From NCBI GenBank assembly GCA_963748625.1, contig CAVVJT010000007.1, positions 1,056,001-1,120,000 on the forward strand: a stretch of DNA of 64,000 nucleotides, in the 5' to 3' direction. This stretch comes from an uncultured Chloroflexia bacterium. GTDB taxonomy: Bacteria > Chloroflexota > Limnocylindria > Limnocylindrales > CSP1-4. Positions 1 through 64,000 of this stretch are shown piece by piece (positions within the stretch are counted from its first letter, which is position 1; each line of letters begins with the position of its first letter). A program made the position numbers and the translations under genes. Under the pieces are notes generated by a model, which saw nothing but the letters and a program-made list of their open reading frames with translations, searched no databases and had not been told where the DNA came from.

Positions 1-138
1 GCTGCGCGGTGCGTCCGGAGACGAGCGGCGGCGTCCGGGAACCCGGCCTGGAGGCTGCGCGGCGGAAGACCAAGCGACGGATGGCTCACGAGCGGGAAGT
101 CTACCGCGTTCGTGCGCCCGCGCGTAGCATCTGTCCCC

Positions 139-567
139 ATGACCAACCGCCCGAATCCAGCCCCTTCGGTCGTCGAAGCCCGCGCTCGCGCCCGCCGCCG
201 GCGCTCCATCGCGGGCGCCGTCGTCGTCGCCGATGTCGCCGTCCTCGCCTGGCTCCTGCTCGCGATGGCCGGGCTCGACCCGGCACTCCTGGTGGTCGCC
301 GCGTTCGCCGGCTGGCTGATCGCGCTGTCGCTCGTCTGGTATGGCCGCGGCACCGCCGTGCCCGAATCGAGGATGCGGATGGGCGTGGCTGCGCTTCTGG
401 GCGGCTGGGTGGTCGTGGGCGGCATGCTCCTGGACTGGATCGTGTCGATCACGGTGCTGGAGGGCGCGCTCGGACCGCTCGACTACGTCGTGGCGCGGTA
501 CGGCGTCGTGCTCCCCGTGCTCGCACTCGCGCTCGGTCCGGCGGTGGCGGCGTTCAGGGCGCGCTGA
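139..567 (+). CDS. hypothetical membrane protein (~4 TM)
   Basis: Four hydrophobic stretches; ATG139 lies 8 nt after a TAGCAT -10-like hexamer. Confidence 0.7.
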   Translation: MTNRPNPAPSVVEARARARRRRSIAGAVVVADVAVLAWLLLAMAGLDPALLVVAAFAGWLIALSLVWYGRGTAVPESRMRMGVAALLGGWVVVGGMLLDWIVSITVLEGALGPLDYVVARYGVVLPVLALALGPAVAAFRAR

Positions 568-603
568 TCCCGGTCGCCATCCGGGCGGTGGCATCCGGCG
601 GCC

Positions 604-1131
604 TCACCGCTGGAGGCGCTCCGGGTTTGGCGCGCGACGCTCGCCGTGCGCGGCGTGGTCGGCGGCGGTGCGGCGGGCCTCGTCGAGGCGGGCCTGGAGC
701 TCAGGGTCAAGGGGGATGGCGCGGTGCGTTGCGGATGCCAGCGTCGCCGCCGGAGCGATCGCGGATGGAGCCGGGACCTCGCCCATCCCCTGGCCCGCGC
801 CCACCCCGCCGGTCTCGCCCTTGAACGGCATGTGCTGGCGCTCGACGGCGTCGAGGCTCATCCGCAGCGCGGCCGTCTTCTGGCCGGCGACCTCGCGAAC
901 GTACACCGCCTCCTCGTCGTCGGTCATCGGTCTGCCGCGGACGATGCCCTTCGGCTTGCCGACCATCAGCCAGGCGAGGTGGTACCGGTCCATGGATCCC
1001 CAGGCCGTCGCGAGGAGGTCGTCGGACAGCTGGAGCCAGGTCTGGAGGGCGGTCAGCGAGGGGTCGGCGCCGAGGCGCTCGCCCTCGGCGATCAGCTGGC
1101 GGGTGCGCAGGATCAGCTCGTCACGGGTCAC
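604..1131 (-). CDS. hypothetical protein
   Basis: 175-aa ORF with protein-like composition; TAGACT 6 nt upstream of GTG. Confidence 0.7.
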   Translation of the reverse strand: MTRDELILRTRQLIAEGERLGADPSLTALQTWLQLSDDLLATAWGSMDRYHLAWLMVGKPKGIVRGRPMTDDEEAVYVREVAGQKTAALRMSLDAVERQHMPFKGETGGVGAGQGMGEVPAPSAIAPAATLASATHRAIPLDPELQARLDEARRTAADHAAHGERRAPNPERLQR

Positions 1132-1420
1132 GCGGCCAGTCTAGACCGGTGTCGGGATGAGGGCCGTGCGCGGCATGTCGCGCGCCGCGCGCACCGGGGC
1201 GAGGGTCCCGGGCGTACCTGCCATGGACGCGGCGCCCATGAATCGTCGCTTAGGGCCGCTACGGGTCGCGTCGGGCGCGCTTCAGCGACTGTTGGGACGA
1301 GTCTCGCAGACGCTCCGTCCATGATTGCGCCCCTGGACCGCGCACCGGGCCCCCGCACCGACGTTTCACAGGCGCTCCGTCCATGGGCAGCGGCGGCGAA
1401 GGGAGGTAGGCTGCGCAGCC

Positions 1421-2085
1421 ATGGTCCGCCTCGAACCGCACCGCATCGCCTGGTTCGCCTCGCCCGCGGAGCTTCGCGCGTGGCTGGTCGCCAACCACGA
1501 GACCGAGACGGAGCTCTGGGTGGGCATGCGCCGCAAGGCATCGGGCATGCCGTCTGTCACCTGGGAGCAGGTGGTGGACGAGGTCCTCTGCGTGGGCTGG
1601 ATCGACGGCGTCCGCATGGGCGTCGACGACGGCTCGTGCATCCGCATCACGCCCCGGAGGAAGGGGTCGATCTGGAGCACTCGCAACGTCGGGCGGGTGG
1701 AGGCCCTGCGGGCAGAAGGCCGGATGCTGCCCGCGGGCGAGGCCGCCTTTGCCGTCCGGCGTGAGGACCGCACGGCCATCTACCTGTACGAGCGCGAGGG
1801 TGCGATGGACGAGGCCGCGATCGCCGCCATCCGCGATGCAGGCGGCTGGGACTTCTTCGCAGCCCAGTCCATGACATACCGGCGTGCCGCGACCGCCTCG
1901 ATCATGACCGCCAAGCGCCCCGAGACCCGGGCCAAGCGCCTCGCCCAGGTGGTCGACGCATCCGCTGCCGGGATTCGGGCGCCATCGCTTGCGCCACCGG
2001 GCCGCGCGACGGAGCCCCGCGCGACGGAGCCCCGCGCGACGGAGCCCGCGCGACGGAGCGCCGCGAGGACCCCTCCTCGGACTAG
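1421..2085 (+). CDS. YdeI/OmpD-associated family protein (reads through into the next gene as sequenced; probable true stop TAG 2083-2085)
   Basis: WFASPAELRAWL...SVTWEQVVDEVLCVGWIDG...TPRRKGSIWS..N...AKRPETRAKRL motifs. Confidence 0.8.
2003..2059 (+). repeat. 15-bp tandem repeat CGCGCGACGGAGCCC x~4 (RATEP)
   Basis: Read directly; last copy offset by 14 nt. Confidence 0.9.
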
Positions 2086-2095
2086 CCTGTCGGGC

Positions 2096-3226
2096 ATGAC
2101 CCGTATCGCCATCTTCAGCGTGTCGGCAGGCGCCGGCCATGTCCGCGCCGCGCACGCGCTCGAGGCGGCCGCCGCCCGAATGCCCGGTGTCGAGGCCGTG
2201 CATGTGGACGTCATGAGCCTCGTCCCCGCCCCGTTCCGCAAGACGTACACCGACGGTTACATCAAGGTCATCGAGACCAGCCCGGCCTTCTGGGGCTACC
2301 TCTACGCCCGCACGGACACGGCCGACGTGGACTCCGCGTTCACCCGCATGCGCGAGGCGATCGAGCGGCTCAACACGCGCAAGTTCGACGCGTGCCTGCG
2401 GTCCATCGCGCCGGACGCCGTGATCTGCACGCACTTCCTGCCCGCCCAGCTGCTGTCGCGCAAGATCGCCAAGGGCTCGTTCGATGCGCCGGTATGGGTG
2501 CAGGTGACCGACTTCGACCTTCACGCGAGCTGGGTGCACGAGCACATGGCGGGCTATCTGGCAGCCGACGACGAGGTCGCCTGGAGGATGGCGGAGCGAG
2601 GCATCCCCGCCGCGAACGTCCACATCACGGGCATCCCGGTCGTGCCGGCGTTCGGTCAGGACCTCTCGCGAGAGGTGTGCGCCGCGGAGGTGGGGCTCGA
2701 TCCCACCCGACCGACGGTCCTGCTGATCGCGGGGGCCGCAGGCACCACTGGCATCGAGGGGATGGTGGACCGGCTCCTCGCGCTCGACGAGCGGCTCCAG
2801 CTGATCGCGCTGGCCGGACGCAACGAGCGATTGCTCGGGCGGCTGCAGCGGCGTGCGGCGCGCTCGGGCGGGCGACTTGTCGCGAGCGGGTTCACCACCA
2901 CGATCGAGCGGCTCATGGCGGCATCGGACGTGGCGGTCACCAAGTCGGGCGGGTTGACCACGTCCGAGTGCCTGGCGATGGGCCTGCCGATGATCGTGGT
3001 CTCGCCGATCCCCGGGCAGGAGGAGCGCAACGCCCGTTTCCTGCTGGAGCACGGGGCGGCGCTCCAGGCGGACGACGTGTCGTCGCTGGCGTACCGCGTC
3101 TCGCGCCTGATCTCGGAGCCGGACACGCTCGAGGAGCTGCGCCGCAACGCGAAGGCGCTGGGCAAGCCCGGCGCCGCCCGACGGGTGCTGGAGCTGGTGG
3201 CAGGCGGGGCGCGCCAGCCGACCTGA
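2096..3226 (+). CDS. MGDG synthase/UgtP-like diacylglycerol glycosyltransferase (GT28)
   Basis: SVSAGAGHVRAA, VICTHFLP, VTDFDLH, TKSGGLTTSECLA, PIPGQEERNA motifs; own -10 (TAGCCT) 7 nt before ATG. Confidence 0.85.
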   Translation: MTRIAIFSVSAGAGHVRAAHALEAAAARMPGVEAVHVDVMSLVPAPFRKTYTDGYIKVIETSPAFWGYLYARTDTADVDSAFTRMREAIERLNTRKFDACLRSIAPDAVICTHFLPAQLLSRKIAKGSFDAPVWVQVTDFDLHASWVHEHMAGYLAADDEVAWRMAERGIPAANVHITGIPVVPAFGQDLSREVCAAEVGLDPTRPTVLLIAGAAGTTGIEGMVDRLLALDERLQLIALAGRNERLLGRLQRRAARSGGRLVASGFTTTIERLMAASDVAVTKSGGLTTSECLAMGLPMIVVSPIPGQEERNARFLLEHGAALQADDVSSLAYRVSRLISEPDTLEELRRNAKALGKPGAARRVLELVAGGARQPT

Positions 3227-3339
3227 GCCGCGCTGCGGCTGACGGGCCGGCTGCTTGGGCAACCGCCCCACAGGACGTGTTGCCGGCTGTTGGTGAGGAG
3301 TCGACACCCGCGCACCGCTTGGCTTGACTCGAGGGGTTG

Positions 3340-3777
3340 ATGACGGATGGCAGGTTGCATCCCATCGAGCGCACGACGAAGATCGAGGGAGCGTCCGAAG
3401 GAGTGGGGAAGCCGATCGTGTCTTCGCTCGAGATCGTCGCGATCGTGGCGTTCGGGACGCTCGCTCTCGGCTACACGATCGTCCGCGGTCCGCGTCCCGA
3501 CCCGAAGCTGGCCGCCGAGTCGCCCTGGAAGATCGTCGGCGAAGTCGTCCGCCTGATGGTCGGCGTGTCCCTGTGGAGCCTCCTGCTGATCTCCGTGCCG
3601 CGCGAGGTTGGGATCACTCTCGCGGTCGGGAGCACGGCGCTCGCCGTTGCTGCCGGCACCCAGTGGCATCGCCGCCGGGCCCGCAGGGCTGCCGGGCCGG
3701 ATCGACCCGGACTGGATCAGTCCGGGTCGGCAGCCGAGAGAGCACCATGTCGGGCCGGTAGCCCACCTTGTCCATGA
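3340..3777 (+). CDS. hypothetical membrane protein
   Basis: Three hydrophobic segments; GAGGGG upstream; C-terminus looks poorly coding. Confidence 0.45.
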   Translation: MTDGRLHPIERTTKIEGASEGVGKPIVSSLEIVAIVAFGTLALGYTIVRGPRPDPKLAAESPWKIVGEVVRLMVGVSLWSLLLISVPREVGITLAVGSTALAVAAGTQWHRRRARRAAGPDRPGLDQSGSAAERAPCRAGSPPCP

Positions 3778-4307
3778 CGATCCGCCAGACGCCGATGCGG
3801 GTGTCGCTTGCCGGCCCGTTGACTGCGGGTTCAACGGGCGTCGGGGTCCGCCGGGAACCGGTGGCGGGCCGGGCGTGTCGTGGGATCTCCGTCCTGGCGC
3901 TGGTCGCAGCGACACTGGCTGTTGTGGCTGGATGCGCGGCACCAGGTGGCAGCTTGCCGCCCCTGCCCCTCGCCCGTGACCTGCCGGCGGACACCAGCTG
4001 GCGCCTGCCGACGACGTCCCCGCCCAACCTCGTCGACGCGGGCCTGAGCTCGGGCAACGACACGCCGATCATCAGCTTCTACTCGCTCAACGAGCCGATC
4101 GTCTCGGTGTGTCAGGCCACTCGGGAGCAATGCCTGAGTCTCCTGCCGACCGCCCAGGTGATCCCGAGGTCCGACACCGGGCCGGACGTGACCGTGCTGA
4201 TCGAGGCGGGCGAGAACGGCGTCCGCCCACTGACCGAGGAACTCGAGCGCTACTGGACGGACGTCGACCTCGCCGCAGGCCGACCCGCCTGGCTGGGCGC
4301 CCCGTAG
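3774..4307 (+). CDS. putative lipoprotein
   Basis: Hydrophobic stretch ending VVAG-C lipobox; start uncertain. Confidence 0.5.
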   Translation: MTIRQTPMRVSLAGPLTAGSTGVGVRREPVAGRACRGISVLALVAATLAVVAGCAAPGGSLPPLPLARDLPADTSWRLPTTSPPNLVDAGLSSGNDTPIISFYSLNEPIVSVCQATREQCLSLLPTAQVIPRSDTGPDVTVLIEAGENGVRPLTEELERYWTDVDLAAGRPAWLGAP

Positions 4308-4315
4308 GCCCCCGC

Positions 4316-5221
4316 CTACGCGCCGAAGATCGCCTCGCGGTCCGCGCGCGCGCGCAGCGTCCACGGACCGGGCACGCCCTCACCGATCGGATGGCCGTTG
4401 AAGCGCGTGATCGGCAGAACGCCGGCAACCGACGAGCACATGAACGCCTCTGATGCGACCGCCAGCTCATCGGGCGTCAGCCACCCCTCGACCGGGCGCA
4501 GGCCCACCGATGCTCCCCAGCGGAGCAGCCAGGATCGGGTGGTGCCGGGCAGGATCGCGCAGTCCAGCGAGGGGGTCGCAAGCTCGATGACACCATCGGC
4601 AGCCGGGCGTACCAGGAAGATGTTGGCGGTGGTGGCCTCGGACAGGTGGCCGCTCACGGTGAGGAAGACGGCGTCCTCGGCGCCGGCGCGGCGGGCCTCC
4701 AGGCGAGCGTAGACGTAGTCAGCGCGCGAGGTCGTCTTGAGCGAGACGATCGGATTGCCTGGATCGCGCCGCACGGCCGATGCGACCACGGACAGGCCGC
4801 GCGCCAGGTGGTCCGCCGGGGGCGGGGTCACGGGCCAGGCCTGGATGACGATCGTGGGCTCAAGGTGCTCGGACAGCGGCGGCAGGAGCCCGCGCGACAT
4901 CCACACGCCGCGGGACGCGGTGATCCGGACGGACGCGTCGCCCTCCGGGCCGTCGAGCCCCTCGGCCGTGAGGAGCGCACCGATCCCCAGACCGACCCGC
5001 GCCCCCACGTCGTCGGGCAGATCGATCCCCAGGCCGACCGCCGACCGCCGGAGACGCGCGACGTGCTCCGCGAGCTCCGTGCAGCGGCCGGCCTTGGCGC
5101 GCAGCGTCTCGAAGATGCCGTCGCCCAGCTGGAAGCCCCGGTCGAAGACGGAGAGGTGGGCGCCCTCGGCCGGCACCAGGGACCCGTCAACCCAAACGAA
5201 CCGCGGCGCCGGGCCGATCAC
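4316..5221 (-). CDS. class IV aminotransferase (4-amino-4-deoxychorismate lyase/IlvE-like)
   Basis: DRGFQLGDGIFETLR, LKTTS, SEATTANIF, ILPGTTR motifs; downstream of pabB-like gene. Confidence 0.88.
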   Translation of the reverse strand: MIGPAPRFVWVDGSLVPAEGAHLSVFDRGFQLGDGIFETLRAKAGRCTELAEHVARLRRSAVGLGIDLPDDVGARVGLGIGALLTAEGLDGPEGDASVRITASRGVWMSRGLLPPLSEHLEPTIVIQAWPVTPPPADHLARGLSVVASAVRRDPGNPIVSLKTTSRADYVYARLEARRAGAEDAVFLTVSGHLSEATTANIFLVRPAADGVIELATPSLDCAILPGTTRSWLLRWGASVGLRPVEGWLTPDELAVASEAFMCSSVAGVLPITRFNGHPIGEGVPGPWTLRARADREAIFGA

Positions 5222-5273
5222 CGGGCCACCTCGGCTGCGCCGCTCATCGGTCCACCTCGGCGTCGCCGATCAC
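5218..5273 (-). other. two coupled 9-aa mini-ORFs (5244-5273 MIGDAEVDR; 5218-5247 MSGAAEVAR) formed by a 26-bp tandem repeat
   Basis: Each unit has a GAGGTG RBS and a GTGA/ATGA stop-start overlap. Confidence 0.6.
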
Positions 5274-6784
5274 CGGGCCACCTCGGCTGCGCCGATCGAG
5301 CCCAGCGGTCCCCGGGCCTTCGCCACCGTCTCGTCCCACTCGCCCTCCGGGTCGCTGCGGTAGGTGATGCCGCCGCCAACGTGCAGCGTGAGGCGCTCGC
5401 CGTCGGCCACGAAGGTCCGGATCAGGATCGACGAGCCCAGCCGTCCATCCGGTCCCAGCCACAGCATCGAGCCGCAGTAGGGTCCACGGCGCACGGGTTC
5501 GAGCCCCTCGATGATCTCCATCGCGCGGATCTTCGGCGCACCGGTGATCGAACCGCCCGGGAAGGAGGCGGCCAGCAGGTCGAACGCGTCCCGACCAGGG
5601 GCAAGGCGGCCCGACACGGTGGTCACCAGGTGCTGGACGGTCGCGGTCCGCTCGGGGCGGAGCAGCCTGGGCACCCGCACGGATCCCGGCACGCAGACGC
5701 GCCCGAGATCGTTGCGCAGGACGTCCACGATCATCACGTTCTCGGCCTGGTCCTTGCGCGACGCGAGCAGCTCGCGCAGGAGCGCGCGGTCCTCGGCGGC
5801 GCTGCGGCCACGGGGCCGGGTGCCCTTGATCGGGTCGGTGGAGACGGTGCCGTCGGTGTCGACCGCGAGGAACGGCTCCGGGGAGGCGGAGAGTAGCGCC
5901 CGCGGTGCGCCCGTGGCGGGGGACGGCCCGATGTCCAGGTAGGCAGCGAACAGCGCAGGGTCGCCCGTGCGGAGGCGCCGGAAGATGTGCCACGGGTCCC
6001 CGCGGTAGGGGGCCTCCAGGCGGCGCGTCAGGTTGGCCTGGTAGATCTCGCCGCGTCCGATGGCGGCACGCACTCGCTCGACACCATCGATCCAGGCGGC
6101 TTTCGGCGTGGCCGAGACGAAGGTGGTCGGGATCACGCCCTCGCGTGGGTCGGCGAAGCGCGGCACGGGGCTGGGATCGGGCAGGCGGCCGTCGAGGTAC
6201 CCGCGGACCCGGGCGGCGATGGACGCCTCGCGGCGGCGGGCGGCGGCGGCGTCACCATCGAGTGTGCGGACGGCGAGCCATGCGGTGGCAGTCCGCCGGT
6301 CCCAGGCGATCGCCCAGTCATGGAGCGCCAGCCGCATCACCGGCAGGTGCTGGTCCACACGGGCGAGCGTCGGCAGGACCTCGAGGCGGCGGCCCAGATC
6401 GTAGGAGAGATAGCCCACGAGGCCGCCGGCAAAAGGCGGCGTGGCGGCGAGCTCACGACCAGTCTCGATCGCCTGCTCGTCCGGAGCCGGGCCAGATCCC
6501 AGCCTGCCCAGGAGCACACGGGCTTCCGCGAACGGGTCCGGCCCCTCCGACGGTGCGTCCAGCACGGCAACCGGGTCGGCGGTCAGGAAGCTCCACCGAC
6601 CAGTACGCCCGGGCCTGGCGCTCTCGAGCAGCGCGAGTCCCGGCAGGTCGCGGAAGGCCTCGGCGGCATCCATCGGGGCCACGCCGTCGAGCTCCGGCAG
6701 CCGCAGGAGACGCGACGGGACCGCGACGCCTGCTGGCGCAGGGCTGCTTCGGTGGGCGAGACTGGCGTCCGGAGTCGGGGGCAC
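5270..6784 (-). CDS. pabB: aminodeoxychorismate synthase component I / anthranilate synthase component I family
   Basis: GEIYQANL, SASPEPFL, PIKGTRPRG, KDQAENVMIVDVLRNDLGRVC, FPGGSITGAPKIRAMEII; PIKGT motif favours PabB; GTG start 6 nt after TATCAT. Confidence 0.88.
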   Translation of the reverse strand: MPPTPDASLAHRSSPAPAGVAVPSRLLRLPELDGVAPMDAAEAFRDLPGLALLESARPGRTGRWSFLTADPVAVLDAPSEGPDPFAEARVLLGRLGSGPAPDEQAIETGRELAATPPFAGGLVGYLSYDLGRRLEVLPTLARVDQHLPVMRLALHDWAIAWDRRTATAWLAVRTLDGDAAAARRREASIAARVRGYLDGRLPDPSPVPRFADPREGVIPTTFVSATPKAAWIDGVERVRAAIGRGEIYQANLTRRLEAPYRGDPWHIFRRLRTGDPALFAAYLDIGPSPATGAPRALLSASPEPFLAVDTDGTVSTDPIKGTRPRGRSAAEDRALLRELLASRKDQAENVMIVDVLRNDLGRVCVPGSVRVPRLLRPERTATVQHLVTTVSGRLAPGRDAFDLLAASFPGGSITGAPKIRAMEIIEGLEPVRRGPYCGSMLWLGPDGRLGSSILIRTFVADGERLTLHVGGGITYRSDPEGEWDETVAKARGPLGSIGAAEVAR

Positions 6785-6830
6785 CCGGCGATGATAGGCG
6801 TGCTGCAGGGAAGCGGCCCACCTCGAATGC

Positions 6831-8024
6831 ATGGAGGAACCCGTGCGCGCTCGCGAACTCGGCCTGCGGATCGGCCGGATGGCCCCCGGGGAGCACGACG
6901 CCATCACCGACGTTCCGGGGGTCCTGGTCGGCCACACGACGCTCATCTCGGGCGACGGGCCGCTCGTCGTCGGGCAGGGACCGGTCCGCACGGGCGTCAC
7001 GGTGGTCGTCCCGCACGAGGATGCCGTCTTCACCGAGCCCGTCTTCGCGGGCGCCCACCGCCTGAATGGCAATGGCGAGCTCACGGGCCTCGAATGGGTT
7101 CGTGAGTCAGGGCTGCTCGGCGGTGTCATCGGGATCACCAACACCCACTCGGTGGGCGTCGTGCGGGATGCGCTGGTCGCGCACGCGGCGCGCGCCCACG
7201 CGGGCAAGGGCACGTTCTGGTCGCTGCCGGTCGTGGGCGAGACGTATGACGGCGCGCTCAACGACATCAACGGGTTTCACGTGCAACCTGTCCATGTCGA
7301 TGCCGCGCTGGCGGCTGCCGCACGAGGGCCGGTCGCCGAGGGTGGCGTGGGCGGCGGCACCGGGATGATCTGCCACGAGTTCAAGGGCGGCATCGGCACG
7401 GCGTCCCGACGGCTTCCCGATGGCGACGGCGGGTGGACGGTGGGCGCGCTGGTCCAGGCGAACTACGGCTCACGCGAGCTGCTGCGCATCGACGGCGTGC
7501 CGGTTGGCGAGGCGATCCCGCTGTCCGAGCTGCCGAGTCCGTGGGCGCAGGAGGAGGCGATCGACGGCGCCGGCACCACCGACGCTGCCCCGCAGATGTC
7601 CGCGCGGACCGGGCCCAACGGGGGCTCCATCATCGTCGTCGTGGCCACCGATGCACCGCTGCTCGCCCACCAGTGCGAGCGCATCGCCCAGCGGGTCTCG
7701 CTCGGCCTGGCGCGGATGGGCTCGATCGCGTCGAACGGGTCCGGCGACATCTTCATCGCGTTCTCCACCGGCAACCGCGGGCTGTCGGCGTCGGCCTGGG
7801 AGCAGGACGCGCGCAAGCTCATCGATGTGCGGTTCGTGCCGGACAAGGCGCTCTCGCCCCTGTTCCAGGCCACCGTGGAGGCAGCCGAGGCGGCGGTCGT
7901 CAACGCGCTGCTGGCAGGGCGGACCATGGTGGGCCGCGACGGGATCACCGCGCACGAGCTGGACCATGGCCGACTGCTCTCGATCATGGCGGCGTACGGG
8001 CGACCGGCTCGGCCGGGAGCCTGA
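6831..8024 (+). CDS. P1/S58 family peptidase (DmpA, L-aminopeptidase/D-esterase)
   Basis: AITDVPGVLVGH, LNGNGELTG, LPVVGETYDG.LNDING, FKGGIGTASR, G-SIIVVVATDAP autoproteolysis site. Confidence 0.92.
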   Translation: MEEPVRARELGLRIGRMAPGEHDAITDVPGVLVGHTTLISGDGPLVVGQGPVRTGVTVVVPHEDAVFTEPVFAGAHRLNGNGELTGLEWVRESGLLGGVIGITNTHSVGVVRDALVAHAARAHAGKGTFWSLPVVGETYDGALNDINGFHVQPVHVDAALAAAARGPVAEGGVGGGTGMICHEFKGGIGTASRRLPDGDGGWTVGALVQANYGSRELLRIDGVPVGEAIPLSELPSPWAQEEAIDGAGTTDAAPQMSARTGPNGGSIIVVVATDAPLLAHQCERIAQRVSLGLARMGSIASNGSGDIFIAFSTGNRGLSASAWEQDARKLIDVRFVPDKALSPLFQATVEAAEAAVVNALLAGRTMVGRDGITAHELDHGRLLSIMAAYGRPARPGA

Positions 8025-8030
8025 TCGGCC

Positions 8031-8904
8031 GTGGTCGATCCGCGCCCGGTCCCGGCCCCCCAGATCCGCCGCGCAACGCTCGAGGACGTCCCAGCCCTGC
8101 GGGCCATCCTCGCCGCGCAGCGGTGACGACGGGCCGGTGGCGCCCGGCTGCGTGGACGTCGTCGGGCCGTACCTGCGGCACCTGGTGACCAACCACGTCG
8201 TGCTGCTGAGCGATGTGGCCGGACGGGCCGTGGCATTCGGGTCGATGGTGGACACCGGGCGTGCCCACATGCTGGGCGACCTGTACGTGCTGCCGGAGCA
8301 CACGGGGCAAGGGGTTGGGCGTCCCCTGCTGGCCGCGCTCTACGGGGATGCGCGGGTCCGCGTCACCCTGTCGTCCGATGACCCGCGCGCCATGCCGCTC
8401 TACATCCGGGCCGGCATGACCCCGCTGTGGGTCAATCTCTACATGGAGGGTCTGCCGGCGCGCCTGCCGGACTCGCTCTCCGCGATCCGGGTGCGAACGG
8501 CGACGCCGGCCGAATGCTGGGAACTCGAGCTCGCATGGACGGGGGCCCACCGCGCCGCAGACCACGAGTTCTGGGCCTCGCAGGGCGGCGCCGACACCTT
8601 CGTTGCGGAGGACGGCGAGGGCGCCGTCGCGTTCGGGTACGCCAGGGCGAAGCAGATCACGATGGCCAGGGCGGTGGACCGGCTGCTGGTCCGCCCAGGA
8701 GCAGATCCCGTTGCCCCCGCGATCGCGGGCATCGCGCGCGCGGCGCGAGGCGGACCCGTCCAGACCTGCATCTTCGGGCCGAACCCGTTGGTCCCGGTCC
8801 TGCTCGAGGCCGGGTTCCGGATCATCGATCACGACCAGTTCCTGGCGTCGGACCCGGCGCTCATCGATCCGCTGCGCCTCCTGCCGAACCCCGGCATGCT
8901 CTGA
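8031..8904 (+). pseudogene. GNAT acetyltransferase, frameshifted at ~8120 (or sequencing error)
   Basis: Frame from GTG8031 gives IRRATLEDVPALRAILAA then stop; another frame continues with LYVLPEHTGQGVGRPLL acetyl-CoA motif. Confidence 0.75.
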
Positions 8905-8979
8905 GCCGTGGCACGGCCCGAATCGCGGCCCGCGTGAACCCCGGCGGCCCCGCGTGACTCCTTCGAAGCAGGAGGGCTG

Positions 8980-9537
8980 ATGGCGGCACCAGTGGACCCG
9001 GTACGGATCGAACGGGCCCGGAAGGGTGATGCCGCCGCATTCGAGGCCCTCGTGGAGGCTCGGGTCGGACCGATGACGCGCACGGCGATGGCGATCCTGG
9101 GGCGGGAGGACGAGGCGCTTGACGCTGTCCAGGACTCGCTCGTCATCGCCTGGCGGGAGCTGGCCTCGCTCCGCGACCCCGCCGCCTTCGACGCCTGGCT
9201 CACCCGGATCCTCGTCAACCGCTGCAAGCGCGGCCTCCGGGGCGTCGTCCGCCAGCGCGTGCGCGAGATCCCCGCCGACCAGGTGGCCGCAACTGCCGAC
9301 GAGCCATCCTCCCTCGACGCCCACGTGACCGGCATCGGCCAGCGCGACGCACTGGAGCGCGCGTTCGAGCGCCTGACCGTGGACGAGCGCACGATCCTGG
9401 TGCTCCACCACCTCGACGGGCGGCCGCTGGCCGAGATCGCCGCCGTGCTCAAGGTCCCGGTGGGAACGGCCAAGTCGCGCCTGTTCGCCGCGCGCCGTTC
9501 GCTCGACCAGGCGCTGGAGCGGGAGGGCGGCCGATGA
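8980..9537 (+). CDS. ECF sigma-70 factor
   Basis: GDAAAFEAL, DAVQDSLV.AWR, FDAWLTRILVNRC, EIAAVLKVPVGTAKSRLFAARR; GGAGGG RBS. Confidence 0.93.
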   Translation: MAAPVDPVRIERARKGDAAAFEALVEARVGPMTRTAMAILGREDEALDAVQDSLVIAWRELASLRDPAAFDAWLTRILVNRCKRGLRGVVRQRVREIPADQVAATADEPSSLDAHVTGIGQRDALERAFERLTVDERTILVLHHLDGRPLAEIAAVLKVPVGTAKSRLFAARRSLDQALEREGGR

Positions 9538-11714
9538 CGTCCGGCGACGGGCGCTCCACACCTGCCGGCGAGCCCATCACGCCCGATGGCGAGCGATTCG
9601 CCGTCTCCGACGATGCCCTGGATGCGATGCTCGAGGCCCGCGCCGGCCGCATGGCAGCGGGCGCGGCCGACACCGTCCGGTCGCGCGTCCGCGCCGACCT
9701 GCACGAGCGACGGCCGGGCGGGATCCTGGGCTTCCTGCCGATCGGCGACCGTGCCGGATCGATGAGCGGGTGGGCCGGCTGGGGGGTGGCGATCGCGGCG
9801 GCGGTGCTGGTGATCGCGGTGCTGGGCGGGCGCCCGACCGAGGATCCGGCCGCGACCTCGTCGCCTCCGGGTTCCCCTGGCCCGTCGGCATCCCTGGAGG
9901 CTGAGCTCGGGGAGACCGTCGAGCGGCTGGAGGGGGCAGCGTTCGCGCTGGCCGTGGCCGACGGCACCCTGGACGGGCAGATCGTCCTCGTGAATGGCAG
10001 TCTCGAGCCGGGAGCCGTCTGCGCGGTCGACCGGTGTCCACCTCCCTACTCGTTCACCGGCCTCCCGGGGATCCCAGTGGACTGGAACGGGCCGGTCGAG
10101 TCGGCCCTCGTGTCCCCTACGAGCACCCCGGTTCCAGGCGTCTACGACTGGTGGGACGGCCCGTTCCTTGTCCGGCCCGGCGATGGCCGCCTGGAGCTCC
10201 TCGGCTACCTGGCGGGCGTCCTGCACAACCCGGTATCCGTGCAGGAGGCGCTCGTGGACCGGCGCGGCTACCCCAACGCGTCGAGCCCGTTCGACATCCT
10301 GCCCGTGGACGGCTACCTGGTCGATGCCTGCAGTGGAGCCAAGCAGCCCTGCGACGGGCTCGGACCACTCCTGAGCGACACCTTCCCACCGGCGAGTGAC
10401 GGCAGCGGCCAGGGTGCGGTCGCGGTGCTTGAGCCTGCGCCTTCACCGGGCGCCAGCGGCATCGTCGAGGGCCCGTTCCTCGTCCGCTTCGAGCAGAAGG
10501 TCGTCACCGGGGCGTGCAGCCGCATGGACCAGTGCTCCAGCGCCGGCTGGGGCATGAACCCCACCGTCATCGGCCAGTACCGGGCCCAGGACATCGTCCG
10601 GGTCGACCTGCCTGCCGTGGAGAGCCCCTCGTCGCAGCCCTCACCGACGCCGTCGTCGAGCCCCTCGCCAGTAGTGAGCGAGCCATCGCCCCGCGAGACC
10701 TTCGCCGAGGACCAGGTGTCGCCCGCCCTCATGGCCCAGCCCGGCGCGATGACGATCGCGGCCATCGAGGAGGAGGCGGCCGGGGCGTGGATCCTCGTCC
10801 TCACGGTGGCACGCCAGGGCAGACCGGTCGTCAGCGGCAGCTTCGACCTCCCGGTCCCGGCAGGCTGGGAGCCCCAGGACCCCGCGGAGATCCGGATCTC
10901 GGCCGATGGCTGGGTGGCCCTCGGGATCAGCGCCATCGAAGCGCGCGACGACAACGCGATCTTGACCGACAACGCGACCATGACCGTGGACCTGTTCGGG
11001 AACGGCGGCAGGTCGGGCGCGATCCCCGGCTCGGCGCCGTTGTGGCTGCCCGACGGGGCCCTGCTCTTCACGATACAGGCGCGCCTCGACGGCGATTGGC
11101 TTGAGGTCGCGCGCCGGATCCCGGACCATGGGCTGGGCACGCCGGTGGACCTCGTCCTCCCCGACGCGCCGCCCTGGCCGTGGTTCCCCGGGCACTACGT
11201 CGTGGAGGGCGACGGCTCCGGCATCCTCGCCACGAAGGACGAGGACCCGGTCTCGATGACGATCCGCTGGGACGGGACCATGGTGGAGCGCGACGCAGGT
11301 GCGCCGCCGTACCTGGACCTCGGGGCGGAGCGGTGGGCAGGAGCCGACGGCGCGATCGTCGTGCACTGCGGGTTCGACACGTGCCCGGCGGAGTGGCGCC
11401 GGCCCGACGGCTCGCGGCTTCCGTACCCGTTCCTGGAGCAGGCGACCGCCTGGCTCCCCGATGGGTCGGCGTTGCTCGTCCTGGACGATGGCGATCTCAA
11501 GGTGGTCCGGGACGAGGGTGGGGATGCGCTCACGGTGCGCACGATCGGCAGCGCGCCCGCCGACGGGCTGCAGGGCGACAGCTTCGCCATCACCGGTATC
11601 ACCGATTGGGCCGCGGCGATCGAGGGCGACGACAGCATGGTGACCCTGGTGCCGCTCGACGGGTCAGCGCCGGTCGGCCCGTTCGCGGGGACGCTTGCCG
11701 CCGTCTGGCGCTGA
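9534..11714 (+). CDS. membrane-anchored protein, probable anti-sigma factor with large extracytoplasmic region
   Basis: ATGA-coupled to ECF sigma; single TM at ~aa 80-98; Cys pairs; Ser/Pro linker. Confidence 0.7.
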   Translation: MTSGDGRSTPAGEPITPDGERFAVSDDALDAMLEARAGRMAAGAADTVRSRVRADLHERRPGGILGFLPIGDRAGSMSGWAGWGVAIAAAVLVIAVLGGRPTEDPAATSSPPGSPGPSASLEAELGETVERLEGAAFALAVADGTLDGQIVLVNGSLEPGAVCAVDRCPPPYSFTGLPGIPVDWNGPVESALVSPTSTPVPGVYDWWDGPFLVRPGDGRLELLGYLAGVLHNPVSVQEALVDRRGYPNASSPFDILPVDGYLVDACSGAKQPCDGLGPLLSDTFPPASDGSGQGAVAVLEPAPSPGASGIVEGPFLVRFEQKVVTGACSRMDQCSSAGWGMNPTVIGQYRAQDIVRVDLPAVESPSSQPSPTPSSSPSPVVSEPSPRETFAEDQVSPALMAQPGAMTIAAIEEEAAGAWILVLTVARQGRPVVSGSFDLPVPAGWEPQDPAEIRISADGWVALGISAIEARDDNAILTDNATMTVDLFGNGGRSGAIPGSAPLWLPDGALLFTIQARLDGDWLEVARRIPDHGLGTPVDLVLPDAPPWPWFPGHYVVEGDGSGILATKDEDPVSMTIRWDGTMVERDAGAPPYLDLGAERWAGADGAIVVHCGFDTCPAEWRRPDGSRLPYPFLEQATAWLPDGSALLVLDDGDLKVVRDEGGDALTVRTIGSAPADGLQGDSFAITGITDWAAAIEGDDSMVTLVPLDGSAPVGPFAGTLAAVWR

Positions 11715-11742
11715 CCAGTCGCGTTCGCCCCCGGGTGGCCGG

Positions 11743-12402
11743 TCAGCCTTCGAGGGCAGCCTGCCCTTTTGGAGTGAGCCGGTAGACGCCCCGGTCCACT
11801 CGCTCGAACCAGCCGTAGACGTCGTCGCGGAGGATCGGTCCCGCATTGGGAGCCTCGGCGGCGGCCCGGACGTCGCGGACCCGGGCCTCGCCGCCGGCCT
11901 CCGCCAGCGCTCGCGCGATCCGGATCGCCGCCTGGCGGTAGGCGGTCATGATCGGCTGACGCGTCGAGCCGCCGGTGGTGGGGTCGCCAACCCGCCGGCG
12001 GTGCTCGCCCAGCAGCCTGGTCGTCCGCTTCCGGTCCCGCCGCGGCTGGTAGGGCACCGGGTCAACTACCACGTCAGCATGCTGCCCTGTTACCACGATG
12101 AGGCCCAGGCCCAGCCGCCGGCACAGCCGCCGGGCCTCCGCCTCCTGCGCCGGCCAAGCCCCCACCGCCACGTACACGGCATCGGTCATGGCGAACCGGT
12201 CCAGCGCCTGGTAGACGACGCCCAGACCGAACGTCCGCTTGAGCTCCACGATCACCGGTGGCTCGTCGCCGCGGACGGCCACCAGGTCACAGCCCCGGAC
12301 CTCGCCCTTGACCTCGTACCCCTGGGACTCCAGCAGCGCCTTGACCGGCGCGTAGAGCGCGGTCTCCGGCACGGGTGTAGTCCGGGGACTCCGCGCCGGC
12401 AT
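11743..12402 (-). CDS. DUF2161 family putative PD-(D/E)XK nuclease-like protein
   Basis: ETALYAPVK..LE.QGYEVKGEVRGCDLVAVR...VIVELK; MTAYRQ; YGWFERVDRGVYRLT; start 12402 or 12372. Confidence 0.85.
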   Translation of the reverse strand: MPARSPRTTPVPETALYAPVKALLESQGYEVKGEVRGCDLVAVRGDEPPVIVELKRTFGLGVVYQALDRFAMTDAVYVAVGAWPAQEAEARRLCRRLGLGLIVVTGQHADVVVDPVPYQPRRDRKRTTRLLGEHRRRVGDPTTGGSTRQPIMTAYRQAAIRIARALAEAGGEARVRDVRAAAEAPNAGPILRDDVYGWFERVDRGVYRLTPKGQAALEG

Positions 12403-12415
12403 CGGGGTCGGAGCC

Positions 12416-12859
12416 TCAGCCCCCGCCGAAGGGGCGGTCGCGCCTCGCGAACTCGTCGAGCGCCTCCCGGCAGGCCCGGACCTCGCGTTGCGCCTGCTGG
12501 ACGATCCACGGGTCCACGCGCGACGAGTCCTCGAGCGTGACCTCGGGTCCGCGCGCGCCATCGGCAAGCACGATCCCCGACGAGTTTCGGTAGTCCGACA
12601 TCCAGTTCGACTGGAGCGCAACCAGCACGTCCACGACGACCCGCCGCGAGAACAGCCAGTCCACGTAGGCCGCGTTCAGCCGGTCCACGAGGTCGTCTAC
12701 GCGCACGGGGCGGCCGCGCTCCATCCGCGCGACAGCGTCGATCACGCGCGCGGCGGCGAACGGGTCGCCCGATTCGGCGATGACGGGCGGGTTCGGAAGG
12801 TCGGTGGGCATCCCGGCAGGGGCAGGGCGGCGGCCGGGCGCGCCGGGTTCGGTGGTCAT
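12416..12859 (-). CDS. hypothetical protein
   Basis: 147-aa ORF; TAGCAT 6 nt upstream of ATG. Confidence 0.7.
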   Translation of the reverse strand: MTTEPGAPGRRPAPAGMPTDLPNPPVIAESGDPFAAARVIDAVARMERGRPVRVDDLVDRLNAAYVDWLFSRRVVVDVLVALQSNWMSDYRNSSGIVLADGARGPEVTLEDSSRVDPWIVQQAQREVRACREALDEFARRDRPFGGG

Positions 12860-12941
12860 GGCTCGATGCTACCGGCAATCGCGCGGGCTACGATCCGCCC
12901 ATGCGGACGCTCGGACGTCCGGCCCACGACCCGGAGGAGCG

Positions 12942-13619
12942 ATGGCGCGCGCGGCGAAACGGCGGCCCGAGCCTCCCCGCGATCTCGACCTGCCGGAGCT
13001 CACCCCGTTTGCCGGCGACCTCGAGCCCTCCGGTGACTACGACGGCATGTCCTTTGTCGACCGCGACCTCGCGTTCGCGGGGGCGGCCGGTGCGACCTTC
13101 AGCGCCTGCTGCATCGGGCGCTGCCGCCTGGACGACGCGACCTTCGCCGACGGGCACCTGATCGAATGCCTGCTGGTCGAGGTGGGCGCATCGGGCATCG
13201 ACATGGCCGGGACGACCTGGCGGGACGTGATCCTCGACAGCCCGCGGATCGGCGCGCTCACGGCCGTCCGGGCCGAGTGGTCGTCAGTCCGGATCCGCGG
13301 CGGGAAGATCGACTTCCTGGTGCTCGCGGGAGCCAGGCTGGACGATGTCGTGTTCGAGGACTGCGCGATCGGCGAATTGGATCTCGGCGATGCCCGGCTG
13401 CGCAACGTCATGTTCAGCGGGTGCCGGGTGGGCGTGCTCGACGTCGAGGCGGCGCTCCTGGCCGACGTTGACCTGTCCGGTGCCCGGCTGCAGACCATCC
13501 GGGGCGTGGGCTCGCTGCGCGGTGCGACCGTCTCGGCGAGCCAGCTGGTGGAGATGGGCCCGCTGCTGGCGGCCCACCTGGGGATCCGCGTCGAGGACGG
13601 CGGATCGGAGACCGGCTAG
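12942..13619 (+). CDS. pentapeptide repeat protein (MfpA/Qnr-like fold)
   Basis: ATFSA, ATFAD, ARLDD, VVFED, ARLRN, VDLSG, ARLQT repeats; GGAGG RBS. Confidence 0.88.
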   Translation: MARAAKRRPEPPRDLDLPELTPFAGDLEPSGDYDGMSFVDRDLAFAGAAGATFSACCIGRCRLDDATFADGHLIECLLVEVGASGIDMAGTTWRDVILDSPRIGALTAVRAEWSSVRIRGGKIDFLVLAGARLDDVVFEDCAIGELDLGDARLRNVMFSGCRVGVLDVEAALLADVDLSGARLQTIRGVGSLRGATVSASQLVEMGPLLAAHLGIRVEDGGSETG

Positions 13620-13990
13620 CGGTCGGCCGGGTCGGCCCCGGGCCCGGCACGGGCTTCCGCGTCAGCACCGGATTCCGGGTCGGCACGGGCTGCCGCGTCA
13701 GCGTCGGCTGTGGCATCGGCACCGGCATCGGCCATTTCGTCTGGCAATGACACTCCGGGCATCGAGATGTGGATGAGCGACCCGTCCCCGGCGGGCATCG
13801 GGGCGTCCGGCCGGGCATGGTGCACCAGCTCCTGCGACGGCGGCATCGTCCGGAGCACCTGCTGCTCGAACCCGAACAGCACGCCGCCGATGCTCTGCCC
13901 CAGCGACTCCTTGCGACGCTTCTTCAGCGGCTCCGCGGACACGTCCGGCCCCGGCTCAACGCCGTCGTTGAACTCGTCGGCCTCGCTCAT
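13616..13990 (-). CDS. hypothetical protein
   Basis: 124-aa ORF, acidic Ala/Asp-rich tail. Confidence 0.6.
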   Translation of the reverse strand: MSEADEFNDGVEPGPDVSAEPLKKRRKESLGQSIGGVLFGFEQQVLRTMPPSQELVHHARPDAPMPAGDGSLIHISMPGVSLPDEMADAGADATADADAAARADPESGADAEARAGPGADPADR

Positions 13991-14329
13991 GACGACATCA
14001 TGACAGTTGCGACGTTGTCGCCCGCCAGCGGTGGGGTGACGGGCCGGTCAGGTTTGGACATGCGCGGTGGCCTCCCGACCCGGAAAGCGCTCGGTCCTGC
14101 CGGGCAGGGACCGGCAACCAGGACGCCGGGCGCCGGTCCGCATCCCGCCCACCGGGCACTGTGTACTGGATTCCGCGCAGATCGCCCGCTGCGAGGGAGG
14201 ATCGCCCTCGCGTGCGCGGATTCCGGCCCTGTCCGCCCGCTGGACGGGACGCCTGCGCGGAATGATGCGCGCAAGGCCCGCCAGGCGGGAGGCCCGCCCC
14301 CCGGGGCGTTCGATGCCCGCCCGGGGCCT

Positions 14330-14369
14330 CCGCCGGACAACGAGCCTGCCGCCGGACAACGAGCCTGCC
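14330..14369 (+). repeat. 18-bp tandem duplication (CCGCCGGACAACGAGCCTG) next to a terminator
   Basis: Read directly. Confidence 0.85.
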
Positions 14370-14395
14370 CCCCCGGCGGCGAACCACCGGGGGGC
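14367..14395 (-). terminator. GC-rich hairpin with TTCG loop downstream of kamA
   Basis: CCCCCCGGTGG-TTCG-CCGCCGGGGGG on the minus strand. Confidence 0.6.
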
Positions 14396-14424
14396 GCGTG
14401 TGTCAGCAGGAACCAGGAGCGCGC

Positions 14425-15891
14425 CTACGGCTCCTCGACCACCGGCAGCTGCTTGGGCGACTCGACCGCCTGGCCGGCGATCGCCCCCACGCCCAGCGGC
14501 ACCCACTTCGACGGATCCTGGAGCCGGTGTCCATCGGTGGAGCCGCGGGTGTGCGTCTCCGCGAATCCCGCGGGCTCGATCCACATCCGCTTGCCGTCGA
14601 GCAGGCCGGTGATGCCCTCCTGGCCCGGCTCCGGGCGCGGGTTCTGGCAGTACTGGCAGCCGCGAGGGTCGTGCGCCACGTAGTCGGTCGGCTCCTCGTA
14701 CGTGGTGATGTAGCCCTCGTAGTTGCGCAGGATCACCTTGTGGTCGGAGTACGACACGAGGTAGTTGGGCATGACCGGGATCTTCCCACCGCCGCCGGGC
14801 GCATCGACGATGTACTGCGGCACCGCGTACCCGGACGTGTGCCCGCGCAGGCCCTCGATGATCTCGAGCCCCTTGCCCACCGGCGTCCGGAAGTGCCCGG
14901 CGCCTTCGACGAGGTCGCACTGGTAGAGGTAGTACGGGCGGACCCGGTTCTCCACCAGCCGCTGCACCAGCTCGCGCTGGGTGTGCACGCAGTCGTTGAC
15001 CCCGGCCAGGAGCACGGACTGGTTGCCCAGCGGGATGCCCGCGCGCGCGAGCTTGTCGCATGCCCGCGACAGCTCGGGCGTGATCTCGTTGGGATGGTTG
15101 ACGTGGATGTTCAGCCACAGCGGGTGGTACTTCGCGAGCATCTCGCACAACTCGTCGTCGATGCGCTGGGGCATGAACACCGGCACGCGGGACCCGATGC
15201 GCACGATCTCGACGTGCGGGATGTCGCGCAGGCCGCGCAGGGCGGACTCGAGCAGCTTCGGAGCCAGGGTGAGGCCATCGCCGCCGCTGATCAGCACGTC
15301 GCGGATCTGCGGGTTGTTGCGGATGTATTCGAGCTGGGCCTCGTGCTCCTTGCGGTTGAAGTTCTGGGACGGGTCGCCCACGATCCGCGACCGCGTGCAG
15401 TACCGGCAGTAGACCGCGCACTGGGTGGTGATCAGCATGAGGACGCGGTCCGGGTAGCGGTGCACGAGGCCGGGCACCGGCGAGTGGCGGTCCTCGGCGA
15501 GCGAGTCCTCCATCATCCCGGTGAACGCCTGGAGCTCACGGCCCAACGGAATCGTCTGGCGGCGGATCGGGTCGGTGGGATCGTCGGGATCGATGAGCGA
15601 GAGGAAGTACGGCGTGATGTCCACCCGGAACTTGTCCGGGGCGGAGAGGCCCTCACGCTCCTCGTCGGTCAGGTTGAGGACCTTCTCGAAGTCCGCGAGA
15701 TCATTGACGCGGTTCGAGAGCTGCCAGCGCCAGTCGTTCCACTTCTCGTCCGGCACGTCCGCCCAGATCGACGCGCGACGGCTGACCGCCGGCTTGCCAT
15801 CGGGACCCAGGCGCTTGGCGGGGTCGCGCGGGTTCACCCAGACCGGCTCCACCGCCGTCTGCCCGCCGGTTCCTTCAGCCTGCTCTACCAC
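14425..15891 (-). CDS. kamA: lysine 2,3-aminomutase (KamA family radical SAM)
   Basis: WNDWRWQL, PVPGLVHRYPDRVL, CAVYCRYCTR (CxxxCxxC), DAPGGGGKIP PLP-lysine motif. Confidence 0.93.
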   Translation of the reverse strand: MVEQAEGTGGQTAVEPVWVNPRDPAKRLGPDGKPAVSRRASIWADVPDEKWNDWRWQLSNRVNDLADFEKVLNLTDEEREGLSAPDKFRVDITPYFLSLIDPDDPTDPIRRQTIPLGRELQAFTGMMEDSLAEDRHSPVPGLVHRYPDRVLMLITTQCAVYCRYCTRSRIVGDPSQNFNRKEHEAQLEYIRNNPQIRDVLISGGDGLTLAPKLLESALRGLRDIPHVEIVRIGSRVPVFMPQRIDDELCEMLAKYHPLWLNIHVNHPNEITPELSRACDKLARAGIPLGNQSVLLAGVNDCVHTQRELVQRLVENRVRPYYLYQCDLVEGAGHFRTPVGKGLEIIEGLRGHTSGYAVPQYIVDAPGGGGKIPVMPNYLVSYSDHKVILRNYEGYITTYEEPTDYVAHDPRGCQYCQNPRPEPGQEGITGLLDGKRMWIEPAGFAETHTRGSTDGHRLQDPSKWVPLGVGAIAGQAVESPKQLPVVEEP

Positions 15892-16130
15892 CTGCCGAAC
15901 CTCCCGCTTGGCCGCCGTACCGGGTCAAGGCCCGACGAGGGTCAACGCATAAATCCTATGCACTCTGAATGGAGCGCGATCATAGCGGCTGGCGCCCAGT
16001 GCGTCCATGGTGTGCAGCATGGCGCATTTGACCGATGGCGGACAGGACCTTCGACGCCGTAGAGTGCGGTCCTCCGCCGGGGGATCCGCTTCGAGGCGAC
16101 GGCGGCGCACGTACGGAAAGGACACATTCC

Positions 16131-16805
16131 ATGATCGACAACCGACGCCTGCTCGCCGGCGCCCTGGGCCTGACCCTCATCCTCGCCGCCTGTGGCGGAT
16201 CAGGATCGACCGGCTCGAATGGCGGCACGGACGCCACGGAGGCCCCGGCTGCGACCCAGGATGCGGGCGGTGAGGCAACCGAGGCAACCGAGGCTCCCGA
16301 GCCGACCGGGATGCCCGCCGAGGAGACCGAGGAGCCGGGCGAGGAGGTCACCGAGGACCCGTCGGCAGTCACCGGGCTCGCCGCGACCCTGCCCGAGAAG
16401 ATCAAGGGCGTGACCATGCAGCGCATGGGTTTCGACGGCGACCAGTTCGGCATGTTCGGTGCGGCTGCCGGCCTCAGTGACGAGGACCTCGGCAAGATCC
16501 TCAAGGACAACGGCAAGACCCTCAACGACTTCAACCTCGCCATCGCCACCCCGGCCGACAGCAGCGCGTCGCTCAGCGCGATGATCTACGCGATGCAGAT
16601 CGAGGGCGTCCCCGCCGAGACGTGGGCAGCGGATATGGCCTCCGACTTCGACCTGTCGAAGTCGATCACGGTCGGCGGCAAGAAGGTCTTCGGCGACCTG
16701 TCCACTCCGTTCGGGGTGATCGTCTACCCGACTGGCGACACGCTCTACATGCTCCTGCTGGTCGACCAGGCCACCGCGGAGGACGTCCTCTCGCAGCTGC
16801 CCTGA
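16131..16805 (+). CDS. lipoprotein with acidic linker
   Basis: LILAA-C lipobox; AAGGA RBS. Confidence 0.8.
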   Translation: MIDNRRLLAGALGLTLILAACGGSGSTGSNGGTDATEAPAATQDAGGEATEATEAPEPTGMPAEETEEPGEEVTEDPSAVTGLAATLPEKIKGVTMQRMGFDGDQFGMFGAAAGLSDEDLGKILKDNGKTLNDFNLAIATPADSSASLSAMIYAMQIEGVPAETWAADMASDFDLSKSITVGGKKVFGDLSTPFGVIVYPTGDTLYMLLLVDQATAEDVLSQLP

Positions 16806-16832
16806 TCGTCAGCCCTCGACGGCAGACACCGG

Positions 16833-16862
16833 ACGCCGGCGGTCACGCACCGCCGGCGTTTC
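16833..16862 (+). terminator. intrinsic terminator between convergent genes
   Basis: ACGCCGGCGGT-cacgc-ACCGCCGGCGT then TT. Confidence 0.75.
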
Positions 16863-16880
16863 GATTCCCGGTCCGCTCCA

Positions 16881-18530
16881 TCAGCGCAGCAGCGCGAACC
16901 CGTCCACGCCCACGATCGGGCGGCCCGCGGTCCCGCTGACCACGATGCGCACCGTGTGGGCATCCTTCACCGCCCAGTGGCGTCGGAACACGACCCGCGC
17001 GGGCGCATCGGTCGCCGCGTTGAGATCCACGGTCGCCGCCAGGGCGCCGTCAACGTACACCTTCGCCGCTCCGTGCCCCGGCCCGCGCTCGGCAAGCCAG
17101 GCGATGTCGCGGCCGGTGAAGGTGATGACGGCCCTCGACGCCGCCCCGGATGCCTCGTGGATGCTGCCGCCGCGCGCGGTCGTGTCGGCGGTTGCCGCCC
17201 AGTCACCCGAGTAGCCGATCGCGGCCGACCCGTCCTCCACCACCGCGGGCCGGAACGACGGGCCGATATCCCAGTCGCCCCGGTTGCCGTACTTGTCGAT
17301 CGCCCGGACGCGGAACCGGTAGGCGTGCCCGGGCGCCAGGGAGGTGGCGAAGGTCTTCGTCTTGCGGGCGAGCACCCGTTTCCAGGCGCCCCCGTCGGTC
17401 GAGCGCTCGAGCTGGTACTTCGCGATGCCCCAGCCACGATCGCTGCCGTCCCAGGTGAGCGTCACGGGCACGGTGGAACCGCCGACGGCCGCCGGCGAGA
17501 TACGCGCGACGGGCTTGGTCGTCGTCGGCCGATAGGTGTCCCGCCGGCGGACCGGCGGGTCGTACATCGCGTAGAAGAGCTTCTCACCACCGCGCTGCCA
17601 GGAGACGGTCACGTTGCCGGTCTCCCAAGGCCGGATGGTGAAGCTCGCCCCGCCGTCCTGCGTCCAGTGGTTGAGATCGGGGTCCCTGCCCTGCCAGGCG
17701 TTCCAGGTGCTGGACGAGCCCGCGGACGCGCCGCCGATGAGATGCCGCGTATACGTGATCGCCTCCCCGACGATCGGGGTGTACGTGGACGGGAGCACCT
17801 GCACGATGGGCAGGTTCGACTCCTTGATCAGACGCCCGGTACCGTCCTCGGCCGCGTGGAACCTGACGTAGGCGTCGTACTGGCCGTCGGAGGCGTCCGC
17901 GCCTAGGAAGAGCTCGTACTGGCGGTAGGGCACCCACGGCAGGGTGAACGACCAGATGGGGCAGCTCCCGTTCCGGGCGTTGGCGTCGAAGCCGAGCGCG
18001 CCGAAGGTCTCGTCGTAGTCGTTCGTGTCGAGGGAGAAGTCATTGCCCCAGCGGAACTCGTAGCGGCACACGCTGCCGGCGGGCAGCTGGTAGTCCGCGG
18101 GGAACGTCGGCACGAACGTGAACCGATGGCCCGTGATCGCCGGCTCCGGCGTTCCGAGCGTGAGCTCGGGGCTGATGGCGGCGTGGATGTAGCCCAGGAA
18201 GATGTCGACGTCATCCGCGAGCACCCGCACCGCGACAAGCTTGCGGCCGTACCCCTCACAACCGGGCAGGTCCAGGCTCACGTCGACTCGCGACGCGAAG
18301 GCGTACGGATCGCTCGACGTCGTCCCGTTGTCGCACGAGATCACCACGGTCCGGGTGCCGCCCGGATTGGGGATCGCGTAGAAGATCAGGGTCATCGACC
18401 GGGCGGTGGCGTCCTTGTCGTGGTCCACGGTCGGCGTGGTCGGCAGAGCCGCTCGGGCCGGAGGCGGCGCCGCCCCCAGGAACAGCGCGATGGCCATGGC
18501 CGTGGCCAAGACGAGACGGAGCTGGTGCAC
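16881..18530 (-). CDS. secreted protein with C-terminal fibronectin-III-like and beta-sandwich domains
   Basis: Signal peptide ending ARA-A; VTLTW...YQLERSTDGG...YRFRVRAID..GN; GGAGG RBS before GTG. Confidence 0.8.
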   Translation of the reverse strand: MHQLRLVLATAMAIALFLGAAPPPARAALPTTPTVDHDKDATARSMTLIFYAIPNPGGTRTVVISCDNGTTSSDPYAFASRVDVSLDLPGCEGYGRKLVAVRVLADDVDIFLGYIHAAISPELTLGTPEPAITGHRFTFVPTFPADYQLPAGSVCRYEFRWGNDFSLDTNDYDETFGALGFDANARNGSCPIWSFTLPWVPYRQYELFLGADASDGQYDAYVRFHAAEDGTGRLIKESNLPIVQVLPSTYTPIVGEAITYTRHLIGGASAGSSSTWNAWQGRDPDLNHWTQDGGASFTIRPWETGNVTVSWQRGGEKLFYAMYDPPVRRRDTYRPTTTKPVARISPAAVGGSTVPVTLTWDGSDRGWGIAKYQLERSTDGGAWKRVLARKTKTFATSLAPGHAYRFRVRAIDKYGNRGDWDIGPSFRPAVVEDGSAAIGYSGDWAATADTTARGGSIHEASGAASRAVITFTGRDIAWLAERGPGHGAAKVYVDGALAATVDLNAATDAPARVVFRRHWAVKDAHTVRIVVSGTAGRPIVGVDGFALLR

Positions 18531-18675
18531 GGGTTCCTCCCCCACGTGGCGGGCAGCGCCCGCAGGCTGTCGAGTCTGGACGCCACGGGCCCGGTGCGCC
18601 ACGAGCCGTTGGGCCTGCCGTATCCGGTGCCACCCTCCCGAAGCCGCGCGGGCCCGGGCCCGGCGGGGGCCGGGG

Positions 18676-18728
18676 GGAATCAGGAAGCCCGGCGCAGGAA
18701 TCAGGAAGCCCGGCGCAGGCCGGGCTTC
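18676..18728. repeat. 21-bp tandem duplication GGAATCAGGAAGCCCGGCGCA overlapping hairpin GAAGCCCGGC-gcag-GCCGGGCTTC (likely terminator)
   Basis: Read directly. Confidence 0.8.
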
Positions 18729-18748
18729 GGGTTGGGCGGGACCCGGGG

Positions 18749-19084
18749 CTACTCCCCGACCACGCTCCAGATCAGGCCCATCATCACGAAGAAGCCGCTG
18801 AACATGGCGATCAGGCCGATGCCGCCGTAGGGGGAGTTCGCCCCCTCGTGCGGGACCATCTGCAGCACGGTGCCGAAGAAGATCGCCCAGGCGATGAACA
18901 GGATCGTGAACAGCATCTTGCTGCTGGGGCCGGTCATCCGGCGCGTCCAGCCGTGCCGGCCGCCCTCGGCGACCATCGCGGACCGCAGGAAGGTGTACAC
19001 GAACACTCCAGCCACGAACGCCGCCGCGAGCAGGATGAAGAGGTTGTTCGGGAAGTCCTGGAACCAGACGGTGAAGATCGGCAC
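18749..19084 (-). CDS. small membrane protein (3 TM)
   Basis: Three hydrophobic helices; GAGGGA RBS before GTG19084. Confidence 0.7.
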   Translation of the reverse strand: MPIFTVWFQDFPNNLFILLAAAFVAGVFVYTFLRSAMVAEGGRHGWTRRMTGPSSKMLFTILFIAWAIFFGTVLQMVPHEGANSPYGGIGLIAMFSGFFVMMGLIWSVVGE

Positions 19085-19303
19085 GGGAGTCCCTCGGGGC
19101 CGGGATGGCGAACGCAAGACACCCGGAAACGCCGGGGCCACAGGATGCTAGCAGACCGTGCAGGGCGCGGAAACCCACAATCCGCCGAACGGTTCTAACA
19201 TGCTACTCAGCAAGCGCACGTTAGCCTGAGGGAACGCGCGCCGCCCCCGGGCAGGAACCCGCCCGAACCATCCGCCGCAGCCCGAGGTCCGAACCCTCCA
19301 CGC

Positions 19304-21571
19304 ATGTCGTTCGATCGTCTGGGCCGCTTCACGGTCCGCCGTCGGTGGTGGATCGTCGGGGCATGGGCCGTCCTCATCCTCCTCGCCCTTCCCCTTGCGC
19401 CCCGTGCGCCGGGGGCGCTGTCCGCGGGCGGCTTCATCCTCGACGACCTCGAGTCCGCCCGGGCCAAGGCGCTCCTGCAGGCAGAGCTGGGCGTGGAGCC
19501 GTCGGCGTTCGTGCTGGTCTACCAGTCGGACAGCCTGACGGCCGGCACCCCGGCCTGGATCGCCGCCGTAAGGGAAGCCACCCAGGACGTCGCCGCGGCC
19601 CCCCACGTCACCCGCGTGCTGAGCCACGTCCTGAGTCCGCGCCAGGTGAGCGCGGACGGGCGCACCGCGTACGACATCGTCTTCCTCGACCTGCCGCCCG
19701 ACGACTCACCCGACGCGATCCCGCCCGTGGCCGCCGCGCTGCGTGAGGTGCCCGGTCTGAAGGTGAGCATCGCCGGCGGCCCCGCCTTCTACGGCGACGT
19801 CCAGAAGGTGACGGAGGACGACTTGCGCCGCAGCGAGATCATCTCGCTCCCGCTCGCGGCCCTGGCCCTGGTCCTCGTGTTCGGCAGCCTCGTGGCGGCC
19901 GGTGTGCCGCTGGCGGTCGGCGGGGCGTCCGTCCTCGTCGCGCTCGCGGGAATCTTCATCGTGGCCAGCCTCATGCCGATGAGCATCTTCGTGCTCAACC
20001 TGGCCACGCTCCTCGGCCTTGGCCTGGGCGTGGACTACTCGCTGCTCATGACCAGCCGATTCCGCGAGGAGCTGGCCCACCGCGAGGGTCCCGACCGCGT
20101 GGCGGAGGCGGTCCGCGTGACCGTCGCGACAGCCGGACGCGCCGTGTTCTTCTCCGGCCTCACCGTCCTGCTCGGCCTCCTGGGCCTGGTCCTCTTCGAG
20201 TTCATGATCCTGCGCTCCGTGGGCATCGCGGGCGCGCTCGTGGTGGGGCTCACCGTGGCCGCGGCGCTCACGTTGCTGCCCGCCATCCTCGCGATCCTGG
20301 GCACCCGCGTGGACGCCTGGTCCGTGCGCAAGGTCACCGTCGAGCCGGGCGCCGACGGCCCCTGGGCGCGGCTCGCCCGGCGGGTGATGCGCCACCCGGT
20401 AGCGGTGCTCGTGCCCACGCTCGCGATCCTCCTCGTCCTTGGCCTCCCGTTCCTGAACGTCCGCTTCAACGCTCCGGACGCCACGATCCTGCCGGCCGAC
20501 GTCCCGTCCCGCGAGGCGTACGACACGCTCGCCCGCGAGTTCGGTGAGGGCGAGTTCGCCCCGATGGTGCTGGCGATCCGCACGCAGGGGGACGTCACCG
20601 ACCCGGCGAACCTGGCGAAGCTCCACGACTACTCGCGTCGCCTGGCGGCCGACCCGCGCATCAGCCGCGTCAGCAGCCTCGTGGACATCGACGAGCGTCT
20701 CACCCTCGAGCAGTACCAGCTGCTGTACGGCGCGCAGTCAGGACCCCCGGACCGCTTCGTGGCCGCAACACTTGGCCAGCTGGCCAAGGACGACCTGACG
20801 GCCTTCACCATCACCACGCCGTACGGCCCCAACAACGATGCGGCGCGCGCCCTCGTGCGCGAGATGCGCGATCCGGCGAGTCCGCTCGCGCCACCCGCAG
20901 GCATGGAGGTCCTGGTGGGCGGCGGCGCTGCCGACGTGGACGACGTGGTGAGCCGCGTCTGGTCCGACTTCCCGCGCACGGCGGCCTTCATCGTGATCAC
21001 CACGTTCATCGTGCTGTTCGTGCTGCTGCGCTCCGTCGTGCTGCCGGTCAAGGCGCTGGTGATGAACACCCTCTCGATCGTGGCCAGCTTCGGCGCGCTC
21101 GTCTGGATCTTCCAGGAGGGGAACCTCTCGGCCCTGCTCGACTTCCAACCACTCGGGTTCGTCGAGACCACGCAGCCGGTGATCCTGTTCTGCGTCCTCT
21201 TCGGCCTGTCCATGGACTACGAGGTCTTCCTGCTCTCACGCATGAAGGAGGCCTGGGACAAGACGGGCGACAACACCGAGGCGGTGGCGCGCGGCCTCGA
21301 GCGGTCGGGCCGGATCGTGAGCTCCGCCGCGCTCATCGTCGTCGTCGTGGCCGGGTCCTTCGCCTTTGCCGACATCGTGCTCATCAAGGCCCTGGGGCTG
21401 GGCGTGGCGATCGCCGTCGCCCTGGACGCCACCATCGTGCGCGCGCTCCTGGTGCCGGCCACCATGCGCCTGCTCGGGAAGTGGAACTGGTGGGTGCCGC
21501 GCCGCCTGGACCGGGCGCTGGCGGGCGTCCTGCCCAAGACTGAGGCGGAAGTGGAGGCCGCGGTCAGATGA
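19304..21571 (+). CDS. MMPL family RND transporter
   Basis: GLGLGVDYSLLMTSRFREE, TAGRAVFFSG, FGLSMDYEVFLLSRMKE, LDATIVRALLVPA. Confidence 0.95.
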   Translation: MSFDRLGRFTVRRRWWIVGAWAVLILLALPLAPRAPGALSAGGFILDDLESARAKALLQAELGVEPSAFVLVYQSDSLTAGTPAWIAAVREATQDVAAAPHVTRVLSHVLSPRQVSADGRTAYDIVFLDLPPDDSPDAIPPVAAALREVPGLKVSIAGGPAFYGDVQKVTEDDLRRSEIISLPLAALALVLVFGSLVAAGVPLAVGGASVLVALAGIFIVASLMPMSIFVLNLATLLGLGLGVDYSLLMTSRFREELAHREGPDRVAEAVRVTVATAGRAVFFSGLTVLLGLLGLVLFEFMILRSVGIAGALVVGLTVAAALTLLPAILAILGTRVDAWSVRKVTVEPGADGPWARLARRVMRHPVAVLVPTLAILLVLGLPFLNVRFNAPDATILPADVPSREAYDTLAREFGEGEFAPMVLAIRTQGDVTDPANLAKLHDYSRRLAADPRISRVSSLVDIDERLTLEQYQLLYGAQSGPPDRFVAATLGQLAKDDLTAFTITTPYGPNNDAARALVREMRDPASPLAPPAGMEVLVGGGAADVDDVVSRVWSDFPRTAAFIVITTFIVLFVLLRSVVLPVKALVMNTLSIVASFGALVWIFQEGNLSALLDFQPLGFVETTQPVILFCVLFGLSMDYEVFLLSRMKEAWDKTGDNTEAVARGLERSGRIVSSAALIVVVVAGSFAFADIVLIKALGLGVAIAVALDATIVRALLVPATMRLLGKWNWWVPRRLDRALAGVLPKTEAEVEAAVR

Positions 21572-22839
21572 GCGGTCGTCTACTTGCACTCGCGCTCCTG
21601 GCCGCCACCGTCGTCGGCGCCTGCAGCGGACCGGTCCTCGCCAACCCGCCGGCGGCCCGGCCCGCGCCCACGGCCGCCCCCGAGCCCACCCCGCGGCCCG
21701 CCGACCCGCAACCCGTGGTCCTCCCACGCGACGACGCCCCGCACGACCGCCTCACCGAGTGGTGGTACTACACGGGACACCTCGTCTCCGACGACGGCGC
21801 CCGTTTCGGCTTCGAGTACGTGGTGTTCCGGGCCGAGCGCGGCAGCTTCCCCGTCACGTGGGCCAGCCACCTCGCCGTCACCGACGAGGACGGCGATCGC
21901 TTCCACTACGCCCAGCGCGCCGAGATCGGCCCGCAGGTGGACCGCTCGCCCGCCGGTCCGGGCGCCGCCGGCACCGGTGGCAGCTCCGGGGACGGCCCCG
22001 CGTTCGACTTCGCCATCAGCGGCTTCGACCCCGCTGATCCCCTGCGTCCACCGGGTGACCCGTGGACGATGGCCGGCGTCGGCGGGCAGGACGCCCTGCG
22101 CGCGCTGGCATCCGGGGCGGACGTCCTGGGCGACCCCCTCGCGACGCTGGGTCTCGACCTGCGCCTCGACGCCGTCAAGCCCGCCGTCCTCCATGACCAG
22201 GACGGCTGGATCGACTTCGGGGCGGCCGGGGGCTCGTACTACTACTCGCGGACGGCGATGGACGCCGTTGGCACCGTGACCCTGGGCGACCGCGAGTTCG
22301 CGGTGACGGGCGACGCCTGGTTCGACCACCAGTGGGGCGACTTCATCTCCGTCGGCGCAGGCGGCTGGGACTGGTTCGCCATCAACCTCGAGGACGGCAC
22401 GGACGTGACGCTCTCCCTGGTACGCGCAGCCGACGGGTCCTACCCGCTGGTGTACGGGACGGCGGTGGATGCGGCGGGAGCGACGACGCACCTGGGCGCG
22501 GGCGACTTCGACGTCGCGATTCTCGACGAGTGGACCAGCCCGGCGACCGGCGCGACCTACCCGTCCGGCTGGCGGGTGGAGATCCCGTCCCTGGGCCTGG
22601 ACCTCGACGTCATGCCCACCGTCCTGGACCAGGAGCTCGACACGCGTGCCACCACCGGCGTCGTGTACTGGGAGGGCTCGCAAGCGGTGACGGGGACGCG
22701 AGATGGTCAGCCGCTGACGGGGCGCGGGTACGTGGAGCTGACGGGATACGCCCCGGCGACGGGATACGCTCCGGCGACGGGATACGCTCCGGCGACGGGA
22801 TACGCTCCGGCGACGGGATACGCCCCGGCGACCCGCTGA
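21568..22839 (+). CDS. lipocalin-like AttH/CrtC (carotenoid 1,2-hydratase-like) lipoprotein
   Basis: EWWYYTG, SYYYS, AWFDHQWG, GWDWF, YWEG, GRGYVELTGY; VGA-C lipobox; ATGA-coupled to MMPL. Confidence 0.88.
   Translation: MSGRLLALALLAATVVGACSGPVLANPPAARPAPTAAPEPTPRPADPQPVVLPRDDAPHDRLTEWWYYTGHLVSDDGARFGFEYVVFRAERGSFPVTWASHLAVTDEDGDRFHYAQRAEIGPQVDRSPAGPGAAGTGGSSGDGPAFDFAISGFDPADPLRPPGDPWTMAGVGGQDALRALASGADVLGDPLATLGLDLRLDAVKPAVLHDQDGWIDFGAAGGSYYYSRTAMDAVGTVTLGDREFAVTGDAWFDHQWGDFISVGAGGWDWFAINLEDGTDVTLSLVRAADGSYPLVYGTAVDAAGATTHLGAGDFDVAILDEWTSPATGATYPSGWRVEIPSLGLDLDVMPTVLDQELDTRATTGVVYWEGSQAVTGTRDGQPLTGRGYVELTGYAPATGYAPATGYAPATGYAPATGYAPATR
22741..22830 (+). repeat. 18-bp tandem repeat x5 encoding TGYAPA
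   Basis: ACGGGATACGC(C/T)CCGGCG x5. Confidence 0.95.
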
Positions 22840-22858
22840 CGCGAGCTGCTCGATCCTC

Positions 22859-23338
22859 TCAGCCGGACTCGGGCTGCACGGAGCTGCGCCGCAGGGCGAG
22901 TCCTGCGACCACCAGGGCCACGACAACCGTGACCGCGTAGCCCACGCACCAGGCGCAGATCGCCTCGATCACGAACAGCTCCAGGAACGTGAGATACGCG
23001 ACGAAGCCCGTGCCGAGCAGGAGCAGCAGGTAGGCGACCAGCAGCGCCCGGCGGTCCGTCCGCAGCCACCAGACCACCGCAAGCGCCACCAGCAGCACGG
23101 AGCCGGCGAGGCCGTACACGGCAACAGGAATCCCGAGGATCTCGGCGTACTCCGACGCGGCCACGAGATCGCAGCCGTGGGAAGGACCGCAGACGGCGTT
23201 CGTACCGAGCAGGCGCACGGCCGTCAGGTAGCCGGCGATCGCGGCCCCCGCCAGCGTGACAAGCACCAGGAGCAGGCCGAGCGGACCCCTGTGGACCCGC
23301 CCGATCGGTGCGCGAGCGGCGACGGGGTCCGCCGTCAG
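22859..23338 (-). CDS. vitamin K epoxide reductase (VKOR) family protein
   Basis: CGPSHGCD.V..S.YA..LGIPVA..G and CAWC motif; start uncertain (possibly CTG overlapping the DsbA stop). Confidence 0.88.
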   Translation of the reverse strand: MTADPVAARAPIGRVHRGPLGLLLVLVTLAGAAIAGYLTAVRLLGTNAVCGPSHGCDLVAASEYAEILGIPVAVYGLAGSVLLVALAVVWWLRTDRRALLVAYLLLLLGTGFVAYLTFLELFVIEAICAWCVGYAVTVVVALVVAGLALRRSSVQPESG

Positions 23339-24159
23339 GGCTGGGTGCTCGCCGGCGCGCTGCTCTCGGCCAGCGCGGCGTCGATCAGCGCGGACCACTC
23401 CGCCGCGGACTTGAGCCCGACGTACTGCGTGCCGTTGAGATAGATGGTGGGCGTCGAGTTGATGCCCAGCTGGGTCATGGCGACATCCGTGATGGCGTTC
23501 ACGGAGTCGAGGGCCGGCTGGCCGTCGATGCAGCTCGTGAGCGCCGCCTCGTCAAGGCCCGCGGCGACACCGATCTGGATCACGCGCTCCTTGCGGAAGC
23601 CGCCGGTGTTCTCGCCGTCCTGGTTGTTGAAGACCCAGTGGCTGTAGTCGTAGTACTTGCCCTGTTCGTTGGCGCAGAACGCGCCGAGGGCCGGCGTGAG
23701 GGACTCGTCGCCACCGCGGCCGAGCAGGTTGATGTCGTGGCTCAGCACCTGCATCTGGCCCGTGGCCACGTACTTGTTGACGAGCGAGGGCAGCACGTCG
23801 AGCGCGTTCCTGGCGCACACCGGGCACTGGTAGTCGCCGTACACCTCCATGACCACGGGCGCGCCGTCCTGGCCGAGCGTGGTGCCGCTCACCAGCTCTG
23901 CGGGGTAGCTGAAGCCCGGATCCTTGAGCGTGCCCGTCACCTTGCCGCCCAGCTGGTTGACGGCGACGAAGCCGACGATGAGCACGCCCACCACCACGCC
24001 CACGATGGTCATGGTCCTGGTGTTGATCCAGGACGAGCCGCCGCCGGAGCCCGACTGGCCCGACTTGCGCGCCGCGCGGTCGGCCTCGAACCGGTTCTGG
24101 CGCTCGGCGGCGCGGCGCTCTCTGCGGGTCGTCGTGGGAGTGTTCTTGCTGGCGCTCAG
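23335..24159 (-). CDS. membrane-anchored DsbA family thioredoxin
   Basis: YGDYQCPVC, GINSTPTIYLNG; N-terminal TM; GGAGG 6 nt before CTG24159. Confidence 0.88.
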   Translation of the reverse strand: MSASKNTPTTTRRERRAAERQNRFEADRAARKSGQSGSGGGSSWINTRTMTIVGVVVGVLIVGFVAVNQLGGKVTGTLKDPGFSYPAELVSGTTLGQDGAPVVMEVYGDYQCPVCARNALDVLPSLVNKYVATGQMQVLSHDINLLGRGGDESLTPALGAFCANEQGKYYDYSHWVFNNQDGENTGGFRKERVIQIGVAAGLDEAALTSCIDGQPALDSVNAITDVAMTQLGINSTPTIYLNGTQYVGLKSAAEWSALIDAALAESSAPASTQP

Positions 24160-24268
24160 GGGAGGCCTCCGGATGGTGGTGCCACGAATGGGCGGGTTGG
24201 TGGCGTTCAGCGTGACGGCAGAGCCGAAGGCGACATTGTGCGGCAAACCCGCCGGTCAGGCCGCGAGG

Positions 24269-24310
24269 CATGTATTCAAGCCCTCTACGACGTGCATTCA
24301 GGCCTTCTAC
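24269..24310. repeat. imperfect 22-bp-period direct repeat in the divergent promoter region
   Basis: CATGTATTCAAGCCCTCTAC / CGTGCATTCAGGCCTTCTAC. Confidence 0.6.
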
Positions 24311-24327
24311 ATGATACCGTGTCTCAT
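24311..24327 (+). promoter_or_regulatory. putative Fur/Zur box overlapping a -10 element (TACCGT)
   Basis: ATGATACCGTGTCTCAT fits the TGAnAnnnnnTnTCA 7-1-7 dyad; directly before a metal ABC operon that encodes a Fur-family regulator. Confidence 0.6.
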
Positions 24328-25272
24328 ATGGAACCCATCGAGCCATCCCCATCCGGATCATCGGGCAGCGCGGCCGGAGCGCACCCGTCCGCTGCCCCCG
24401 TCGCCGGAGCCCACGATCATGGGCACAGCCACGACAGCCCGCTCGATGCCGCGCACGCCCTCGCGCACGCGGATGTCTGGCTGAGCGACGTCTCGGCGGG
24501 GTACGGCGACCGTGTCGCCCTGGAGCACGTGTCGATCGCCGTCGAGCCCGGCAGCCTGCTCGCGGTGGTGGGACCCAACGGGGCCGGCAAGAGCACCCTG
24601 CTCAAACTCATGGCCGGGCTCGTGACGCCGTGGACGGGACGGATCCAGATCCTGGGAGCCCCCGCGGGCCGCGAGGCCCGGCGGGTTGCCTACGTCCCCC
24701 AGGCGGAGCTCGTGGACTGGCAGTTCCCGGTGACCGTCGAGGACGTCGTGATGATGGGCCGGTTCCCGCGCCTCGGGCCGGTCCGCCGTCCCGGTCGCGA
24801 CGACCGCCGCGCTGTCGTGGATGCGCTCGAGATGGTCGGCATGGCCCACCACCTGCGCACCCAGATCGGGCGCCTCTCGGGTGGCCAGCGCCGGCGGGTC
24901 TTCCTCGCCAGGGCGCTCGCGGCTGAGCCCGACCTGTTCCTCCTCGACGAGCCGGTCACCGGCATCGATCCCACCACCCAGGAGCTCCTCATGGACATCC
25001 TGGAGGGGCAGGCCGCGCGGGGCAAGACCGTCGTTGCCACCACGCATGACCTCGCCTGTGCCGCGGGCCGCTTCCAGCAGGTGCTCGCGGTGAACCGCAC
25101 CGTGGTTGCCTACGGCCCGTCGAACATCGTGCTCGACGCGAACGTCCTCGCGGCGGCCTACGGTGGGCACCTGCTCATGCTGGAGGGCCAGACCGTCCTG
25201 CTCGACGACGCGCACCACCACGACGATGCCGCGCCCGGCGAGCGGCACTTCCACGAGCAGGGCCAGAAGTGA
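24328..25272 (+). CDS. Zn/Mn ABC transporter ATPase (ZnuC/TroB-like)
   Basis: GPNGAGKST, AYVPQ, LSGGQRRRVFLARAL, LLDEP; His-rich N- and C-termini. Confidence 0.92.
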   Translation: MEPIEPSPSGSSGSAAGAHPSAAPVAGAHDHGHSHDSPLDAAHALAHADVWLSDVSAGYGDRVALEHVSIAVEPGSLLAVVGPNGAGKSTLLKLMAGLVTPWTGRIQILGAPAGREARRVAYVPQAELVDWQFPVTVEDVVMMGRFPRLGPVRRPGRDDRRAVVDALEMVGMAHHLRTQIGRLSGGQRRRVFLARALAAEPDLFLLDEPVTGIDPTTQELLMDILEGQAARGKTVVATTHDLACAAGRFQQVLAVNRTVVAYGPSNIVLDANVLAAAYGGHLLMLEGQTVLLDDAHHHDDAAPGERHFHEQGQK

Positions 25273-26177
25273 TGGACATCCTGCTGGAACCTCTTGCCTC
25301 GCCGATCATGCAGCGAGCGCTGCTGGCATCGGCCATGGTCGGCATCGTGTGCGCCATCGTCGGCACCTACGTGGTCCTGCGCGGGATCGCCTTCATCGGC
25401 GACGCCATCGCGCACGCGGGCTTCCCGGGTGTGGTCGTGGCCTACATGCTCGGCTTCCCCTACTACATCGGGGCGGCAGTGGCCGCGGTCCTCACCGCCC
25501 TCGCGATCGGGGTGGTCACCAAGCGTGGCGGCATCCGCCAGGACACCGCCATCGGCGTGCTCTTCGCAGGCACGTTCGCGCTCGGCGTCTTCCTGTTCAG
25601 CGCCATCGACGGCTACGTCGCCGACCTGTTCAGCTTCCTCTTCGGCAATGTCCTCGCCATCGGCACGGCGGACCTCGTGGCCCTGCTGGTCCTGGGATCC
25701 GGCGTCATCGTGGTGATCGGGATCCTCTGGAAAGAGCTGCTCTACGCCACGTTCGATCCGCTGGGGGCCGCCGCCTCCGGCATCAACGTGGACCGCCTCG
25801 AGTACCTGTTCCTCGCCCTGGTCGCCGTGACCATCGTGGTGAGCCTCCAGGCCGTGGGCATCATCCTGGTGGTGGCGATGCTGATCACGCCGGCGGCCAC
25901 CGCCCAGCTGCTCACCGTGCGCTTCGTCCGGACCATGCTCGTGGCTGCCGTCGTGGGCATCACCAGCTCGATCATCGGCCTGTATGCGTCGTACTGGCTG
26001 GACGTCGCCAGCGGTGCCACGATCGTCCTGGTCCAGACCTCGATGTTCGTCCTTGCGCTCCTGTTCGGGCCCCGCGGGCTCCTCGCGCGGCGGGGCGGGC
26101 ATGGCGTCGCGAACCGGTCGGAGCGGGAGGCCCTTGAGGCCTTGGAGGCCGCGGAAGGCGCGGAAGGCGCGGCATGA
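25272..26177 (+). CDS. Zn/Mn ABC transporter permease (ZnuB-like)
   Basis: [36 protein letters not shown]. Confidence 0.92.
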
Positions 26178-26653
26178 GCCCGACGCACCACCACGTGCGC
26201 CAAGCCACCGAGCACGCGGGCGACCACATGCTCGATGCGCTCGGCCGGGCGGGCGAGCGGGTCACCGAACCGCGCCGCGCCGTGGCACAGCTGGTCGCCG
26301 CGCATGACGGCCACTTCACCGCGGCCGACCTGGTCGAGGAAGCGCGAGACGCGTACCCGCGGCTGGGCAGGGCGACGGTCTTCCGGGCCCTCGACCTGTT
26401 CGCTGGTCTCGGGCTCGTCGAGCGGATCGACATGCCCGATGGCGGCCACGCCTACGTGGCCTGCGACACCACCCATCACCACCACCTGATCTGCACGTCG
26501 TGCGGACGGGCGCTCGACGTGGACGACCCGGGCCTGGCCGAGGTGCTCGAACGCATCGGCGCACGCGCGGACTTCGCCGTCACGGCGCATCGGCTTGAGC
26601 TGTTCGGCGTCTGTGCCCCCTGCAGGGTGAGCGCCTCCAGGGAGCGAACATGA
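26174..26653 (+). CDS. Fur family regulator (Zur-like)
   Basis: RVTEPRRAV, ATVFRAL, HHHHLICTSCG, C-terminal CAPC. Confidence 0.9.
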   Translation: MSPTHHHVRQATEHAGDHMLDALGRAGERVTEPRRAVAQLVAAHDGHFTAADLVEEARDAYPRLGRATVFRALDLFAGLGLVERIDMPDGGHAYVACDTTHHHHLICTSCGRALDVDDPGLAEVLERIGARADFAVTAHRLELFGVCAPCRVSASRERT

Positions 26654-27591
26654 CCGGCTCGTCCATCACCCGCCGGGGCGCGGGAACCGCCATCGCGATG
26701 GCAGTCCTGCTGGCCGCGCTCGTCGGAGCCTGCGGGGGCAGCGCGCCGACGCCGGCGGCCGGGGGCGCGCCCGTCAAGGTCGTCGCCACCACCACCGTCT
26801 TCGCCGACCTCGTCGCCCAGGTGGGCGGCGACCGCGTCGAGGTCTCCAGCCTCGTGCCCAAGGGCGGCGAGGTCCACACCTTCGACCCGACGCCCAGCGA
26901 CATCCGACGCGTGGTGGAGGCGGACCTGATCGTCCGCAACGGCCTGGGCCTGGACGACTGGCTCGCCGCGCTCGTGGCGGATGCGGGCGCGACCGCCCCT
27001 GTCGTGGTCCTCGGGGAGGACCTCGACGGCGTGGACTACCTCGGCGGCGATCCCGATCACGGCGAGGAGGTCAACCCGCACCTCTGGCTCGACGTGGCCT
27101 ACGCGAAGGCCTACGTCGGGCGCATCGCCGCGGCCCTGTCGGCTGCCGATCCTGACGCCGCCGCGGGCTACCAGGAGCGGGCAGCGGCCTATGGCGCTGA
27201 GCTTGCGACACTGGACACGGAGATCCGGGAGCGCCTGGGCGCCATCCCGGAGGCCGACCGGCTCGTCATCTCCTTCCACGATGCCTTCCCGTACTTCGCC
27301 CGCGCCTACGGGCTGGTGATCGACGGCACGATCGTGGAGGCACCGGGCCAGGATCCGAGCGCGGGCCAGATCGCGGACCTCGTCGCCGCGATCGACGACA
27401 AGGGGATCAGCGCGATCCTGGCCGAGGTCCAGTTCAACGACGAGCTGGCCCAGGCGATCGCGGCCGAGACGGATGCCGTGGTCGTGAGCGACCTGTACAC
27501 GGACACATTGGGTGACGCCCCCCTGGACACGTATGGCGCGATCATGCGCTCCAACGTGGACCGCATCGTGGAGGCGCTCTCGGGCAGGTAG
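26650..27591 (+). CDS. metal ABC transporter substrate-binding lipoprotein (ZnuA/TroA-like)
   Basis: VHTFDPTP, NPHLWLD, FHDAFPYF; VGA-C lipobox. Confidence 0.92.
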   Translation: MTGSSITRRGAGTAIAMAVLLAALVGACGGSAPTPAAGGAPVKVVATTTVFADLVAQVGGDRVEVSSLVPKGGEVHTFDPTPSDIRRVVEADLIVRNGLGLDDWLAALVADAGATAPVVVLGEDLDGVDYLGGDPDHGEEVNPHLWLDVAYAKAYVGRIAAALSAADPDAAAGYQERAAAYGAELATLDTEIRERLGAIPEADRLVISFHDAFPYFARAYGLVIDGTIVEAPGQDPSAGQIADLVAAIDDKGISAILAEVQFNDELAQAIAAETDAVVVSDLYTDTLGDAPLDTYGAIMRSNVDRIVEALSGR

Positions 27592-27795
27592 GCCACATGG
27601 CCCGGGAGTGCGGCCAGGGCACGCGGTACCCCGGTCCCACGCTCCCGCCAGGACCATCGACTGCCCGGCAGGTGAAACCTTCGGGCGCTTGGGCGCCTCG
27701 GAGTCTCGCCACACACTTCCGGGAGTTGCCATGACCCACGCCCTGCGTCCCCATTCCCTCTGCAGCCCCTCGCCGCGATCCGCGGACAGGCCGGC

Positions 27796-28500
27796 ATGCG
27801 CCTGAGCCCCACCCTCCTGGTCGCCCTCGGCGCCATCGTCACGCTCGTGGCGCTCGCCATCACCGACCAGGTCGTCCCCGCATCCGATCCCCGCACCGCC
27901 GAGGTGCGGCCGTGGATCGCCGCGCGGGCGCTCGGTGTCACCGCGTACCTGCTCCTCGCCTTCGAGGTGGCCCTTGGACTCGTGTTGAGCCATCCGCGCA
28001 ACACGTCCGCGTGGCGCAAGACCAGGCAGATCCTCCCGTGGCACGAGCTGGTCACGGTCTTCCTGGGCGCATTCCTTGCGCTCCACATCGTCCTGCTCGC
28101 GGTGGACGAGTTCGCGGGCGTCGGCTGGATCGGCGTGTTCGTCCCGGGCAGCGGCACCTACCGCCCGCCCGCGATCGCCGTCGGTTCGGTGGCGATGTAC
28201 GCCCTGGTCATCACCGCGGTGACCGCGAAGTGGGCGCGCCTCCTGCCATCAGGCTGGTGGCTCAGGATCCACCGATTTGCCGCCGTCGCCTTCCTGCTCA
28301 GCTGGGTCCACGCGATCCTCGCGGGCACCGATGGGGGCGCCCTGACCCCGCTCTACCTCGCCACGGGCCTGCTGATCCTTGCGCTCGGCACGCACCGCTG
28401 GTGGACCTCAAAGGTCCGCCCCCAGCGTTCGTCGCCTGCGGGCGATGCGCCCCTCGCCCTCGCCCGGTCCCGGCCGGCGTCGTCCCCGGAGGAGTCGTGA
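27796..28500 (+). CDS. ferric reductase-like (MsrQ-like) transmembrane cytochrome b
   Basis: ~6 TM with paired His (WHE...ALH; RIHR...WVH), ARALG..AY.LL, AGTD motifs. Confidence 0.82.
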   Translation: MRLSPTLLVALGAIVTLVALAITDQVVPASDPRTAEVRPWIAARALGVTAYLLLAFEVALGLVLSHPRNTSAWRKTRQILPWHELVTVFLGAFLALHIVLLAVDEFAGVGWIGVFVPGSGTYRPPAIAVGSVAMYALVITAVTAKWARLLPSGWWLRIHRFAAVAFLLSWVHAILAGTDGGALTPLYLATGLLILALGTHRWWTSKVRPQRSSPAGDAPLALARSRPASSPEES

Positions 28501-29009
28501 TGAACCGAGAACTAGTGACCAGGTGGGCGCGGCGCGGCGCCGTCCTCGTGACGACTGCGGCGGTGCTCGTCGTGGGCGTGAGCACGGTGCAGGTGGCGGC
28601 TGACTGGCGCAAGGCGTCGGCGCCGCTCGACACCGCCCCTGTGGGCATGAGCACCATCGAGGACGACTTCACCGCCGAGACCGGGCGTACGGATGAGCTC
28701 TCGGGCCAGATCGACGACGTTGCCGCGCAGATCTCGGACCTCAAGGTCGCACTCATCGCCGCGAACGGGTCCATGGCAACCGACCAGGAGCAGGCGACGG
28801 TCCTCCAGGCACAGCTCGAGAGCTCCGCCGCGAAGCTCAAGACCCTCCAGCGCCAGCTCAAGGCAGCGCAACGGCGCTTGACCGAGCTCAACCGCGCGGC
28901 CGCACGGCAAGCGGAGCTCAACCGCCAGGGTGGCGCGCGGAGCGCGGGCTCCGGGACTTCGACGCGGCCCCCGGCCGATGACGACGATGGGGAGGAGGAC
29001 GATGACTGA
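28500..29009 (+). CDS. membrane-anchored coiled-coil protein with acidic tail
   Basis: N-terminal TM, heptad-rich middle, DDDDGEEDDD C-terminus. Confidence 0.75.
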   Translation: MNRELVTRWARRGAVLVTTAAVLVVGVSTVQVAADWRKASAPLDTAPVGMSTIEDDFTAETGRTDELSGQIDDVAAQISDLKVALIAANGSMATDQEQATVLQAQLESSAAKLKTLQRQLKAAQRRLTELNRAAARQAELNRQGGARSAGSGTSTRPPADDDDGEEDDD

Positions 29010-29598
29010 GCGCGCCCTCCCCCAGGTCTCCGTCGGGACCAGGGCAACGACCGCAGCCGGGGTCGCCGCGCCGGGTGTGGTGGCGCCGGGTGTCGCCGCA
29101 GGGACGCGGCCGGCTGCCGGTGGGGTGGCGCGACCCGCCGTCCGCCGCAACGAGGCCATCCTGACCATGCCGGCACGCGCCGGGATCCTGCTCGGCGCCT
29201 CCGCCGCCGTCTACGCGGTCACGCTGGCCGGGGTCGCGGTCATGCAGTCCGAGACGGATGCCCAGGTGAGCGCTGCGCGCGCGCCGTACGTGGATGAGGT
29301 CACGCAGCTCCGAGCGGCCAACGATGAGCTCGAGCGCGTCCTGCTCCGGGCCGACGCCCAGGCGCGGGCGCTCGCTGCCGACTACGGCGCGGTCGGGGCG
29401 ACGGTGACCGACTACCAGGCACGCCTGGACTCGCTCGCCACGCTCGTGGCCGAGGTCCAGGGCTCGGCGGCGGCGCTGCCCGCCCGGATCAAGCTGCCGA
29501 GCGTCAGCATGCGCGGCGCGATCGCCGGCAGCTCCCGCTCGTCACGTGGCGGCTCGGCGCCGTCGACCAATGCCACGTCAGGCGCCTCCGGAGGCTGA
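29002..29598 (+). CDS. membrane-anchored coiled-coil protein with C-terminal SGAS putative flavinylation motif
   Basis: TM, coiled coil, ends ...TNATSGASGG; GGAGG RBS. Confidence 0.75.
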   Translation: MTERALPQVSVGTRATTAAGVAAPGVVAPGVAAGTRPAAGGVARPAVRRNEAILTMPARAGILLGASAAVYAVTLAGVAVMQSETDAQVSAARAPYVDEVTQLRAANDELERVLLRADAQARALAADYGAVGATVTDYQARLDSLATLVAEVQGSAAALPARIKLPSVSMRGAIAGSSRSSRGGSAPSTNATSGASGG

Positions 29599-30607
29599 TC
29601 CCGTCATCACGGATCCTCGGGCCGCAAGCCCCCAAGGCGACGGCCCGGACAGGATCGTCGCCTTCTCCGCGCGCGCGCTCGGGTCCACGCTCCGGCTCAG
29701 CGTGCGAGACCACGCCGGCGCCGTGCCCGGGCCGGAGATCAGCGAGGCGGCCGCCCGAGCCTGGGACGCGGTGCGCGCGGAGTTCGACGCCGTGGACCGC
29801 GCCCTGTCCCGCTTCCGCGATGACTCGGAGCTGACCCTGCTCAACCGCCTTGCCGGCACCGGTGCGGTGGTCCCCGTGTCGCGGCGCACGCGGATCGCGC
29901 TGGCCACCGCAGATCGCGCCAGCCGCGTCACCGGCAACCGGTTCGACGCGAGCATCCTGGGCGCCCTCGAGCGCATCGGCGAGCAGGGGGCTGACCTCGG
30001 GACGGCGTCCAGCGCCGAGCTCGCCGTCCCTATCGAGGAACGGACCAGCCGCGCGCATGTCCCACCGGTGCCGCTCGACATGGGCGGGATCGGCAAGGGG
30101 CTGGCGTTGCGCTGGGCCGCAGCCGCCGCACGGCCGTATCTGCCCGACGAAGCGGGCATGCTGCTCGAGGCGGGCGGTGACATCGTCGCGGCCGGCACAC
30201 CCCTCCAGGAGGGCTGGCGCGTCGGGGTCGAGGACCCGGTCGCCGATCCCGGTGCGGAGGCGCCGCCGCTGGTGGTGCTCGACCTGCCCGATGGCGCGGT
30301 GGCCACCTCATCGGTCCGCGTGCGCAACTGGCTGGGACCCGACGGACGGCCCGTTCACCACCTCGTCGATCCTGCCACGCGCGAGCCGGCCCGGACGGGT
30401 TTGGTCGCCGTGACGGTCGCCCGGTCCGACGCCGCATGGGCGGAGATCTGGAGCAAGGCGCTGTTCGTGCTCGGACGGGACCGGATTGCGGACGAGGCGC
30501 GCGCCCGCGGGCTTGCCGCTTGGTGGGTCGATGATCGCGGGCGCCTCGGGATGACCCCCGAGGCCCGCATCCGCACGCTCTGGGCGGCCGAGGACCGTCT
30601 CGGCTAG
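29570..30607 (+). CDS. apbE: FAD:protein FMN transferase
   Basis: LSRFRDDSEL..LN, FDASI, LDMGGIGKG, EAGGDI, AVATSS, HHLVDP.T; start uncertain. Confidence 0.9.
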   Translation: MPRQAPPEADPVITDPRAASPQGDGPDRIVAFSARALGSTLRLSVRDHAGAVPGPEISEAAARAWDAVRAEFDAVDRALSRFRDDSELTLLNRLAGTGAVVPVSRRTRIALATADRASRVTGNRFDASILGALERIGEQGADLGTASSAELAVPIEERTSRAHVPPVPLDMGGIGKGLALRWAAAAARPYLPDEAGMLLEAGGDIVAAGTPLQEGWRVGVEDPVADPGAEAPPLVVLDLPDGAVATSSVRVRNWLGPDGRPVHHLVDPATREPARTGLVAVTVARSDAAWAEIWSKALFVLGRDRIADEARARGLAAWWVDDRGRLGMTPEARIRTLWAAEDRLG

Positions 30608-30663
30608 GGCGAACTGGTGCAGCCCTGGGCCGCCAAGCCCGCGCCGGTCAGACCATCGCCGGG

Positions 30664-31695
30664 TCAGCTGGGGTGCTGGCGCTCCGCCGCCGCGGCCGCC
30701 TCGGCCTCTGCGCGCAGCTGGGAGGGCGGTGTCTCGCCCAAGGCGATCGCAAGCTCATCGAGCGTCGGATAGCCCTCGCGCGCCCCGGCCCGCGTCACGC
30801 TGATGCTGGCCGCCACGACGGCGCGCCGCGCTGCCGACTCGAGGTCCAGGCCACCGGCGAGCGCCGCGGCAAGGGCACCGTTGAGCGCGTCGCCCGCACC
30901 CGTCGCGTCGATCGCCTTGACCTTCGGCGCCTTGATGTCGATGACGGGACCGTCCCGCTGGACGAGCGCGGCACCCGAGGCTCCGAGGGTCACGAAGATC
31001 GCCCTGGCGGCACCCGGGCCGTCCGCCGTCGCCTCGAGCAGGAGGCGTGCGGATTTGATCGGATCGTCCGTGGCCGGCGTGGGCCTCCCGGCGCGCTTCG
31101 CGTCCTCCGTCACGAGGAGGGCCAGCTCACCGCGGTTGGGGACGACGACATCGGCCAGGCCGATGACCGAGCGGTCCAGGCCGCCGGCCGGCGCCGGATT
31201 GAGGATCGTCCAGGCCCCGCCCTGGCGGCCGATGCGGAGCGCCTCACGAGCGGCGTCCGTGGAGATCTCGTGGGTGACGATGACGGCGTCGCCGGTGTGC
31301 GGATTGAGCCGGCCGAGTGCGTCGCGCACGTGGGCGGCGGTAAGGCCCGCGTTGGCGCCCGGGGCGACCGCGATCTGATTCTCGGCCTTGGCGTCCACCA
31401 GGATCAGGGCGACGCCCGTCGCCGTGTGATCAAGCGTCACGAGGACATCGGTGCCGATCCCCTCGCGGGCGAGCGCCTGCCGCGCATCCATGGCGAACTC
31501 GTCATCACCCAGCGCCGCGACAAGCATGACCGGGACGCCGAGGCGCGCGGCAGCCACCGCCTGGTTGCCGCCCTTGCCGCCGTGGAACCGTGTGAATGTC
31601 CCGCCCAGCACCGTCTCGCCCGGCTGGGGCAGACGCTCGGTCTGCACCACCAGGTCGATGTTGACGGACCCGACGACCAGGACTCGACCGCTCAC
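30664..31695 (-). CDS. rbsK: ribokinase (PfkB family)
   Basis: VVGSVNID, GGKGGNQAVAAARLG, LNPAPA, DATGAGD. Confidence 0.85.
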   Translation of the reverse strand: MSGRVLVVGSVNIDLVVQTERLPQPGETVLGGTFTRFHGGKGGNQAVAAARLGVPVMLVAALGDDEFAMDARQALAREGIGTDVLVTLDHTATGVALILVDAKAENQIAVAPGANAGLTAAHVRDALGRLNPHTGDAVIVTHEISTDAAREALRIGRQGGAWTILNPAPAGGLDRSVIGLADVVVPNRGELALLVTEDAKRAGRPTPATDDPIKSARLLLEATADGPGAARAIFVTLGASGAALVQRDGPVIDIKAPKVKAIDATGAGDALNGALAAALAGGLDLESAARRAVVAASISVTRAGAREGYPTLDELAIALGETPPSQLRAEAEAAAAAERQHPS

Positions 31696-31734
31696 CTGAC
31701 CGTCCCTCAATCCTTTCCCTGGTACCGGCTCCGT

Positions 31735-32556
31735 CTAGGAGCCGGTGATGAACTCGCCACCGTCGACGCCGATGACCTCGCCGTTGATGAAGCCGGTGCC
31801 CTCACCCGAGAGCGTGAGGATCGCGCTGGCGACGTCCTGGGGCGTCGTCATCCGACCGGTGGGGTTCCGCCGCGTGGCGGCCTCGATGATGGCGTCCTTC
31901 TCGGGGATCTTCATGAGCGCCGGCGTCAGCGTGACGCCCGCGCGGATCGTGTTGGCCGTGATGCCGGTGCCCAGCCGGGCCAGCTCCATCGCGAGCTGGC
32001 GCGTGTGGGACTCGAGCGCGGCCTTGGCCGAGCTCACGACACCGTAGCTCGGCACGACGCGGCTTGAGCCCTCGGACGTCATCGCGTAGATCTTGGAGCC
32101 CTGCTGGAGGAACCCGCCGCGCCAGAGGTCCTGGACCCAGTAGACGAGGCTGTTCGCCATGACGTCCTGGGTCATCTCCATCTTCTTGCGGTCCACGCAG
32201 CCCTTGGGGTCCTCGGCCAGGAACGGCACAAGCGACCCGAACGCGAGCGAGTGCATGACCACGCGGACATACGGCTCGCGCCCGGCTGCGCGGGAGGCCT
32301 CGAAACGCTCTGCCAGCGAGGTCAGGGCCGACGTGCGCTTCTCGTCGTCGGCGGCGTTCATGTTGAGGTACAGCGCCTGGACGCCGAGCGTCTCGATGCG
32401 CTCCTTGATCTCCGCGACATGGGCCAGGGCCGCGCGGAAGTCGAGGTGGACGCCGCAGATGTTGTAGCCGGCGGCCGCCAGCGTCAGGGCCGTCGCCTCA
32501 CCCATGCCCGAGGAGGCGCCGAGAATCAGGGCCCAGCGCTCGCGGTCGTCGGTCAT
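31735..32556 (-). CDS. SDR oxidoreductase, enoyl-ACP reductase-like (FabL/FabI type)
   Basis: GASSGMG Rossmann motif; YGVVSSAK (Yx6K). Confidence 0.8.
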   Translation of the reverse strand: MTDDRERWALILGASSGMGEATALTLAAAGYNICGVHLDFRAALAHVAEIKERIETLGVQALYLNMNAADDEKRTSALTSLAERFEASRAAGREPYVRVVMHSLAFGSLVPFLAEDPKGCVDRKKMEMTQDVMANSLVYWVQDLWRGGFLQQGSKIYAMTSEGSSRVVPSYGVVSSAKAALESHTRQLAMELARLGTGITANTIRAGVTLTPALMKIPEKDAIIEAATRRNPTGRMTTPQDVASAILTLSGEGTGFINGEVIGVDGGEFITGS

Positions 32557-32676
32557 CGTGCTCCTCCGGGGGGACTGCAGGGGATCCGCGGCAGGGGCAT
32601 CGCGGCACAGCGGAGTCTACCAGCGCGGGATACACGGCCCGAACCCGCGCAGCGCGCGCCCCTTGACGGCCAGGTG

Positions 32677-32714
32677 TATTTTGGCATCGACCTAATTCGT
32701 CGAATGCCGAAATA
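32677..32714. promoter_or_regulatory. imperfect inverted repeat, putative ArsR/SdpR operator
   Basis: TATTTTGGCATCGAC...GTCGAATGCCGAAATA immediately upstream of the ArsR gene; TTGACG at 32663. Confidence 0.65.
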
Positions 32715-32718
32715 GGAG

Positions 32719-33003
32719 ATGGTGACGAACCGCGTCTACAAGGCCCTCGCGGACCCCACCCGCCGGCGCATCCTCGCGCTCCTCCGGGAGCGCCCGATGA
32801 CCGCGGGCGAGCTCGCGTCCCAGTTCGAGCTCGCGTGGCCCACGATGTCCGGCCACTTCGCCGTCCTGCGCGAGGCGGGCCTCATCCAGGCCGAGCGCGC
32901 GGGCTCGACCCTCACCTACCGGCTCAATCAAACCGTGCTCCAGGAGGCCCTCATGGCGCTCATGGACATGCTCGGGGTGGATCCCACGGAGCGCCCAGCA
33001 TGA
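32719..33003 (+). CDS. ArsR family repressor (SdpR-like)
   Basis: YKALADPTRRRIL.LL...MTAGELA..F...PTMSGHFAVLREAGLI. Confidence 0.9.
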   Translation: MVTNRVYKALADPTRRRILALLRERPMTAGELASQFELAWPTMSGHFAVLREAGLIQAERAGSTLTYRLNQTVLQEALMALMDMLGVDPTERPA

Positions 33004-33677
33004 ACCTGCGCACCTTCTACATCGTTGCTGCAGTTGGCATCGTCGCGCAGCTCGCCCTCGCCGCATGGGGGTTCGTCCAGGTCGGCTTCACCGGGACCGT
33101 GCCCATGCATTGGGGCGTGAACGGCGAGGTGGACGCGTGGGGACCCGCCTGGCTCTCGTTCCTGCTCGCACCGGTCGTGTCGATCGGCCTCACCGCGCTG
33201 TTCGGCGTGCTGCCCCGCTTCGAGCCGCGCCGGGAGAACCTGCAGCGCTCGGCACGCGCGTACCGCCAGCTGGGGATCGCGGTGATCGCGCTGATGACGC
33301 TGGTGGAGATCGGCGTCGTGCTGGCGGCCACGGGCCGCGACGTGCCGATGGCGTTCCTCATGGGTGTCGGGGTTGGCGTGCTGTTCATGGTCATCGGCAA
33401 CCAGATGGGCACGGTGCGCGCGAACTACATGTTCGGCGTGCGCACACCCTGGACGCTCACCAGCGACCTCGCCTGGGACAAGACGCACCGGCTGATGGGG
33501 CGCCTCTTCTTCCTGGGCGGCCTGGGCCTGGTGCTGCTGTCCCTGTTCGGTCGGCCCGAGATCGTGCTCGTCGCGATGCTCGTGTTCATCGGGGCCATCC
33601 TCGTGGTCGGCTTCGTCTACTCCTACCAGGTCTGGAAGACCGATCCGGACAAGCACACGAACGGGAGCGTCTTGTGA
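33000..33677 (+). CDS. SdpI family immunity membrane protein (DUF1648 + SdpI)
   Basis: VPMHWGVNGEVD, NYMFGVRTPWTL.S..AW.KTHRL.G. Confidence 0.9.
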   Translation: MNLRTFYIVAAVGIVAQLALAAWGFVQVGFTGTVPMHWGVNGEVDAWGPAWLSFLLAPVVSIGLTALFGVLPRFEPRRENLQRSARAYRQLGIAVIALMTLVEIGVVLAATGRDVPMAFLMGVGVGVLFMVIGNQMGTVRANYMFGVRTPWTLTSDLAWDKTHRLMGRLFFLGGLGLVLLSLFGRPEIVLVAMLVFIGAILVVGFVYSYQVWKTDPDKHTNGSVL

Positions 33678-35026
33678 ACCTGCCCGACGGATTCGATCCC
33701 GCGCTTCTGCTGTTGATCGTCCCGCTCGTCCTGCTGGAGCTGGGCCTCCTCGTCTACGCCATCTACGACCTGCTCAAGGAGGGTCGGTACGTGCGGGGTG
33801 GCTCGAAGGCCGCCTGGGCCGTGGTGATCCTGTTCCTCAACGGCATCGGGCCGCTCGTCTACCTGCTCGCGGGCCGGGTGGACCGCCCTGCCGACGATCC
33901 TCCAGCCCAGGGGCAGCCCGGTTGGGGCAGCCCCCACGATCCGCCGCCTGCCGGCACGGTGCCGCCGCCTGCCGGCACGACACCCACACCCACGTGGGCC
34001 CAGCCCGGCGCATCCACGCCCGCCGCGTCCCCACCCGCCGCGTCCCCACCCGCCGCGTCCCCACCCGCCGGGCCGGCGGCCATCGCGATCACCGGGCTCA
34101 CGAAGCGCTACGGCGGCGGCGGCGTCCTGGCCCTCGACGCACTCGATCTCATCGTCCCGAAGGGCTCCGTGTTCGGTCTGCTCGGACCGAACGGCGCCGG
34201 CAAGACGACCACCCTGCGCATCATCGCCGGCCTCACCCGGCCGACGGGAGGGCGCGCGGTGGTGGACGGCACCGCTGTCGACGATGATCCGCTGGCCGTA
34301 CGCCGGCACCTCGGCTTCCTCGAGCAGGACCCGCGCGCCTACGGCTGGATGACCGGCCGCGAGCAGGTGGCCCTGCTGGGCCGCATGCACGGGCTGGCCG
34401 GGGACGCCCTCGCGGACGCCGTCGCCGGCGCCCTCGCACGCGTGGACCTCGGCGCCGCGGCCGACCGGAGGACGGGCACCTACTCGGGCGGGATGCGCCA
34501 GCGCCTGGGGATCGCGGGGGCGCTCGTGCATCGGCCGCCCATCGTGATCCTCGATGAGCCGGCGAGCGCCCTCGATCCGGAGGGGCGACGAGACGTCCTG
34601 GAGATGATCGCCTCGCTGCGCGGCGAGACCACCGTCCTCTTCTCCTCCCACGTCCTCGCCGACGTCGAGCGGATCTGCGACCGGATCGCCATCCTCGACC
34701 ATGGCCGCCTCGTGGTGGAGGGACCGCTGGCCGAGCTCCTGGATCGCTACGCCCTCCCCGTCTACCGCGTGGAGGCGGAGTCCGGCGAGGGGGCTGCGCT
34801 GGAGCAGCTCGCCGCCACCCTCCGCACAACACCGTGGGTCACGGCAGCCGCCGTGGAGCACGGCGTGCTCACGGTCGCCGTGGCCGACCCGGCCGTGGCC
34901 GCCCGGGAGCTCCTGCCGGCGATCTCCGCCGCCGGGGTGCCGGTGGTCTCGGTGGCGCGCGCACGCCCGACCCTCGAGGACGTGTTCCTGCGCCTGACCG
35001 GCGATGACCGGGAGGCGGCGGCATGA
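33674..35026 (+). CDS. ABC transporter ATPase with N-terminal PLDc_N-like two-TM domain
   Basis: K.AWAVVILFLNGIGPLVYLLAGR; Pro-rich linker; GPNGAGKTT, YSGGMRQRLG, LDEP. Confidence 0.88.
   Translation: MNLPDGFDPALLLLIVPLVLLELGLLVYAIYDLLKEGRYVRGGSKAAWAVVILFLNGIGPLVYLLAGRVDRPADDPPAQGQPGWGSPHDPPPAGTVPPPAGTTPTPTWAQPGASTPAASPPAASPPAASPPAGPAAIAITGLTKRYGGGGVLALDALDLIVPKGSVFGLLGPNGAGKTTTLRIIAGLTRPTGGRAVVDGTAVDDDPLAVRRHLGFLEQDPRAYGWMTGREQVALLGRMHGLAGDALADAVAGALARVDLGAAADRRTGTYSGGMRQRLGIAGALVHRPPIVILDEPASALDPEGRRDVLEMIASLRGETTVLFSSHVLADVERICDRIAILDHGRLVVEGPLAELLDRYALPVYRVEAESGEGAALEQLAATLRTTPWVTAAAVEHGVLTVAVADPAVAARELLPAISAAGVPVVSVARARPTLEDVFLRLTGDDREAAA
34019..34068 (+). repeat. 15-bp tandem repeat x~3 encoding PAASP
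   Basis: CCCGCCGCGTCCCCA repeated. Confidence 0.85.
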
Positions 35027-35796
35027 CCGGCCTGCGCGTCCTGCTGGGCAAGGAGCTGCGCGAGGCATGGCGCACGCGGCGCCTGCCGGTGGTGGCCATC
35101 CTCTTCGTGATCGTGGGCATCCTCTCGCCGCTGACCGCGCGCTACCTCAATGAGATCCTGGAGGTGGCGCTCGCGGGCCAGCTGCCGATGGCCCTCCCCG
35201 ACCCCACGATCGCCACCGTGGTGGAGCAGCTCCAGAAGAACCTGGGCCAGCTTGGTGCCCTCGCTGCAATCGCACTCGCGATGGGATCGGTCGCAGGCGA
35301 GCTCGACAAGGGCACGGCGGCGCTCATCCTGGCGCAGCCCGTGACGCGGCCGGCGTTCCTGCTGGCCAAGCTGGTCGCCCTCGCGGTGGTGCTGCTGGTG
35401 TGCACCGTGCTCGGCGTGGCCGTGGCCTGGATCTATACCGCGATCCTGTTCGAGCCGGCCTCGATCGGGGGCTGGCTCGCCTTCGCCGTGCTCGCCTGGC
35501 TGGCGCTCCTGGCATGGGCATCCATCACGTTCCTCGCCTCGACGGTGACTGGATCCACCACCGCGGCGGCCGGCCTCGGCTTCGTGGCGCTCATCGTGCT
35601 GAGCCTGCTCGCGGTGCTGCCGGCGCTGGACCACGTCCTGCCAACCGGCCTCGCCCTCCCGGCATCGCTCCTCGCCGCGGGCAACGACGGAGCAGTCGAG
35701 GTCGGCAACCTGGCGACCGCCGTGGCTGGGACCGTGGTCCTGGTCGTGGCGTGTGCGGCGGGCGCCATCGCGTCGCTCCGCCGCCGGGAGCTGTAG
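35023..35796 (+). CDS. ABC-2 type permease
   Basis: KELREAWRT, VAGELDKGT..LILAQPVTR..FLLAK; 6 TM. Confidence 0.9.
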   Translation: MTGLRVLLGKELREAWRTRRLPVVAILFVIVGILSPLTARYLNEILEVALAGQLPMALPDPTIATVVEQLQKNLGQLGALAAIALAMGSVAGELDKGTAALILAQPVTRPAFLLAKLVALAVVLLVCTVLGVAVAWIYTAILFEPASIGGWLAFAVLAWLALLAWASITFLASTVTGSTTAAAGLGFVALIVLSLLAVLPALDHVLPTGLALPASLLAAGNDGAVEVGNLATAVAGTVVLVVACAAGAIASLRRREL

Positions 35797-36014
35797 GCGC
35801 ACGTGACCGGAGGACGCCGCGGACGCCGCGACGCCGGCTGTCGTGGATCGCGCGATCCACGCCCCAGTCCCGCCGCGACGGGTCCCCGGACCGTTGCGCT
35901 CCAGCACGCGACAGGTGTCGACGTCGCGCCACGGCAACGTGAACGCGCAGAACCGCCACAATGCCCGCACCACACCACCGTCCAAGGGGGAGGGCACCGG
36001 ATCCTCCGGAATCC

Positions 36015-39000
36015 ATGAGCGACACGGACCTGCCGGCCGCCGCACGTGCGGCCGGCTCGCAGCACCCGGAGCCCGAGGTGGCGCGGGACCGTCCCGACGC
36101 CTATATCGCGCGCGACCGGCGACGGGCGCTGCATGCCGGCCGGAACCTGCCTGACCGCGTCCAGGGCGCGGCCCTCTTCGCCGACATCAGCGGCTTCACC
36201 CCGCTCACGGAGGCGCTGGCCGGCGAGCTCGGGCCACAGCGGGGCGCGGAGGAGCTGGTCGCCAACATCGGGCGCGTGTTCCACGCCGTGATCGCCGAGC
36301 TCGATGCCTACGACGGCAACGTCATCTCTTTCGCCGGCGATGCGATCACCTGCTGGATCGACGGCGACGACGGCTCGCGCGCGTGCGCGGCGGCGATGGG
36401 CATGCAGGAGGCCATCGCCCGCACCGGCACCATCACCACGCCCGGCGGGACCATCGTGCAGCTCGCGATGAAGGTTGCGGTCGCGGTGGGCAGCGCCCGC
36501 AGGTTCGTCGTGGGCGACCCGGACATCCAGTTGATCGACGTCCTCGCCGGACGCCTGCTCGACACGCTGGCCGCCGCCGAGCACCACGCCGAGAAGGGCG
36601 AGATCGTGCTCGACCAGTCCGTCGTGGCGGCGATCGGGCCACGCCTGGTCCTGGGCGCATCGCGCGAGGATCCCGACACCGAGCGCACGCTACGGGTCCT
36701 GCTCGACCTGCGGGGCGATCTGCGGGGCGACGTGCCGGTCGTGCCGAGCGACGAGCCGGACCCGCTGCCGGACGACGTCGTCAGCCAGTGGCTGCTGCCG
36801 GCGGTGTACGAGCGGATGCGCACCGGGCGTGGCGAGTTCCTCGCCGAGCTGCGCCCGGCGATCCCGATCTTCCTCCGCTTCTCCGGTATCGACTACGACG
36901 GCGCCGAGGATGCGGTGGCCAAGCTCGACGACTTCGTTCGCGCGGCCCAGCGGGTGATGCACGGCTACGGGGGCAACGTCCTGCAGCTGACCCTCGGCGA
37001 CAAGGGCGCCTACCTGTATGGCGTGTTCGGCTCGCCGCGAGCCCACGAGGACGACGCCGCGCGCGCGGCTGCGGCGGCGCTCGAGCTGCGCGACCTCGAC
37101 CGCTCCACGGCCGTCCGGGACATCACGGTCGGCGTGGCGCACGGCCGGCTCCGGAGCGGCTCGTACGGGCATGCCATGCGTCGCACCTTCGTGTGCATGG
37201 GTGACGCGGTCAACCTCGCCGCACGCCTGATGACCAAGGCCCCGCCGGGATCGATCTACGTTGCCGACACCGTCCGTCAGGATGCCGGGGAGGCCTTCAT
37301 CTGGCAGCGCCTGGAGCCCCTCCGCCTCAAGGGCAAGGCAGAGGCCGTGCAGGCGTGGTCGCTGACCGGCTCGCTGGAGGGTGCCTCGCGCCGCAAGACC
37401 CGGTTCGAGTTGGACCTTGTCGGCCGGCTGGCGGAGCTCGAGGTCCTCGACCACGCCCACGCGGGCGCCCTGGCGGGTCGCGGCGCCGTCGTCGGGATCG
37501 CCGCTGAGGCCGGGATGGGCAAGTCCCGCCTGGTGGCGGAGTTCGTGCGCAACGCGCGCCGCGGCGGCCACATGGTCGTCTTCGGGGAATGCCAGGCGTA
37601 CGGCACCAGGACGCCGTACTTCGTGTGGCGGGAGATCTGGCGCCGCCTGTTCGGCCTCGAGGACGAACCGGTCGAGGCGCAGATCGCAACCCTCGAAGGG
37701 CAGCTGGCAGCCGTCAGCCCGGGCCTTGTCGCCCGTGCTCCGCTCCTTGCCGACGTCGTGGGGCTGCCCATCCCCGACACCGACCTGACGCGCAGCTTCG
37801 ACGCCAAGCTGCGGAAGGCCTCGCTCGAGGAGCTGCTCGGAGACGTCCTGCGCGCTCGCGCGGCCGAGGCTCCGTTCGTGGCAGTCCTCGAGGACTGCCA
37901 CTGGATCGACGAGCTGTCCCGCGACCTGCTGCACGGGCTCATCCGGGCGGCGAGCCAGCTCCCGGTCCTGTTCGTGCTCGCCTACCGTCCGGCAACGGAG
38001 CCCGGCGGTGGCCTAGGGGTCGCGGACGAGCCAGGTTTCACCGAGCTCGAGCTGGACCTGATGGATGCCGGCAGCATCGCAGTCCTCGCCCGCGCCAAGG
38101 CCAGCCAGCTCGCCGGCGCCGATGCGGTCGTCAGCGACGACCTGGTGACGCTCGTCGCCAGCCGTGCCGAAGGCAACCCGTTCTACGCCGAGGAACTGCT
38201 CTCCTACCTCGTCGCCCGGGGCGTGGACCTCGCCGATCCCGCCTCGGCAGCGACCGTCAGCGTCCCCGACAGCCTCCACAGCCTCGTGCTCTCGCGGATC
38301 GACGCCGCGGCCGAGAGCCCTCGCCGCACCATGAAGGTGGCCAGCGTTGTCGGCCGGGTCTTCGAGGCGCCGGTGCTGCCAGGCGCGTACGAGGAGCTGG
38401 GCTCGCTCGAGACAGTGGTGGGCGACCTCGAGGCCCTCCGCTCGCTCGACCTGGTCTCGCTCGATCGGGCCGAGGAGCAGGCCTGGATGTTCAAGCACGT
38501 GGTCACCCAGGAGGTGGCCTACGAGAGCCTGCCGTTCGCGCTCCGAGCGGACCTCCACGGGAGGGTGGGGGCCTACCTGGAGCGGCGGGAGGCGCAGGAC
38601 CTCGACCGCTGGGTGCCGCTCCTGGAGCACCACTACTGGCGGAGTGACCGGGAGGACAAGAAGCGCCTGTACCTCCGCCTCGCGGCCGAGGCGGCGCAGG
38701 CGTCCTACGCGAACCAGGCCGCGATCGCGTACTACGACCGGCTGATCCCCCTCCTCGAGGACGCCGAGCAGGTGGACGCGCAACTGAAGCTCGCGAAGGT
38801 CCTGGAGCTGACAGGCGCCTGGGTGCGCTCCGAGGAGATCGTGGGTGAGGCACGAGCCACGGCGGTCGGTCTGGCGGACACCGGCCGCGTTGCCTGGTGC
38901 GACACCGCCCTGGCCGAGGCCGCGCGCAAGCAGGGCCGGTACGACGAGGCCGGTGAACGCCTGGCGGCAGCGCGGGCAGGCTTCGAGGGGGTCGGTGCAG

Positions 39001-39776
39001 ACGACGGCCTCGGGCAGGTGCTGCACCTCGCCGGCACGCTCGCGGCGCAGCGCGGCGACTACGCGGCGGCGCGCGGGCGCTACCTCGAGTCGCTGCCGAT
39101 CCGCCACCGGCTCGGGGATCGCTCCGGTGAGGCCGCGCTCTACTCGAACCTGGGCGTGGTTGCCGAGTACTCCGGCGACTACGCGGCGGCCCGCACGTTC
39201 AACGAGCGCGCCCTCGCGGTGCGCACGGAACTGGGTGACCGCTGGGCGATCGGCGTGTCGCAGAACAACCTGGGGATGATTGCGCTCCATGAGCGGAGGT
39301 TTGCCGAGGCGCGCGCGTGCTTCGAGGAGTCCATGCGCCTCAACCGGGAGGTCGGCGACGCCTGGATGGTGGCGATCGGCCACAACAACCTGGGCAACGC
39401 GGCACGCGGTCTGGGCGACCTCGCGGCTGCCCGGGCGAGCTACGCGCAGAGCCTGCGCGCCTACCAGGCCTACGACGACCGGTGGGCCCTGGCCTTCCTC
39501 CTGGAGGACACTGCGATCCTCGGAGCCCGGCTCGGTGCTGCCGAGCGTGCGTTCGAGCTGCTGGGGGCCGCGGAGACGATGCGGACAGGGATCAACTCGC
39601 CTCGGGGCGCGGCCCTGGAAGAGGAGCTGAACGGCCATCTCGCGCAGGCAATGTCTGTGATTGGCACCGAGCGTGCCAATGCTGCGGTGCTGCGCGGCCG
39701 GAGGCTCGACACCGGGGCGGCGGTCAAGGTGGCATTGGAGCTGTGCCTCGACGCACCGGGTACCATCACGTTATAG
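36015..39776 (+). CDS. adenylate/guanylate cyclase with tandem cyclase domains, STAND/AAA ATPase and TPR repeats (sAC-like)
   Basis: LFADISGFT, FAGDAI, GDKG, GDAVNLAARLM; AEAGMGKSRL P-loop; LEDCHWID; GNPFY; NNLG TPRs. Confidence 0.92.
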   Translation: MSDTDLPAAARAAGSQHPEPEVARDRPDAYIARDRRRALHAGRNLPDRVQGAALFADISGFTPLTEALAGELGPQRGAEELVANIGRVFHAVIAELDAYDGNVISFAGDAITCWIDGDDGSRACAAAMGMQEAIARTGTITTPGGTIVQLAMKVAVAVGSARRFVVGDPDIQLIDVLAGRLLDTLAAAEHHAEKGEIVLDQSVVAAIGPRLVLGASREDPDTERTLRVLLDLRGDLRGDVPVVPSDEPDPLPDDVVSQWLLPAVYERMRTGRGEFLAELRPAIPIFLRFSGIDYDGAEDAVAKLDDFVRAAQRVMHGYGGNVLQLTLGDKGAYLYGVFGSPRAHEDDAARAAAAALELRDLDRSTAVRDITVGVAHGRLRSGSYGHAMRRTFVCMGDAVNLAARLMTKAPPGSIYVADTVRQDAGEAFIWQRLEPLRLKGKAEAVQAWSLTGSLEGASRRKTRFELDLVGRLAELEVLDHAHAGALAGRGAVVGIAAEAGMGKSRLVAEFVRNARRGGHMVVFGECQAYGTRTPYFVWREIWRRLFGLEDEPVEAQIATLEGQLAAVSPGLVARAPLLADVVGLPIPDTDLTRSFDAKLRKASLEELLGDVLRARAAEAPFVAVLEDCHWIDELSRDLLHGLIRAASQLPVLFVLAYRPATEPGGGLGVADEPGFTELELDLMDAGSIAVLARAKASQLAGADAVVSDDLVTLVASRAEGNPFYAEELLSYLVARGVDLADPASAATVSVPDSLHSLVLSRIDAAAESPRRTMKVASVVGRVFEAPVLPGAYEELGSLETVVGDLEALRSLDLVSLDRAEEQAWMFKHVVTQEVAYESLPFALRADLHGRVGAYLERREAQDLDRWVPLLEHHYWRSDREDKKRLYLRLAAEAAQASYANQAAIAYYDRLIPLLEDAEQVDAQLKLAKVLELTGAWVRSEEIVGEARATAVGLADTGRVAWCDTALAEAARKQGRYDEAGERLAAARAGFEGVGADDGLGQVLHLAGTLAAQRGDYAAARGRYLESLPIRHRLGDRSGEAALYSNLGVVAEYSGDYAAARTFNERALAVRTELGDRWAIGVSQNNLGMIALHERRFAEARACFEESMRLNREVGDAWMVAIGHNNLGNAARGLGDLAAARASYAQSLRAYQAYDDRWALAFLLEDTAILGARLGAAERAFELLGAAETMRTGINSPRGAALEEELNGHLAQAMSVIGTERANAAVLRGRRLDTGAAVKVALELCLDAPGTITL

Positions 39777-39907
39777 GCCATTCGGCATACTGAAAATGGC
39801 CCAAACGTCACATTACCCGTTGCCGTGACCTCCAAGAACGCGTAGTGTCACGGCCACTCGCGTCCCCGTGCCCTGGACTCGAGCACCTCCGTCACTCGAG
39901 GTTCACG

Positions 39908-42900
39908 ATGCGCTTCCGTCCCGTCCGCTTCGGTCCGACCCATTCCGGCAGCACGCCGAGCCGCGGCAGACCACGGATCGCGAAGCGGGCCGCGTCGCTG
40001 GGCGCTGCCGCGGTCATGGCGGCCACGAGCGTGCTGTCCATCGCGCCGGCGCCGGCGCGCGCGGCCGAGTACATGGTGGTCTCGACCGATGACAGCGGCG
40101 CGGGCACGCTGCGCCAGGCGATCCTCGACGCCAACGCGAGCCCCGGCTCCGATGTCATCTCGTTCGGATTCGAGGGACCCTACCCCCTCGTCATCCAGCC
40201 GGCGACGCCGCTCCCCGCCATCACCGGCAGCGTCACGATCGACGGGTCGATCGGTGGCAATCCCGCGATCCGGCTTGACGGCACCCTCATCGCGGACGTC
40301 GTCGGGAGCCTGAACGAGAACGGCCTGACCCTGAACGGGGGCGCCGGCGGCTCCACGATCACCGGCCTCCAGGTCGTGCGCTTCCCGGACAGCGGCATCA
40401 TGCTCAACGGCGTCTCCGGCGTGACGGTCGAAGGCAACTACCTCGGCACGGACGGCGCGGCCGACCTGGGCAACGGCGGCTACGGGCTCACCCTCTTGGG
40501 CGCCAACGGCAACACCATCCTGGGCAACGTGGCCTCCGGCAACGGCGCCCCGGCGGGCACCGGCGGCTGCTGCTCGGCCGGATTCGGCATCTGGCTGGGC
40601 GACGCGAATGCGGCCAACAACACCATCAAGGGCAACCGCATCGGGACCAACGCCGCCGGCACCGCGGCGATCGGCAACCAGAACTACGGCCTCGAGGTCC
40701 GCTCCCCGGACAACACGATCGGCGGGACCACCGCGGCGGACCGGAACCTCATCTCCGGCAACGGCCGGGGCGTGCACTTCGTCGGCACGACCCTCCAGGG
40801 CAATGTGTTCCAGGGGAACCGCGTGGGCACGAACGCGGCTGGCACGGCCGCGATCGCCAACGGCTCGCAGGCCATCCTTCTCAACGGCACCGACGACGCC
40901 ATCACGATCGGCGGGACCGCCGCTGGAGCCGGCAATCTCATCTCCGGCAACGGGAGCGCGATCATCCTGGGGTCGTCCTCGAACGCGCTGATCCAGGGCA
41001 ACCTGGTCGGCGTCGCCGCCGACGGCACCACGCCGCTCGGCAACGGGGGCGCGGGCGTCACCCTCAATCCCGGCACGAGCGCCACCGTCGGCGGGTCCGC
41101 GGCCGGCGCCGGCAACGTGATCGCCAACAACACCGGGGCGGGAGTCCTGGTCCTCGACCCATCGACCGGCAACAGCATCCTGGGCAACTCGATTCACGAC
41201 AACGGCGCCCTCGGCATCGACCTCGGCAACAGTGGCGTCACGGCGAACGACGCCGGCGACGTGGACACCGGGGCCAACGGGCTCCAGAACTTCCCGGTCA
41301 TCACCTCCACCAGCCCCACCAATGTCGCTGGGACCCTGGACTCCGCGCCGGGCGCCACCTACCGCATCGAGTTGTTCAGCAACACCACATGCGACGCGAG
41401 CGAGCATGGTGAGGGCGCCCAGCTGCTCAAGGTGGCCGTCGGACAGGCCCCAGGGCCGATCGGATTCGACGTCCCGGTGTTCAACGGCACCTTCCTGACT
41501 GCGACGGCCACCAACGAGACCACCGGTGAGACGTCGGAATTCGGCCCCTGCTTCGAGGTCACGGACGCGCTCCCTGCCCCAGGCTCGTGGTCGGCCTTCA
41601 AGAGCGCCACGACCGCCGGCACGTTCATGGCCGCCGGCAACGGTGCCGCCGGTCCGGCGCAGTTCACCTACGACCGCCTCGACCCACTTCCCAATGTGGC
41701 CGACGGCGGCGGGGAGTCCGGCGAGTGGACGTTCTTCACCACCGCGGGCTCGCCAGGGTCCATCACCGTTCCATGGCGCTACACCGGCTTCCACGCCTTC
41801 GCGGGGGTGACCGTCGGCCTGCGTGCCGTCGTGATCCGGGACGGCGACACCGAGGTGTCCAGCGAGGTGCTTGTCGATGCCGGGCCGCAGTCGTGCTGCA
41901 CGACGCCGTCCGCCGGCTTCGACTACACCGGCAGCGCCACGTTCGCGGTCCAGGCCGGCGACGTCTACGGCTTCGAGCTGACCGGCACCAACGGCGACAG
42001 CAACGACACCCTCAAGGGACAGCTCATCCTGGGCACCCAGGTCCCGACGAGCTGCTCCAACGCGCAAACGCTGTACGACACGACGTCCGACGGCCGGTAC
42101 GTCATCCACCCGATCGATGGCCAGCAGTTCTCCGTGTACTGCGACGGCATGAACGACACGCCGCGCGACTACCTGGACCTCAACGTGGAGCGGATCGGCC
42201 AGGGGTACAACTTCGCCTCCTACGACGCGGGCGATTCGCAGGGCACCGACGTCGTCACCAGCTTCACGAAGCTCCGCTTCGACCCGGCGACCCTCCGGGT
42301 GGACATCGGCGACCTCACGTTCGCCACCTCGACCGGCAGCCTGACCCATCCCGACCAGGGCGGCCCACAGACCGTGGCGTCCATGCCGTACGGCGTGGCC
42401 ATGGCCTGCAACAGCGGGGAGTGGGGCGACGGCGCCGCCAACGTGGACCTCTGGGGCACGCCGTTCGCGGTGGACGACGCCTGGGTCCCGCTGGGCACCG
42501 GCTCCGAGTTCTACGGCGGCGCGATCTTCTCGGGTGCGGACCAGACGGTGGACATCACCGCCAACGGCTTCTGCGGCTGGCGGACGCCGGACCCCGCGAC
42601 GTCGTTCTTCGTGTGGGAGACGCCGCCCGGCCAGGCCTACCTGCAGCTGCGCTACCTGAACGCACCCCCGGAGCCCACGCTCGCCACGCCAGTCCTGTTC
42701 GCGTCGGTCACCACGGCGCCGAACACCGCCGACGTGTACGGCCTCGTGGCCGGCGCGGCGAACCAGCACCTCGACCTCGAGATCCACGCCAGCGCGGCCT
42801 GCGTGGGCGGCGTGCTGCAGGATCCCGCACCCGTGATCGGCTCGGCCTCGGTCACGACCGACGCTGAAGGCTACTTCAAGGTGGCCGGCCAGTCCGGCCT

Positions 42901-43507
42901 CCCGTCCGGCAGGTTCGTGGCGGTGCATGTCACGAGCCCTGCCACGACGGATGTCTCCAGCTGCGTCCGCACCAGCGCCGACAACGACTACTGGCCCAAG
43001 GCCCTGGCCCTGGGCAACTCCGCATCGGTGAGCACGCAGGACGTCATCGACGTCCGCGGCAAGGCTCGCTGGTACCGGATCCCGGTCGTGCCCGACCAGC
43101 GCGTCACGGTGCGCCTCAAGAACCTGCCGGCGGACTACGACCTCGCGGTGTTCAAGGACATCGCGAAGGAGTTCGCCGCCCAGCTGGCGCCCGAGGACAC
43201 CACCGACCTGACCAGGCTCTCGGCAGAGTTCGCGCCCTCGGTGTTCAGCCCGAGCGTGTTCAGCCCGAGCGTGTTCAGCCCGAGCGTGTTCAGCCCCGAC
43301 GCCTACGCGCCGTCGGTGTTCAGCCCCTCGGTGTTCAGCCCGAGCGTGTTCAGCCCCTCGGTGTTCAGCCCGAGCGTGTTCAGCCCCTCGGTGTTCAGCC
43401 CGAGCGTGTTCAGCCCCTCGGTGTTCAGCCCGAGCGTGTTCAGCCCCTCGGTGTTCAGCCCCGAGCGTGTTCAGCCCCAGCGTGTTCAGCCCGAGCGTGT
43501 TCAGTGA
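39908..43507 (+). CDS. N-terminal part of giant secreted protein (beta-helix repeats, GON domain, PSVFS repeats)
   Basis: Signal peptide ending APARA; DSGAGTLRQAI..AN; GNRIGTNAAGTAAIGN repeats; frame breaks at ~43460. Confidence 0.85.
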   Translation: MRFRPVRFGPTHSGSTPSRGRPRIAKRAASLGAAAVMAATSVLSIAPAPARAAEYMVVSTDDSGAGTLRQAILDANASPGSDVISFGFEGPYPLVIQPATPLPAITGSVTIDGSIGGNPAIRLDGTLIADVVGSLNENGLTLNGGAGGSTITGLQVVRFPDSGIMLNGVSGVTVEGNYLGTDGAADLGNGGYGLTLLGANGNTILGNVASGNGAPAGTGGCCSAGFGIWLGDANAANNTIKGNRIGTNAAGTAAIGNQNYGLEVRSPDNTIGGTTAADRNLISGNGRGVHFVGTTLQGNVFQGNRVGTNAAGTAAIANGSQAILLNGTDDAITIGGTAAGAGNLISGNGSAIILGSSSNALIQGNLVGVAADGTTPLGNGGAGVTLNPGTSATVGGSAAGAGNVIANNTGAGVLVLDPSTGNSILGNSIHDNGALGIDLGNSGVTANDAGDVDTGANGLQNFPVITSTSPTNVAGTLDSAPGATYRIELFSNTTCDASEHGEGAQLLKVAVGQAPGPIGFDVPVFNGTFLTATATNETTGETSEFGPCFEVTDALPAPGSWSAFKSATTAGTFMAAGNGAAGPAQFTYDRLDPLPNVADGGGESGEWTFFTTAGSPGSITVPWRYTGFHAFAGVTVGLRAVVIRDGDTEVSSEVLVDAGPQSCCTTPSAGFDYTGSATFAVQAGDVYGFELTGTNGDSNDTLKGQLILGTQVPTSCSNAQTLYDTTSDGRYVIHPIDGQQFSVYCDGMNDTPRDYLDLNVERIGQGYNFASYDAGDSQGTDVVTSFTKLRFDPATLRVDIGDLTFATSTGSLTHPDQGGPQTVASMPYGVAMACNSGEWGDGAANVDLWGTPFAVDDAWVPLGTGSEFYGGAIFSGADQTVDITANGFCGWRTPDPATSFFVWETPPGQAYLQLRYLNAPPEPTLATPVLFASVTTAPNTADVYGLVAGAANQHLDLEIHASAACVGGVLQDPAPVIGSASVTTDAEGYFKVAGQSGLPSGRFVAVHVTSPATTDVSSCVRTSADNDYWPKALALGNSASVSTQDVIDVRGKARWYRIPVVPDQRVTVRLKNLPADYDLAVFKDIAKEFAAQLAPEDTTDLTRLSAEFAPSVFSPSVFSPSVFSPSVFSPDAYAPSVFSPSVFSPSVFSPSVFSPSVFSPSVFSPSVFSPSVFSPSVFSPSVFSPERVQPQRVQPERVQ
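43235..43505 (+). repeat. 15-bp repeat x17 (4+13, split by DAYA) encoding PSVFS
   Basis: GTGTTCAG every 15 nt, with one 30-nt gap and one 16-nt step at ~43460. Confidence 0.95.
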
Positions 43508-46500
43508 GGAGGACGTCGCGCGCGCCTTCTCGTCCGCCCAGACACGGAGCCTGATCGGCGTGTCGGCCCAGGCCGGGCCGGGCGACGAGTCGGTCGTCGT
43601 GAACTCGTGGAACAACACGGGCGACGTCTACATCCGGGTCTCCGGCCGCTCCGGCGCCTTCGACCTGGACGGCCTGTTCACGGTCGAGATCGAGAAGTCG
43701 GCCAGCACGTGCGACGGTGTCACCGACACCACGCTCACGCCGCGCGCCGACGCGCCTTCGGCTGGTGTCCAGTCGGTCATCCTCACCGACTCCTCGATCC
43801 TGCAGCTCGGCGACGCGGGCAACCCCGCATCGCTCCGCGCGTCGCTCGACGACTTCATCGCGAGCAGGGAGGTCGCCGGCATCCCCGTGGATGCTCTCGT
43901 GGATGTCGCGGGCGACGTTCGCGTCGGCGAGCTCAAGGCCCAGGTCGCAGCGCATCCGGCCTGCCCGTTCGCCGTCAACCTCCTCGCGGAGGAGATCAAG
44001 GGGATCGTGGACTCGTACCGGGCGAACAACCCCGGCCTGCGCTACGTGACCATCCTCGGCGGCGACACCGTCATCCCGTTCTTCCGCTACCCCGACCAGA
44101 GCCTCCTGGGCCAGGAGTCCGGCTACTTCCCGCCGGTGAAGAGCGACTCGATCTCCGAGGCGAGCCTCCGCAGGGACTACGTCCTCAGCCAGGACGCCTA
44201 CGGCTCCGGCGTGTCGGTCTCGCTCCGGATCAACAGCTTCCCCGTCCCGGGCCTGGCCGTCGGCCGGCTGGTGGAGACCCCGTCCGAGATCGCGGCGCTG
44301 CTGGACGCCTACGTGACGGCCAACGGCACGATCACCCCGGAGACGTCGCTCGTCACGGGTTACGACTTCCTGGAGGACGCCGCCAAGGGCGTCCGCGACG
44401 AGCTCGCCGCCGGCACGGGCACGGCACCCGACGACACCCTCATCACGCCCAACGGCGTCTCACCCAGTGATCCGCAGTCGTGGACCGCGGACCAGTTGCG
44501 GGCCAAGCTGCTGACGGGCGGCCGGCACGACCTCGTGTACCTGGCCGGGCACTTCTCGGCCAACAGCGCGCTGGCGGCCGACTTCAGCACCAGCGTCATC
44601 ACCACCGAGCTTGCAGCGTCGAGCGCGAACCTGGTCAACACGATCGTGTTCAGCGCCGGCTGCCACTCCGGGTACAACCTGCTCGACGCCGAGGCGCTTC
44701 CGGGCGCGTCGCTCCCGCTCGACTGGGCGCAGGCGTTCTCGCAGAAGCGCGCGATCCTGCTCGCCGGGACCGGCTACCAGTACGGGGACACCGACTTCCT
44801 CGAGTACAGCGAGCGGCTCTACCGTGACTTCGCCCGTGAGCTGCGGACCGGCACCATCGGCACCGCGGTCTCCATCGGCGAGGCGCTCCGCAATGCCAAG
44901 CTCACATATCTGTCCACGACCCCCGACATCCGGGGAATCCACGAGAAGGCGCTCCTCGAGGCGACCCTGTTCGGTCTGCCGATGTGGGGCGTGGACATGG
45001 ACGGCCAGCGGACCGGGACCCCGGGAGCCGGCACGGGGATCGCGCCGGCTCCGGTCACGAGCGGTCCCGCCTCGACGCTGGGCCTCGCCACGGCGCCGCT
45101 CCTGATCACCCCGAACCTGGGCCCCCGCAAGACCCTCGACCTCGTGAACGCCCCGTACACCAACCCGGCCGACACCACGACCGCGTCGTGGTACGAGGGC
45201 CCGGGTGGCGCCGTGACCACCAACCCCGCGGAACCGACGCTCCCGCTGCTCGTCCGCAACGTCACCTCGACGACCAGCGGCTATGTCCTGCGGGGGATCG
45301 GCTTCCGGGGCGGCAGCTACACGGACACCTCCGCGGTCACGCCGCTCACGGGTGCCCCCACGACCGAGCTGCGCGGGGTGCACGCACCCTTCGTCTCGCC
45401 CGTCTTCTTCCCGATGCGACCGTGGACGCCGAACTACTTCGGGGCGCTCGGCGGATCGGGTGGCACCAACCTGCTCACGACGCCCGTCCAGTACCGGGCC
45501 GACCCTGCCAACCCGGGCAAGGGCATCGAGCGCAAGTACACGGGCCTGGAGCTGAAGCTGTTCTACAGCAACAACCTCACCACGGCTGCCCTCTCCGAGG
45601 CACCGACCATCGTCAGCGTCGAGGCCGTCCCCGACGGCAGCGATCTCATCTTCTCCGCGGAGGTCGTGGGTGATCCAAAGGCCGCGGTCCACACCGTCTG
45701 GGTGACCTGGACCACCGGGACCGGGACGTGGGCACCGCTCGACCTCGCCCAGTGCGTGGCCCCGCTGCCGGCCGCCTGCGGAACGACGGAAGACTCACGG
45801 ATCTGGCGCGGCCGGCTGCTGAACAGCCCCGCGAACATCCAGTACGTGATCCAGGCCGCGAACGGCCTCGGCATGGTGTCGCTCAGCGACAACCTCGGGG
45901 CGTACTTCGGCCAGGCGGCTGCGGCCCCGTCGGCGGCGACCCTCGAGCTCGTCGATCCGCCCACCTCGGGCACCTTCGGCGAGACGAGGCCTGTCACCGT
46001 GCGGCTGACCTCGGGCACGACCGATGTCGGCGGCCGGACCGTCTTCGTCACCATCGGCGGCACAACCGCCTCGGGCACGACGGACGCGAACGGGCGCACA
46101 ACGGTCAACGTGCCGCTGAGCTCGCTGCCGGGTGCGACCCAGGTGAGCGCCTCGTTCGGCGGTGACGACACGTATGGCGCGGCCTCGGCGCCGGGCCAGC
46201 CGTTCAGCATCGGGAAGGCGGCGAGCAGCCTGGCAGTCACCGCCGGACAGAACCCGGTGGATTACGCCGCCGGCACCACCGTCAGCGCCACCCTCTCGAG
46301 CGGCGGCACGCCGCTGCTCCAGCGGACGGTCGCCTTCCTCGTCACCGCGCCGGGAGGGTCGACGACCCTCGCGTTGCGGACGACCGACTTCACCGGCAAG
46401 GCAACCCTCAACCTGCCTTCGGGGACCGTCGGGTCGTACGGGGTCGAAGCCCGCTTCGGGTCCGTGGTCAACGTCCCCGGCGGCGGCACGGTCGACCTGA

Positions 46501-47435
46501 CCGACGCGACCTACGGAGCGGCGGCGCAGGAGGTGACCGTGACGATGACGGCCGCGACCGTGACGACCGTCACGCTGGTGCGGTCGCCGCAGCCGTACGT
46601 GTACGACAGTTCCCCGTTCGGGGCGACCGCTGGCGTCACCGGCCCGGGACTCGACACGACCCTCAGCCCAACCTATACGGGTACGACCTTCGCCGGCAAC
46701 GTCTACGGCCCGACGGCCACCGCTCCGACCGATGCCGGCAGCTACCGGGCGACCGCAACCTACGCCGCCAGCGGCGGCTACGTCGCCAGCGAGGCCTCCG
46801 TCGACTACGTCGTCGGCAGGGCTGCCTCGACGGTGACGCTGACCCTCAACGGCACCTCGCCGTTCCCGTTCGACGGCCAGCCGCACGGCGCCACAGCCGT
46901 CGCGTCGGGGGTCGGCGGTCTCAACGTGCCCCTGACCGTGACCTACTCGGGCACGGGCTCGACGGTCTATCCATCGACGACCACGGCTCCGACCGCCGCG
47001 GGCTCCTACATCGCACAGGCCACCTACCTGGGCGGATCCAACCACACCGGCAACGCGGCCAGCGCCGCATTCACCATCGTGCCGTGGCCGTTCACCGGGT
47101 TCTTCGCCCCGGTGGACAACCTGCCGACGCTGAACACGGCGACGGCGGGACAGACGATCCCCGTCAAGTTCAGCCTGGGGGGCAACCGGGGCCTGGCGAT
47201 CTTCCAGCCCGGCTACCCCAGGGCCGTGACCGTCGCGTGCCAGGCGAACGCCACGCTCGACGTCATCGAGGAAGTGTCGACGGCCACGACGAGCGGGCTC
47301 CAGTACGACGCCACGACGAACCGCTACCAGTACAACTGGAAGACGGCCAAGACCATGGCGGGCAAGTGCTGGCAGCTCCAGCTCGGCCTGAAGGACGGCA
47401 GCACCGCCGCCCTGGCGAACTTCAAGTTCAAGTAG
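43467..47435 (+). CDS. C-terminal part of giant secreted protein (C25/gingipain-like clan CD peptidase, Ig/MBG-like domains, PxKF domain)
   Basis: YVTILGGD..IPF, AVGRL, VYLAGH, VFSAGCHSG, LFGLP; GFFAPVDN...TIPVKFSL...YQYNWKT. Confidence 0.82.
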   Translation: MFSPSVFSPSVFSEEDVARAFSSAQTRSLIGVSAQAGPGDESVVVNSWNNTGDVYIRVSGRSGAFDLDGLFTVEIEKSASTCDGVTDTTLTPRADAPSAGVQSVILTDSSILQLGDAGNPASLRASLDDFIASREVAGIPVDALVDVAGDVRVGELKAQVAAHPACPFAVNLLAEEIKGIVDSYRANNPGLRYVTILGGDTVIPFFRYPDQSLLGQESGYFPPVKSDSISEASLRRDYVLSQDAYGSGVSVSLRINSFPVPGLAVGRLVETPSEIAALLDAYVTANGTITPETSLVTGYDFLEDAAKGVRDELAAGTGTAPDDTLITPNGVSPSDPQSWTADQLRAKLLTGGRHDLVYLAGHFSANSALAADFSTSVITTELAASSANLVNTIVFSAGCHSGYNLLDAEALPGASLPLDWAQAFSQKRAILLAGTGYQYGDTDFLEYSERLYRDFARELRTGTIGTAVSIGEALRNAKLTYLSTTPDIRGIHEKALLEATLFGLPMWGVDMDGQRTGTPGAGTGIAPAPVTSGPASTLGLATAPLLITPNLGPRKTLDLVNAPYTNPADTTTASWYEGPGGAVTTNPAEPTLPLLVRNVTSTTSGYVLRGIGFRGGSYTDTSAVTPLTGAPTTELRGVHAPFVSPVFFPMRPWTPNYFGALGGSGGTNLLTTPVQYRADPANPGKGIERKYTGLELKLFYSNNLTTAALSEAPTIVSVEAVPDGSDLIFSAEVVGDPKAAVHTVWVTWTTGTGTWAPLDLAQCVAPLPAACGTTEDSRIWRGRLLNSPANIQYVIQAANGLGMVSLSDNLGAYFGQAAAAPSAATLELVDPPTSGTFGETRPVTVRLTSGTTDVGGRTVFVTIGGTTASGTTDANGRTTVNVPLSSLPGATQVSASFGGDDTYGAASAPGQPFSIGKAASSLAVTAGQNPVDYAAGTTVSATLSSGGTPLLQRTVAFLVTAPGGSTTLALRTTDFTGKATLNLPSGTVGSYGVEARFGSVVNVPGGGTVDLTDATYGAAAQEVTVTMTAATVTTVTLVRSPQPYVYDSSPFGATAGVTGPGLDTTLSPTYTGTTFAGNVYGPTATAPTDAGSYRATATYAASGGYVASEASVDYVVGRAASTVTLTLNGTSPFPFDGQPHGATAVASGVGGLNVPLTVTYSGTGSTVYPSTTTAPTAAGSYIAQATYLGGSNHTGNAASAAFTIVPWPFTGFFAPVDNLPTLNTATAGQTIPVKFSLGGNRGLAIFQPGYPRAVTVACQANATLDVIEEVSTATTSGLQYDATTNRYQYNWKTAKTMAGKCWQLQLGLKDGSTAALANFKFK

Positions 47436-47471
47436 ACCCGCCCGGGCGTCCATCCGGCGTCCGGACGCACG

Positions 47472-47499
47472 ACGGCCCCGCCAAACGGCGGGGCCGTTT
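47472..47499 (+). terminator. intrinsic terminator
   Basis: ACGGCCCCGCC-aaac-GGCGGGGCCGT-TT. Confidence 0.8.
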
Positions 47500-47533
47500 C
47501 ATGTCCGGCGTGACCAGTCGCCCGGAATCACGA

Positions 47534-47555
47534 ACGGCGCCCTTGCGGGCGCCGT
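47534..47555 (-). terminator. hairpin with GCAA loop downstream of rpmE
   Basis: ACGGCGCCC-gcaa-GGGCGCCGT on the minus strand. Confidence 0.65.
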
Positions 47556-47595
47556 CTGCGATCGCGTGGCCGGCCGGGGCATGCCCGGCGGCTGG

Positions 47596-47808
47596 TCAGG
47601 CGCGGGCCTGGCGCTCGAGGCGGCGCTGGAAGCGCTCGACCTGGCCGGCGGTGTCGATGATGTTCTGCTTGCCCGTGTAGAACGGATGGCAGTTGCTGCA
47701 GACGTCGATCCGCAGCTCATCGCGGGTTGATCCAACCTCGAACTCCGTGCCGCAGGAACCGCAGTGGACCTTGGCCTGGCTGTAACGAGGGTGTGTTTTC
47801 GGCTTCAC
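47596..47808 (-). CDS. rpmE: 50S ribosomal protein L31 (Zn-ribbon type)
   Basis: MK...HP.Y....V.CGSCG...IDVCSNCHPFYTGKQ.IIDTAGQVERF. Confidence 0.96.
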   Translation of the reverse strand: MKPKTHPRYSQAKVHCGSCGTEFEVGSTRDELRIDVCSNCHPFYTGKQNIIDTAGQVERFQRRLERQARA

Positions 47809-47874
47809 AGGTGCTCCTTCGACGCCGTCCGAACGGGTCCGTGCCCGCCGGTGGCCGCCGCTGTCGGGTGCGGT

Positions 47875-48156
47875 CTAGGCCTCGGCCGCGACCGGCTCGG
47901 TCACAACCGGGATGATCCGGACCCGCTTCTTGGACTTGGTCTCGTGCTCGAAGCGCACCCTACCGGTGATCTTCGCGTAGATCGTGTAGTCCTTGCCAAG
48001 GCCGACGTTCTCGCCGGCCTTGAAGGTCATGCCGCGCTGCCGGACGATGATCGACCCTGCCGGCACGAGCTGGCCGTCGCCGCACTTGGTGCCAAGTCGC
48101 TGGCCAACGGAGTCGCGGCCGTTCTTCGAGCTCGAGCCCGCTTTCTTGTGCGCCAT
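47875..48156 (-). CDS. rpmA: 50S ribosomal protein L27
   Basis: [21 protein letters not shown]. Confidence 0.97.
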
Positions 48157-48159
48157 CGC

Positions 48160-48855
48160 TTACTCGTCCTTCTTCGCGCGAGTCGTGCGCTTCTTCGGCG
48201 CCGCCTCGGTTGTCTCGGTCTCGGCGGCCGACTCATCCGCGGGGGAAGCGTCGGCCTCGGGGGCGTCGGCCTCGGCGGCCTCGGTGGCCTCGGTGGCCTC
48301 GGCGACAGCTTCGGCCTCAGGGGCCTCGGCGGGAGCGGCCTTGGCGCGGGACTTCTTCGGGGCCGGGGCCTCTTCGGTGGCTTCCTCGGCGGGCGCCTCG
48401 GCCTCCGCCGGAGCGGCGACCTTGAGCGACGCGGCGAGAGCAGCGTCCTGCGCAGCCTGGCGGGCGGCGGCCTCTTCGATCGCCTTGCGGTCGTCAGCCT
48501 GCTTGGGTGCCTTCTCCGCCTTGTCCTCGGCCGCGCTCTTGCCACCGAACGTGATGTCGGCGATGCGCAGGACCGTCAGCTCCTGGCGGTGGCCCTTCTT
48601 GACCCGGCGACGGGCCTTGGGGCGGTACTTGAACGCGATGACCTTGTCACCACGAATGGCGCCGACGACGTCGGCCTGGACAGTTGCGCCGTCCACGATG
48701 GGCTTGCCGACGGCGGCAGTGTCCCCGTCGACAACGAGGAGCACCCGGTCCAGCGTGATGGACTGGCCGGCCTCCACGTCAAGCAGCTCAACCTCGAGCT
48801 GGGTGCCGACCTCGACGCGGTACTGCTTCCCGCCGGTCTCGATGACTGCGTACAT
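48160..48855 (-). CDS. rplU: 50S ribosomal protein L21 with long Ala/Glu-rich C-terminal extension
   Basis: MYAVIETGGKQYRV...KKGHRQ.LT.LRI; GAGGA RBS. Confidence 0.95.
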   Translation of the reverse strand: MYAVIETGGKQYRVEVGTQLEVELLDVEAGQSITLDRVLLVVDGDTAAVGKPIVDGATVQADVVGAIRGDKVIAFKYRPKARRRVKKGHRQELTVLRIADITFGGKSAAEDKAEKAPKQADDRKAIEEAAARQAAQDAALAASLKVAAPAEAEAPAEEATEEAPAPKKSRAKAAPAEAPEAEAVAEATEATEAAEADAPEADASPADESAAETETTEAAPKKRTTRAKKDE

Positions 48856-49021
48856 GGGTCCTCGGAAGAGCGATAGCGGCCGCGGGGCGACCGCGACTTT
48901 GACATGGTGAAGCGCCGACGGCCATCGCGGGCGCGAAAGGGGAGTGTAGGACGGATGCGCGAGGACCGTCAACGCTCCCGCCGGCGCGTGGTGGCCGTGC
49001 TGTTGAGCGCAGCCCGGGCGC

Positions 49022-49789
49022 TCAGCGCCTCGGAGGTCGCGGACCTCGCCGTGGCGGCGGGGTCGGCGTCACGGGATCTGCCAGGACGAGGGCCTCCCGG
49101 ACGATGTCCGAGGCCGTGACATCCCGGCCCAGCCCCGCAGCGAGGGCCGCCAGCATCTCCTCCGGCCGTCCCACACCCTTCTCCGGGTCGTGGCGGAGCG
49201 TCATCCCGACGACGCTCGCACCTGCGTCGGCGATCGTCACCGAGAGTCCGTCGATGAAGGGCCGGAGATCGTAGCCGACGAGACGCTCACCCTTCTGGCG
49301 CTCGCGCGGAAGCGACGACGCCGCAAGGAGCCGCTCGCACACGGGTTCGAGCTCGTCCACGGGGGCGTCAACCCGGGCCCGGTAGACCGACGCCACCACC
49401 CGACCCGGGAGCGATGCCTCGCCCAGCCACACGTCGTGCAGGTCCAGGAGCCGGTGCCCGGACGGCATGTTGGCCGCCAGCGCCTCGCGCACGCGCCACA
49501 CGGGCAGGCGCTCGACCAGCCACACGTCAACGAGCTCCGCCTCGCCCGGGATCGATCCGCTCAGTGGCGCCGCCGGCTGGTACCTGGGCCTCGGCTTGGG
49601 GGCGTCCAGGCCCGCGAGCGGCAGTCCGCTGGCAACGAGCGAGGCCTCCCACATCGCCTGCTGCTCCCGCTGCCCGTCGCCTCCCACCGCCGCGCGGGCA
49701 AGCACGAGCCGCCATCGCTGGACAGCGTCACGCAGTACCGGAGGGGGGGTGTCAACCGGCTCGATCGGGTGGTCGGAAGGCTGCTGCAC
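49022..49789 (-). CDS. TIGR03936/DUF2344 radical SAM-associated protein
   Basis: QRWRL, PRPRYQPAAPL..G..GEAELVDV.L, YDLRPFI, GRPEE. Confidence 0.75.
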   Translation of the reverse strand: MQQPSDHPIEPVDTPPPVLRDAVQRWRLVLARAAVGGDGQREQQAMWEASLVASGLPLAGLDAPKPRPRYQPAAPLSGSIPGEAELVDVWLVERLPVWRVREALAANMPSGHRLLDLHDVWLGEASLPGRVVASVYRARVDAPVDELEPVCERLLAASSLPRERQKGERLVGYDLRPFIDGLSVTIADAGASVVGMTLRHDPEKGVGRPEEMLAALAAGLGRDVTASDIVREALVLADPVTPTPPPRRGPRPPRR

Positions 49790-49914
49790 GCGTGCTAGTC
49801 TGCCGCCGATGGCGCCAGCCGTCGCGCACCGCCTCGCAGTCCGCCCTCAACTGGCCGCGCGACGACACGCCCAGCGCCCTTTCCCGGAGGGGATCTCCGC
49901 CACGTGAGCCGCCC

Positions 49915-50655
49915 GTGAGCGTCCCGGACCCGTACAAGGTGCTCCAGGTTGATCCTTCGGCTGAGGCCGACGTGATCGAGGCCGCCTACAAGCGCCTCGC
50001 GAAGCAGTTCCACCCTGACGTCGCCCCGGGTCCCGAGGCGCAGGCGCGCATGGTCCAGATCAACCTTGCCCGCGACGTCCTGCGTGACCCGGTTCGGCGA
50101 GCAGCCATCGATCGGGCACGGGTTCGCGCACAGGCCACCTCGGCCCGGGTCGTCGCCGACGAGGGCCGCACGCACGCGAGGCCGGGCACGCCGCCGAAGC
50201 CCGCAGCCCCCCGAACCGCCCACGCGGCACCCGGCGGGACCCTGCCGCCCGGCACGCCGGATCGACAGACCGGGGCGGCGGCCAGCTGGCCGTTCCCCGG
50301 CATGGCGGATCCGGGCTCCACCTTCGGCGAGCGGATGTCCACGAGCTGGACGTCAGGACGCTCCACCGAGGGGTACCGCTACGACGCGTCGTCCATGGGC
50401 ACGCGCGATGGCCATGGCGCAGCCGGCCCGCCGCCCGGGAGCCCGTCGGGCAGCATCCTGACCTTCGGGCGCTACAGCGGCTGGACCCTGGGAGAGGTGG
50501 CGCGGACGGATCTCGAGTACATCGAGTGGCTCGACCGCATGCCGATTGGACGGCCCTACGCGCCCGAGATCGACGTCCTGCTGCGAGCGCACGGGCGTCG
50601 CGTCGCGGACGCGGACAAGGCCGACCCGCGGCACGGCCTCTTCCGCCGCCGCTAG
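49915..50655 (+). CDS. J-domain protein with C-terminal 'FGRY.G..L.E...Y.EWL' module
   Basis: DPYKVLQV...IEAAYKRLAKQFHPD...INLARDVLRDP. Confidence 0.85.
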   Translation: MSVPDPYKVLQVDPSAEADVIEAAYKRLAKQFHPDVAPGPEAQARMVQINLARDVLRDPVRRAAIDRARVRAQATSARVVADEGRTHARPGTPPKPAAPRTAHAAPGGTLPPGTPDRQTGAAASWPFPGMADPGSTFGERMSTSWTSGRSTEGYRYDASSMGTRDGHGAAGPPPGSPSGSILTFGRYSGWTLGEVARTDLEYIEWLDRMPIGRPYAPEIDVLLRAHGRRVADADKADPRHGLFRRR

Positions 50656-50719
50656 GGAGCTCTGCCGGGTCGAGCGCATCGCGCACCTCGGCTCGCGGGA
50701 CGATCGTGCGCCCGCCACC

Positions 50720-52042
50720 TCAGGCTGCGGGTGCCGCCTCGGGGTCTGCGGCCGCTGCATCAGCGGCAGCGGCCCGGGGCACCGCCCACGCCAGGAGATA
50801 CGGCGCGGCCACCGTCGTGAGGACAACCGCAACGAGCATCTCGGCGAACAGCGTCGCGTCCACCACGCCGGTTGCCAGGGCCAGGTTCGCGACCACGATG
50901 CCCACCTCACCGCGGGGCACCATGCCGAAGCCGACGGTGACCGATCCCCAGCGCCCGAGGCTCGCGGCGCCGACGATGCCGCCGACCGCCTTGGTCACCA
51001 CGCCGACCAGCGCCAGGGCAATCGCGAACAGCGCCACCTCCGGGTTGAGCATGACCGAGAGGTCCAGCTGGGCCCCCGTCACCGCGAAGAAGAACGGTGT
51101 GAAGATGGAGGCGAGCGGCTTGAACTCCTGCTCCAGCTCGTGCGCTGCCTCCGTCTCGGCGACGATCAGGCCGGCCACGAAGGCACCGATGATCGCCGCA
51201 AGGCCGATGAGGGCCGCGAGCAGCGCAATGGCCAGCATGATCATGAACGCGGGCACAAGCGGCGTGTCGGCGAACAGCGGCCAGGTGAACACGCTGCGCG
51301 GCAGGCCCCGTGCCCTGCGGGCGATCACAAAGCCGAGCAGCACCAGCCCGACGCCCGCAACGCCCACGACCAGCGTCATCACCGACACGCTGCCCTCGGC
51401 GGCGCCCGTTGCGAGCCCGATCAGGACGAGGGCCAGGATGTCGTCCACCAGGGCCGCCCCGATCACCACCCTGGCGAACTTCCGGTCGAGCACGCCCATG
51501 TCACGCAGGACGCGGCTCGTGATGCCGATGCTGGTGGCGGCGAGCGCGAGACCCATGAACACGGCGGCCATCGAGTCGTAGCCCAGGGCCACGGTGAGGC
51601 CGAAACCGCCCGCGAGCGGCAGCAGCGCCCCGATCACCGCGGTCAGCAGCGCCGCCTTGCCCACCTTGAGCAGGTCGTCGGTCTTGACTTCCAGCCCAAC
51701 CGTGAACAGCAGCACGACCACGCCCAGCTCGGCCATGACCTGTGCCGTCTCCCCCGGGATGACCAGGCCCAGCGCATACGGTCCCACGAGGAAGCCACCC
51801 AGCAGCTCACCCACCACGCCGGGCTGCCCGAGTCGGCGGGCGACCTCCTCGCCCAGCTTCGCGCCGAGCAGGAGGATGAACAGGCCGGCCATCGCCTCGG
51901 TGATGCCCTCGGCTCCGCCGGCTCCGAAGCCGGACAGCAGCTCCGGAACAGGCACCCCGGCTGATGCGAGCACGTTCGGTGCGACCACGAATGCGGCGAA
52001 CGCTCCAAGCAGGAGCGCCAGCCGGCGGGGGCCCGCTACCAC
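50720..52042 (-). CDS. cation:proton antiporter (CPA2 family)
   Basis: GQPGVVGELLGG, ATSIGIT, AALVDD, GMVPRGEV. Confidence 0.9.
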   Translation of the reverse strand: MVAGPRRLALLLGAFAAFVVAPNVLASAGVPVPELLSGFGAGGAEGITEAMAGLFILLLGAKLGEEVARRLGQPGVVGELLGGFLVGPYALGLVIPGETAQVMAELGVVVLLFTVGLEVKTDDLLKVGKAALLTAVIGALLPLAGGFGLTVALGYDSMAAVFMGLALAATSIGITSRVLRDMGVLDRKFARVVIGAALVDDILALVLIGLATGAAEGSVSVMTLVVGVAGVGLVLLGFVIARRARGLPRSVFTWPLFADTPLVPAFMIMLAIALLAALIGLAAIIGAFVAGLIVAETEAAHELEQEFKPLASIFTPFFFAVTGAQLDLSVMLNPEVALFAIALALVGVVTKAVGGIVGAASLGRWGSVTVGFGMVPRGEVGIVVANLALATGVVDATLFAEMLVAVVLTTVAAPYLLAWAVPRAAAADAAAADPEAAPAA

Positions 52043-53196
52043 TCCGCCTTTCCCTGCCGGATGTTGACGCTCTGCATGACCCCGAGGCCGATCGCGATGG
52101 TCACCAGGGACGCGCCACCGTTGCTGATGAACGGGAGCGGGATACCGGTGACCGGCATGATCCCGATCACCATCCCGACATTCACGAACACCTGGAACAG
52201 AAGGGCGGACGCGAGACCCGCCCCGAACAGCGTCCCGAACGGGTCACGCGAGCGCCACGCGCTCGCGAGGATGCGCCAGATCAAGGCCACGAACAGGACG
52301 AACACCAGGAGCGCGCCGATGAACCCGAGCTCCTGGGCAAGGACGGCGAACACGAAGTCGGACTCGGCGACCGGCAGGAACTCCCCGCGGACATGCTGGC
52401 CGTTGGTGAGGCCCACGCCGAACGGGCCACCGGAGCCCACGGTGAGCTGGCTCTGGTACACCTGCCAGCAGGAGCCCTGGACATCGGTGCACGGGTTCAG
52501 GAACGACGTCAGGCGCTCCTTCTGGTAGTCACGGAGGACGTAGGTCCAGGCGATGGGGACGGCCGCCACGCCGGCCGCCACCATCAGCAGCAGCCAGCGC
52601 AGGCTGGCGCCGGACATGAAGAGCATGCCCGCCAGGATCGAGGCGAGCACCAGGGATGTGCCGAGGTCGGGCTGCAGCATCACGAGCACCAACGGCGGGC
52701 CCATCAGCAGGCACGCGCCCAGGATCGCCACGATGGAGTCCAGCCGGCCCTCCCGGTTCCCGAGGTACGTCGCGAGAACGATGATCATCAGGATCTTCGC
52801 GAGCTCGGAGAACTGGAACGTGAGCGGCCCCAGCCTGACCCAGCGGGCGGAACCTCCCACCCCGTCGCCGATGGCCAGCGTGAGCACGAGCAACCCGAGG
52901 TTCACGAAGTAGATCGGCCATGCGAGCGTCTTGAGCCAGCGGTAGTCGAAGGCCGTCATGGCGATGAAGACCACGATCGCGAGGGCCGCCCACATGAGGG
53001 CGCGTGAGAAGACGGTGCCCTCGGACAGGACCGACTGGCCCGCCTCGACGCTGTTCGTGTACGCCATCACCAGGCCGATGGCGCCCAGCAGGGCGGCGTA
53101 CGTCGTGAGCTGGAGGTCGTAGGCGCGCCACACCGCACCGACGGACTTCGCAGTCGCGCCGGCGAAGCGCCCGGGCTCGGCCCGCATCACGCGCAT
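52036..53196 (-). CDS. rodA: rod shape-determining protein RodA (SEDS)
   Basis: GSARW, FQFSELAK, QPDLGT, SDFVFAVLAQELG, PVTGIPLPFISNGG. Confidence 0.92.
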   Translation of the reverse strand: MRVMRAEPGRFAGATAKSVGAVWRAYDLQLTTYAALLGAIGLVMAYTNSVEAGQSVLSEGTVFSRALMWAALAIVVFIAMTAFDYRWLKTLAWPIYFVNLGLLVLTLAIGDGVGGSARWVRLGPLTFQFSELAKILMIIVLATYLGNREGRLDSIVAILGACLLMGPPLVLVMLQPDLGTSLVLASILAGMLFMSGASLRWLLLMVAAGVAAVPIAWTYVLRDYQKERLTSFLNPCTDVQGSCWQVYQSQLTVGSGGPFGVGLTNGQHVRGEFLPVAESDFVFAVLAQELGFIGALLVFVLFVALIWRILASAWRSRDPFGTLFGAGLASALLFQVFVNVGMVIGIMPVTGIPLPFISNGGASLVTIAIGLGVMQSVNIRQGKAEW

Positions 53197-53209
53197 TCGA
53201 CGATGACCC

Positions 53210-55111
53210 CTAGTTGCTCTGGTAGAAGTTGCCGCGATCGAGGAGGTTGCGGTTCAGGTAGTCCTTCTTGATGTGATAGTGCAGCTGGAGGAACGCCTTG
53301 GCGATCTCTGTTCCAGCGTTGCCCTTGGTGCGGGAGTCGTACGCGAACGCGAGGAACACCAGCTCCGAGTCGGTCTTCGCGAAGTCCGCCTTGTAGGGAT
53401 CCTTGCCCACGAAGCCGACGAACCAGGAGTGGTAGGGCAGACGGCCCTTCTTGTCGCGCTCGCCGAACTCCGCGGTGCCTGACTTGCCGGCCACCTTCAC
53501 GGGCATGTCCACCAGGTTGTAGGTGTGGCGCAGGGTCACCGTGGACCGGCCCGCCAGCCGCATCGAGCGCAGCGTCTTCTGCGACACGGGCATCTTGCGG
53601 ATGAGCTCCGGCTTGAACTTCTTGATCACCGTCCCGTCCGGGCCGATGACCTCACGCACCACCTGCGGGCGGTACAGCTTGCCGCCGTTCGCGAGCGCGG
53701 CGTACGCGTTGATCAGCTGGATCGGGGTGACGACGTCATACCCCTGGCCGATGCCGGCCTGGTAGACCTCGCCCGCGAACATGGGCTGGCCGAGCGCGTC
53801 GATCTTCCACTGGTTGGAAGGGACGATGCCCGGGACCTCCCCAGTCAGGTCGATGCCGGTGGGCTTGCCGAAGCCGTACATCCGCCCCCAGTAGGCGAGG
53901 CGGTCGGCGCCCAGCATGCCGGCAACCTGGAAGAAGTACGTGTCCGACGAGTGCCCGAATCCGCAGTTCATGTCGCACAGGCCGAAGCCGCGCCGGTTCC
54001 AGTCGTAGTAGCGCGCGCCTGCCAGGGTGAGATAGCCCCTCGTGCGGATCAGGGTGCTGGCGGTGATCTTCTTGTCCTGGAGGCCGCCGGTGCCGGCGAC
54101 CAGCTTGTACGTGGAGCCGGGCGGGTAGTGGGCCTGGACCGCGTGGTTGGTCAGGGGCTTGTTCTTGTCGTTGACGAGCTTCTGGAAGTCGCGGTTCGAG
54201 ATGCCCTTCGCGAACAGGTTGTTGTCGTACGTGGGCAGGCTGACGAGGGCAAGCACCTCGCCGGTCTGCGGGTTCATGACGATGAACACGCCGCGCTTCA
54301 GGCCGGCCGCCTTCATGCCCCACTTGAGGGCCTGGGTGGCCTCCTTCTGGATCGTGCGATCGATAGTCAGCGTGAGGGACGCACCGGGGACGGACTGCTG
54401 GAGCGACTGCAGGACCTGGACGTCCTTGCCGGTCGCGTCCCGTTCGACCAGCTCGATGCCATAGGTGCCGCGAAGCTCTTCTTCGAAGGTGGCCTCGACA
54501 CCGGACTTGCCGATCAGGTCGTCCGCGAGATAGCCGCTGGCCTTGAGCCGCGCGTATCCGGCCGCATCAATGGGGCCCGTGTACCCGAGGATGTGCGACA
54601 TGAGCGCGCCGTCCGGGTACTCGCGCCGGGTCTCGACGGCGATGTGGACGCCGGGCAGGGCGTCCGACGACTCGGCGACGAGGCGGGCCGTCCCCTCCTC
54701 CACGTCCTGCGCAATCCGCACCGGGTCGAACCGGGAGCCGGGCGCAGCGTCGATGGTGGTCAGGATCTCGGCCGGGTCCAGCCCGAGCAGGCCGCCCAGG
54801 CGCTGGGCCACCTCGTCCCGGCGGCTGTACGGCAGCTCCGAGGGCGTGATCTTCACCGCGAAGGTCGCCACGTTGGTGACGAGCGGGCGGCCCTTCCGGT
54901 CGTAGATCAGGCCGCGCGGAGCCGGGACGGCCTCCTCCGCGGTCCGCTGCTCCTCCGCCTGCGCGGCCAGGCTCTGGCCGTTGTTGATCTGGAGGTAGGC
55001 GAGGCGGAGCGTGAGCAGGCCGAAGACAACGATGGTGATGACGCCGAAGGCGACGAAGCGCAGGGGCCGGCGGTCGCGATCAGGCTTCGAGCCCAGGTAT
55101 GTGCCGTTCAC
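53210..55111 (-). CDS. mrdA: penicillin-binding protein 2
   Basis: APRGLIYDR.G, PGSTYK (SxxK), SSD, GKSGTAE. Confidence 0.93.
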   Translation of the reverse strand: MNGTYLGSKPDRDRRPLRFVAFGVITIVVFGLLTLRLAYLQINNGQSLAAQAEEQRTAEEAVPAPRGLIYDRKGRPLVTNVATFAVKITPSELPYSRRDEVAQRLGGLLGLDPAEILTTIDAAPGSRFDPVRIAQDVEEGTARLVAESSDALPGVHIAVETRREYPDGALMSHILGYTGPIDAAGYARLKASGYLADDLIGKSGVEATFEEELRGTYGIELVERDATGKDVQVLQSLQQSVPGASLTLTIDRTIQKEATQALKWGMKAAGLKRGVFIVMNPQTGEVLALVSLPTYDNNLFAKGISNRDFQKLVNDKNKPLTNHAVQAHYPPGSTYKLVAGTGGLQDKKITASTLIRTRGYLTLAGARYYDWNRRGFGLCDMNCGFGHSSDTYFFQVAGMLGADRLAYWGRMYGFGKPTGIDLTGEVPGIVPSNQWKIDALGQPMFAGEVYQAGIGQGYDVVTPIQLINAYAALANGGKLYRPQVVREVIGPDGTVIKKFKPELIRKMPVSQKTLRSMRLAGRSTVTLRHTYNLVDMPVKVAGKSGTAEFGERDKKGRLPYHSWFVGFVGKDPYKADFAKTDSELVFLAFAYDSRTKGNAGTEIAKAFLQLHYHIKKDYLNRNLLDRGNFYQSN

Positions 55112-55608
55112 CAGTCCATCCGCTCCTGGGCATGGCGGCGCACCACGATCGCAATGACGAACGGTCCGAGGATCGCCGCCACGATCGTGTCGTATACGGT
55201 CGAGGGCAGCACGGTTGAGAGCGCCGCCTCTGAGAGGGGCGCCGTGGTCAGCAGCGTGGTGGCGAACAGCAGGAGCAACTGGTAGACCGGACTTGCGACA
55301 GCGGTGGCGGCGATCGGGGCGATGATGCGGATCCTGGTGAGCGCCCCACCGATCAGGGATGCGATACCGACGGCGACGAGCAACGCGAAGGCCGACGAGC
55401 CAAGGGGGCGTTGCCCGAGGATGTCGAGCGCGATGCCGCCGACGAAGGCGAACGTCAAGCCGACTTCGAGACCACCCGCGATGGTCCAGATCACACCGAT
55501 GACGAGCACCGCATCAAGCGTCGCGTCACCGATCTGCAGATATGGGACGACCGTGAACTCGGCGAGCGCGGCCACCACGGCGAACGCCGCGGCGATGATG
55601 TGATGCAT
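55108..55608 (-). CDS. mreD: rod shape-determining protein MreD
   Basis: 5 TM, AFVGGIALDIL...PLG; GTGA-coupled to pbp2. Confidence 0.8.
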   Translation of the reverse strand: MHHIIAAAFAVVAALAEFTVVPYLQIGDATLDAVLVIGVIWTIAGGLEVGLTFAFVGGIALDILGQRPLGSSAFALLVAVGIASLIGGALTRIRIIAPIAATAVASPVYQLLLLFATTLLTTAPLSEAALSTVLPSTVYDTIVAAILGPFVIAIVVRRHAQERMDW

Positions 55609-55859
55609 GTGAGCGAACGATCCTCGGCTGACGAGCCGACGGTCGGGCCCAAGCCCTAGGCGACCGCGACGACGGGTGACAGCAAACGCAGCCCGAAGTA
55701 TCCCACGGGCCTCCAGAACGGGCAATCGCCGCCTAGTGGTCGCGCGCGGGAAGCCGTGCGGGCAGGGTCCATGCGCCCGGTCCAACTCACCGCACAGGAG
55801 GACTCCCACCTATCCGCGTGGATCGGCTACCGGGTCGCCGCGCGGGCCTGATCTCCGGT

Positions 55860-55875
55860 TGTTTCACGTGCAACA
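55860..55875. promoter_or_regulatory. parS site
   Basis: TGTTTCACGTGCAACA, one mismatch to TGTTTCACGTGAAACA. Confidence 0.9.
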
Positions 55876-55915
55876 TCGGCCGACTCGAGGCCCAGGCGGC
55901 GACTGCTGGGTCTGG

Positions 55916-55931
55916 TGTTTCACGTGCAACA
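55916..55931. promoter_or_regulatory. parS site
   Basis: Identical second copy, upstream of parA. Confidence 0.9.
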
Positions 55932-56121
55932 CTCCAGTGTCGCGATACGAACCATCGGCCCGATGGGCCTCGGCGCACGGTTCTCCACAGCCCCCGTAAG
56001 TCACCGATACGCGGCAGGCGCGATCATGGCGCCCGCCATGCGGACACGCTCTGCTGGGTCGGGGAAAGGGCCTCCAATGCTAGAATTGCCCTTCATGATC
56101 ACGATTGGAACGGGAGGCTGA

Positions 56122-56930
56122 GTGGGCCAGACGATCGCCTGCAGCAATCAGAAGGGCGGCGTCGGGAAGACCACCACTGTGGTCAATCTCGCAACCTATC
56201 TGGCTCTCCTCGGTGACAGCGTCCTGGTCATCGACCTCGATCCCCAGGGCAATGCGACGAGCGGCTTCGGCATCGACAAGGCCGCCGTCACCGGCTCGAT
56301 CTACGACGCGCTCGTAGGCGGTCGGGCCCTCGCGGAGCTGCACATTCCCACCGCCGTGGACGGCCTCCGCATCGTGCCATCCTCGATCGCGCTCGCCGGT
56401 GCCGAGGTGGAGCTGGTGAACGAGGAGGGGCGCGAGCGGCGCCTCGCCCGGGCGATCGCTGCCGAGCGCGAGGCGTGGGACTGGATCATCGTCGACTGCC
56501 CGCCGTCGCTCGGCCTGCTCACGGTCAACGCCCTCACCGGTACGGACGCCGTGCTGATCCCGCTGCAGTGCGAGTACTACGCGCTTGAAGGCCTGAGCCA
56601 GCTGCTCGCGACGGTCAACCTGGTGCGCGATCACCTCAACCCGGAGCTCGGGATCTCGGGCGTGGTGCTGACGATGTACGACGCGCGCACCAGGCTCTCG
56701 GCAGAAGTCGCCAACGAGGTGCGCAGCCACCTCGCCGACGCCGTCTTCGACACGATCGTCCCGCGCAGCGTGCGCCTGTCCGAGGCGCCAAGCCACGGCA
56801 AGCCGATCGCCCTCTACCGGCCGGATTCCAAGGGCGCCGAGGCGTATGAGGCCCTCGCCCATGAACTGCGCGCACGCCGCGATGCAGCAGCAGCGGCAGT
56901 GCCAGCAACCGCAGCTGCGGGAGCCGCCGC

Positions 56931-56934
<4 letters not shown>
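56122..56934 (+). CDS. parA: chromosome partitioning ATPase ParA/Soj
   Basis: NQKGGVGKTTT, DLDPQGNAT, DCPPSLG, QCEYYALEG. Confidence 0.96.
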
Positions 56935-60274
<3,340 letters not shown>

Positions 60275-60278
<4 letters not shown>

Positions 60279-61264
60279 GCAGCGCGACCGTGAGCCCCAC
60301 CACGGAGCGCGCCCGCGCACTCGTCGCGGAGCGATCCGCCGATGCGCTCGCCCTCGGGCGCCGGGCAGGCGATCTCGTCGGCAGCCCGGCGGAGCTGGTG
60401 GCCGAGCTCCGGACGGGCCTCTCGCTCCTCGCCGATCCTGCGTACCTCGAAGGCCAGCGGCGCGTGGCGCCGGGCATCGGGCTGATCGCCGGCGTCCGCC
60501 AGCCGCTCCTCGCACAGGTCTCGCGAGGCCTCCGCTCGGCGACCCGCCGCGATCGCCCCTCCACCCTGATCGGGGTCGCCCAGGCGATGCTCAGGGACCC
60601 CCTCCTGGAGCTCCACTGGCTCGCCTTCGACCTGCTCGAGCGCACGATCGGGGCAGAGCCCGAGATCACCTGGCAGCTTGTCCGCGCGGAGAGCCGTCGC
60701 GCCGCGGACTGGATCACCGTGGACAACCTGGCCCACGTGGCCGGACGCGGGGTCCTCGCCGAGCCCTACCGCTGGGCGGAGCTCGAGCAGCTCGTCTACT
60801 CCCCGTCGCGCTGGGAGCGCCGCCTGGCCGGCTCCACGGTCGCAACGATCCCGACCGTGAACCGCGAGGCCGGCCGCACGCGTGATGTCGCCCGCCACGG
60901 CCTCGAGATCGTCGGCCAGCTCATCGGCGACCCCGAGCCCGACGTCCAGAAGGCGCTGGCCTGGGCCCTGCGCTCGATGTCGGCCATCGCACCCGATGCC
61001 GCCGAGGCGTTCCTGCGCCGGGAGGCGGACATCGCGCGCACGAAGGCTGACGGCGCCCGAGCCTGGGTCATCCGCGACGGGTCCACCAAGCTGCCGGCGC
61101 CGGCCCGCGCGGACCTCCTTCTCGCCGTTGCCGGCCTCCGCCGCATCCCCGGCGCCCGGAACACCTCCCGCGCCGCCACGGCCGCGCACGACTTCCTCCA
61201 CCTCGGCCTCGCGGTCCCGCCGGCCGAGCGGACCACCATCGACCGATCCTCACCACCCGCCTGA
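60275..61264 (+). CDS. DNA alkylation repair (AlkD-like HEAT) protein
   Basis: DWITVD, RWERRLA, DVQKALAWALR. Confidence 0.8.
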
Positions 61265-61289
61265 CCTTCACCGGTAGGAGAGCCACCAC

Positions 61290-63860
61290 GTGACCGACGA
61301 CATGGGCGACGTTCGAGCCATCCGCATCGAGGACGAGATGCGCGTCTCGTACCTCGACTATGCGATGAGCGTCATCGTCGCTCGCGCGCTGCCGGACGTG
61401 CGCGACGGCCTCAAGCCCGTGCACCGGCGGATCCTCTACACGATGGGCGAGATGGGGTTGTCCGCCACCAGCTCCTACCGCAAGTGCGCCGCCATCGTCG
61501 GCGAGGTCATGGGCAAGTACCACCCGCACGGTGACGTCGCGCTGTACGACGCGCTGGTGCGCCTGGCCCAGGACTTCTCGCTGCGCTACCCGCTGGTGGA
61601 CGGCCAGGGCAACTTCGGCTCCATCGACGGCGACTCGGCCGCTGCCATGCGCTACACCGAGGCCCGCCTCACGGCGATCTCGGCCGAGATGCTCGCCGAC
61701 ATCGACAAGAACACGGTCGACTATGTCGACAACTACGACGGCACCCACAAGGAGCCGACGGTCCTGCCGGCCAAGCTGCCGAACCTGCTGATCAACGGCT
61801 CGTCGGGGATCGCGGTCGGCATGGCCACCAACATCCCGCCGCACCACCTGGGCGAGGTGGTGGACGCCACGATCGCCTACATCGAAGACCCGACCATCAC
61901 CAATGACGACCTGTGCAGGATCGTCAGGGGTCCGGACTTCCCCACCGGCGCCTCGATCTTCCGGTACGAGACCCGTCGCAACTCGCTGACCGGCGAGCAG
62001 GAGACCGTGGACGCGATCCGCGAGATGTACGCCCACGGCCACGGCCGGGTCGTGATGCGGGCGCAGGTCGCCTTCGAGGAGACCCGCCTCGACCGGACCG
62101 CGATCATCGTCACCGAGCTCCCCTACCAGGTGAACAAGGCGACGCTGCTCGAGAAGATCGCGGACCTCGTCAAGGACAAGAAGATGGAGGGCATCAGCGA
62201 CCTCCGCGACGAGTCCGACCGCGACGGCATGCGGATCTACATCGAGATCAAGCGGGACGCCAACCCGCACAAGGTGCTGAACAACCTGTTCAAGCACACG
62301 GCGCTCCAGACGACCTTCAACCTCAACCTGCTGGCGCTGGTGGACGGCCAGCCGCAGACCCTGCCGCTCAAGGGCGTCATCAGCCACTACACCGACCACC
62401 GGCGCGAGATCGTGACCCGCCGGACGCAGTTCGACCTCGAGAAGGCGCGCGCCCGGGCCCACATCCTCGAAGGCCTCAAGATCGCGCTCGACAACCTCGA
62501 TGCGGTGATCGCGCTCATCCGGGCCTCGGCGGACACGCCCACCGCGCGCACCGGCCTCATGGACACCTTCGGTCTCTCCGAGCTCCAGGCCGACGCGATC
62601 CTGGACCTGCGCCTCGCCCGCCTGGCCGCCCTCGAGCGCCAGAAGATCGAGGACGAGTACCTCTCGGTCATCCAGCTCATCGCCGAGCTCGAGGACATCC
62701 TGGCCAACCCGGCCCGGGTGCTCGCGATCATCAGGGACGAGCTCGAGTTCCTCAAGAAGAAGTACGCGGGCGAGCGCCGCACCAGGGTGGTGGACGACTC
62801 CAGCCGCGAGATGACCGACGAGGACCTGATCGCCGACGAGGACGTCGTCGTCACGATCAGCCGGCGCGGCTACATCAAGCGCCAGCCGGTCGCCACCTAC
62901 CGCCGCCAGCATCGGGGCGGCAAGGGGATCATCGGCCACGTGACCCGCGAGGAGGACGCCGTCGAGCACCTCCTTGCCGCGAACACCCACGACTGGGCGC
63001 TGTTCTTCACCAACCGCGGTCGCGTGTTCAGCGCCAAGGTCCACTCCATCCCCGACGCCAGCCGCCAGGCCAAGGGCATGGCGATCATCAACCTCCCGGG
63101 CGTCCAGGTGGAGTCCGGCGAGGTGCCGGTGGCCACGATCTGCCTGCCCAACTTCGAGCCCGGCCACTTCCTGGTGCTCGCCACCCGGCGCGGCATCATC
63201 AAGAAGACCCCGCTCGAGCAGTTCGAGCGCGTCCGCTCCACCGGCATCCGTGCGATCACCATCGCGGACGCCGACGAGCTCGCGTGGGTCTCGGTCTCGG
63301 CCGGTGAGGACGACGTGATCATCGCCACCAACCAGGGCATGCTCGCCCGGTTCCACGAGGACGAGGTCCGGCCGATGGGCCGCGACGCGGCCGGCGTGAT
63401 CGGCATCCGGCTTGCCCGCCAGGGTGACGCGGTCGTGTCGATGAGCGTCGTGGAGCCCGAGTCCGATCTCCTCGTGCTGACGGAGACCGGGTATGGCAAG
63501 CGGGTCCCGCTCTCCGAGTTCCGCGTGAAGCACCGCGGCGGGCAGGGCGTCCGCCTGATCGCCCTCGAAGGGCGCAAGACCGGCCTCGTGGCGGCTGTCC
63601 AGCAGGTCAAGGAGACCGACGAGGAGCTGGTGCTCATCTCGGCCGGCGGCCAGGTGATCCGCACCGATGTCAAGAGCGTCAACCGCTACTCGTCGGGCGC
63701 GCGTGGCGTGATCGTCATGCGCCTCTCCGATGGCGACACCGTGGCGGCCATCGCTGCCTTCCAGTTGGGGCTGGCGGACCGGGGTGCCATGGGCGACAAT
63801 GACGACCCCGCGCCGACCGACGGCGGGTCGCAGGACGGCGGGACGGGACGCTCGGAATGA
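61290..63860 (+). CDS. gyrA: DNA gyrase subunit A
   Basis: [38 protein letters not shown], GyrA box QHRGGKG. Confidence 0.97.
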
Positions 63861-63886
63861 CCGCCTTCGGTGCGAGGGAGGCCGGG

Positions 63887-64000
63887 ATGCTCGCGGACCA
63901 GTACGAGATCTACCACGGCAACGCCAACCCCGAGCTTGCGCGCAAGATCGCGCACTGGCTTGGCTCCGAGCCGGGGCGGGCCGAGGTGTTCGAGTTCGCG
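63887..64000 (+). CDS. prs: ribose-phosphate pyrophosphokinase (5' part, truncated by window end)
   Basis: Translates as MLADQYEIYHGNANPELARKIAHWLG...AEVFEFA; GGAGG RBS. Confidence 0.75.
   Translation, partial: MLADQYEIYHGNANPELARKIAHWLGSEPGRAEVFEFA

Follow-up and report, generated by a model that had tools for sequence, protein, structure and literature searches.

One gene split by a single extra base encodes a modular protein with a gingipain-type peptidase domain and a pentapeptide array predicted to interrupt a jelly roll

Within the 64,000-nucleotide stretch of DNA analysed here (the window), two overlapping plus-strand open reading frames that are out of frame with each other, 39845..43507 (1220 aa) and 43467..47435 (1322 aa), raise the question of whether they are two genes or the halves of one, and of what the product might do. 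The N-terminal part (39908..43507) runs from the ATG at 39908, residue 22 of its frame, to an out-of-frame TGA at 43505-43507; the frame of the C-terminal part (43467..47435) is open for about 85 codons further upstream. The frame breaks at 43459..43462 on the plus strand, within a 15-nt tandem array, where one unit, from 43451, is 16 nt long (GTGTTCAGCCCCGAGC) and the extra base gives a run of four C. The initial annotation had proposed that dropping one C joins the two frames into a protein of 2,508 aa. This is borne out by the count, since 39908 to 47432 minus one base makes 2,508 codons, and by a single database protein of 2,259 aa (P0004) that is colinear with both halves across the junction, its residues up to 982 aligning with the first (59% identity) and those from 974 onwards with the second (70% identity). 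The same protein carries the PSVFS array and its PDAYA unit. Single frames of 1,734-2,381 aa occur in six of the seven same-genus close homologues that we read, and the motif before the array, which could be placed in 58 related loci, shares one frame with the peptidase in 55 of them, so that homologues encoded as two separate genes, which would have spoken against a fusion, are not the pattern. Thus, 39908-47435 is one gene split by a single extra base in the C run of a repeat array, and its product is a modular 2,508-aa protein belonging to a very large uncharacterised family.

Is the extra base real? We consider it probably an assembly error, and no same-strain read or contig spanning 43459-43462 was found. 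Alternatively, though with a distinctly lower likelihood, the strain carries a recent pseudogene or an off-state variant, which would secrete a 1,200-aa head devoid of peptidase, the C-terminal half lacking a signal peptide and not being made. The base does stand in the assembled sequence, slips in homopolymers are a known kind of real mutation, and four relatives (G009, L030, L033 and L100) also have a frame break between the jelly-roll half and the peptidase, hence the array could be a true mutational hot spot. Nevertheless, both halves are otherwise fully open with every conserved residue in place, and without the one extra base the insert matches a modal length of the family exactly. Slips of whole 15-nt units preserve the frame, so the array does not lend itself to phase variation, and breaks outside the arrays, in the neighbouring gene of other assemblies (L018, L020) and in the tails (P0017, P0036, P0065), fit assembly indels.

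The joined protein, all of whose features lie on the plus strand, begins with a putative Sec signal peptide of 52 aa (39908..40063; M...APAPARA/AEY, read by eye). It is followed by a right-handed beta-helix, whose best Pfam stretch lies at 40322..40885 (Beta_helix, E 3.2e-12; NosD, E 4.9e-11; frame residues 160-347) and whose repeats extend beyond it on both sides, and by a GON domain, best matched at 42044..42220 (Pfam E 2e-11, and 2.3e-12 on a sub-piece; profile positions 1-56 of 199, with a second stretch after it). Next come the N-terminal half of a jelly roll with its leading helices (42980..43234; DNDYWPKAL to LSAEFA), the array insert (43235..43526), the C-terminal jelly-roll half (43527..43703; FSSAQTRSLIG to FTVEIEKSA) and the catalytic domain (43767..45008). 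Beyond the catalytic domain lie about 270 conserved residues (45144..45956), which tblastn matched in 78 of 79 related loci and which have neither a Pfam family nor an Atlas lead. Two Ig-like domains occupy 45960..46466 (Big_3_5 in a sub-piece scan, E 1.1e-10, 42.4 bits with a cut-off of 35.5; Big_1 reached 27.1 bits, under its cut-off), and the Thr/Gly-rich repeats at 46464..47093 are weakly MBG-like (MBG_3, E 0.0048, 17.4 bits with a cut-off of 25). The PxKF ("rightmost") domain closes the protein at 47094..47432 (NCBIfam NF038114, E 4e-36, 123.8 bits; residues 1210-1322 of the second frame, with IPVKF at 47157-47171). The beta-helix, GON and PxKF modules first noticed by eye are therefore matched by Pfam or NCBIfam profiles, and of the expected Ig/MBG repeats the Ig part held, the MBG part being faint. 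The suggestion that PxKF stands in for a type IX secretion (T9SS) tail did not hold: PxKF occurs in only two places of this genome and ends only 17 of the 79 related loci, and the closest homologue has a PD40 propeller as its C-terminal end. Relatives differ by swaps of the head (here beta-helix and GON) and of the tail (PxKF in this protein). The invariant core of the family consists of the jelly roll with its helix-framed array loop, the C25 peptidase, the region of about 270 aa and the Ig-like domains; the array in this core is predicted to be a disordered run of Pro-x-x-aromatic-Ser units in the jelly-roll loop.

Tandem Repeats Finder (TRF) reports the array at 43241-43504 with a period of 15 (17.5 copies) and at 43235-43504 with a period of 30 (9.0 copies, 87% matches), in agreement with the alternation of two 15-nt units, GTGTTCAGCCCGAGC and GTGTTCAGCCCCTCG. 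The two unit types encode the same Ser, one by AGC and the other by TCG, which points to selection acting on the peptide. The (PSVFS)17 tract of the initial annotation reads through as PSVFS x4, PDAYA and PSVFS x13, followed by EEDVARA; PDAYA is the sole acidic unit, fifth in the array (43295..43309, Asp codon 43298-43300). The whole insert has 292 nt, that is 97 codons and one extra base, 97 being, with 93, a modal length of the family. Wherever a homologue extends far enough, a repeat tract stands before its peptidase (91 of 91 from the database). Among the top 150 cluster representatives, 90 of the 119 testable passed an automatic array test and the other 29 show the tract by eye. Insert length has a median of 93 (interquartile range 93-97) in 47 loci. 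Among 128 proteins its modes are 97 (31 of them) and 93 (30); these proteins are mutually related, so that such counts overstate their independence. As far as these sequences tell, the insert keeps to one of two lengths, 93 or 97 residues, from phylum to phylum. With the same reservation about relatedness, 79 of 97 arrays built from non-acidic units have an acidic interruption, at offset 21 in 57 and exactly one in 66; such arrays usually retain one Pro-Asp-Ala-Tyr unit in the fifth position.

The surroundings of the array were approached through a relative with an array of only four units (P0027), whose model has a pLDDT of 80.9, with array residues 86-105 under 50 and helices at 62-85 and 107-121. 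This model matches the ColH collagen-binding domain (Z 13.7, rmsd 2.1 Å, 108 of 117 residues) over its residues 1-171, i.e. across both jelly-roll halves; ColG (Z 13.3) and a PPC domain (Z 10.9) follow. The halves in the window were placed by alignment with this modelled homologue and by its fold match. In addition, one relative has a partial Pfam PPC match; the jelly-roll halves of the window protein itself have no Pfam PPC match. The modelling thus places the (PSVFS)17 array within a PPC/collagen-binding jelly roll, inserted into one of its loops. The RgpB prodomain was absent from the 50 best fold matches of the jelly-roll model.

The middle domain had been assigned to the gingipains (clan CD, C25) from its LAGH and SAGC motifs, and this call agrees with Pfam, fold and conservation. 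Scanned alone, the domain scores 28.9 bits for Pfam Peptidase_C25 (PF01364; cut-off 23, E 9.2e-7), and Foldseek matches it to gingipain with E 1.7e-11. The AlphaFold model, a prediction proposed at the outset, has a pLDDT of 85.2 and a pTM of 0.86, and its residues 1-414 match RgpB with Z 31.8 (rmsd 2.9 Å over 315 residues); Kgp follows with Z 28.9 and the next fold is separase, with Z 17.5, so that the gingipain fold stands far above other clan CD folds. The catalytic His codon CAC (44550..44552, LAGH) and Cys codon TGC (44661..44663, SAGCHSG) lie exactly where the initial annotation had put them, each after a modelled beta strand (256-259 and 293-296, respectively). Both columns are invariant in two alignments (9 of 9 and 28 of 28 sequences), and all 79 related loci have both GCH and the His motif, the latter recognised in 60 by regular expression and in the other 19 by reading of the printed stretch. 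Model and profile support a clan CD, family C25 peptidase, whose His/Cys pair is intact at the level of the sequence. That the domain is a dead enzyme retained for binding is highly improbable with His, Cys and flanking motifs kept in all these loci from several phyla and both residues invariant in either alignment, even though pseudo-enzymes are common among clan CD folds. It is also improbable, if a little less so, that the domain is a sortase-like transpeptidase joining itself or other proteins to a cell-envelope polymer rather than degrading them. The C25-type sortase PorU is among the fold matches (Z 13.8), and the protein has many binding-type modules and a dedicated C-terminal domain; nevertheless, the fold is far nearer to the hydrolytic gingipains, PxKF tails are too rare for a sorting signal and partner genes are not conserved.

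The only conserved neighbour is an upstream plus-strand gene (35961..39776) for a cytoplasmic protein of 1,271 aa with tandem cyclase, AAA and TPR domains. Pfam reports Guanylate_cyc (45.5 bits), AAA_16, a STAND-type ATPase (73.1), and TPR_12 (85.7), and reports no DNA-binding domain; a second, N-terminal cyclase-homology domain was seen by eye in the translation. A strong orthologue adjoins the peptidase gene in 53 of 79 loci, and in all seven same-genus loci with a close homologue. No strong orthologue was seen in the other 26 loci, 11 of which are flanked by at least 3 kb on each side. The rest of the genome has only weak paralogues of this gene (identity of at most 30% in the two long matches and no more than 37% along a short stretch), and no other neighbouring gene is conserved across loci.

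How might the protein work? It would be exported through the putative Sec signal peptide and act outside the cell as a cysteine endopeptidase, directed to a substrate or surface by its variable head and tail modules. The array takes the position of the gingipain inhibitory prodomain, and clan CD enzymes are commonly activated by cleavage of a loop or prodomain. Our preferred, though tentative, reading of the array is a latency or processing loop whose cutting would activate the enzyme, with the retained Pro-Asp-Ala-Tyr unit (Asp codon 43298-43300) as the best candidate site; head and peptidase would then be two chains joined by the jelly roll. An Asp-Ala cut site cannot be universal, to judge from the arrays compared, because 18 of the 97 lack an acidic interruption and one lineage has hexapeptide GNPSYI units with no internal Asp. 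With its 93-97 residues, the loop greatly exceeds the length required to reach the adjacent active site, an observation that counts against latency. Another reading, which we hold with similar diffidence, is that the array is never cut and plays a physical role as a disordered aromatic-sticker loop, which would lend elasticity or adhesion or form a self-associating patch at the cell surface, like elastomeric or FG-type pentapeptide repeats. Predicted disorder (pLDDT under 50), a composition of Ser, Pro, Phe, Ala, Asp and Val in which Arg, Leu and Cys are nearly absent, and one aromatic per fifth residue (fraction about 0.19) are consistent with it, as is the variation of the unit sequence between lineages with pattern and length kept. 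Such a role leaves the fixed length, the single Pro-Asp-Ala-Tyr unit and the position directly before a protease unexplained, and a loop that leaves and re-enters one domain cannot serve as a linear spacer. The neighbouring cyclase sensor probably uses a cyclic nucleotide to make the protein's production depend on a signal. Taken together, a single gene for an exported C25 protease with a latency loop and cyclase coupling is our best explanation, which we judge reasonably likely as a whole; its identity part we hold with high confidence.

The family comprises 3,565 representative clusters, with hosts labelled in the database entries as Chloroflexota, Actinomycetota, Verrucomicrobiota and Proteobacteria. 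The architecture had initially been taken as uncharacterised; our literature search found no paper on it or the family, but at NCBI some members already go by the name "C25 family cysteine peptidase" or "PxKF domain-containing protein". New here are the placement of the array in a jelly roll, the held insert length, the Pro-Asp-Ala-Tyr unit and the cyclase neighbour.

The closest of the systems compared are the gingipains RgpB and Kgp of Porphyromonas gingivalis (MEROPS C25, clan CD; PDB 4IEF, 1CVR, 4RBM), which share the two-subdomain catalytic fold with His before Cys, each after a beta strand, and are likewise large secreted proteins (export here being putative) with beta-sandwich domains after the catalytic domain. 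In contrast to the gingipains, with which identity is only 9-16%, our protein has no sequence-level match to any solved chain, no T9SS C-terminal domain in Pfam/NCBIfam scans and no recognised gingipain-type prodomain, a jelly roll with a 97-residue repeat insert standing before the enzyme instead; moreover, family heads and tails vary, the cyclase/AAA/TPR neighbour is conserved and the hosts are not Bacteroidota. PorU of type IX secretion (PDB 6ZA2) shares the clan CD C25-like fold as a much weaker match than the gingipains, and the gene in the window lacks a T9SS context. Clostridial and Bacillus collagenases have the same beta jelly roll in their collagen-binding and PPC (pre-peptidase C-terminal) domains (PDB 3JQW, 1NQD, 5IKU, 5SV5); in the family studied here, one loop is opened by two helices and the array of 93-97 residues, and the jelly roll lies N-terminal to the peptidase, not C-terminal. 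In SEA and GAIN autoproteolytic domains two chains stay joined by the folded domain after cleavage, and two chains would likewise be held together here if the loop is cut, an analogy that claims no relation in sequence or fold. Finally, we take the neighbour to resemble the class III adenylyl cyclase, STAND ATPase and TPR fusions of Actinomycetota, e.g. the mycobacterial Rv0386 group, with which it shares Guanylate_cyc, AAA_16 and TPR in that order; it differs in its two tandem cyclase-homology domains, recognised by eye, in having no DNA-binding domain among its Pfam matches and in its fixed place beside a secreted peptidase gene.

The protein is encoded on the + strand by two long open reading frames that lie in different frames, 39845..43507 and 43467..47435. 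As the first usable ATG of the first frame is at 39908, we refer to the N-terminal part as ORF A (39908-43507) and to the C-terminal part as ORF B (43467-47435). Taking one base out of 39908 to 47432 leaves 2,508 codons, in agreement with the joined length of 2,508 aa proposed in the initial annotation. The frame switch falls within a tandem array of PSVFS-type five-residue units, where a 16-nt unit begins at 43451 and yields a C4 run at 43459-43462; past this run the first frame reads RVQP and soon meets a stop at 43505-43507. The closest database homologue is P0004, a single gene call of 2,259 aa. Its residues up to 982 align with ORF A and those from 974 onwards with ORF B, and it shares the PSVFS array and the single PDAYA unit with the window gene. 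ORF B was matched in 16 of 24 other genomes of the genus and in none of the 16 genomes searched in the sister family. Eight of the matching same-genus loci were read, namely seven close homologues and one distant relative (genome G004). Single open frames of 1,734-2,381 aa were found in six of the seven close homologues, and the seventh (L017, genome G009) has one frameshift inside an APPSY array, at about 7700-8420, where ...APPSYAP passes into PPSYAPPSY.... Among 79 related loci from named public genomes, the motif preceding the array and the peptidase share one frame in 55 and occupy different frames in 3 (L030, L033, L100); the motif was not placeable in 21, 7 of which are at a contig end. 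Since P0004, the same-genus loci and the public loci mostly read through in a single frame, sequence comparison indicates that the normal state of the family is one gene, and the one-gene reading first proposed is borne out by 55 of the 58 placeable loci and by the colinearity of P0004 with both ORFs. The same 55 relatives rule out programmed frameshifting.

The extra base of the window is probably an assembly error, because both halves are otherwise intact, because the insert (the array with its edges) measures 292 nt, that is 97 codons plus one base, 97 being a modal length in the family, and because frame breaks are scattered in such assemblies, for instance in the tails of P0017, P0036 and P0065 and, at L018 and L020, in the neighbouring gene. 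A true frameshift, with the gene now a pseudogene, is less likely and yet a serious alternative; five independent breaks between the jelly-roll half and the peptidase would fit an array that is a genuine mutational hot spot. We found 20 sequencing runs with similar DNA, none of which contained more than 0.29 of the sampled words. The four runs examined consisted of short Logan contigs, none of them a same-strain contig spanning 43459-43462, and the only row with one base fewer (X3, depth 2) was a related array aligned in another register. Antisense to ORF A, 39848-43618 (- strand) holds a 1,256-codon open frame alongside several similar ones; these are shadow frames as expected at 71% G+C, not genes.

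A Pfam scan of the whole of ORF B missed the peptidase domain; scanned alone, the domain matched Peptidase_C25 (PF01364) with an E-value of 9.2e-7 and 28.9 bits against a cut-off of 23, over profile positions 48-348 of 374. This profile matched only 3 of 9 aligned members, is listed in the precomputed column for 25 of 120 homologues and, in a genome-scale search, missed even the window's own gene, as it lacks the sensitivity that this branch requires. When solved structures were searched by sequence with ORF B, A1 and A2, no gingipain was returned, and the peptidase matched no solved chain in this way. An AlphaFold2 model of 43767-45146 was built from a 28-row alignment (pLDDT 85.2, pTM 0.86). 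The top Foldseek matches of the model were RgpB and Kgp (E 1.7e-11 to 3.7e-9), and a fold search independent of Foldseek gave Z scores of 31.8 for RgpB (rmsd 2.9 Å, 315 residues) and 28.9 for Kgp, with separase (17.5), DdvA (15.1) and PorU (13.8) lower and CHAT proteases, metacaspases, legumain and caspases still further down. The modelled fold is thus of the caspase-hemoglobinase, gingipain type, for which the initial annotation had called for a structure prediction. His362 and Cys399 (ORF B numbering) are encoded at 44550 and 44661, exactly where that annotation had put them; both are invariant in both alignments and are preceded by modelled strands 256-259 and 293-296, respectively. All 79 loci carry the GCH motif, and the His motif was detected in 60 of them by regular expression and in the other 19 by reading the printed stretch. 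Because the above-threshold profile match, the RgpB/Kgp fold of the model and the conserved His-then-Cys order agree, the domain is assigned, as originally proposed, to family C25 of clan CD. With this dyad in place, we regard a dead enzyme as extremely unlikely.

On either side of the array, the sequence resembles one half of a PPC domain. Neither half in the window had a match in the Pfam scan; the first half in the distant relative L021 (G004) aligned with PPC (PF04151) over positions 1-38 of 70 at 24.2 bits, below the cut-off of 25.9. The jelly roll was modelled for P0027, whose four-unit array is the shortest among the homologues, from a 17-row alignment (pLDDT 80.9, pTM 0.74). The strands on either side of the array score about 90, helices are placed at 62-85 and 107-121, and the array itself (86-105) has a pLDDT below 50. 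The model superimposes on the ColH collagen-binding domain (CBD) with a Z score of 13.7 and an rmsd of 2.1 Å over 108 of 117 residues, within a model range of 1-171 that includes both halves; the ColG CBD follows with 13.3 and the PPC domain of a Bacillus collagenase with 10.9, and Foldseek also retrieved collagen-binding/PPC domains (E 4.2e-5). The RgpB prodomain was absent from the 50 best fold matches of this model. The domain before the peptidase is therefore predicted to be a PPC/collagen-binding jelly roll, and as the fold matches span both sides of the array, the model makes the array a loop insertion in the jelly roll and not a linear linker. A quadrilateral pentapeptide-repeat beta-helix was considered and ruled out, as the Pfam scan held no Pentapeptide family and the array has a pLDDT below 50; it is also disfavoured by the many lineages that put Asp or Glu at the would-be inward position.

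TRF located the array at 43241-43504 with a period of 15 and 17.5 copies, and also with a 30-nt period at 87% matches. Two 15-nt unit types alternate, GTGTTCAGCCCGAGC and GTGTTCAGCCCCTCG, both encoding VFSPS. One Ser of the unit is AGC in one type and TCG in the other, and since no single substitution joins these two codons, their use for the same residue suggests that selection acts on the peptide. Among 116 database homologues with the Cys motif, 90 carry a period-5 array whose end lies 365-410 residues ahead of the Cys; of the other 26, 25 start at or after that point (truncated gene calls) and the array of P0027 is too short for the threshold. Among the best 150 of 3,565 profile-search representatives, 119 have at least 200 residues upstream; the automatic periodicity test was passed by 90 of these, and the remaining 29 all show a tract when read by eye, with units of 5, 7, 8 or 10 residues. 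Hence, to the question raised at the outset, whether an array always precedes the peptidase, the answer is that a tract occurs in all of these homologues with enough upstream sequence.

Over 46 arrays the modal unit is Pro (40), Ser or Asp (24 and 16), Val or Ala (16 each), Phe (43) and Ser (44), and the L081 lineage has the unit PGSPS, which lacks an aromatic residue. Units change fast between close relatives: PSVFS, GSGFS, APPAY, APPSY and GNPSYI all occur within one genus. The insert between the flanks LSAEFA and FSSAQ has a median length of 93 (IQR 93-97) in the 47 of 85 sequences with both flanks recognised; among 248 proteins, of which 128 were recognised, the most frequent lengths are 97 (31 proteins) and 93 (30 proteins). 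In arrays whose unit is non-acidic (n=97), an acidic interruption is kept in 79, at offset 21 (the fifth unit) in 57, and exactly one is present in 66, mostly as FSPDAY[AS]; another 30 arrays carry Asp or Glu in every unit. The proteins counted are kin, so these numbers are not independent. In the distant relative in G004 (L021, 2-5755; 32% identity), a non-repetitive insert stands where the array would be, the N terminus bears repeats of the PLKNI type, and the last ~300 codons resemble an out-of-frame, Arg-rich tail.

At the two ends, the modules named in the initial annotation were largely recovered: Beta_helix, NosD, GON, the Ig-like Big_3_5 (42.4 bits in a sub-piece scanned separately) and PxKF were detected, and the MBG repeats were reduced to a weak, sub-threshold MBG_3. 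The signal peptide, judged by eye, is putative. The PxKF domain (NCBIfam NF038114) occupies residues 1210-1322 of the 1322 of ORF B, with an E-value of 4e-36 and 123.8 bits against a cut-off of 35. According to precomputed Pfam lists, the heads vary among relatives (beta-helix, GON, Kelch, DUF642, VWA, propellers), and the tail of P0004 is a PD40 propeller. PxKF is excluded as a general sorting tag, since it ends the protein in 17 of 79 loci and occurs at just 2 places in the genome of the window. The second of these lies outside the window, at G000:C10:1399409-1399744 (- strand), and ends a 1,136-codon open frame which, outside this tail, shows no C25 match to ORF B. The region after the peptidase matched no Pfam family, and the ESM Atlas gave no usable match for it. 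We consider a sortase-like role of the C25 domain very unlikely.

Upstream of ORF A, the neighbour gene (35961-39776, + strand) encodes, in this order, Guanylate_cyc (45.5 bits, cut-off 21.9), AAA_16 (73.1, cut-off 32.6) and TPR_12 (85.7, cut-off 30.1). On these profiles it encodes a class III cyclase with STAND ATPase and TPR parts; the catalytic residues were read by eye, as was a second, N-terminal cyclase-homology domain. Its paralogues in the genome are weak: the two long matches do not exceed 30% identity, and over a short stretch it is at most 37%. In 53 of 79 loci a strong orthologue adjoins the peptidase gene (same strand: 24 upstream, 22 downstream; opposite strand: 5; not placed: 2), and so it does in 7 of 7 same-genus close-homologue loci, at 60-65% identity; of the 26 loci lacking a strong orthologue, 11 extend for at least 3 kb to either side. 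The orthologues in L018 and L020 (genomes G013 and G016) match the window protein in two pieces, which look like frame breaks. Of eight window neighbours tested as further conserved partners, seven matched in 0 of 79 loci and an ABC ATPase in 8 of 79. The ABC genes lie at 33065-35796 (+), an ATPase with PLDc_N before ABC_tran and then an ABC-2 membrane protein, the latter seen in 0 of 79 loci. Directly downstream of ORF B, a 370-codon ORF (47764-48876, +) matched no Pfam family and 0 of 79 loci, and at 52036-55111 (-) adjoining genes for a RodA/FtsW-family protein and a PBP2-type transpeptidase form an ordinary cell-elongation pair.

We infer that the protein, exported by its putative signal peptide, would work outside the cell as a cysteine endopeptidase directed by exchangeable binding modules, with the cyclase sensor probably linking its production to a signal. 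Clan CD enzymes are typically activated by cleavage, and the array occupies the position of the gingipain prodomain; for these reasons we favour the array as a latency or processing loop. The retained Pro-Asp-Ala-Tyr unit would be a candidate cut site, and cleavage of the loop would leave two chains still joined by the jelly roll. Two observations speak against latency: an acidic unit is missing from some arrays, and the length of the loop far exceeds what is needed. A purely physical loop, elastic or sticky and never cut, is a serious rival explanation. Very improbable in our estimate is a third explanation, in which the array is a poly-pentapeptide precursor diced by its own C25 domain or a partner, the copies returning into the cell to be detected by the TPR sensor of the neighbour, whose STAND cyclase answers with a cyclic nucleotide. 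The quick change of units between close relatives and the fixed gene pairing are as expected under such peptide release. In pairs of loci with the same unit, the ratio of TPR to cyclase/AAA identity is 0.96 versus 0.90 overall, with the caveats that these pairs are kin, that the cyclase part is also more alike in them and that the 0.7-0.8 identity bin reverses the trend. A complex prediction of the TPR region with nine array units scored 0.01, which speaks neither for nor against binding. If true, peptide release would make the locus a self-contained, pherotype-like signalling module with lineage-specific pentapeptides.

A profile of the region retrieved at least 3,565 cluster representatives (50% identity) at E 0.001 or better, 2,071 of them at 1e-30 or better, and a word-based search recognised 1,149 among the 8,000 candidates scored. 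By record title, which in metagenome-assembled genomes (MAGs) may be wrong, members come from Chloroflexota (Limnocylindria, Anaerolineae, Ardenticatenaceae, Caldilineaceae, Thermomicrobiaceae), Actinomycetota (Gaiellaceae, Acidimicrobiia, Nocardioides), Verrucomicrobiota and Proteobacteria MAGs, from soil and water; the nearest homologues of the window gene are labelled Chloroflexota or Limnocylindrales. Intact copies are present in two cultured isolates, Kineosporia sp. R_H_3 (L096, with the neighbour gene) and Motilibacter deserti E257 (L067). Some members are already labelled by NCBI as 'C25 family cysteine peptidase' or 'PxKF domain-containing protein'. In the literature library searched, no paper turned up on this family, its array or PxKF, consistent with the first impression that the architecture is not a characterised system. 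The family is a distinct C25 branch with two peculiarities, an aromatic pentapeptide array of gauged length that runs through a loop of the jelly roll and a cyclase/STAND/TPR gene adjoining the peptidase gene, and abundant soil bacteria spend 5-13 kb of coding sequence per copy on such proteins. A latency loop with a defined cut site, should the array prove to be one, would be a new way to keep a clan CD protease inactive, and an array that releases peptides would be a new kind of signalling module.

Gingipain-type peptidases are known almost exclusively from Bacteroidota, where they have been studied as virulence factors. Compared with the gingipains RgpA, RgpB and Kgp, the window protein lacks the T9SS C-terminal sorting domain, as Pfam and NCBIfam scans of ORF B list solely Big_3_5, Big_1 and PxKF; its peptidase is 9-16% identical to those of RgpB and Kgp, and no gingipain-type prodomain was recognised, the domain before the enzyme in this family being modelled as a PPC/CBD jelly roll. 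For these reasons it is a C25 member but not a gingipain proper. Were the array a source of signalling peptides, its logic would resemble that of the Phr/Rap systems, with a giant exoprotein and a cyclase as the components.

Follow-up and report, generated by a model that had tools for sequence, protein, structure and literature searches.

The heptads of the RNA polymerase II carboxy-terminal domain (CTD) are identical units encoded by differing codons, each unit being read by the same partners. In RRNPP(A) quorum sensing, a repeated short peptide is carried on a secreted precursor and undergoes extracellular proteolysis, and a TPR receptor is encoded beside the precursor. Tandemly duplicated pheromone propeptides of such systems are described in the available part of one report (PMC11343458). 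For the gingipains (family C25, clan CD), the available part of another report (PMC4357240) describes an N-terminal prodomain of RgpB that inhibits via a loop, which is also the first autoprocessing site, and lists R, K, N, D or L as the residues after which known clan CD peptidases cleave.

The locus described here resembles the RRNPP(A) propeptides in its peptide copies, secreted precursor, adjacent TPR gene and lineage-specific peptides. It differs in that the repeat interrupts a folded domain, in a protein of ~2500 residues which contains its own protease, and in that the 18 copies follow each other without a spacer. In addition, the neighbour is of the cyclase-STAND-TPR type, unlike the RRNPP regulators, and the array occurs outside Bacillota. 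With gingipains R and K the protein shares a gingipain-like peptidase core, and the catalytic domain comes immediately after a predicted sandwich that carries a long loop. Unlike in RgpB, the sandwich is predicted to be PPC/collagen-binding-like and is not a prodomain match, and neither Arg nor Lys occurs in the loop, which consists of 90 residues of perfect repeat. The hosts live in soil and water and belong to Chloroflexota, Actinomycetota and Proteobacteria, and the C-terminus is a PxKF domain. Upkeep at the peptide level is common to this array and the CTD, whereas sequence, compartment, organisms and partners differ, and the unit shifts between lineages here. The literature search found no description of the array and no paper on any of ten repeat strings. 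It also gave nothing pertinent on PxKF, choice-of-anchor or the C25 family, or on C25/gingipain-like proteins in connection with Chloroflexota.

The repeat array and its reading frame

On the forward strand of the window (the whole stretch of 64,000 nucleotides that was analysed), positions 43235-43505 contain an array of 18 units, 17 PSVFS and one PDAYA. Tandem Repeats Finder reports it both with a period of 15 (43241-43504, 17.5 copies, score 298) and with a period of 30 (43235-43504, 9.0 copies, score 403). Together with the translated units, this bears out the PSVFS array that a preliminary description had placed at 43235..43505, including a PDAYA unit that preserves the 5-residue register. 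Its count of seventeen copies holds if the frame shift discussed below is read through; in a single frame it does not, as the last three units lie elsewhere.

The array DNA within the window is highly homogeneous. Two DNA types, CCC-TCG-GTG-TTC-AGC and CCG-AGC-GTG-TTC-AGC, cover nearly all units, with GTG for Val and AGC for the final Ser in every unit. The two types alternate strictly from 43325 to 43459, much as the preliminary description had stated for the Ser codons (at 43321-43455), but not in units 1-4, where CCC-TCG is followed by three CCG-AGC. The alternation had been taken as evidence that the peptide and not the DNA is under selection. Given four perfect copies of one 30-mer, it is most simply explained by a copied 30-nt block, for which one ancestral change is enough. 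The TCG/AGC argument therefore fails within the window, although its conclusion is supported by the codon data of relatives (see below).

A fifth 30-mer is perfect but for one extra C, which breaks the frame; past this C-run, the frame of ORF1 (39845..43507) gives PERVQPQRVQPERVQ and a stop codon. The closest intact relative (P0002) has an identical layout of 4+1+13 units. Its residues 2-971 match the ORF1 frame up to 43459, and its residues 972-1996 match the frame from 43461, which is that of ORF2 (43467..47435). As residues 971 and 972 are contiguous in this relative, the two ORFs are the halves of a single gene of ~2540 codons, split by the extra C. When array loci of other genomes were read, three (L007, L009 and L065, all from one MAG series) were likewise found split between frames, and the breaks in L007 and L009 coincide with homopolymer-length changes. 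These splits and the otherwise perfect fifth 30-mer favour an artefact, and the extra C is probably a homopolymer assembly error. Arrays of this kind are thus sites where long-read assemblies break genes. A programmed +1 frameshift at CCC-G was considered and ruled out, since intact relatives are in frame. A reverse-strand ORF (39848..43618) was treated as a shadow of this 71% G+C gene, all homology being on the forward strand.

Architecture of the gene

Coordinates of the array, of the gene that contains it and of the conserved neighbour are listed in Table 1. The array and its flanking helices form an insert of ~115 residues in a loop of the sandwich, directly before the peptidase domain. 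The product of the large gene is a secreted multidomain protein: a signal peptide-like N-terminus (hydrophobic residues 49-67, then ARA|AEY) is followed by a right-handed beta-helix and a GON-like domain (Pfam matches Beta_helix, NosD and GON). The linker before the array ends with a degenerate unit, SAEFA (43220-43234), and a DLxxL-SAEF/YA motif is conserved at this place (alignment A2). In the AQTR motif of the helix after the array, A and Q are invariant and T and R nearly so.

Table 1. Features of the array locus (positions in the window)
Feature	Position	Strand	Remarks
Conserved neighbour gene, 1271 aa	35961..39776	+	Guanylate_cyc 345-463, AAA_16 486-672, TPR 1058-1170 (Pfam)
N-terminal part of the large gene	39845..43459	+	ORF1 frame; signal peptide, beta-helix, GON-like, sandwich N-half, 15 units
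N-half of split PPC/collagen-binding-type beta-sandwich (predicted)	42965..43159	+	VRTSADNDYWPK...DYDLAVFKD
Pre-array linker, helical in models	43160..43234	+	homologue-model helices 82-92 and 91-105
Repeat units 1-15	43235..43459	+	frame of ORF 39845..43507: 4x PSVFS, PDAYA, 10x PSVFS
PDAYA variant, unit 5	43295..43309	+	conserved landmark, 5-residue register kept
30-nt block CCCTCGGTGTTCAGCCCGAGCGTGTTCAGC, four perfect copies	43325..43444	+	the codon alternation of the preliminary description
C-run with one extra C relative to the repeat block	43460..43463	+	1-nt insertion, frame broken
Repeat units 16-18	43461..43505	+	3x PSVFS, in frame with ORF2 (43467..47435) but not with ORF1
Post-array helix EEDVARAFSSAQTRS	43506..43550	+	homologue-model helices 184-198 and 193-206; AQTR motif
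C-half of split PPC-like beta-sandwich (predicted)	43551..43700	+	LIGVSAQAG...FTVEIEKS
Gingipain-like (C25, clan CD) peptidase core	43776..44993	+	Foldseek, invariant His/Cys, Pfam C25 in homologues
C-terminal PxKF domain, gene end	47094..47435	+	NCBIfam NF038114, E 4e-36, residues 1212-1324

The peptidase core has a His/Cys dyad on a caspase-like fold. The candidate catalytic His lies in AGHFS (44544-44558) and the candidate Cys in AGCHSG (44655-44672); H527 and C564 (GHF and GCH) are invariant in alignment A1. Foldseek ranks RgpB and Kgp as top matches (target TM-score 0.48-0.57), with 0.55-0.57 for RgpB entries 4ief_D and 1cvr, and 4rbm is also matched. Pfam Peptidase_C25 (PF01364) is found in the homologues P0012, P0073, P0055 and P0024 with 32.2-39.1 bits, above the cut-off of 23. 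For ORF2 itself no C25 match is reported at E<=0.01, its first 520 residues being 69% identical to P0012. A sequence search of the PDB with ORF2 residues 1-613 gave 0 matches, and a PDB search with the A1 profile gave only non-significant matches and no gingipain. The protease which the preliminary description had placed beside the array is gingipain-like. It is not a separate protein but part of the same gene, a point that had been overlooked together with the frameshift and the insertion into a PPC-type domain.

The beta-strands on either side of the array form one beta-sandwich in homologue models (pLDDT 80-96, with 85-96 for the strands that correspond to the N-half). In a Foldseek search with this sandwich, the matches by target TM-score were 1nqd (0.78, rmsd 2.5), 4hpk (0.75), 3jqw (0.73) and 5sv5 (0.62), so that the predicted fold is of the collagenase collagen-binding/PPC type. 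The other listed matches include DeCLIC N-terminal and enterotoxin C-terminal domains, and the RgpB prodomain (4ief chains) is absent among the 50 matches listed. Pfam PPC (PF04151) matches the N-half only, with 18-20 bits and below the cut-off of 25.9 (P0012, P0055). PPC-bearing clusters are among the nearest ones in the ESM Atlas (0.88-0.91), which is a lead only. In comparison with known PPC and collagenase collagen-binding domains, the one described here is split by ~115 residues, is N-terminal to the peptidase and remains below the Pfam cut-off.

Within the insert, two AlphaFold2 runs on homologues (alignments of 36 and 61 rows) gave pLDDT values of ~30 and 32-42 for the array and no strands in it, and the insert is accordingly predicted to be a disordered loop. 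The full-length AlphaFold model displays no confident docking of the array on the peptidase. A complex prediction with three array copies and the flanking helices (A2 residues 76-210) returned a score of 0.00 with a mark of 0.42, which is neutral on binding. The Pfam pentapeptide-repeat family is unmatched at E<=0.01 in the window ORFs and in the intact homologues P0012, P0073, P0055, P0002 and P0024. Extensin-like repeats (PF02095) reach 19.8-28.3 bits, below the cut-off of 105, and represent a match of composition only.

Conservation and selection on the peptide

A P-x-x-aromatic-S array is found at the same site in 205 of 206 non-redundant relatives, so that the refuting condition named in the preliminary description, homologues free of any repeat at this position, is not borne out. 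Exactly 19 aromatic pentads, a mode that takes in the leading SAEFA, are present in 120 of the 206, and 17-20 in 165. The array is also carried by 101 of the 120 best homologues and by 73 of 79 genome loci (taken from 80 kept of at least 566); five of the other six loci begin downstream of the site. The sixth, L065, has a Pro-free hexapeptide array (GNAFVG) in its place and retains the regular aromatic spacing alone. Position, unit pattern and unit number are kept in Chloroflexota, Actinomycetota, Betaproteobacteria, Verrucomicrobiota and others.

Position 1 of the unit is P in 203 of the 206 arrays and position 4 is F in 198. Position 5 is S or T in 199, always with Pro next, and position 2 is D or E in 55. 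Consensus units without Ser or Thr also exist (PDQWA, PGAFA, PEVFA). K, R and H together account for 4 of 17830 array residues. Unit 5 is a variant in 93 of 205 arrays; the variant units include 44 instances of PDAYA and 40 of PDAYS. Inside one protein, the residues at the two middle positions are uniform; among lineages they are different, and the consensus unit has changed at least 72 times on a FastTree phylogeny of 196 members.

Most arrays consist of 15-18 identical units despite scrambled synonymous sites. Summed over arrays, 714 DNA types encode 1028 consensus units, and in one case (L031) as many as 16 DNA types are used for 18 identical PDAFS units. Pairwise codon differences between units within arrays amount to 20480 synonymous and 3071 non-synonymous ones, an excess which argues that the peptide is under selection. 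Adjacent units are less alike in DNA than in shuffled order in 50 of 61 arrays, with 31 identical adjacent DNA pairs against 58.1 expected and 0 of 2000 shuffles as low. Codons drift, but purifying selection maintains the peptide of each unit. This supports, from relatives and not from the window, the claim that the peptide is what selection maintains. As the unit peptide is kept while the DNA is scrambled in relatives from several phyla, the loop is functional. The codon pattern by position is common to only 3 of 78 locus pairs (among L002, L003 and L006, all close relatives) and therefore cannot date the arrays.

Covariation of unit position 3 (V/I versus A) with 230 variable columns of the sandwich or peptidase gave a best value of 5.0 against 0.4 of 13 independent pairs, which is unconvincing. 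For unit position 2 (acidic or not) there was no power, as only 2 of the independent pairs are supported and the count is 8 when all branches are used.

Possible functions of the array

Units that are uniform within a protein and differ between lineages suggest that a single recognition motif, present in every unit, is read by a partner which evolves along with it. On this basis we tentatively put forward, as our leading explanation, that the array may serve such a partner as a cassette of many copies, either for recognition or as substrate, and that the fused peptidase perhaps cuts it. The likeliest partner would be this peptidase itself, for which the exposed loop may be a substrate in many copies. 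Autoprocessing would then open the loop and may free many copies of one pentapeptide. A tandem core-peptide cassette processed by the adjacent protease, which the preliminary description had offered as a second idea, may thus apply and gains some context from the disordered loop beside a clan CD peptidase, the uniform but lineage-specific units and the conserved TPR neighbour. Several observations weigh against this explanation. A cassette that merely yields products would not be expected to keep its unit number so tightly, which suggests a requirement for length or valency. PSVFS-type units contain none of the residues (R, K, N, D, L) after which known clan CD peptidases cleave, and with basic residues almost absent they are just as compatible with a loop that resists an Arg/Lys-specific enzyme. 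The lack of confident docking on the peptidase and the unconvincing covariation belong here as well.

Somewhat less likely is that the array is an uncut, length-calibrated disordered loop, i.e. a flexible lid, tether or spring in a prodomain-like sandwich that would control access to the peptidase or its activation. It might be designed to remain disordered and protease-resistant, with evenly spaced aromatic "stickers" that make weak multivalent contacts. Several observations agree with such a loop: the predominance of 19 pentads, the predicted disorder, Pro at every fifth residue with almost no basic residues, and the GNAFVG variant, which retains just the regular aromatic spacing. Its place before a gingipain-like domain also recalls the inhibitory prodomain loop of RgpB, as described in the available part of PMC4357240. 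On the other hand, a plain spacer should tolerate mixtures of S/A/T and of V/A/I, while most arrays are made of 15-18 identical units. The parallel with RgpB is further weakened by a sandwich that is PPC/collagen-binding-like and has no RgpB prodomain chain among its 50 listed matches.

A scaffold for post-translational modification, for example with O-glycosylated Ser before Pro in a mucin-like protective or adhesive loop, appears improbable. The protein is secreted, S or T precedes Pro in nearly all arrays (199 of 206), and uniform units would suit a single modifying enzyme. However, consensus units free of Ser and Thr exist, and no glycosyltransferase or hydroxylase was found among 13 window ORFs and 40 locus ORFs.

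Even less probable is a folded or self-assembling repeat that would cluster the protease, be it a beta-solenoid or amyloid-like assembly, as the preliminary description had proposed, or a helix of the pentapeptide-repeat type. A stacked ladder would be in keeping with uniform units and a fixed unit number, and the S-V-F core is like the centre of some pentapeptide repeats. A profile search also gave a match to the luminal domain of SV2C, a pentapeptide-repeat beta-helix, which was not significant (E 0.46). Pentapeptide-repeat proteins (PF00805, Rfr fold) and the window array are alike in their period of five, an aromatic or hydrophobic centre and small flanking residues, but the latter has neither an HMM match nor a predicted beta-helix and contains Pro in each unit. 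This proline, together with D or E at position 2 (55 of 206 arrays), would need to be buried in such a fold. The low pLDDT in both AlphaFold2 runs, the missing Pfam pentapeptide match and the hexapeptide of L065, which breaks the period, also speak against the proposal.

That the array is a functionless low-complexity linker kept uniform by homogenisation at the DNA level (slippage or gene conversion) would fit the nearly uniform window DNA, with its four perfect 30-mers and constant GTG, and the turnover of the unit between lineages, but is very improbable and already contradicted by the relatives, in which the peptide is uniform and the DNA is not, adjacent units are less alike than after shuffling, and members of different phyla retain the position, the number of units and the PDAY landmark at unit 5.

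The neighbouring gene and a possible signalling module

The conserved neighbour upstream encodes a cyclase homology domain, a STAND-type AAA_16 ATPase and TPR repeats, and 54 of 79 loci have a homologue of it next to the protease gene. Among the loci scanned that lack this neighbour, four (L024, L028, L068 and L077) encode a different TPR protein at that place. The 1271-aa protein has no hydrophobic segment and is presumably cytoplasmic. Compared with RiPP-linked NCBIfam models, it reaches 170.8 bits with the TOMM kinase/cyclase fusion (cut-off 705.75) and 55.1 bits with a second model (cut-off 1125).

If the array is a substrate cassette, the cyclase-STAND-TPR protein would be a candidate sensor of the product, with the TPR as peptide-binding module. 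Features in common with tandem signalling or RiPP precursors are the 17 identical units, the signal peptide-like N-terminus and the adjacent TPR gene. One may thus imagine a module of two genes, in which the peptidase would excise ~18 pentapeptides, the product would be taken up, and the TPR-STAND sensor would answer with cAMP; in this complete form we regard the model as rather unlikely. With a cytoplasmic neighbour and a secreted protease protein, the link would need import of the peptide, and no importer for such uptake was identified. Dedicated peptide-maturation enzymes were not found among 13 window ORFs and 40 locus ORFs, the fused peptidase alone being present, and the neighbour could merely regulate expression.

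At matched cyclase/ATPase identity, TPR identity is slightly higher in pairs of loci with the same unit than in pairs with different units (0.49 versus 0.449, 0.565 versus 0.54, and 0.667 versus 0.585), a difference that is confounded by relatedness and serves as a lead only. Should the two-gene model be true, peptide-pheromone signalling with self-processing would exist in phyla other than Bacillota, and the residues at the two middle positions of the unit would define its "pherotypes".

Significance

To our knowledge, perfect peptide repeats with scrambled codons are rare in bacteria, and we know of nothing that has been established about this family of giant secreted gingipain-like proteases. 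The array is present in hundreds of genomes, from several phyla of soil and fresh water, and has a conserved cyclase-STAND-TPR gene at its side; repeats with scrambled codons are direct evidence that something reads every copy. If the array is a processed cassette, it would constitute a new kind of peptide signalling or of protease that activates itself. As an uncut loop, it would instead offer a clear example from nature of a disordered segment selected for exact sequence, aromatic spacing and length. Either way, the family offers a defined and testable handle, consisting of 18 units, one isolate strain (Motilibacter deserti E257, locus L067) and one neighbouring gene.

Repeat array and integrity of the gene

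The protease gene of the window is read as two halves (ORF1 and ORF2). In the frame of ORF1, the array consists of four PSVFS units, one PDAYA unit and ten further PSVFS units, ending at 43459; past the C-run this frame continues as PERVQPQRVQPERVQ and then meets a stop. Three further PSVFS units follow in the next frame, continuous with ORF2. Across both frames there are 18 units arranged as 4 + PDAYA + 13, an order identical to that of P0002 (2259 aa), the closest intact relative, and of many other relatives.

Nearly all units are written CCC-TCG-GTG-TTC-AGC or CCG-AGC-GTG-TTC-AGC. The preliminary description had reported that the Pro-Ser codons alternate between the two serine codon families, and this is borne out by two unit types in strict alternation starting at 43325. 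From there the resulting 30-mer occurs in four perfect copies, and a fifth differs by an extra C alone. The array DNA in the window is thus highly uniform, and looks like the result of a recent re-amplification. The only Pfam label on the array is a sub-threshold match to Extensin_1, reflecting composition.

In alignments with P0002, residues 2-971 pair with the ORF1 frame as far as 43459 and residues 972-1996 with the frame starting at 43461; ORF1 and ORF2 are therefore a single gene split by a 1-nt insertion. Several observations point more to a homopolymer assembly error than to a biological frameshift: bar this one base the fifth 30-mer is perfect, the window has the unit number of its intact relatives, and the arrays of three related loci (L007, L009, L065), all from one MAG series, are frame-split as well. 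This series accounts for 16 of the 79 loci analyzed, judged by record titles. In L007 (~6484) and L009 (~6355) the frame breaks at a change in homopolymer length; in L065 the break falls somewhere within ~6400-6500.

Out-of-frame, Arg-rich C-terminal tails in several homologous proteins are signs of more indel errors in assemblies carrying this protease family. In P0012, P0073 and P0055, the last 150-200 residues are Arg/Ser/Pro-rich and resemble an out-of-frame reading of the downstream domains. The pentapeptide arrays appear to be assembly-error hot spots that split genes. An opposite-strand ORF of 1256 aa (39848-43618, -) spans the entire first half of the protease gene; it was taken as a shadow ORF in a region of 71% G+C, all homology being on the + strand.

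Features of the protease gene and its neighbour in the window
Feature	Position	Strand	Remark
ORF with Guanylate_cyc + AAA_16 + TPR, 1271 aa	35961-39776	+	directly upstream of the protease gene, same strand
ORF1	39845-43507	+	first half of the protease gene
Repeat array	43235-43504	+	Tandem Repeats Finder: period 15, 17.5 copies; period 30, 9.0 copies, score 403
C-run with extra base	43460-43463	+	one C more than the repeat block predicts
ORF2	43467-47435	+	second half of the protease gene
Candidate catalytic motif AGHFS	44544-44558	+	present in window
Candidate catalytic motif AGCHSG	44655-44672	+	present in window

Conservation of the array among relatives

A word-indexed search returned 1083 proteins at E<=1e-3, and a period-5 array is found in 101 of the best 120; the remaining 19 include the window's own ORF2. 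When each species was represented by a single genome, a scan yielded 566 relatives, and 79 loci were kept for analysis. These belong to Chloroflexota (Limnocylindria, Anaerolineae, Ardenticatenaceae, Caldilineaceae), Actinomycetota (Gaiellaceae, Acidimicrobiia and the sole isolate, Motilibacter deserti E257), Burkholderiales/Casimicrobiaceae, Verrucomicrobiota, Acidobacteriota and others. The array is present in 73 of the 79; five others start downstream of the array site, and in the sixth, L065, that site is occupied by an array of hexapeptides (GNAFVG). Judging by this case, aromatic spacing seems more conserved than period or proline. The L065 array (L065:6150-6560) comprises ~17 Pro-free units.

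Our own HMMs for the two halves of the beta-sandwich enclosing the array and for the peptidase all matched in 219 proteins or locus ORFs, 206 of them non-redundant. Counting aromatic-bearing pentads between the sandwich halves, leading degenerate SAEFA/SAEYA included, 120 of the 206 have exactly 19 and 165 have 17-20, with outliers from 2 (the hexapeptide case) to 58. In the consensus unit, position 1 is P in 203 of 206, position 4 is F in 198 (Y 4, W 3, L 1) and position 5 is S or T in 199. Position 2 is S in 133, D in 37, E in 18 and otherwise A, T, Q or G; position 3 is V in 93 and A in 76, followed by T, I, M and others. Lysine, arginine and histidine together account for 4 of 17830 residues in 205 arrays. 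Unit 5 is a variant, mostly PDAY[A/S/T], in 93 of these 205, and mixed-unit arrays are a minority (P0076, P0079, P0099, P0113, P0177, L078).

At the extreme of the length distribution, P0121 (1501 aa) carries 58 PDAFS units at residues 188-522, three times the usual number, with EDEAA interruptions at intervals. One genome (L010) has two family genes in tandem, with arrays at L010:2499-2783 and L010:8913-9167; both are PSAFS with ADVFS at position 8, and the second apparently ends in a frame change.

Comparable arrays (NPAIF/NPAIL/NPDIL/NPNLL) also occur around residue 900-1000 in a separate, unrelated group of giant proteins (P0148, P0155, P0176, P0185, P0198, P0208, P0232, P0257, P0151, P0193, P0202 and P0252 among them). 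The domains downstream of these arrays vary (Kelch, beta-helix, HYR, CARDB or LamG). The proteins show no match to the gingipain-like protease or the PPC-type sandwich; two match the pentapeptide protein HetL weakly, below threshold.

Selection on the repeat units

Summed over the arrays of 66 loci, 1028 consensus-peptide units are encoded by 714 DNA types; in L031, 18 PDAFS units use 16. Comparing codons pairwise inside each array gives 20480 synonymous versus 3071 non-synonymous differences; against the modal unit the count is 2276 versus 555, inflated at four loci where the modal unit is arbitrary. Many loci use both serine codon families at both serine positions. Of 78 locus pairs with the same unit, just 3 have a positional codon pattern in common, and these fall within the close relatives L002, L003 and L006; the synonymous sites are thus scrambled and the peptide fixed.

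Adjacent units are less similar in DNA than in shuffled order in 50 of 61 arrays. Identical adjacent pairs number 31 against 58.1 expected, and none of 2000 shuffles reached so low a sum; mean identity is 11.2/15 nt for adjacent units versus 11.8-11.9/15 nt at two to four units apart (66 loci arrays). The window's period-2 codon pattern recurs in 17 of the 66 loci. This dissimilarity of neighbours may reflect amplification in two- or three-unit blocks, or selection against slip-prone identical neighbours. On a FastTree phylogeny of 196 members, built with the array left out, rough unweighted parsimony gives at least 72 changes of the consensus unit, with minima of 28 for position 2 and 44 for position 3.

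Together, the codon, adjacency and tree results show that the peptide of every unit is under purifying selection, that units are held alike inside a protein, and that the common unit sequence is occasionally replaced.

Domain architecture around the array

Near its N-terminus the protein has a single hydrophobic segment (residues 49-67); together with the ARA|AEY that comes next, it resembles a signal peptide. Pfam assigns a right-handed beta-helix and a GON domain to ORF1 and Ig-like domains to ORF2, and NCBIfam a C-terminal PxKF domain (E 4e-36). In intact homologues, Peptidase_C25 scores above the Pfam gathering score, and the N-half of the PPC domain is weakly matched just upstream of the array.

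Two AlphaFold2 models were computed. In the homologue P0012 (alignment A1, 36 rows), the peptidase core has block pLDDT values mostly of 77-95, strands flanking the array on both sides form one beta-sandwich (80-88), and a helix lies on each flank of the array, itself at ~30. Its best PDB matches are the gingipains RgpB and Kgp (target TM-score 0.48-0.57), then separases and CHAT proteases. In the sandwich and array of L005 (alignment A2, 61 rows), pLDDT is 90-96 and 32-42, respectively. This sandwich best matches collagenase collagen-binding and PPC domains (1nqd 0.78, 3jqw 0.73, 5sv5 0.62), and no gingipain prodomain chain is among its listed structural matches. By both models, array and flanking helices form a ~115-residue insert, predicted to be disordered, in a loop of the PPC-type sandwich; this sandwich lies directly N-terminal to the gingipain-like peptidase.

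The motif A-F-S-S-A-Q-T-R-S after the array (43506-43550 in the window, and its equivalents) is near-invariant across phyla. A and Q are invariant, and T and R are present at >=90%. A possible processing site is the conserved Arg, which ends a loop free of basic residues beside a gingipain-like enzyme.

The literature searched (papers without their supplementary files) yielded no occurrence of any of ten repeat strings, and nothing relevant on the PxKF, choice-of-anchor or C25 family or on C25/gingipain-like proteins in the phyla concerned.

Neighbouring gene

The cyclase-type neighbour upstream of the protease gene, whose AAA_16 domain is a STAND-type ATPase, contains no detected hydrophobic segment and is presumably cytoplasmic. 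By tblastn, 54 of 79 loci have a homologue (41-75% identity) immediately next to the protease gene, and in 49 of the 54 the match spans over 500 residues; many of the remaining 25 loci are short. Limnocylindria, Gaiellaceae and betaproteobacterial loci have it upstream, Anaerolineae-type loci downstream. Among the few loci without this neighbour whose surroundings were scanned, L024 and L028 have a TPR + HATPase_c protein beside the gene, L077 a kinase + TPR protein, L068 a TPR protein and L067 a GGDEF-EAL protein.

The nearest NCBIfam models to the window's neighbour protein are 'TOMM system kinase/cyclase fusion protein' and a RiPP-linked TPR protein; its scores of 170.8 and 55.1 bits against cut-offs of 705.75 and 1125, respectively, place it outside both families. 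No peptide-maturation genes occur among the scanned ORFs of the window and the relatives' loci. Further upstream (32835-35796, +), an SdpI/YfhL-family membrane protein accompanies an ABC transporter pair (ABC_tran with DrrA-like C-terminus, ABC-2 permease).

Possible function of the array

We tentatively favour the array as a cassette or partner-recognition segment, although several points count against this reading. Known clan CD enzymes, as far as PMC4357240 describes them, cleave after R, K, N, D or L, and PSVFS-type units contain none of these. The scarcity of basic residues fits a loop resistant to Arg/Lys proteases equally well, and the fixed unit number suggests a requirement for length or valency. 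Tests for covariation of unit and protein, which had little power, found nothing, and a small TPR trend is confounded by relatedness. An uncut lid or tether of calibrated length is a more doubtful reading, and a modification scaffold an improbable one. The beta-solenoid or amyloid-like assembly of the preliminary description is rated lower still: both structure predictions are of low confidence in the array, no profile matches, every unit contains a proline, position 2 is acidic in 55 arrays, and a hexapeptide variant exists. A neutral linker is hardly tenable, given that position, unit number and peptide are all conserved.

Units that are uniform within a protein and differ between lineages, with saturated synonymous sites, would be expected if one co-evolving partner reads each unit. 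For such a recognition segment or cassette, the partner could be the fused peptidase, the loop then being its multi-copy substrate, or the TPR sensor of the neighbour protein. In RRNPP(A) systems, pheromone propeptides are known that occur as tandem duplicates and are cleaved by extracellular proteases (PMC11343458). With these two candidate partners, the earlier idea that the array may be a cassette processed by the protease is revived.
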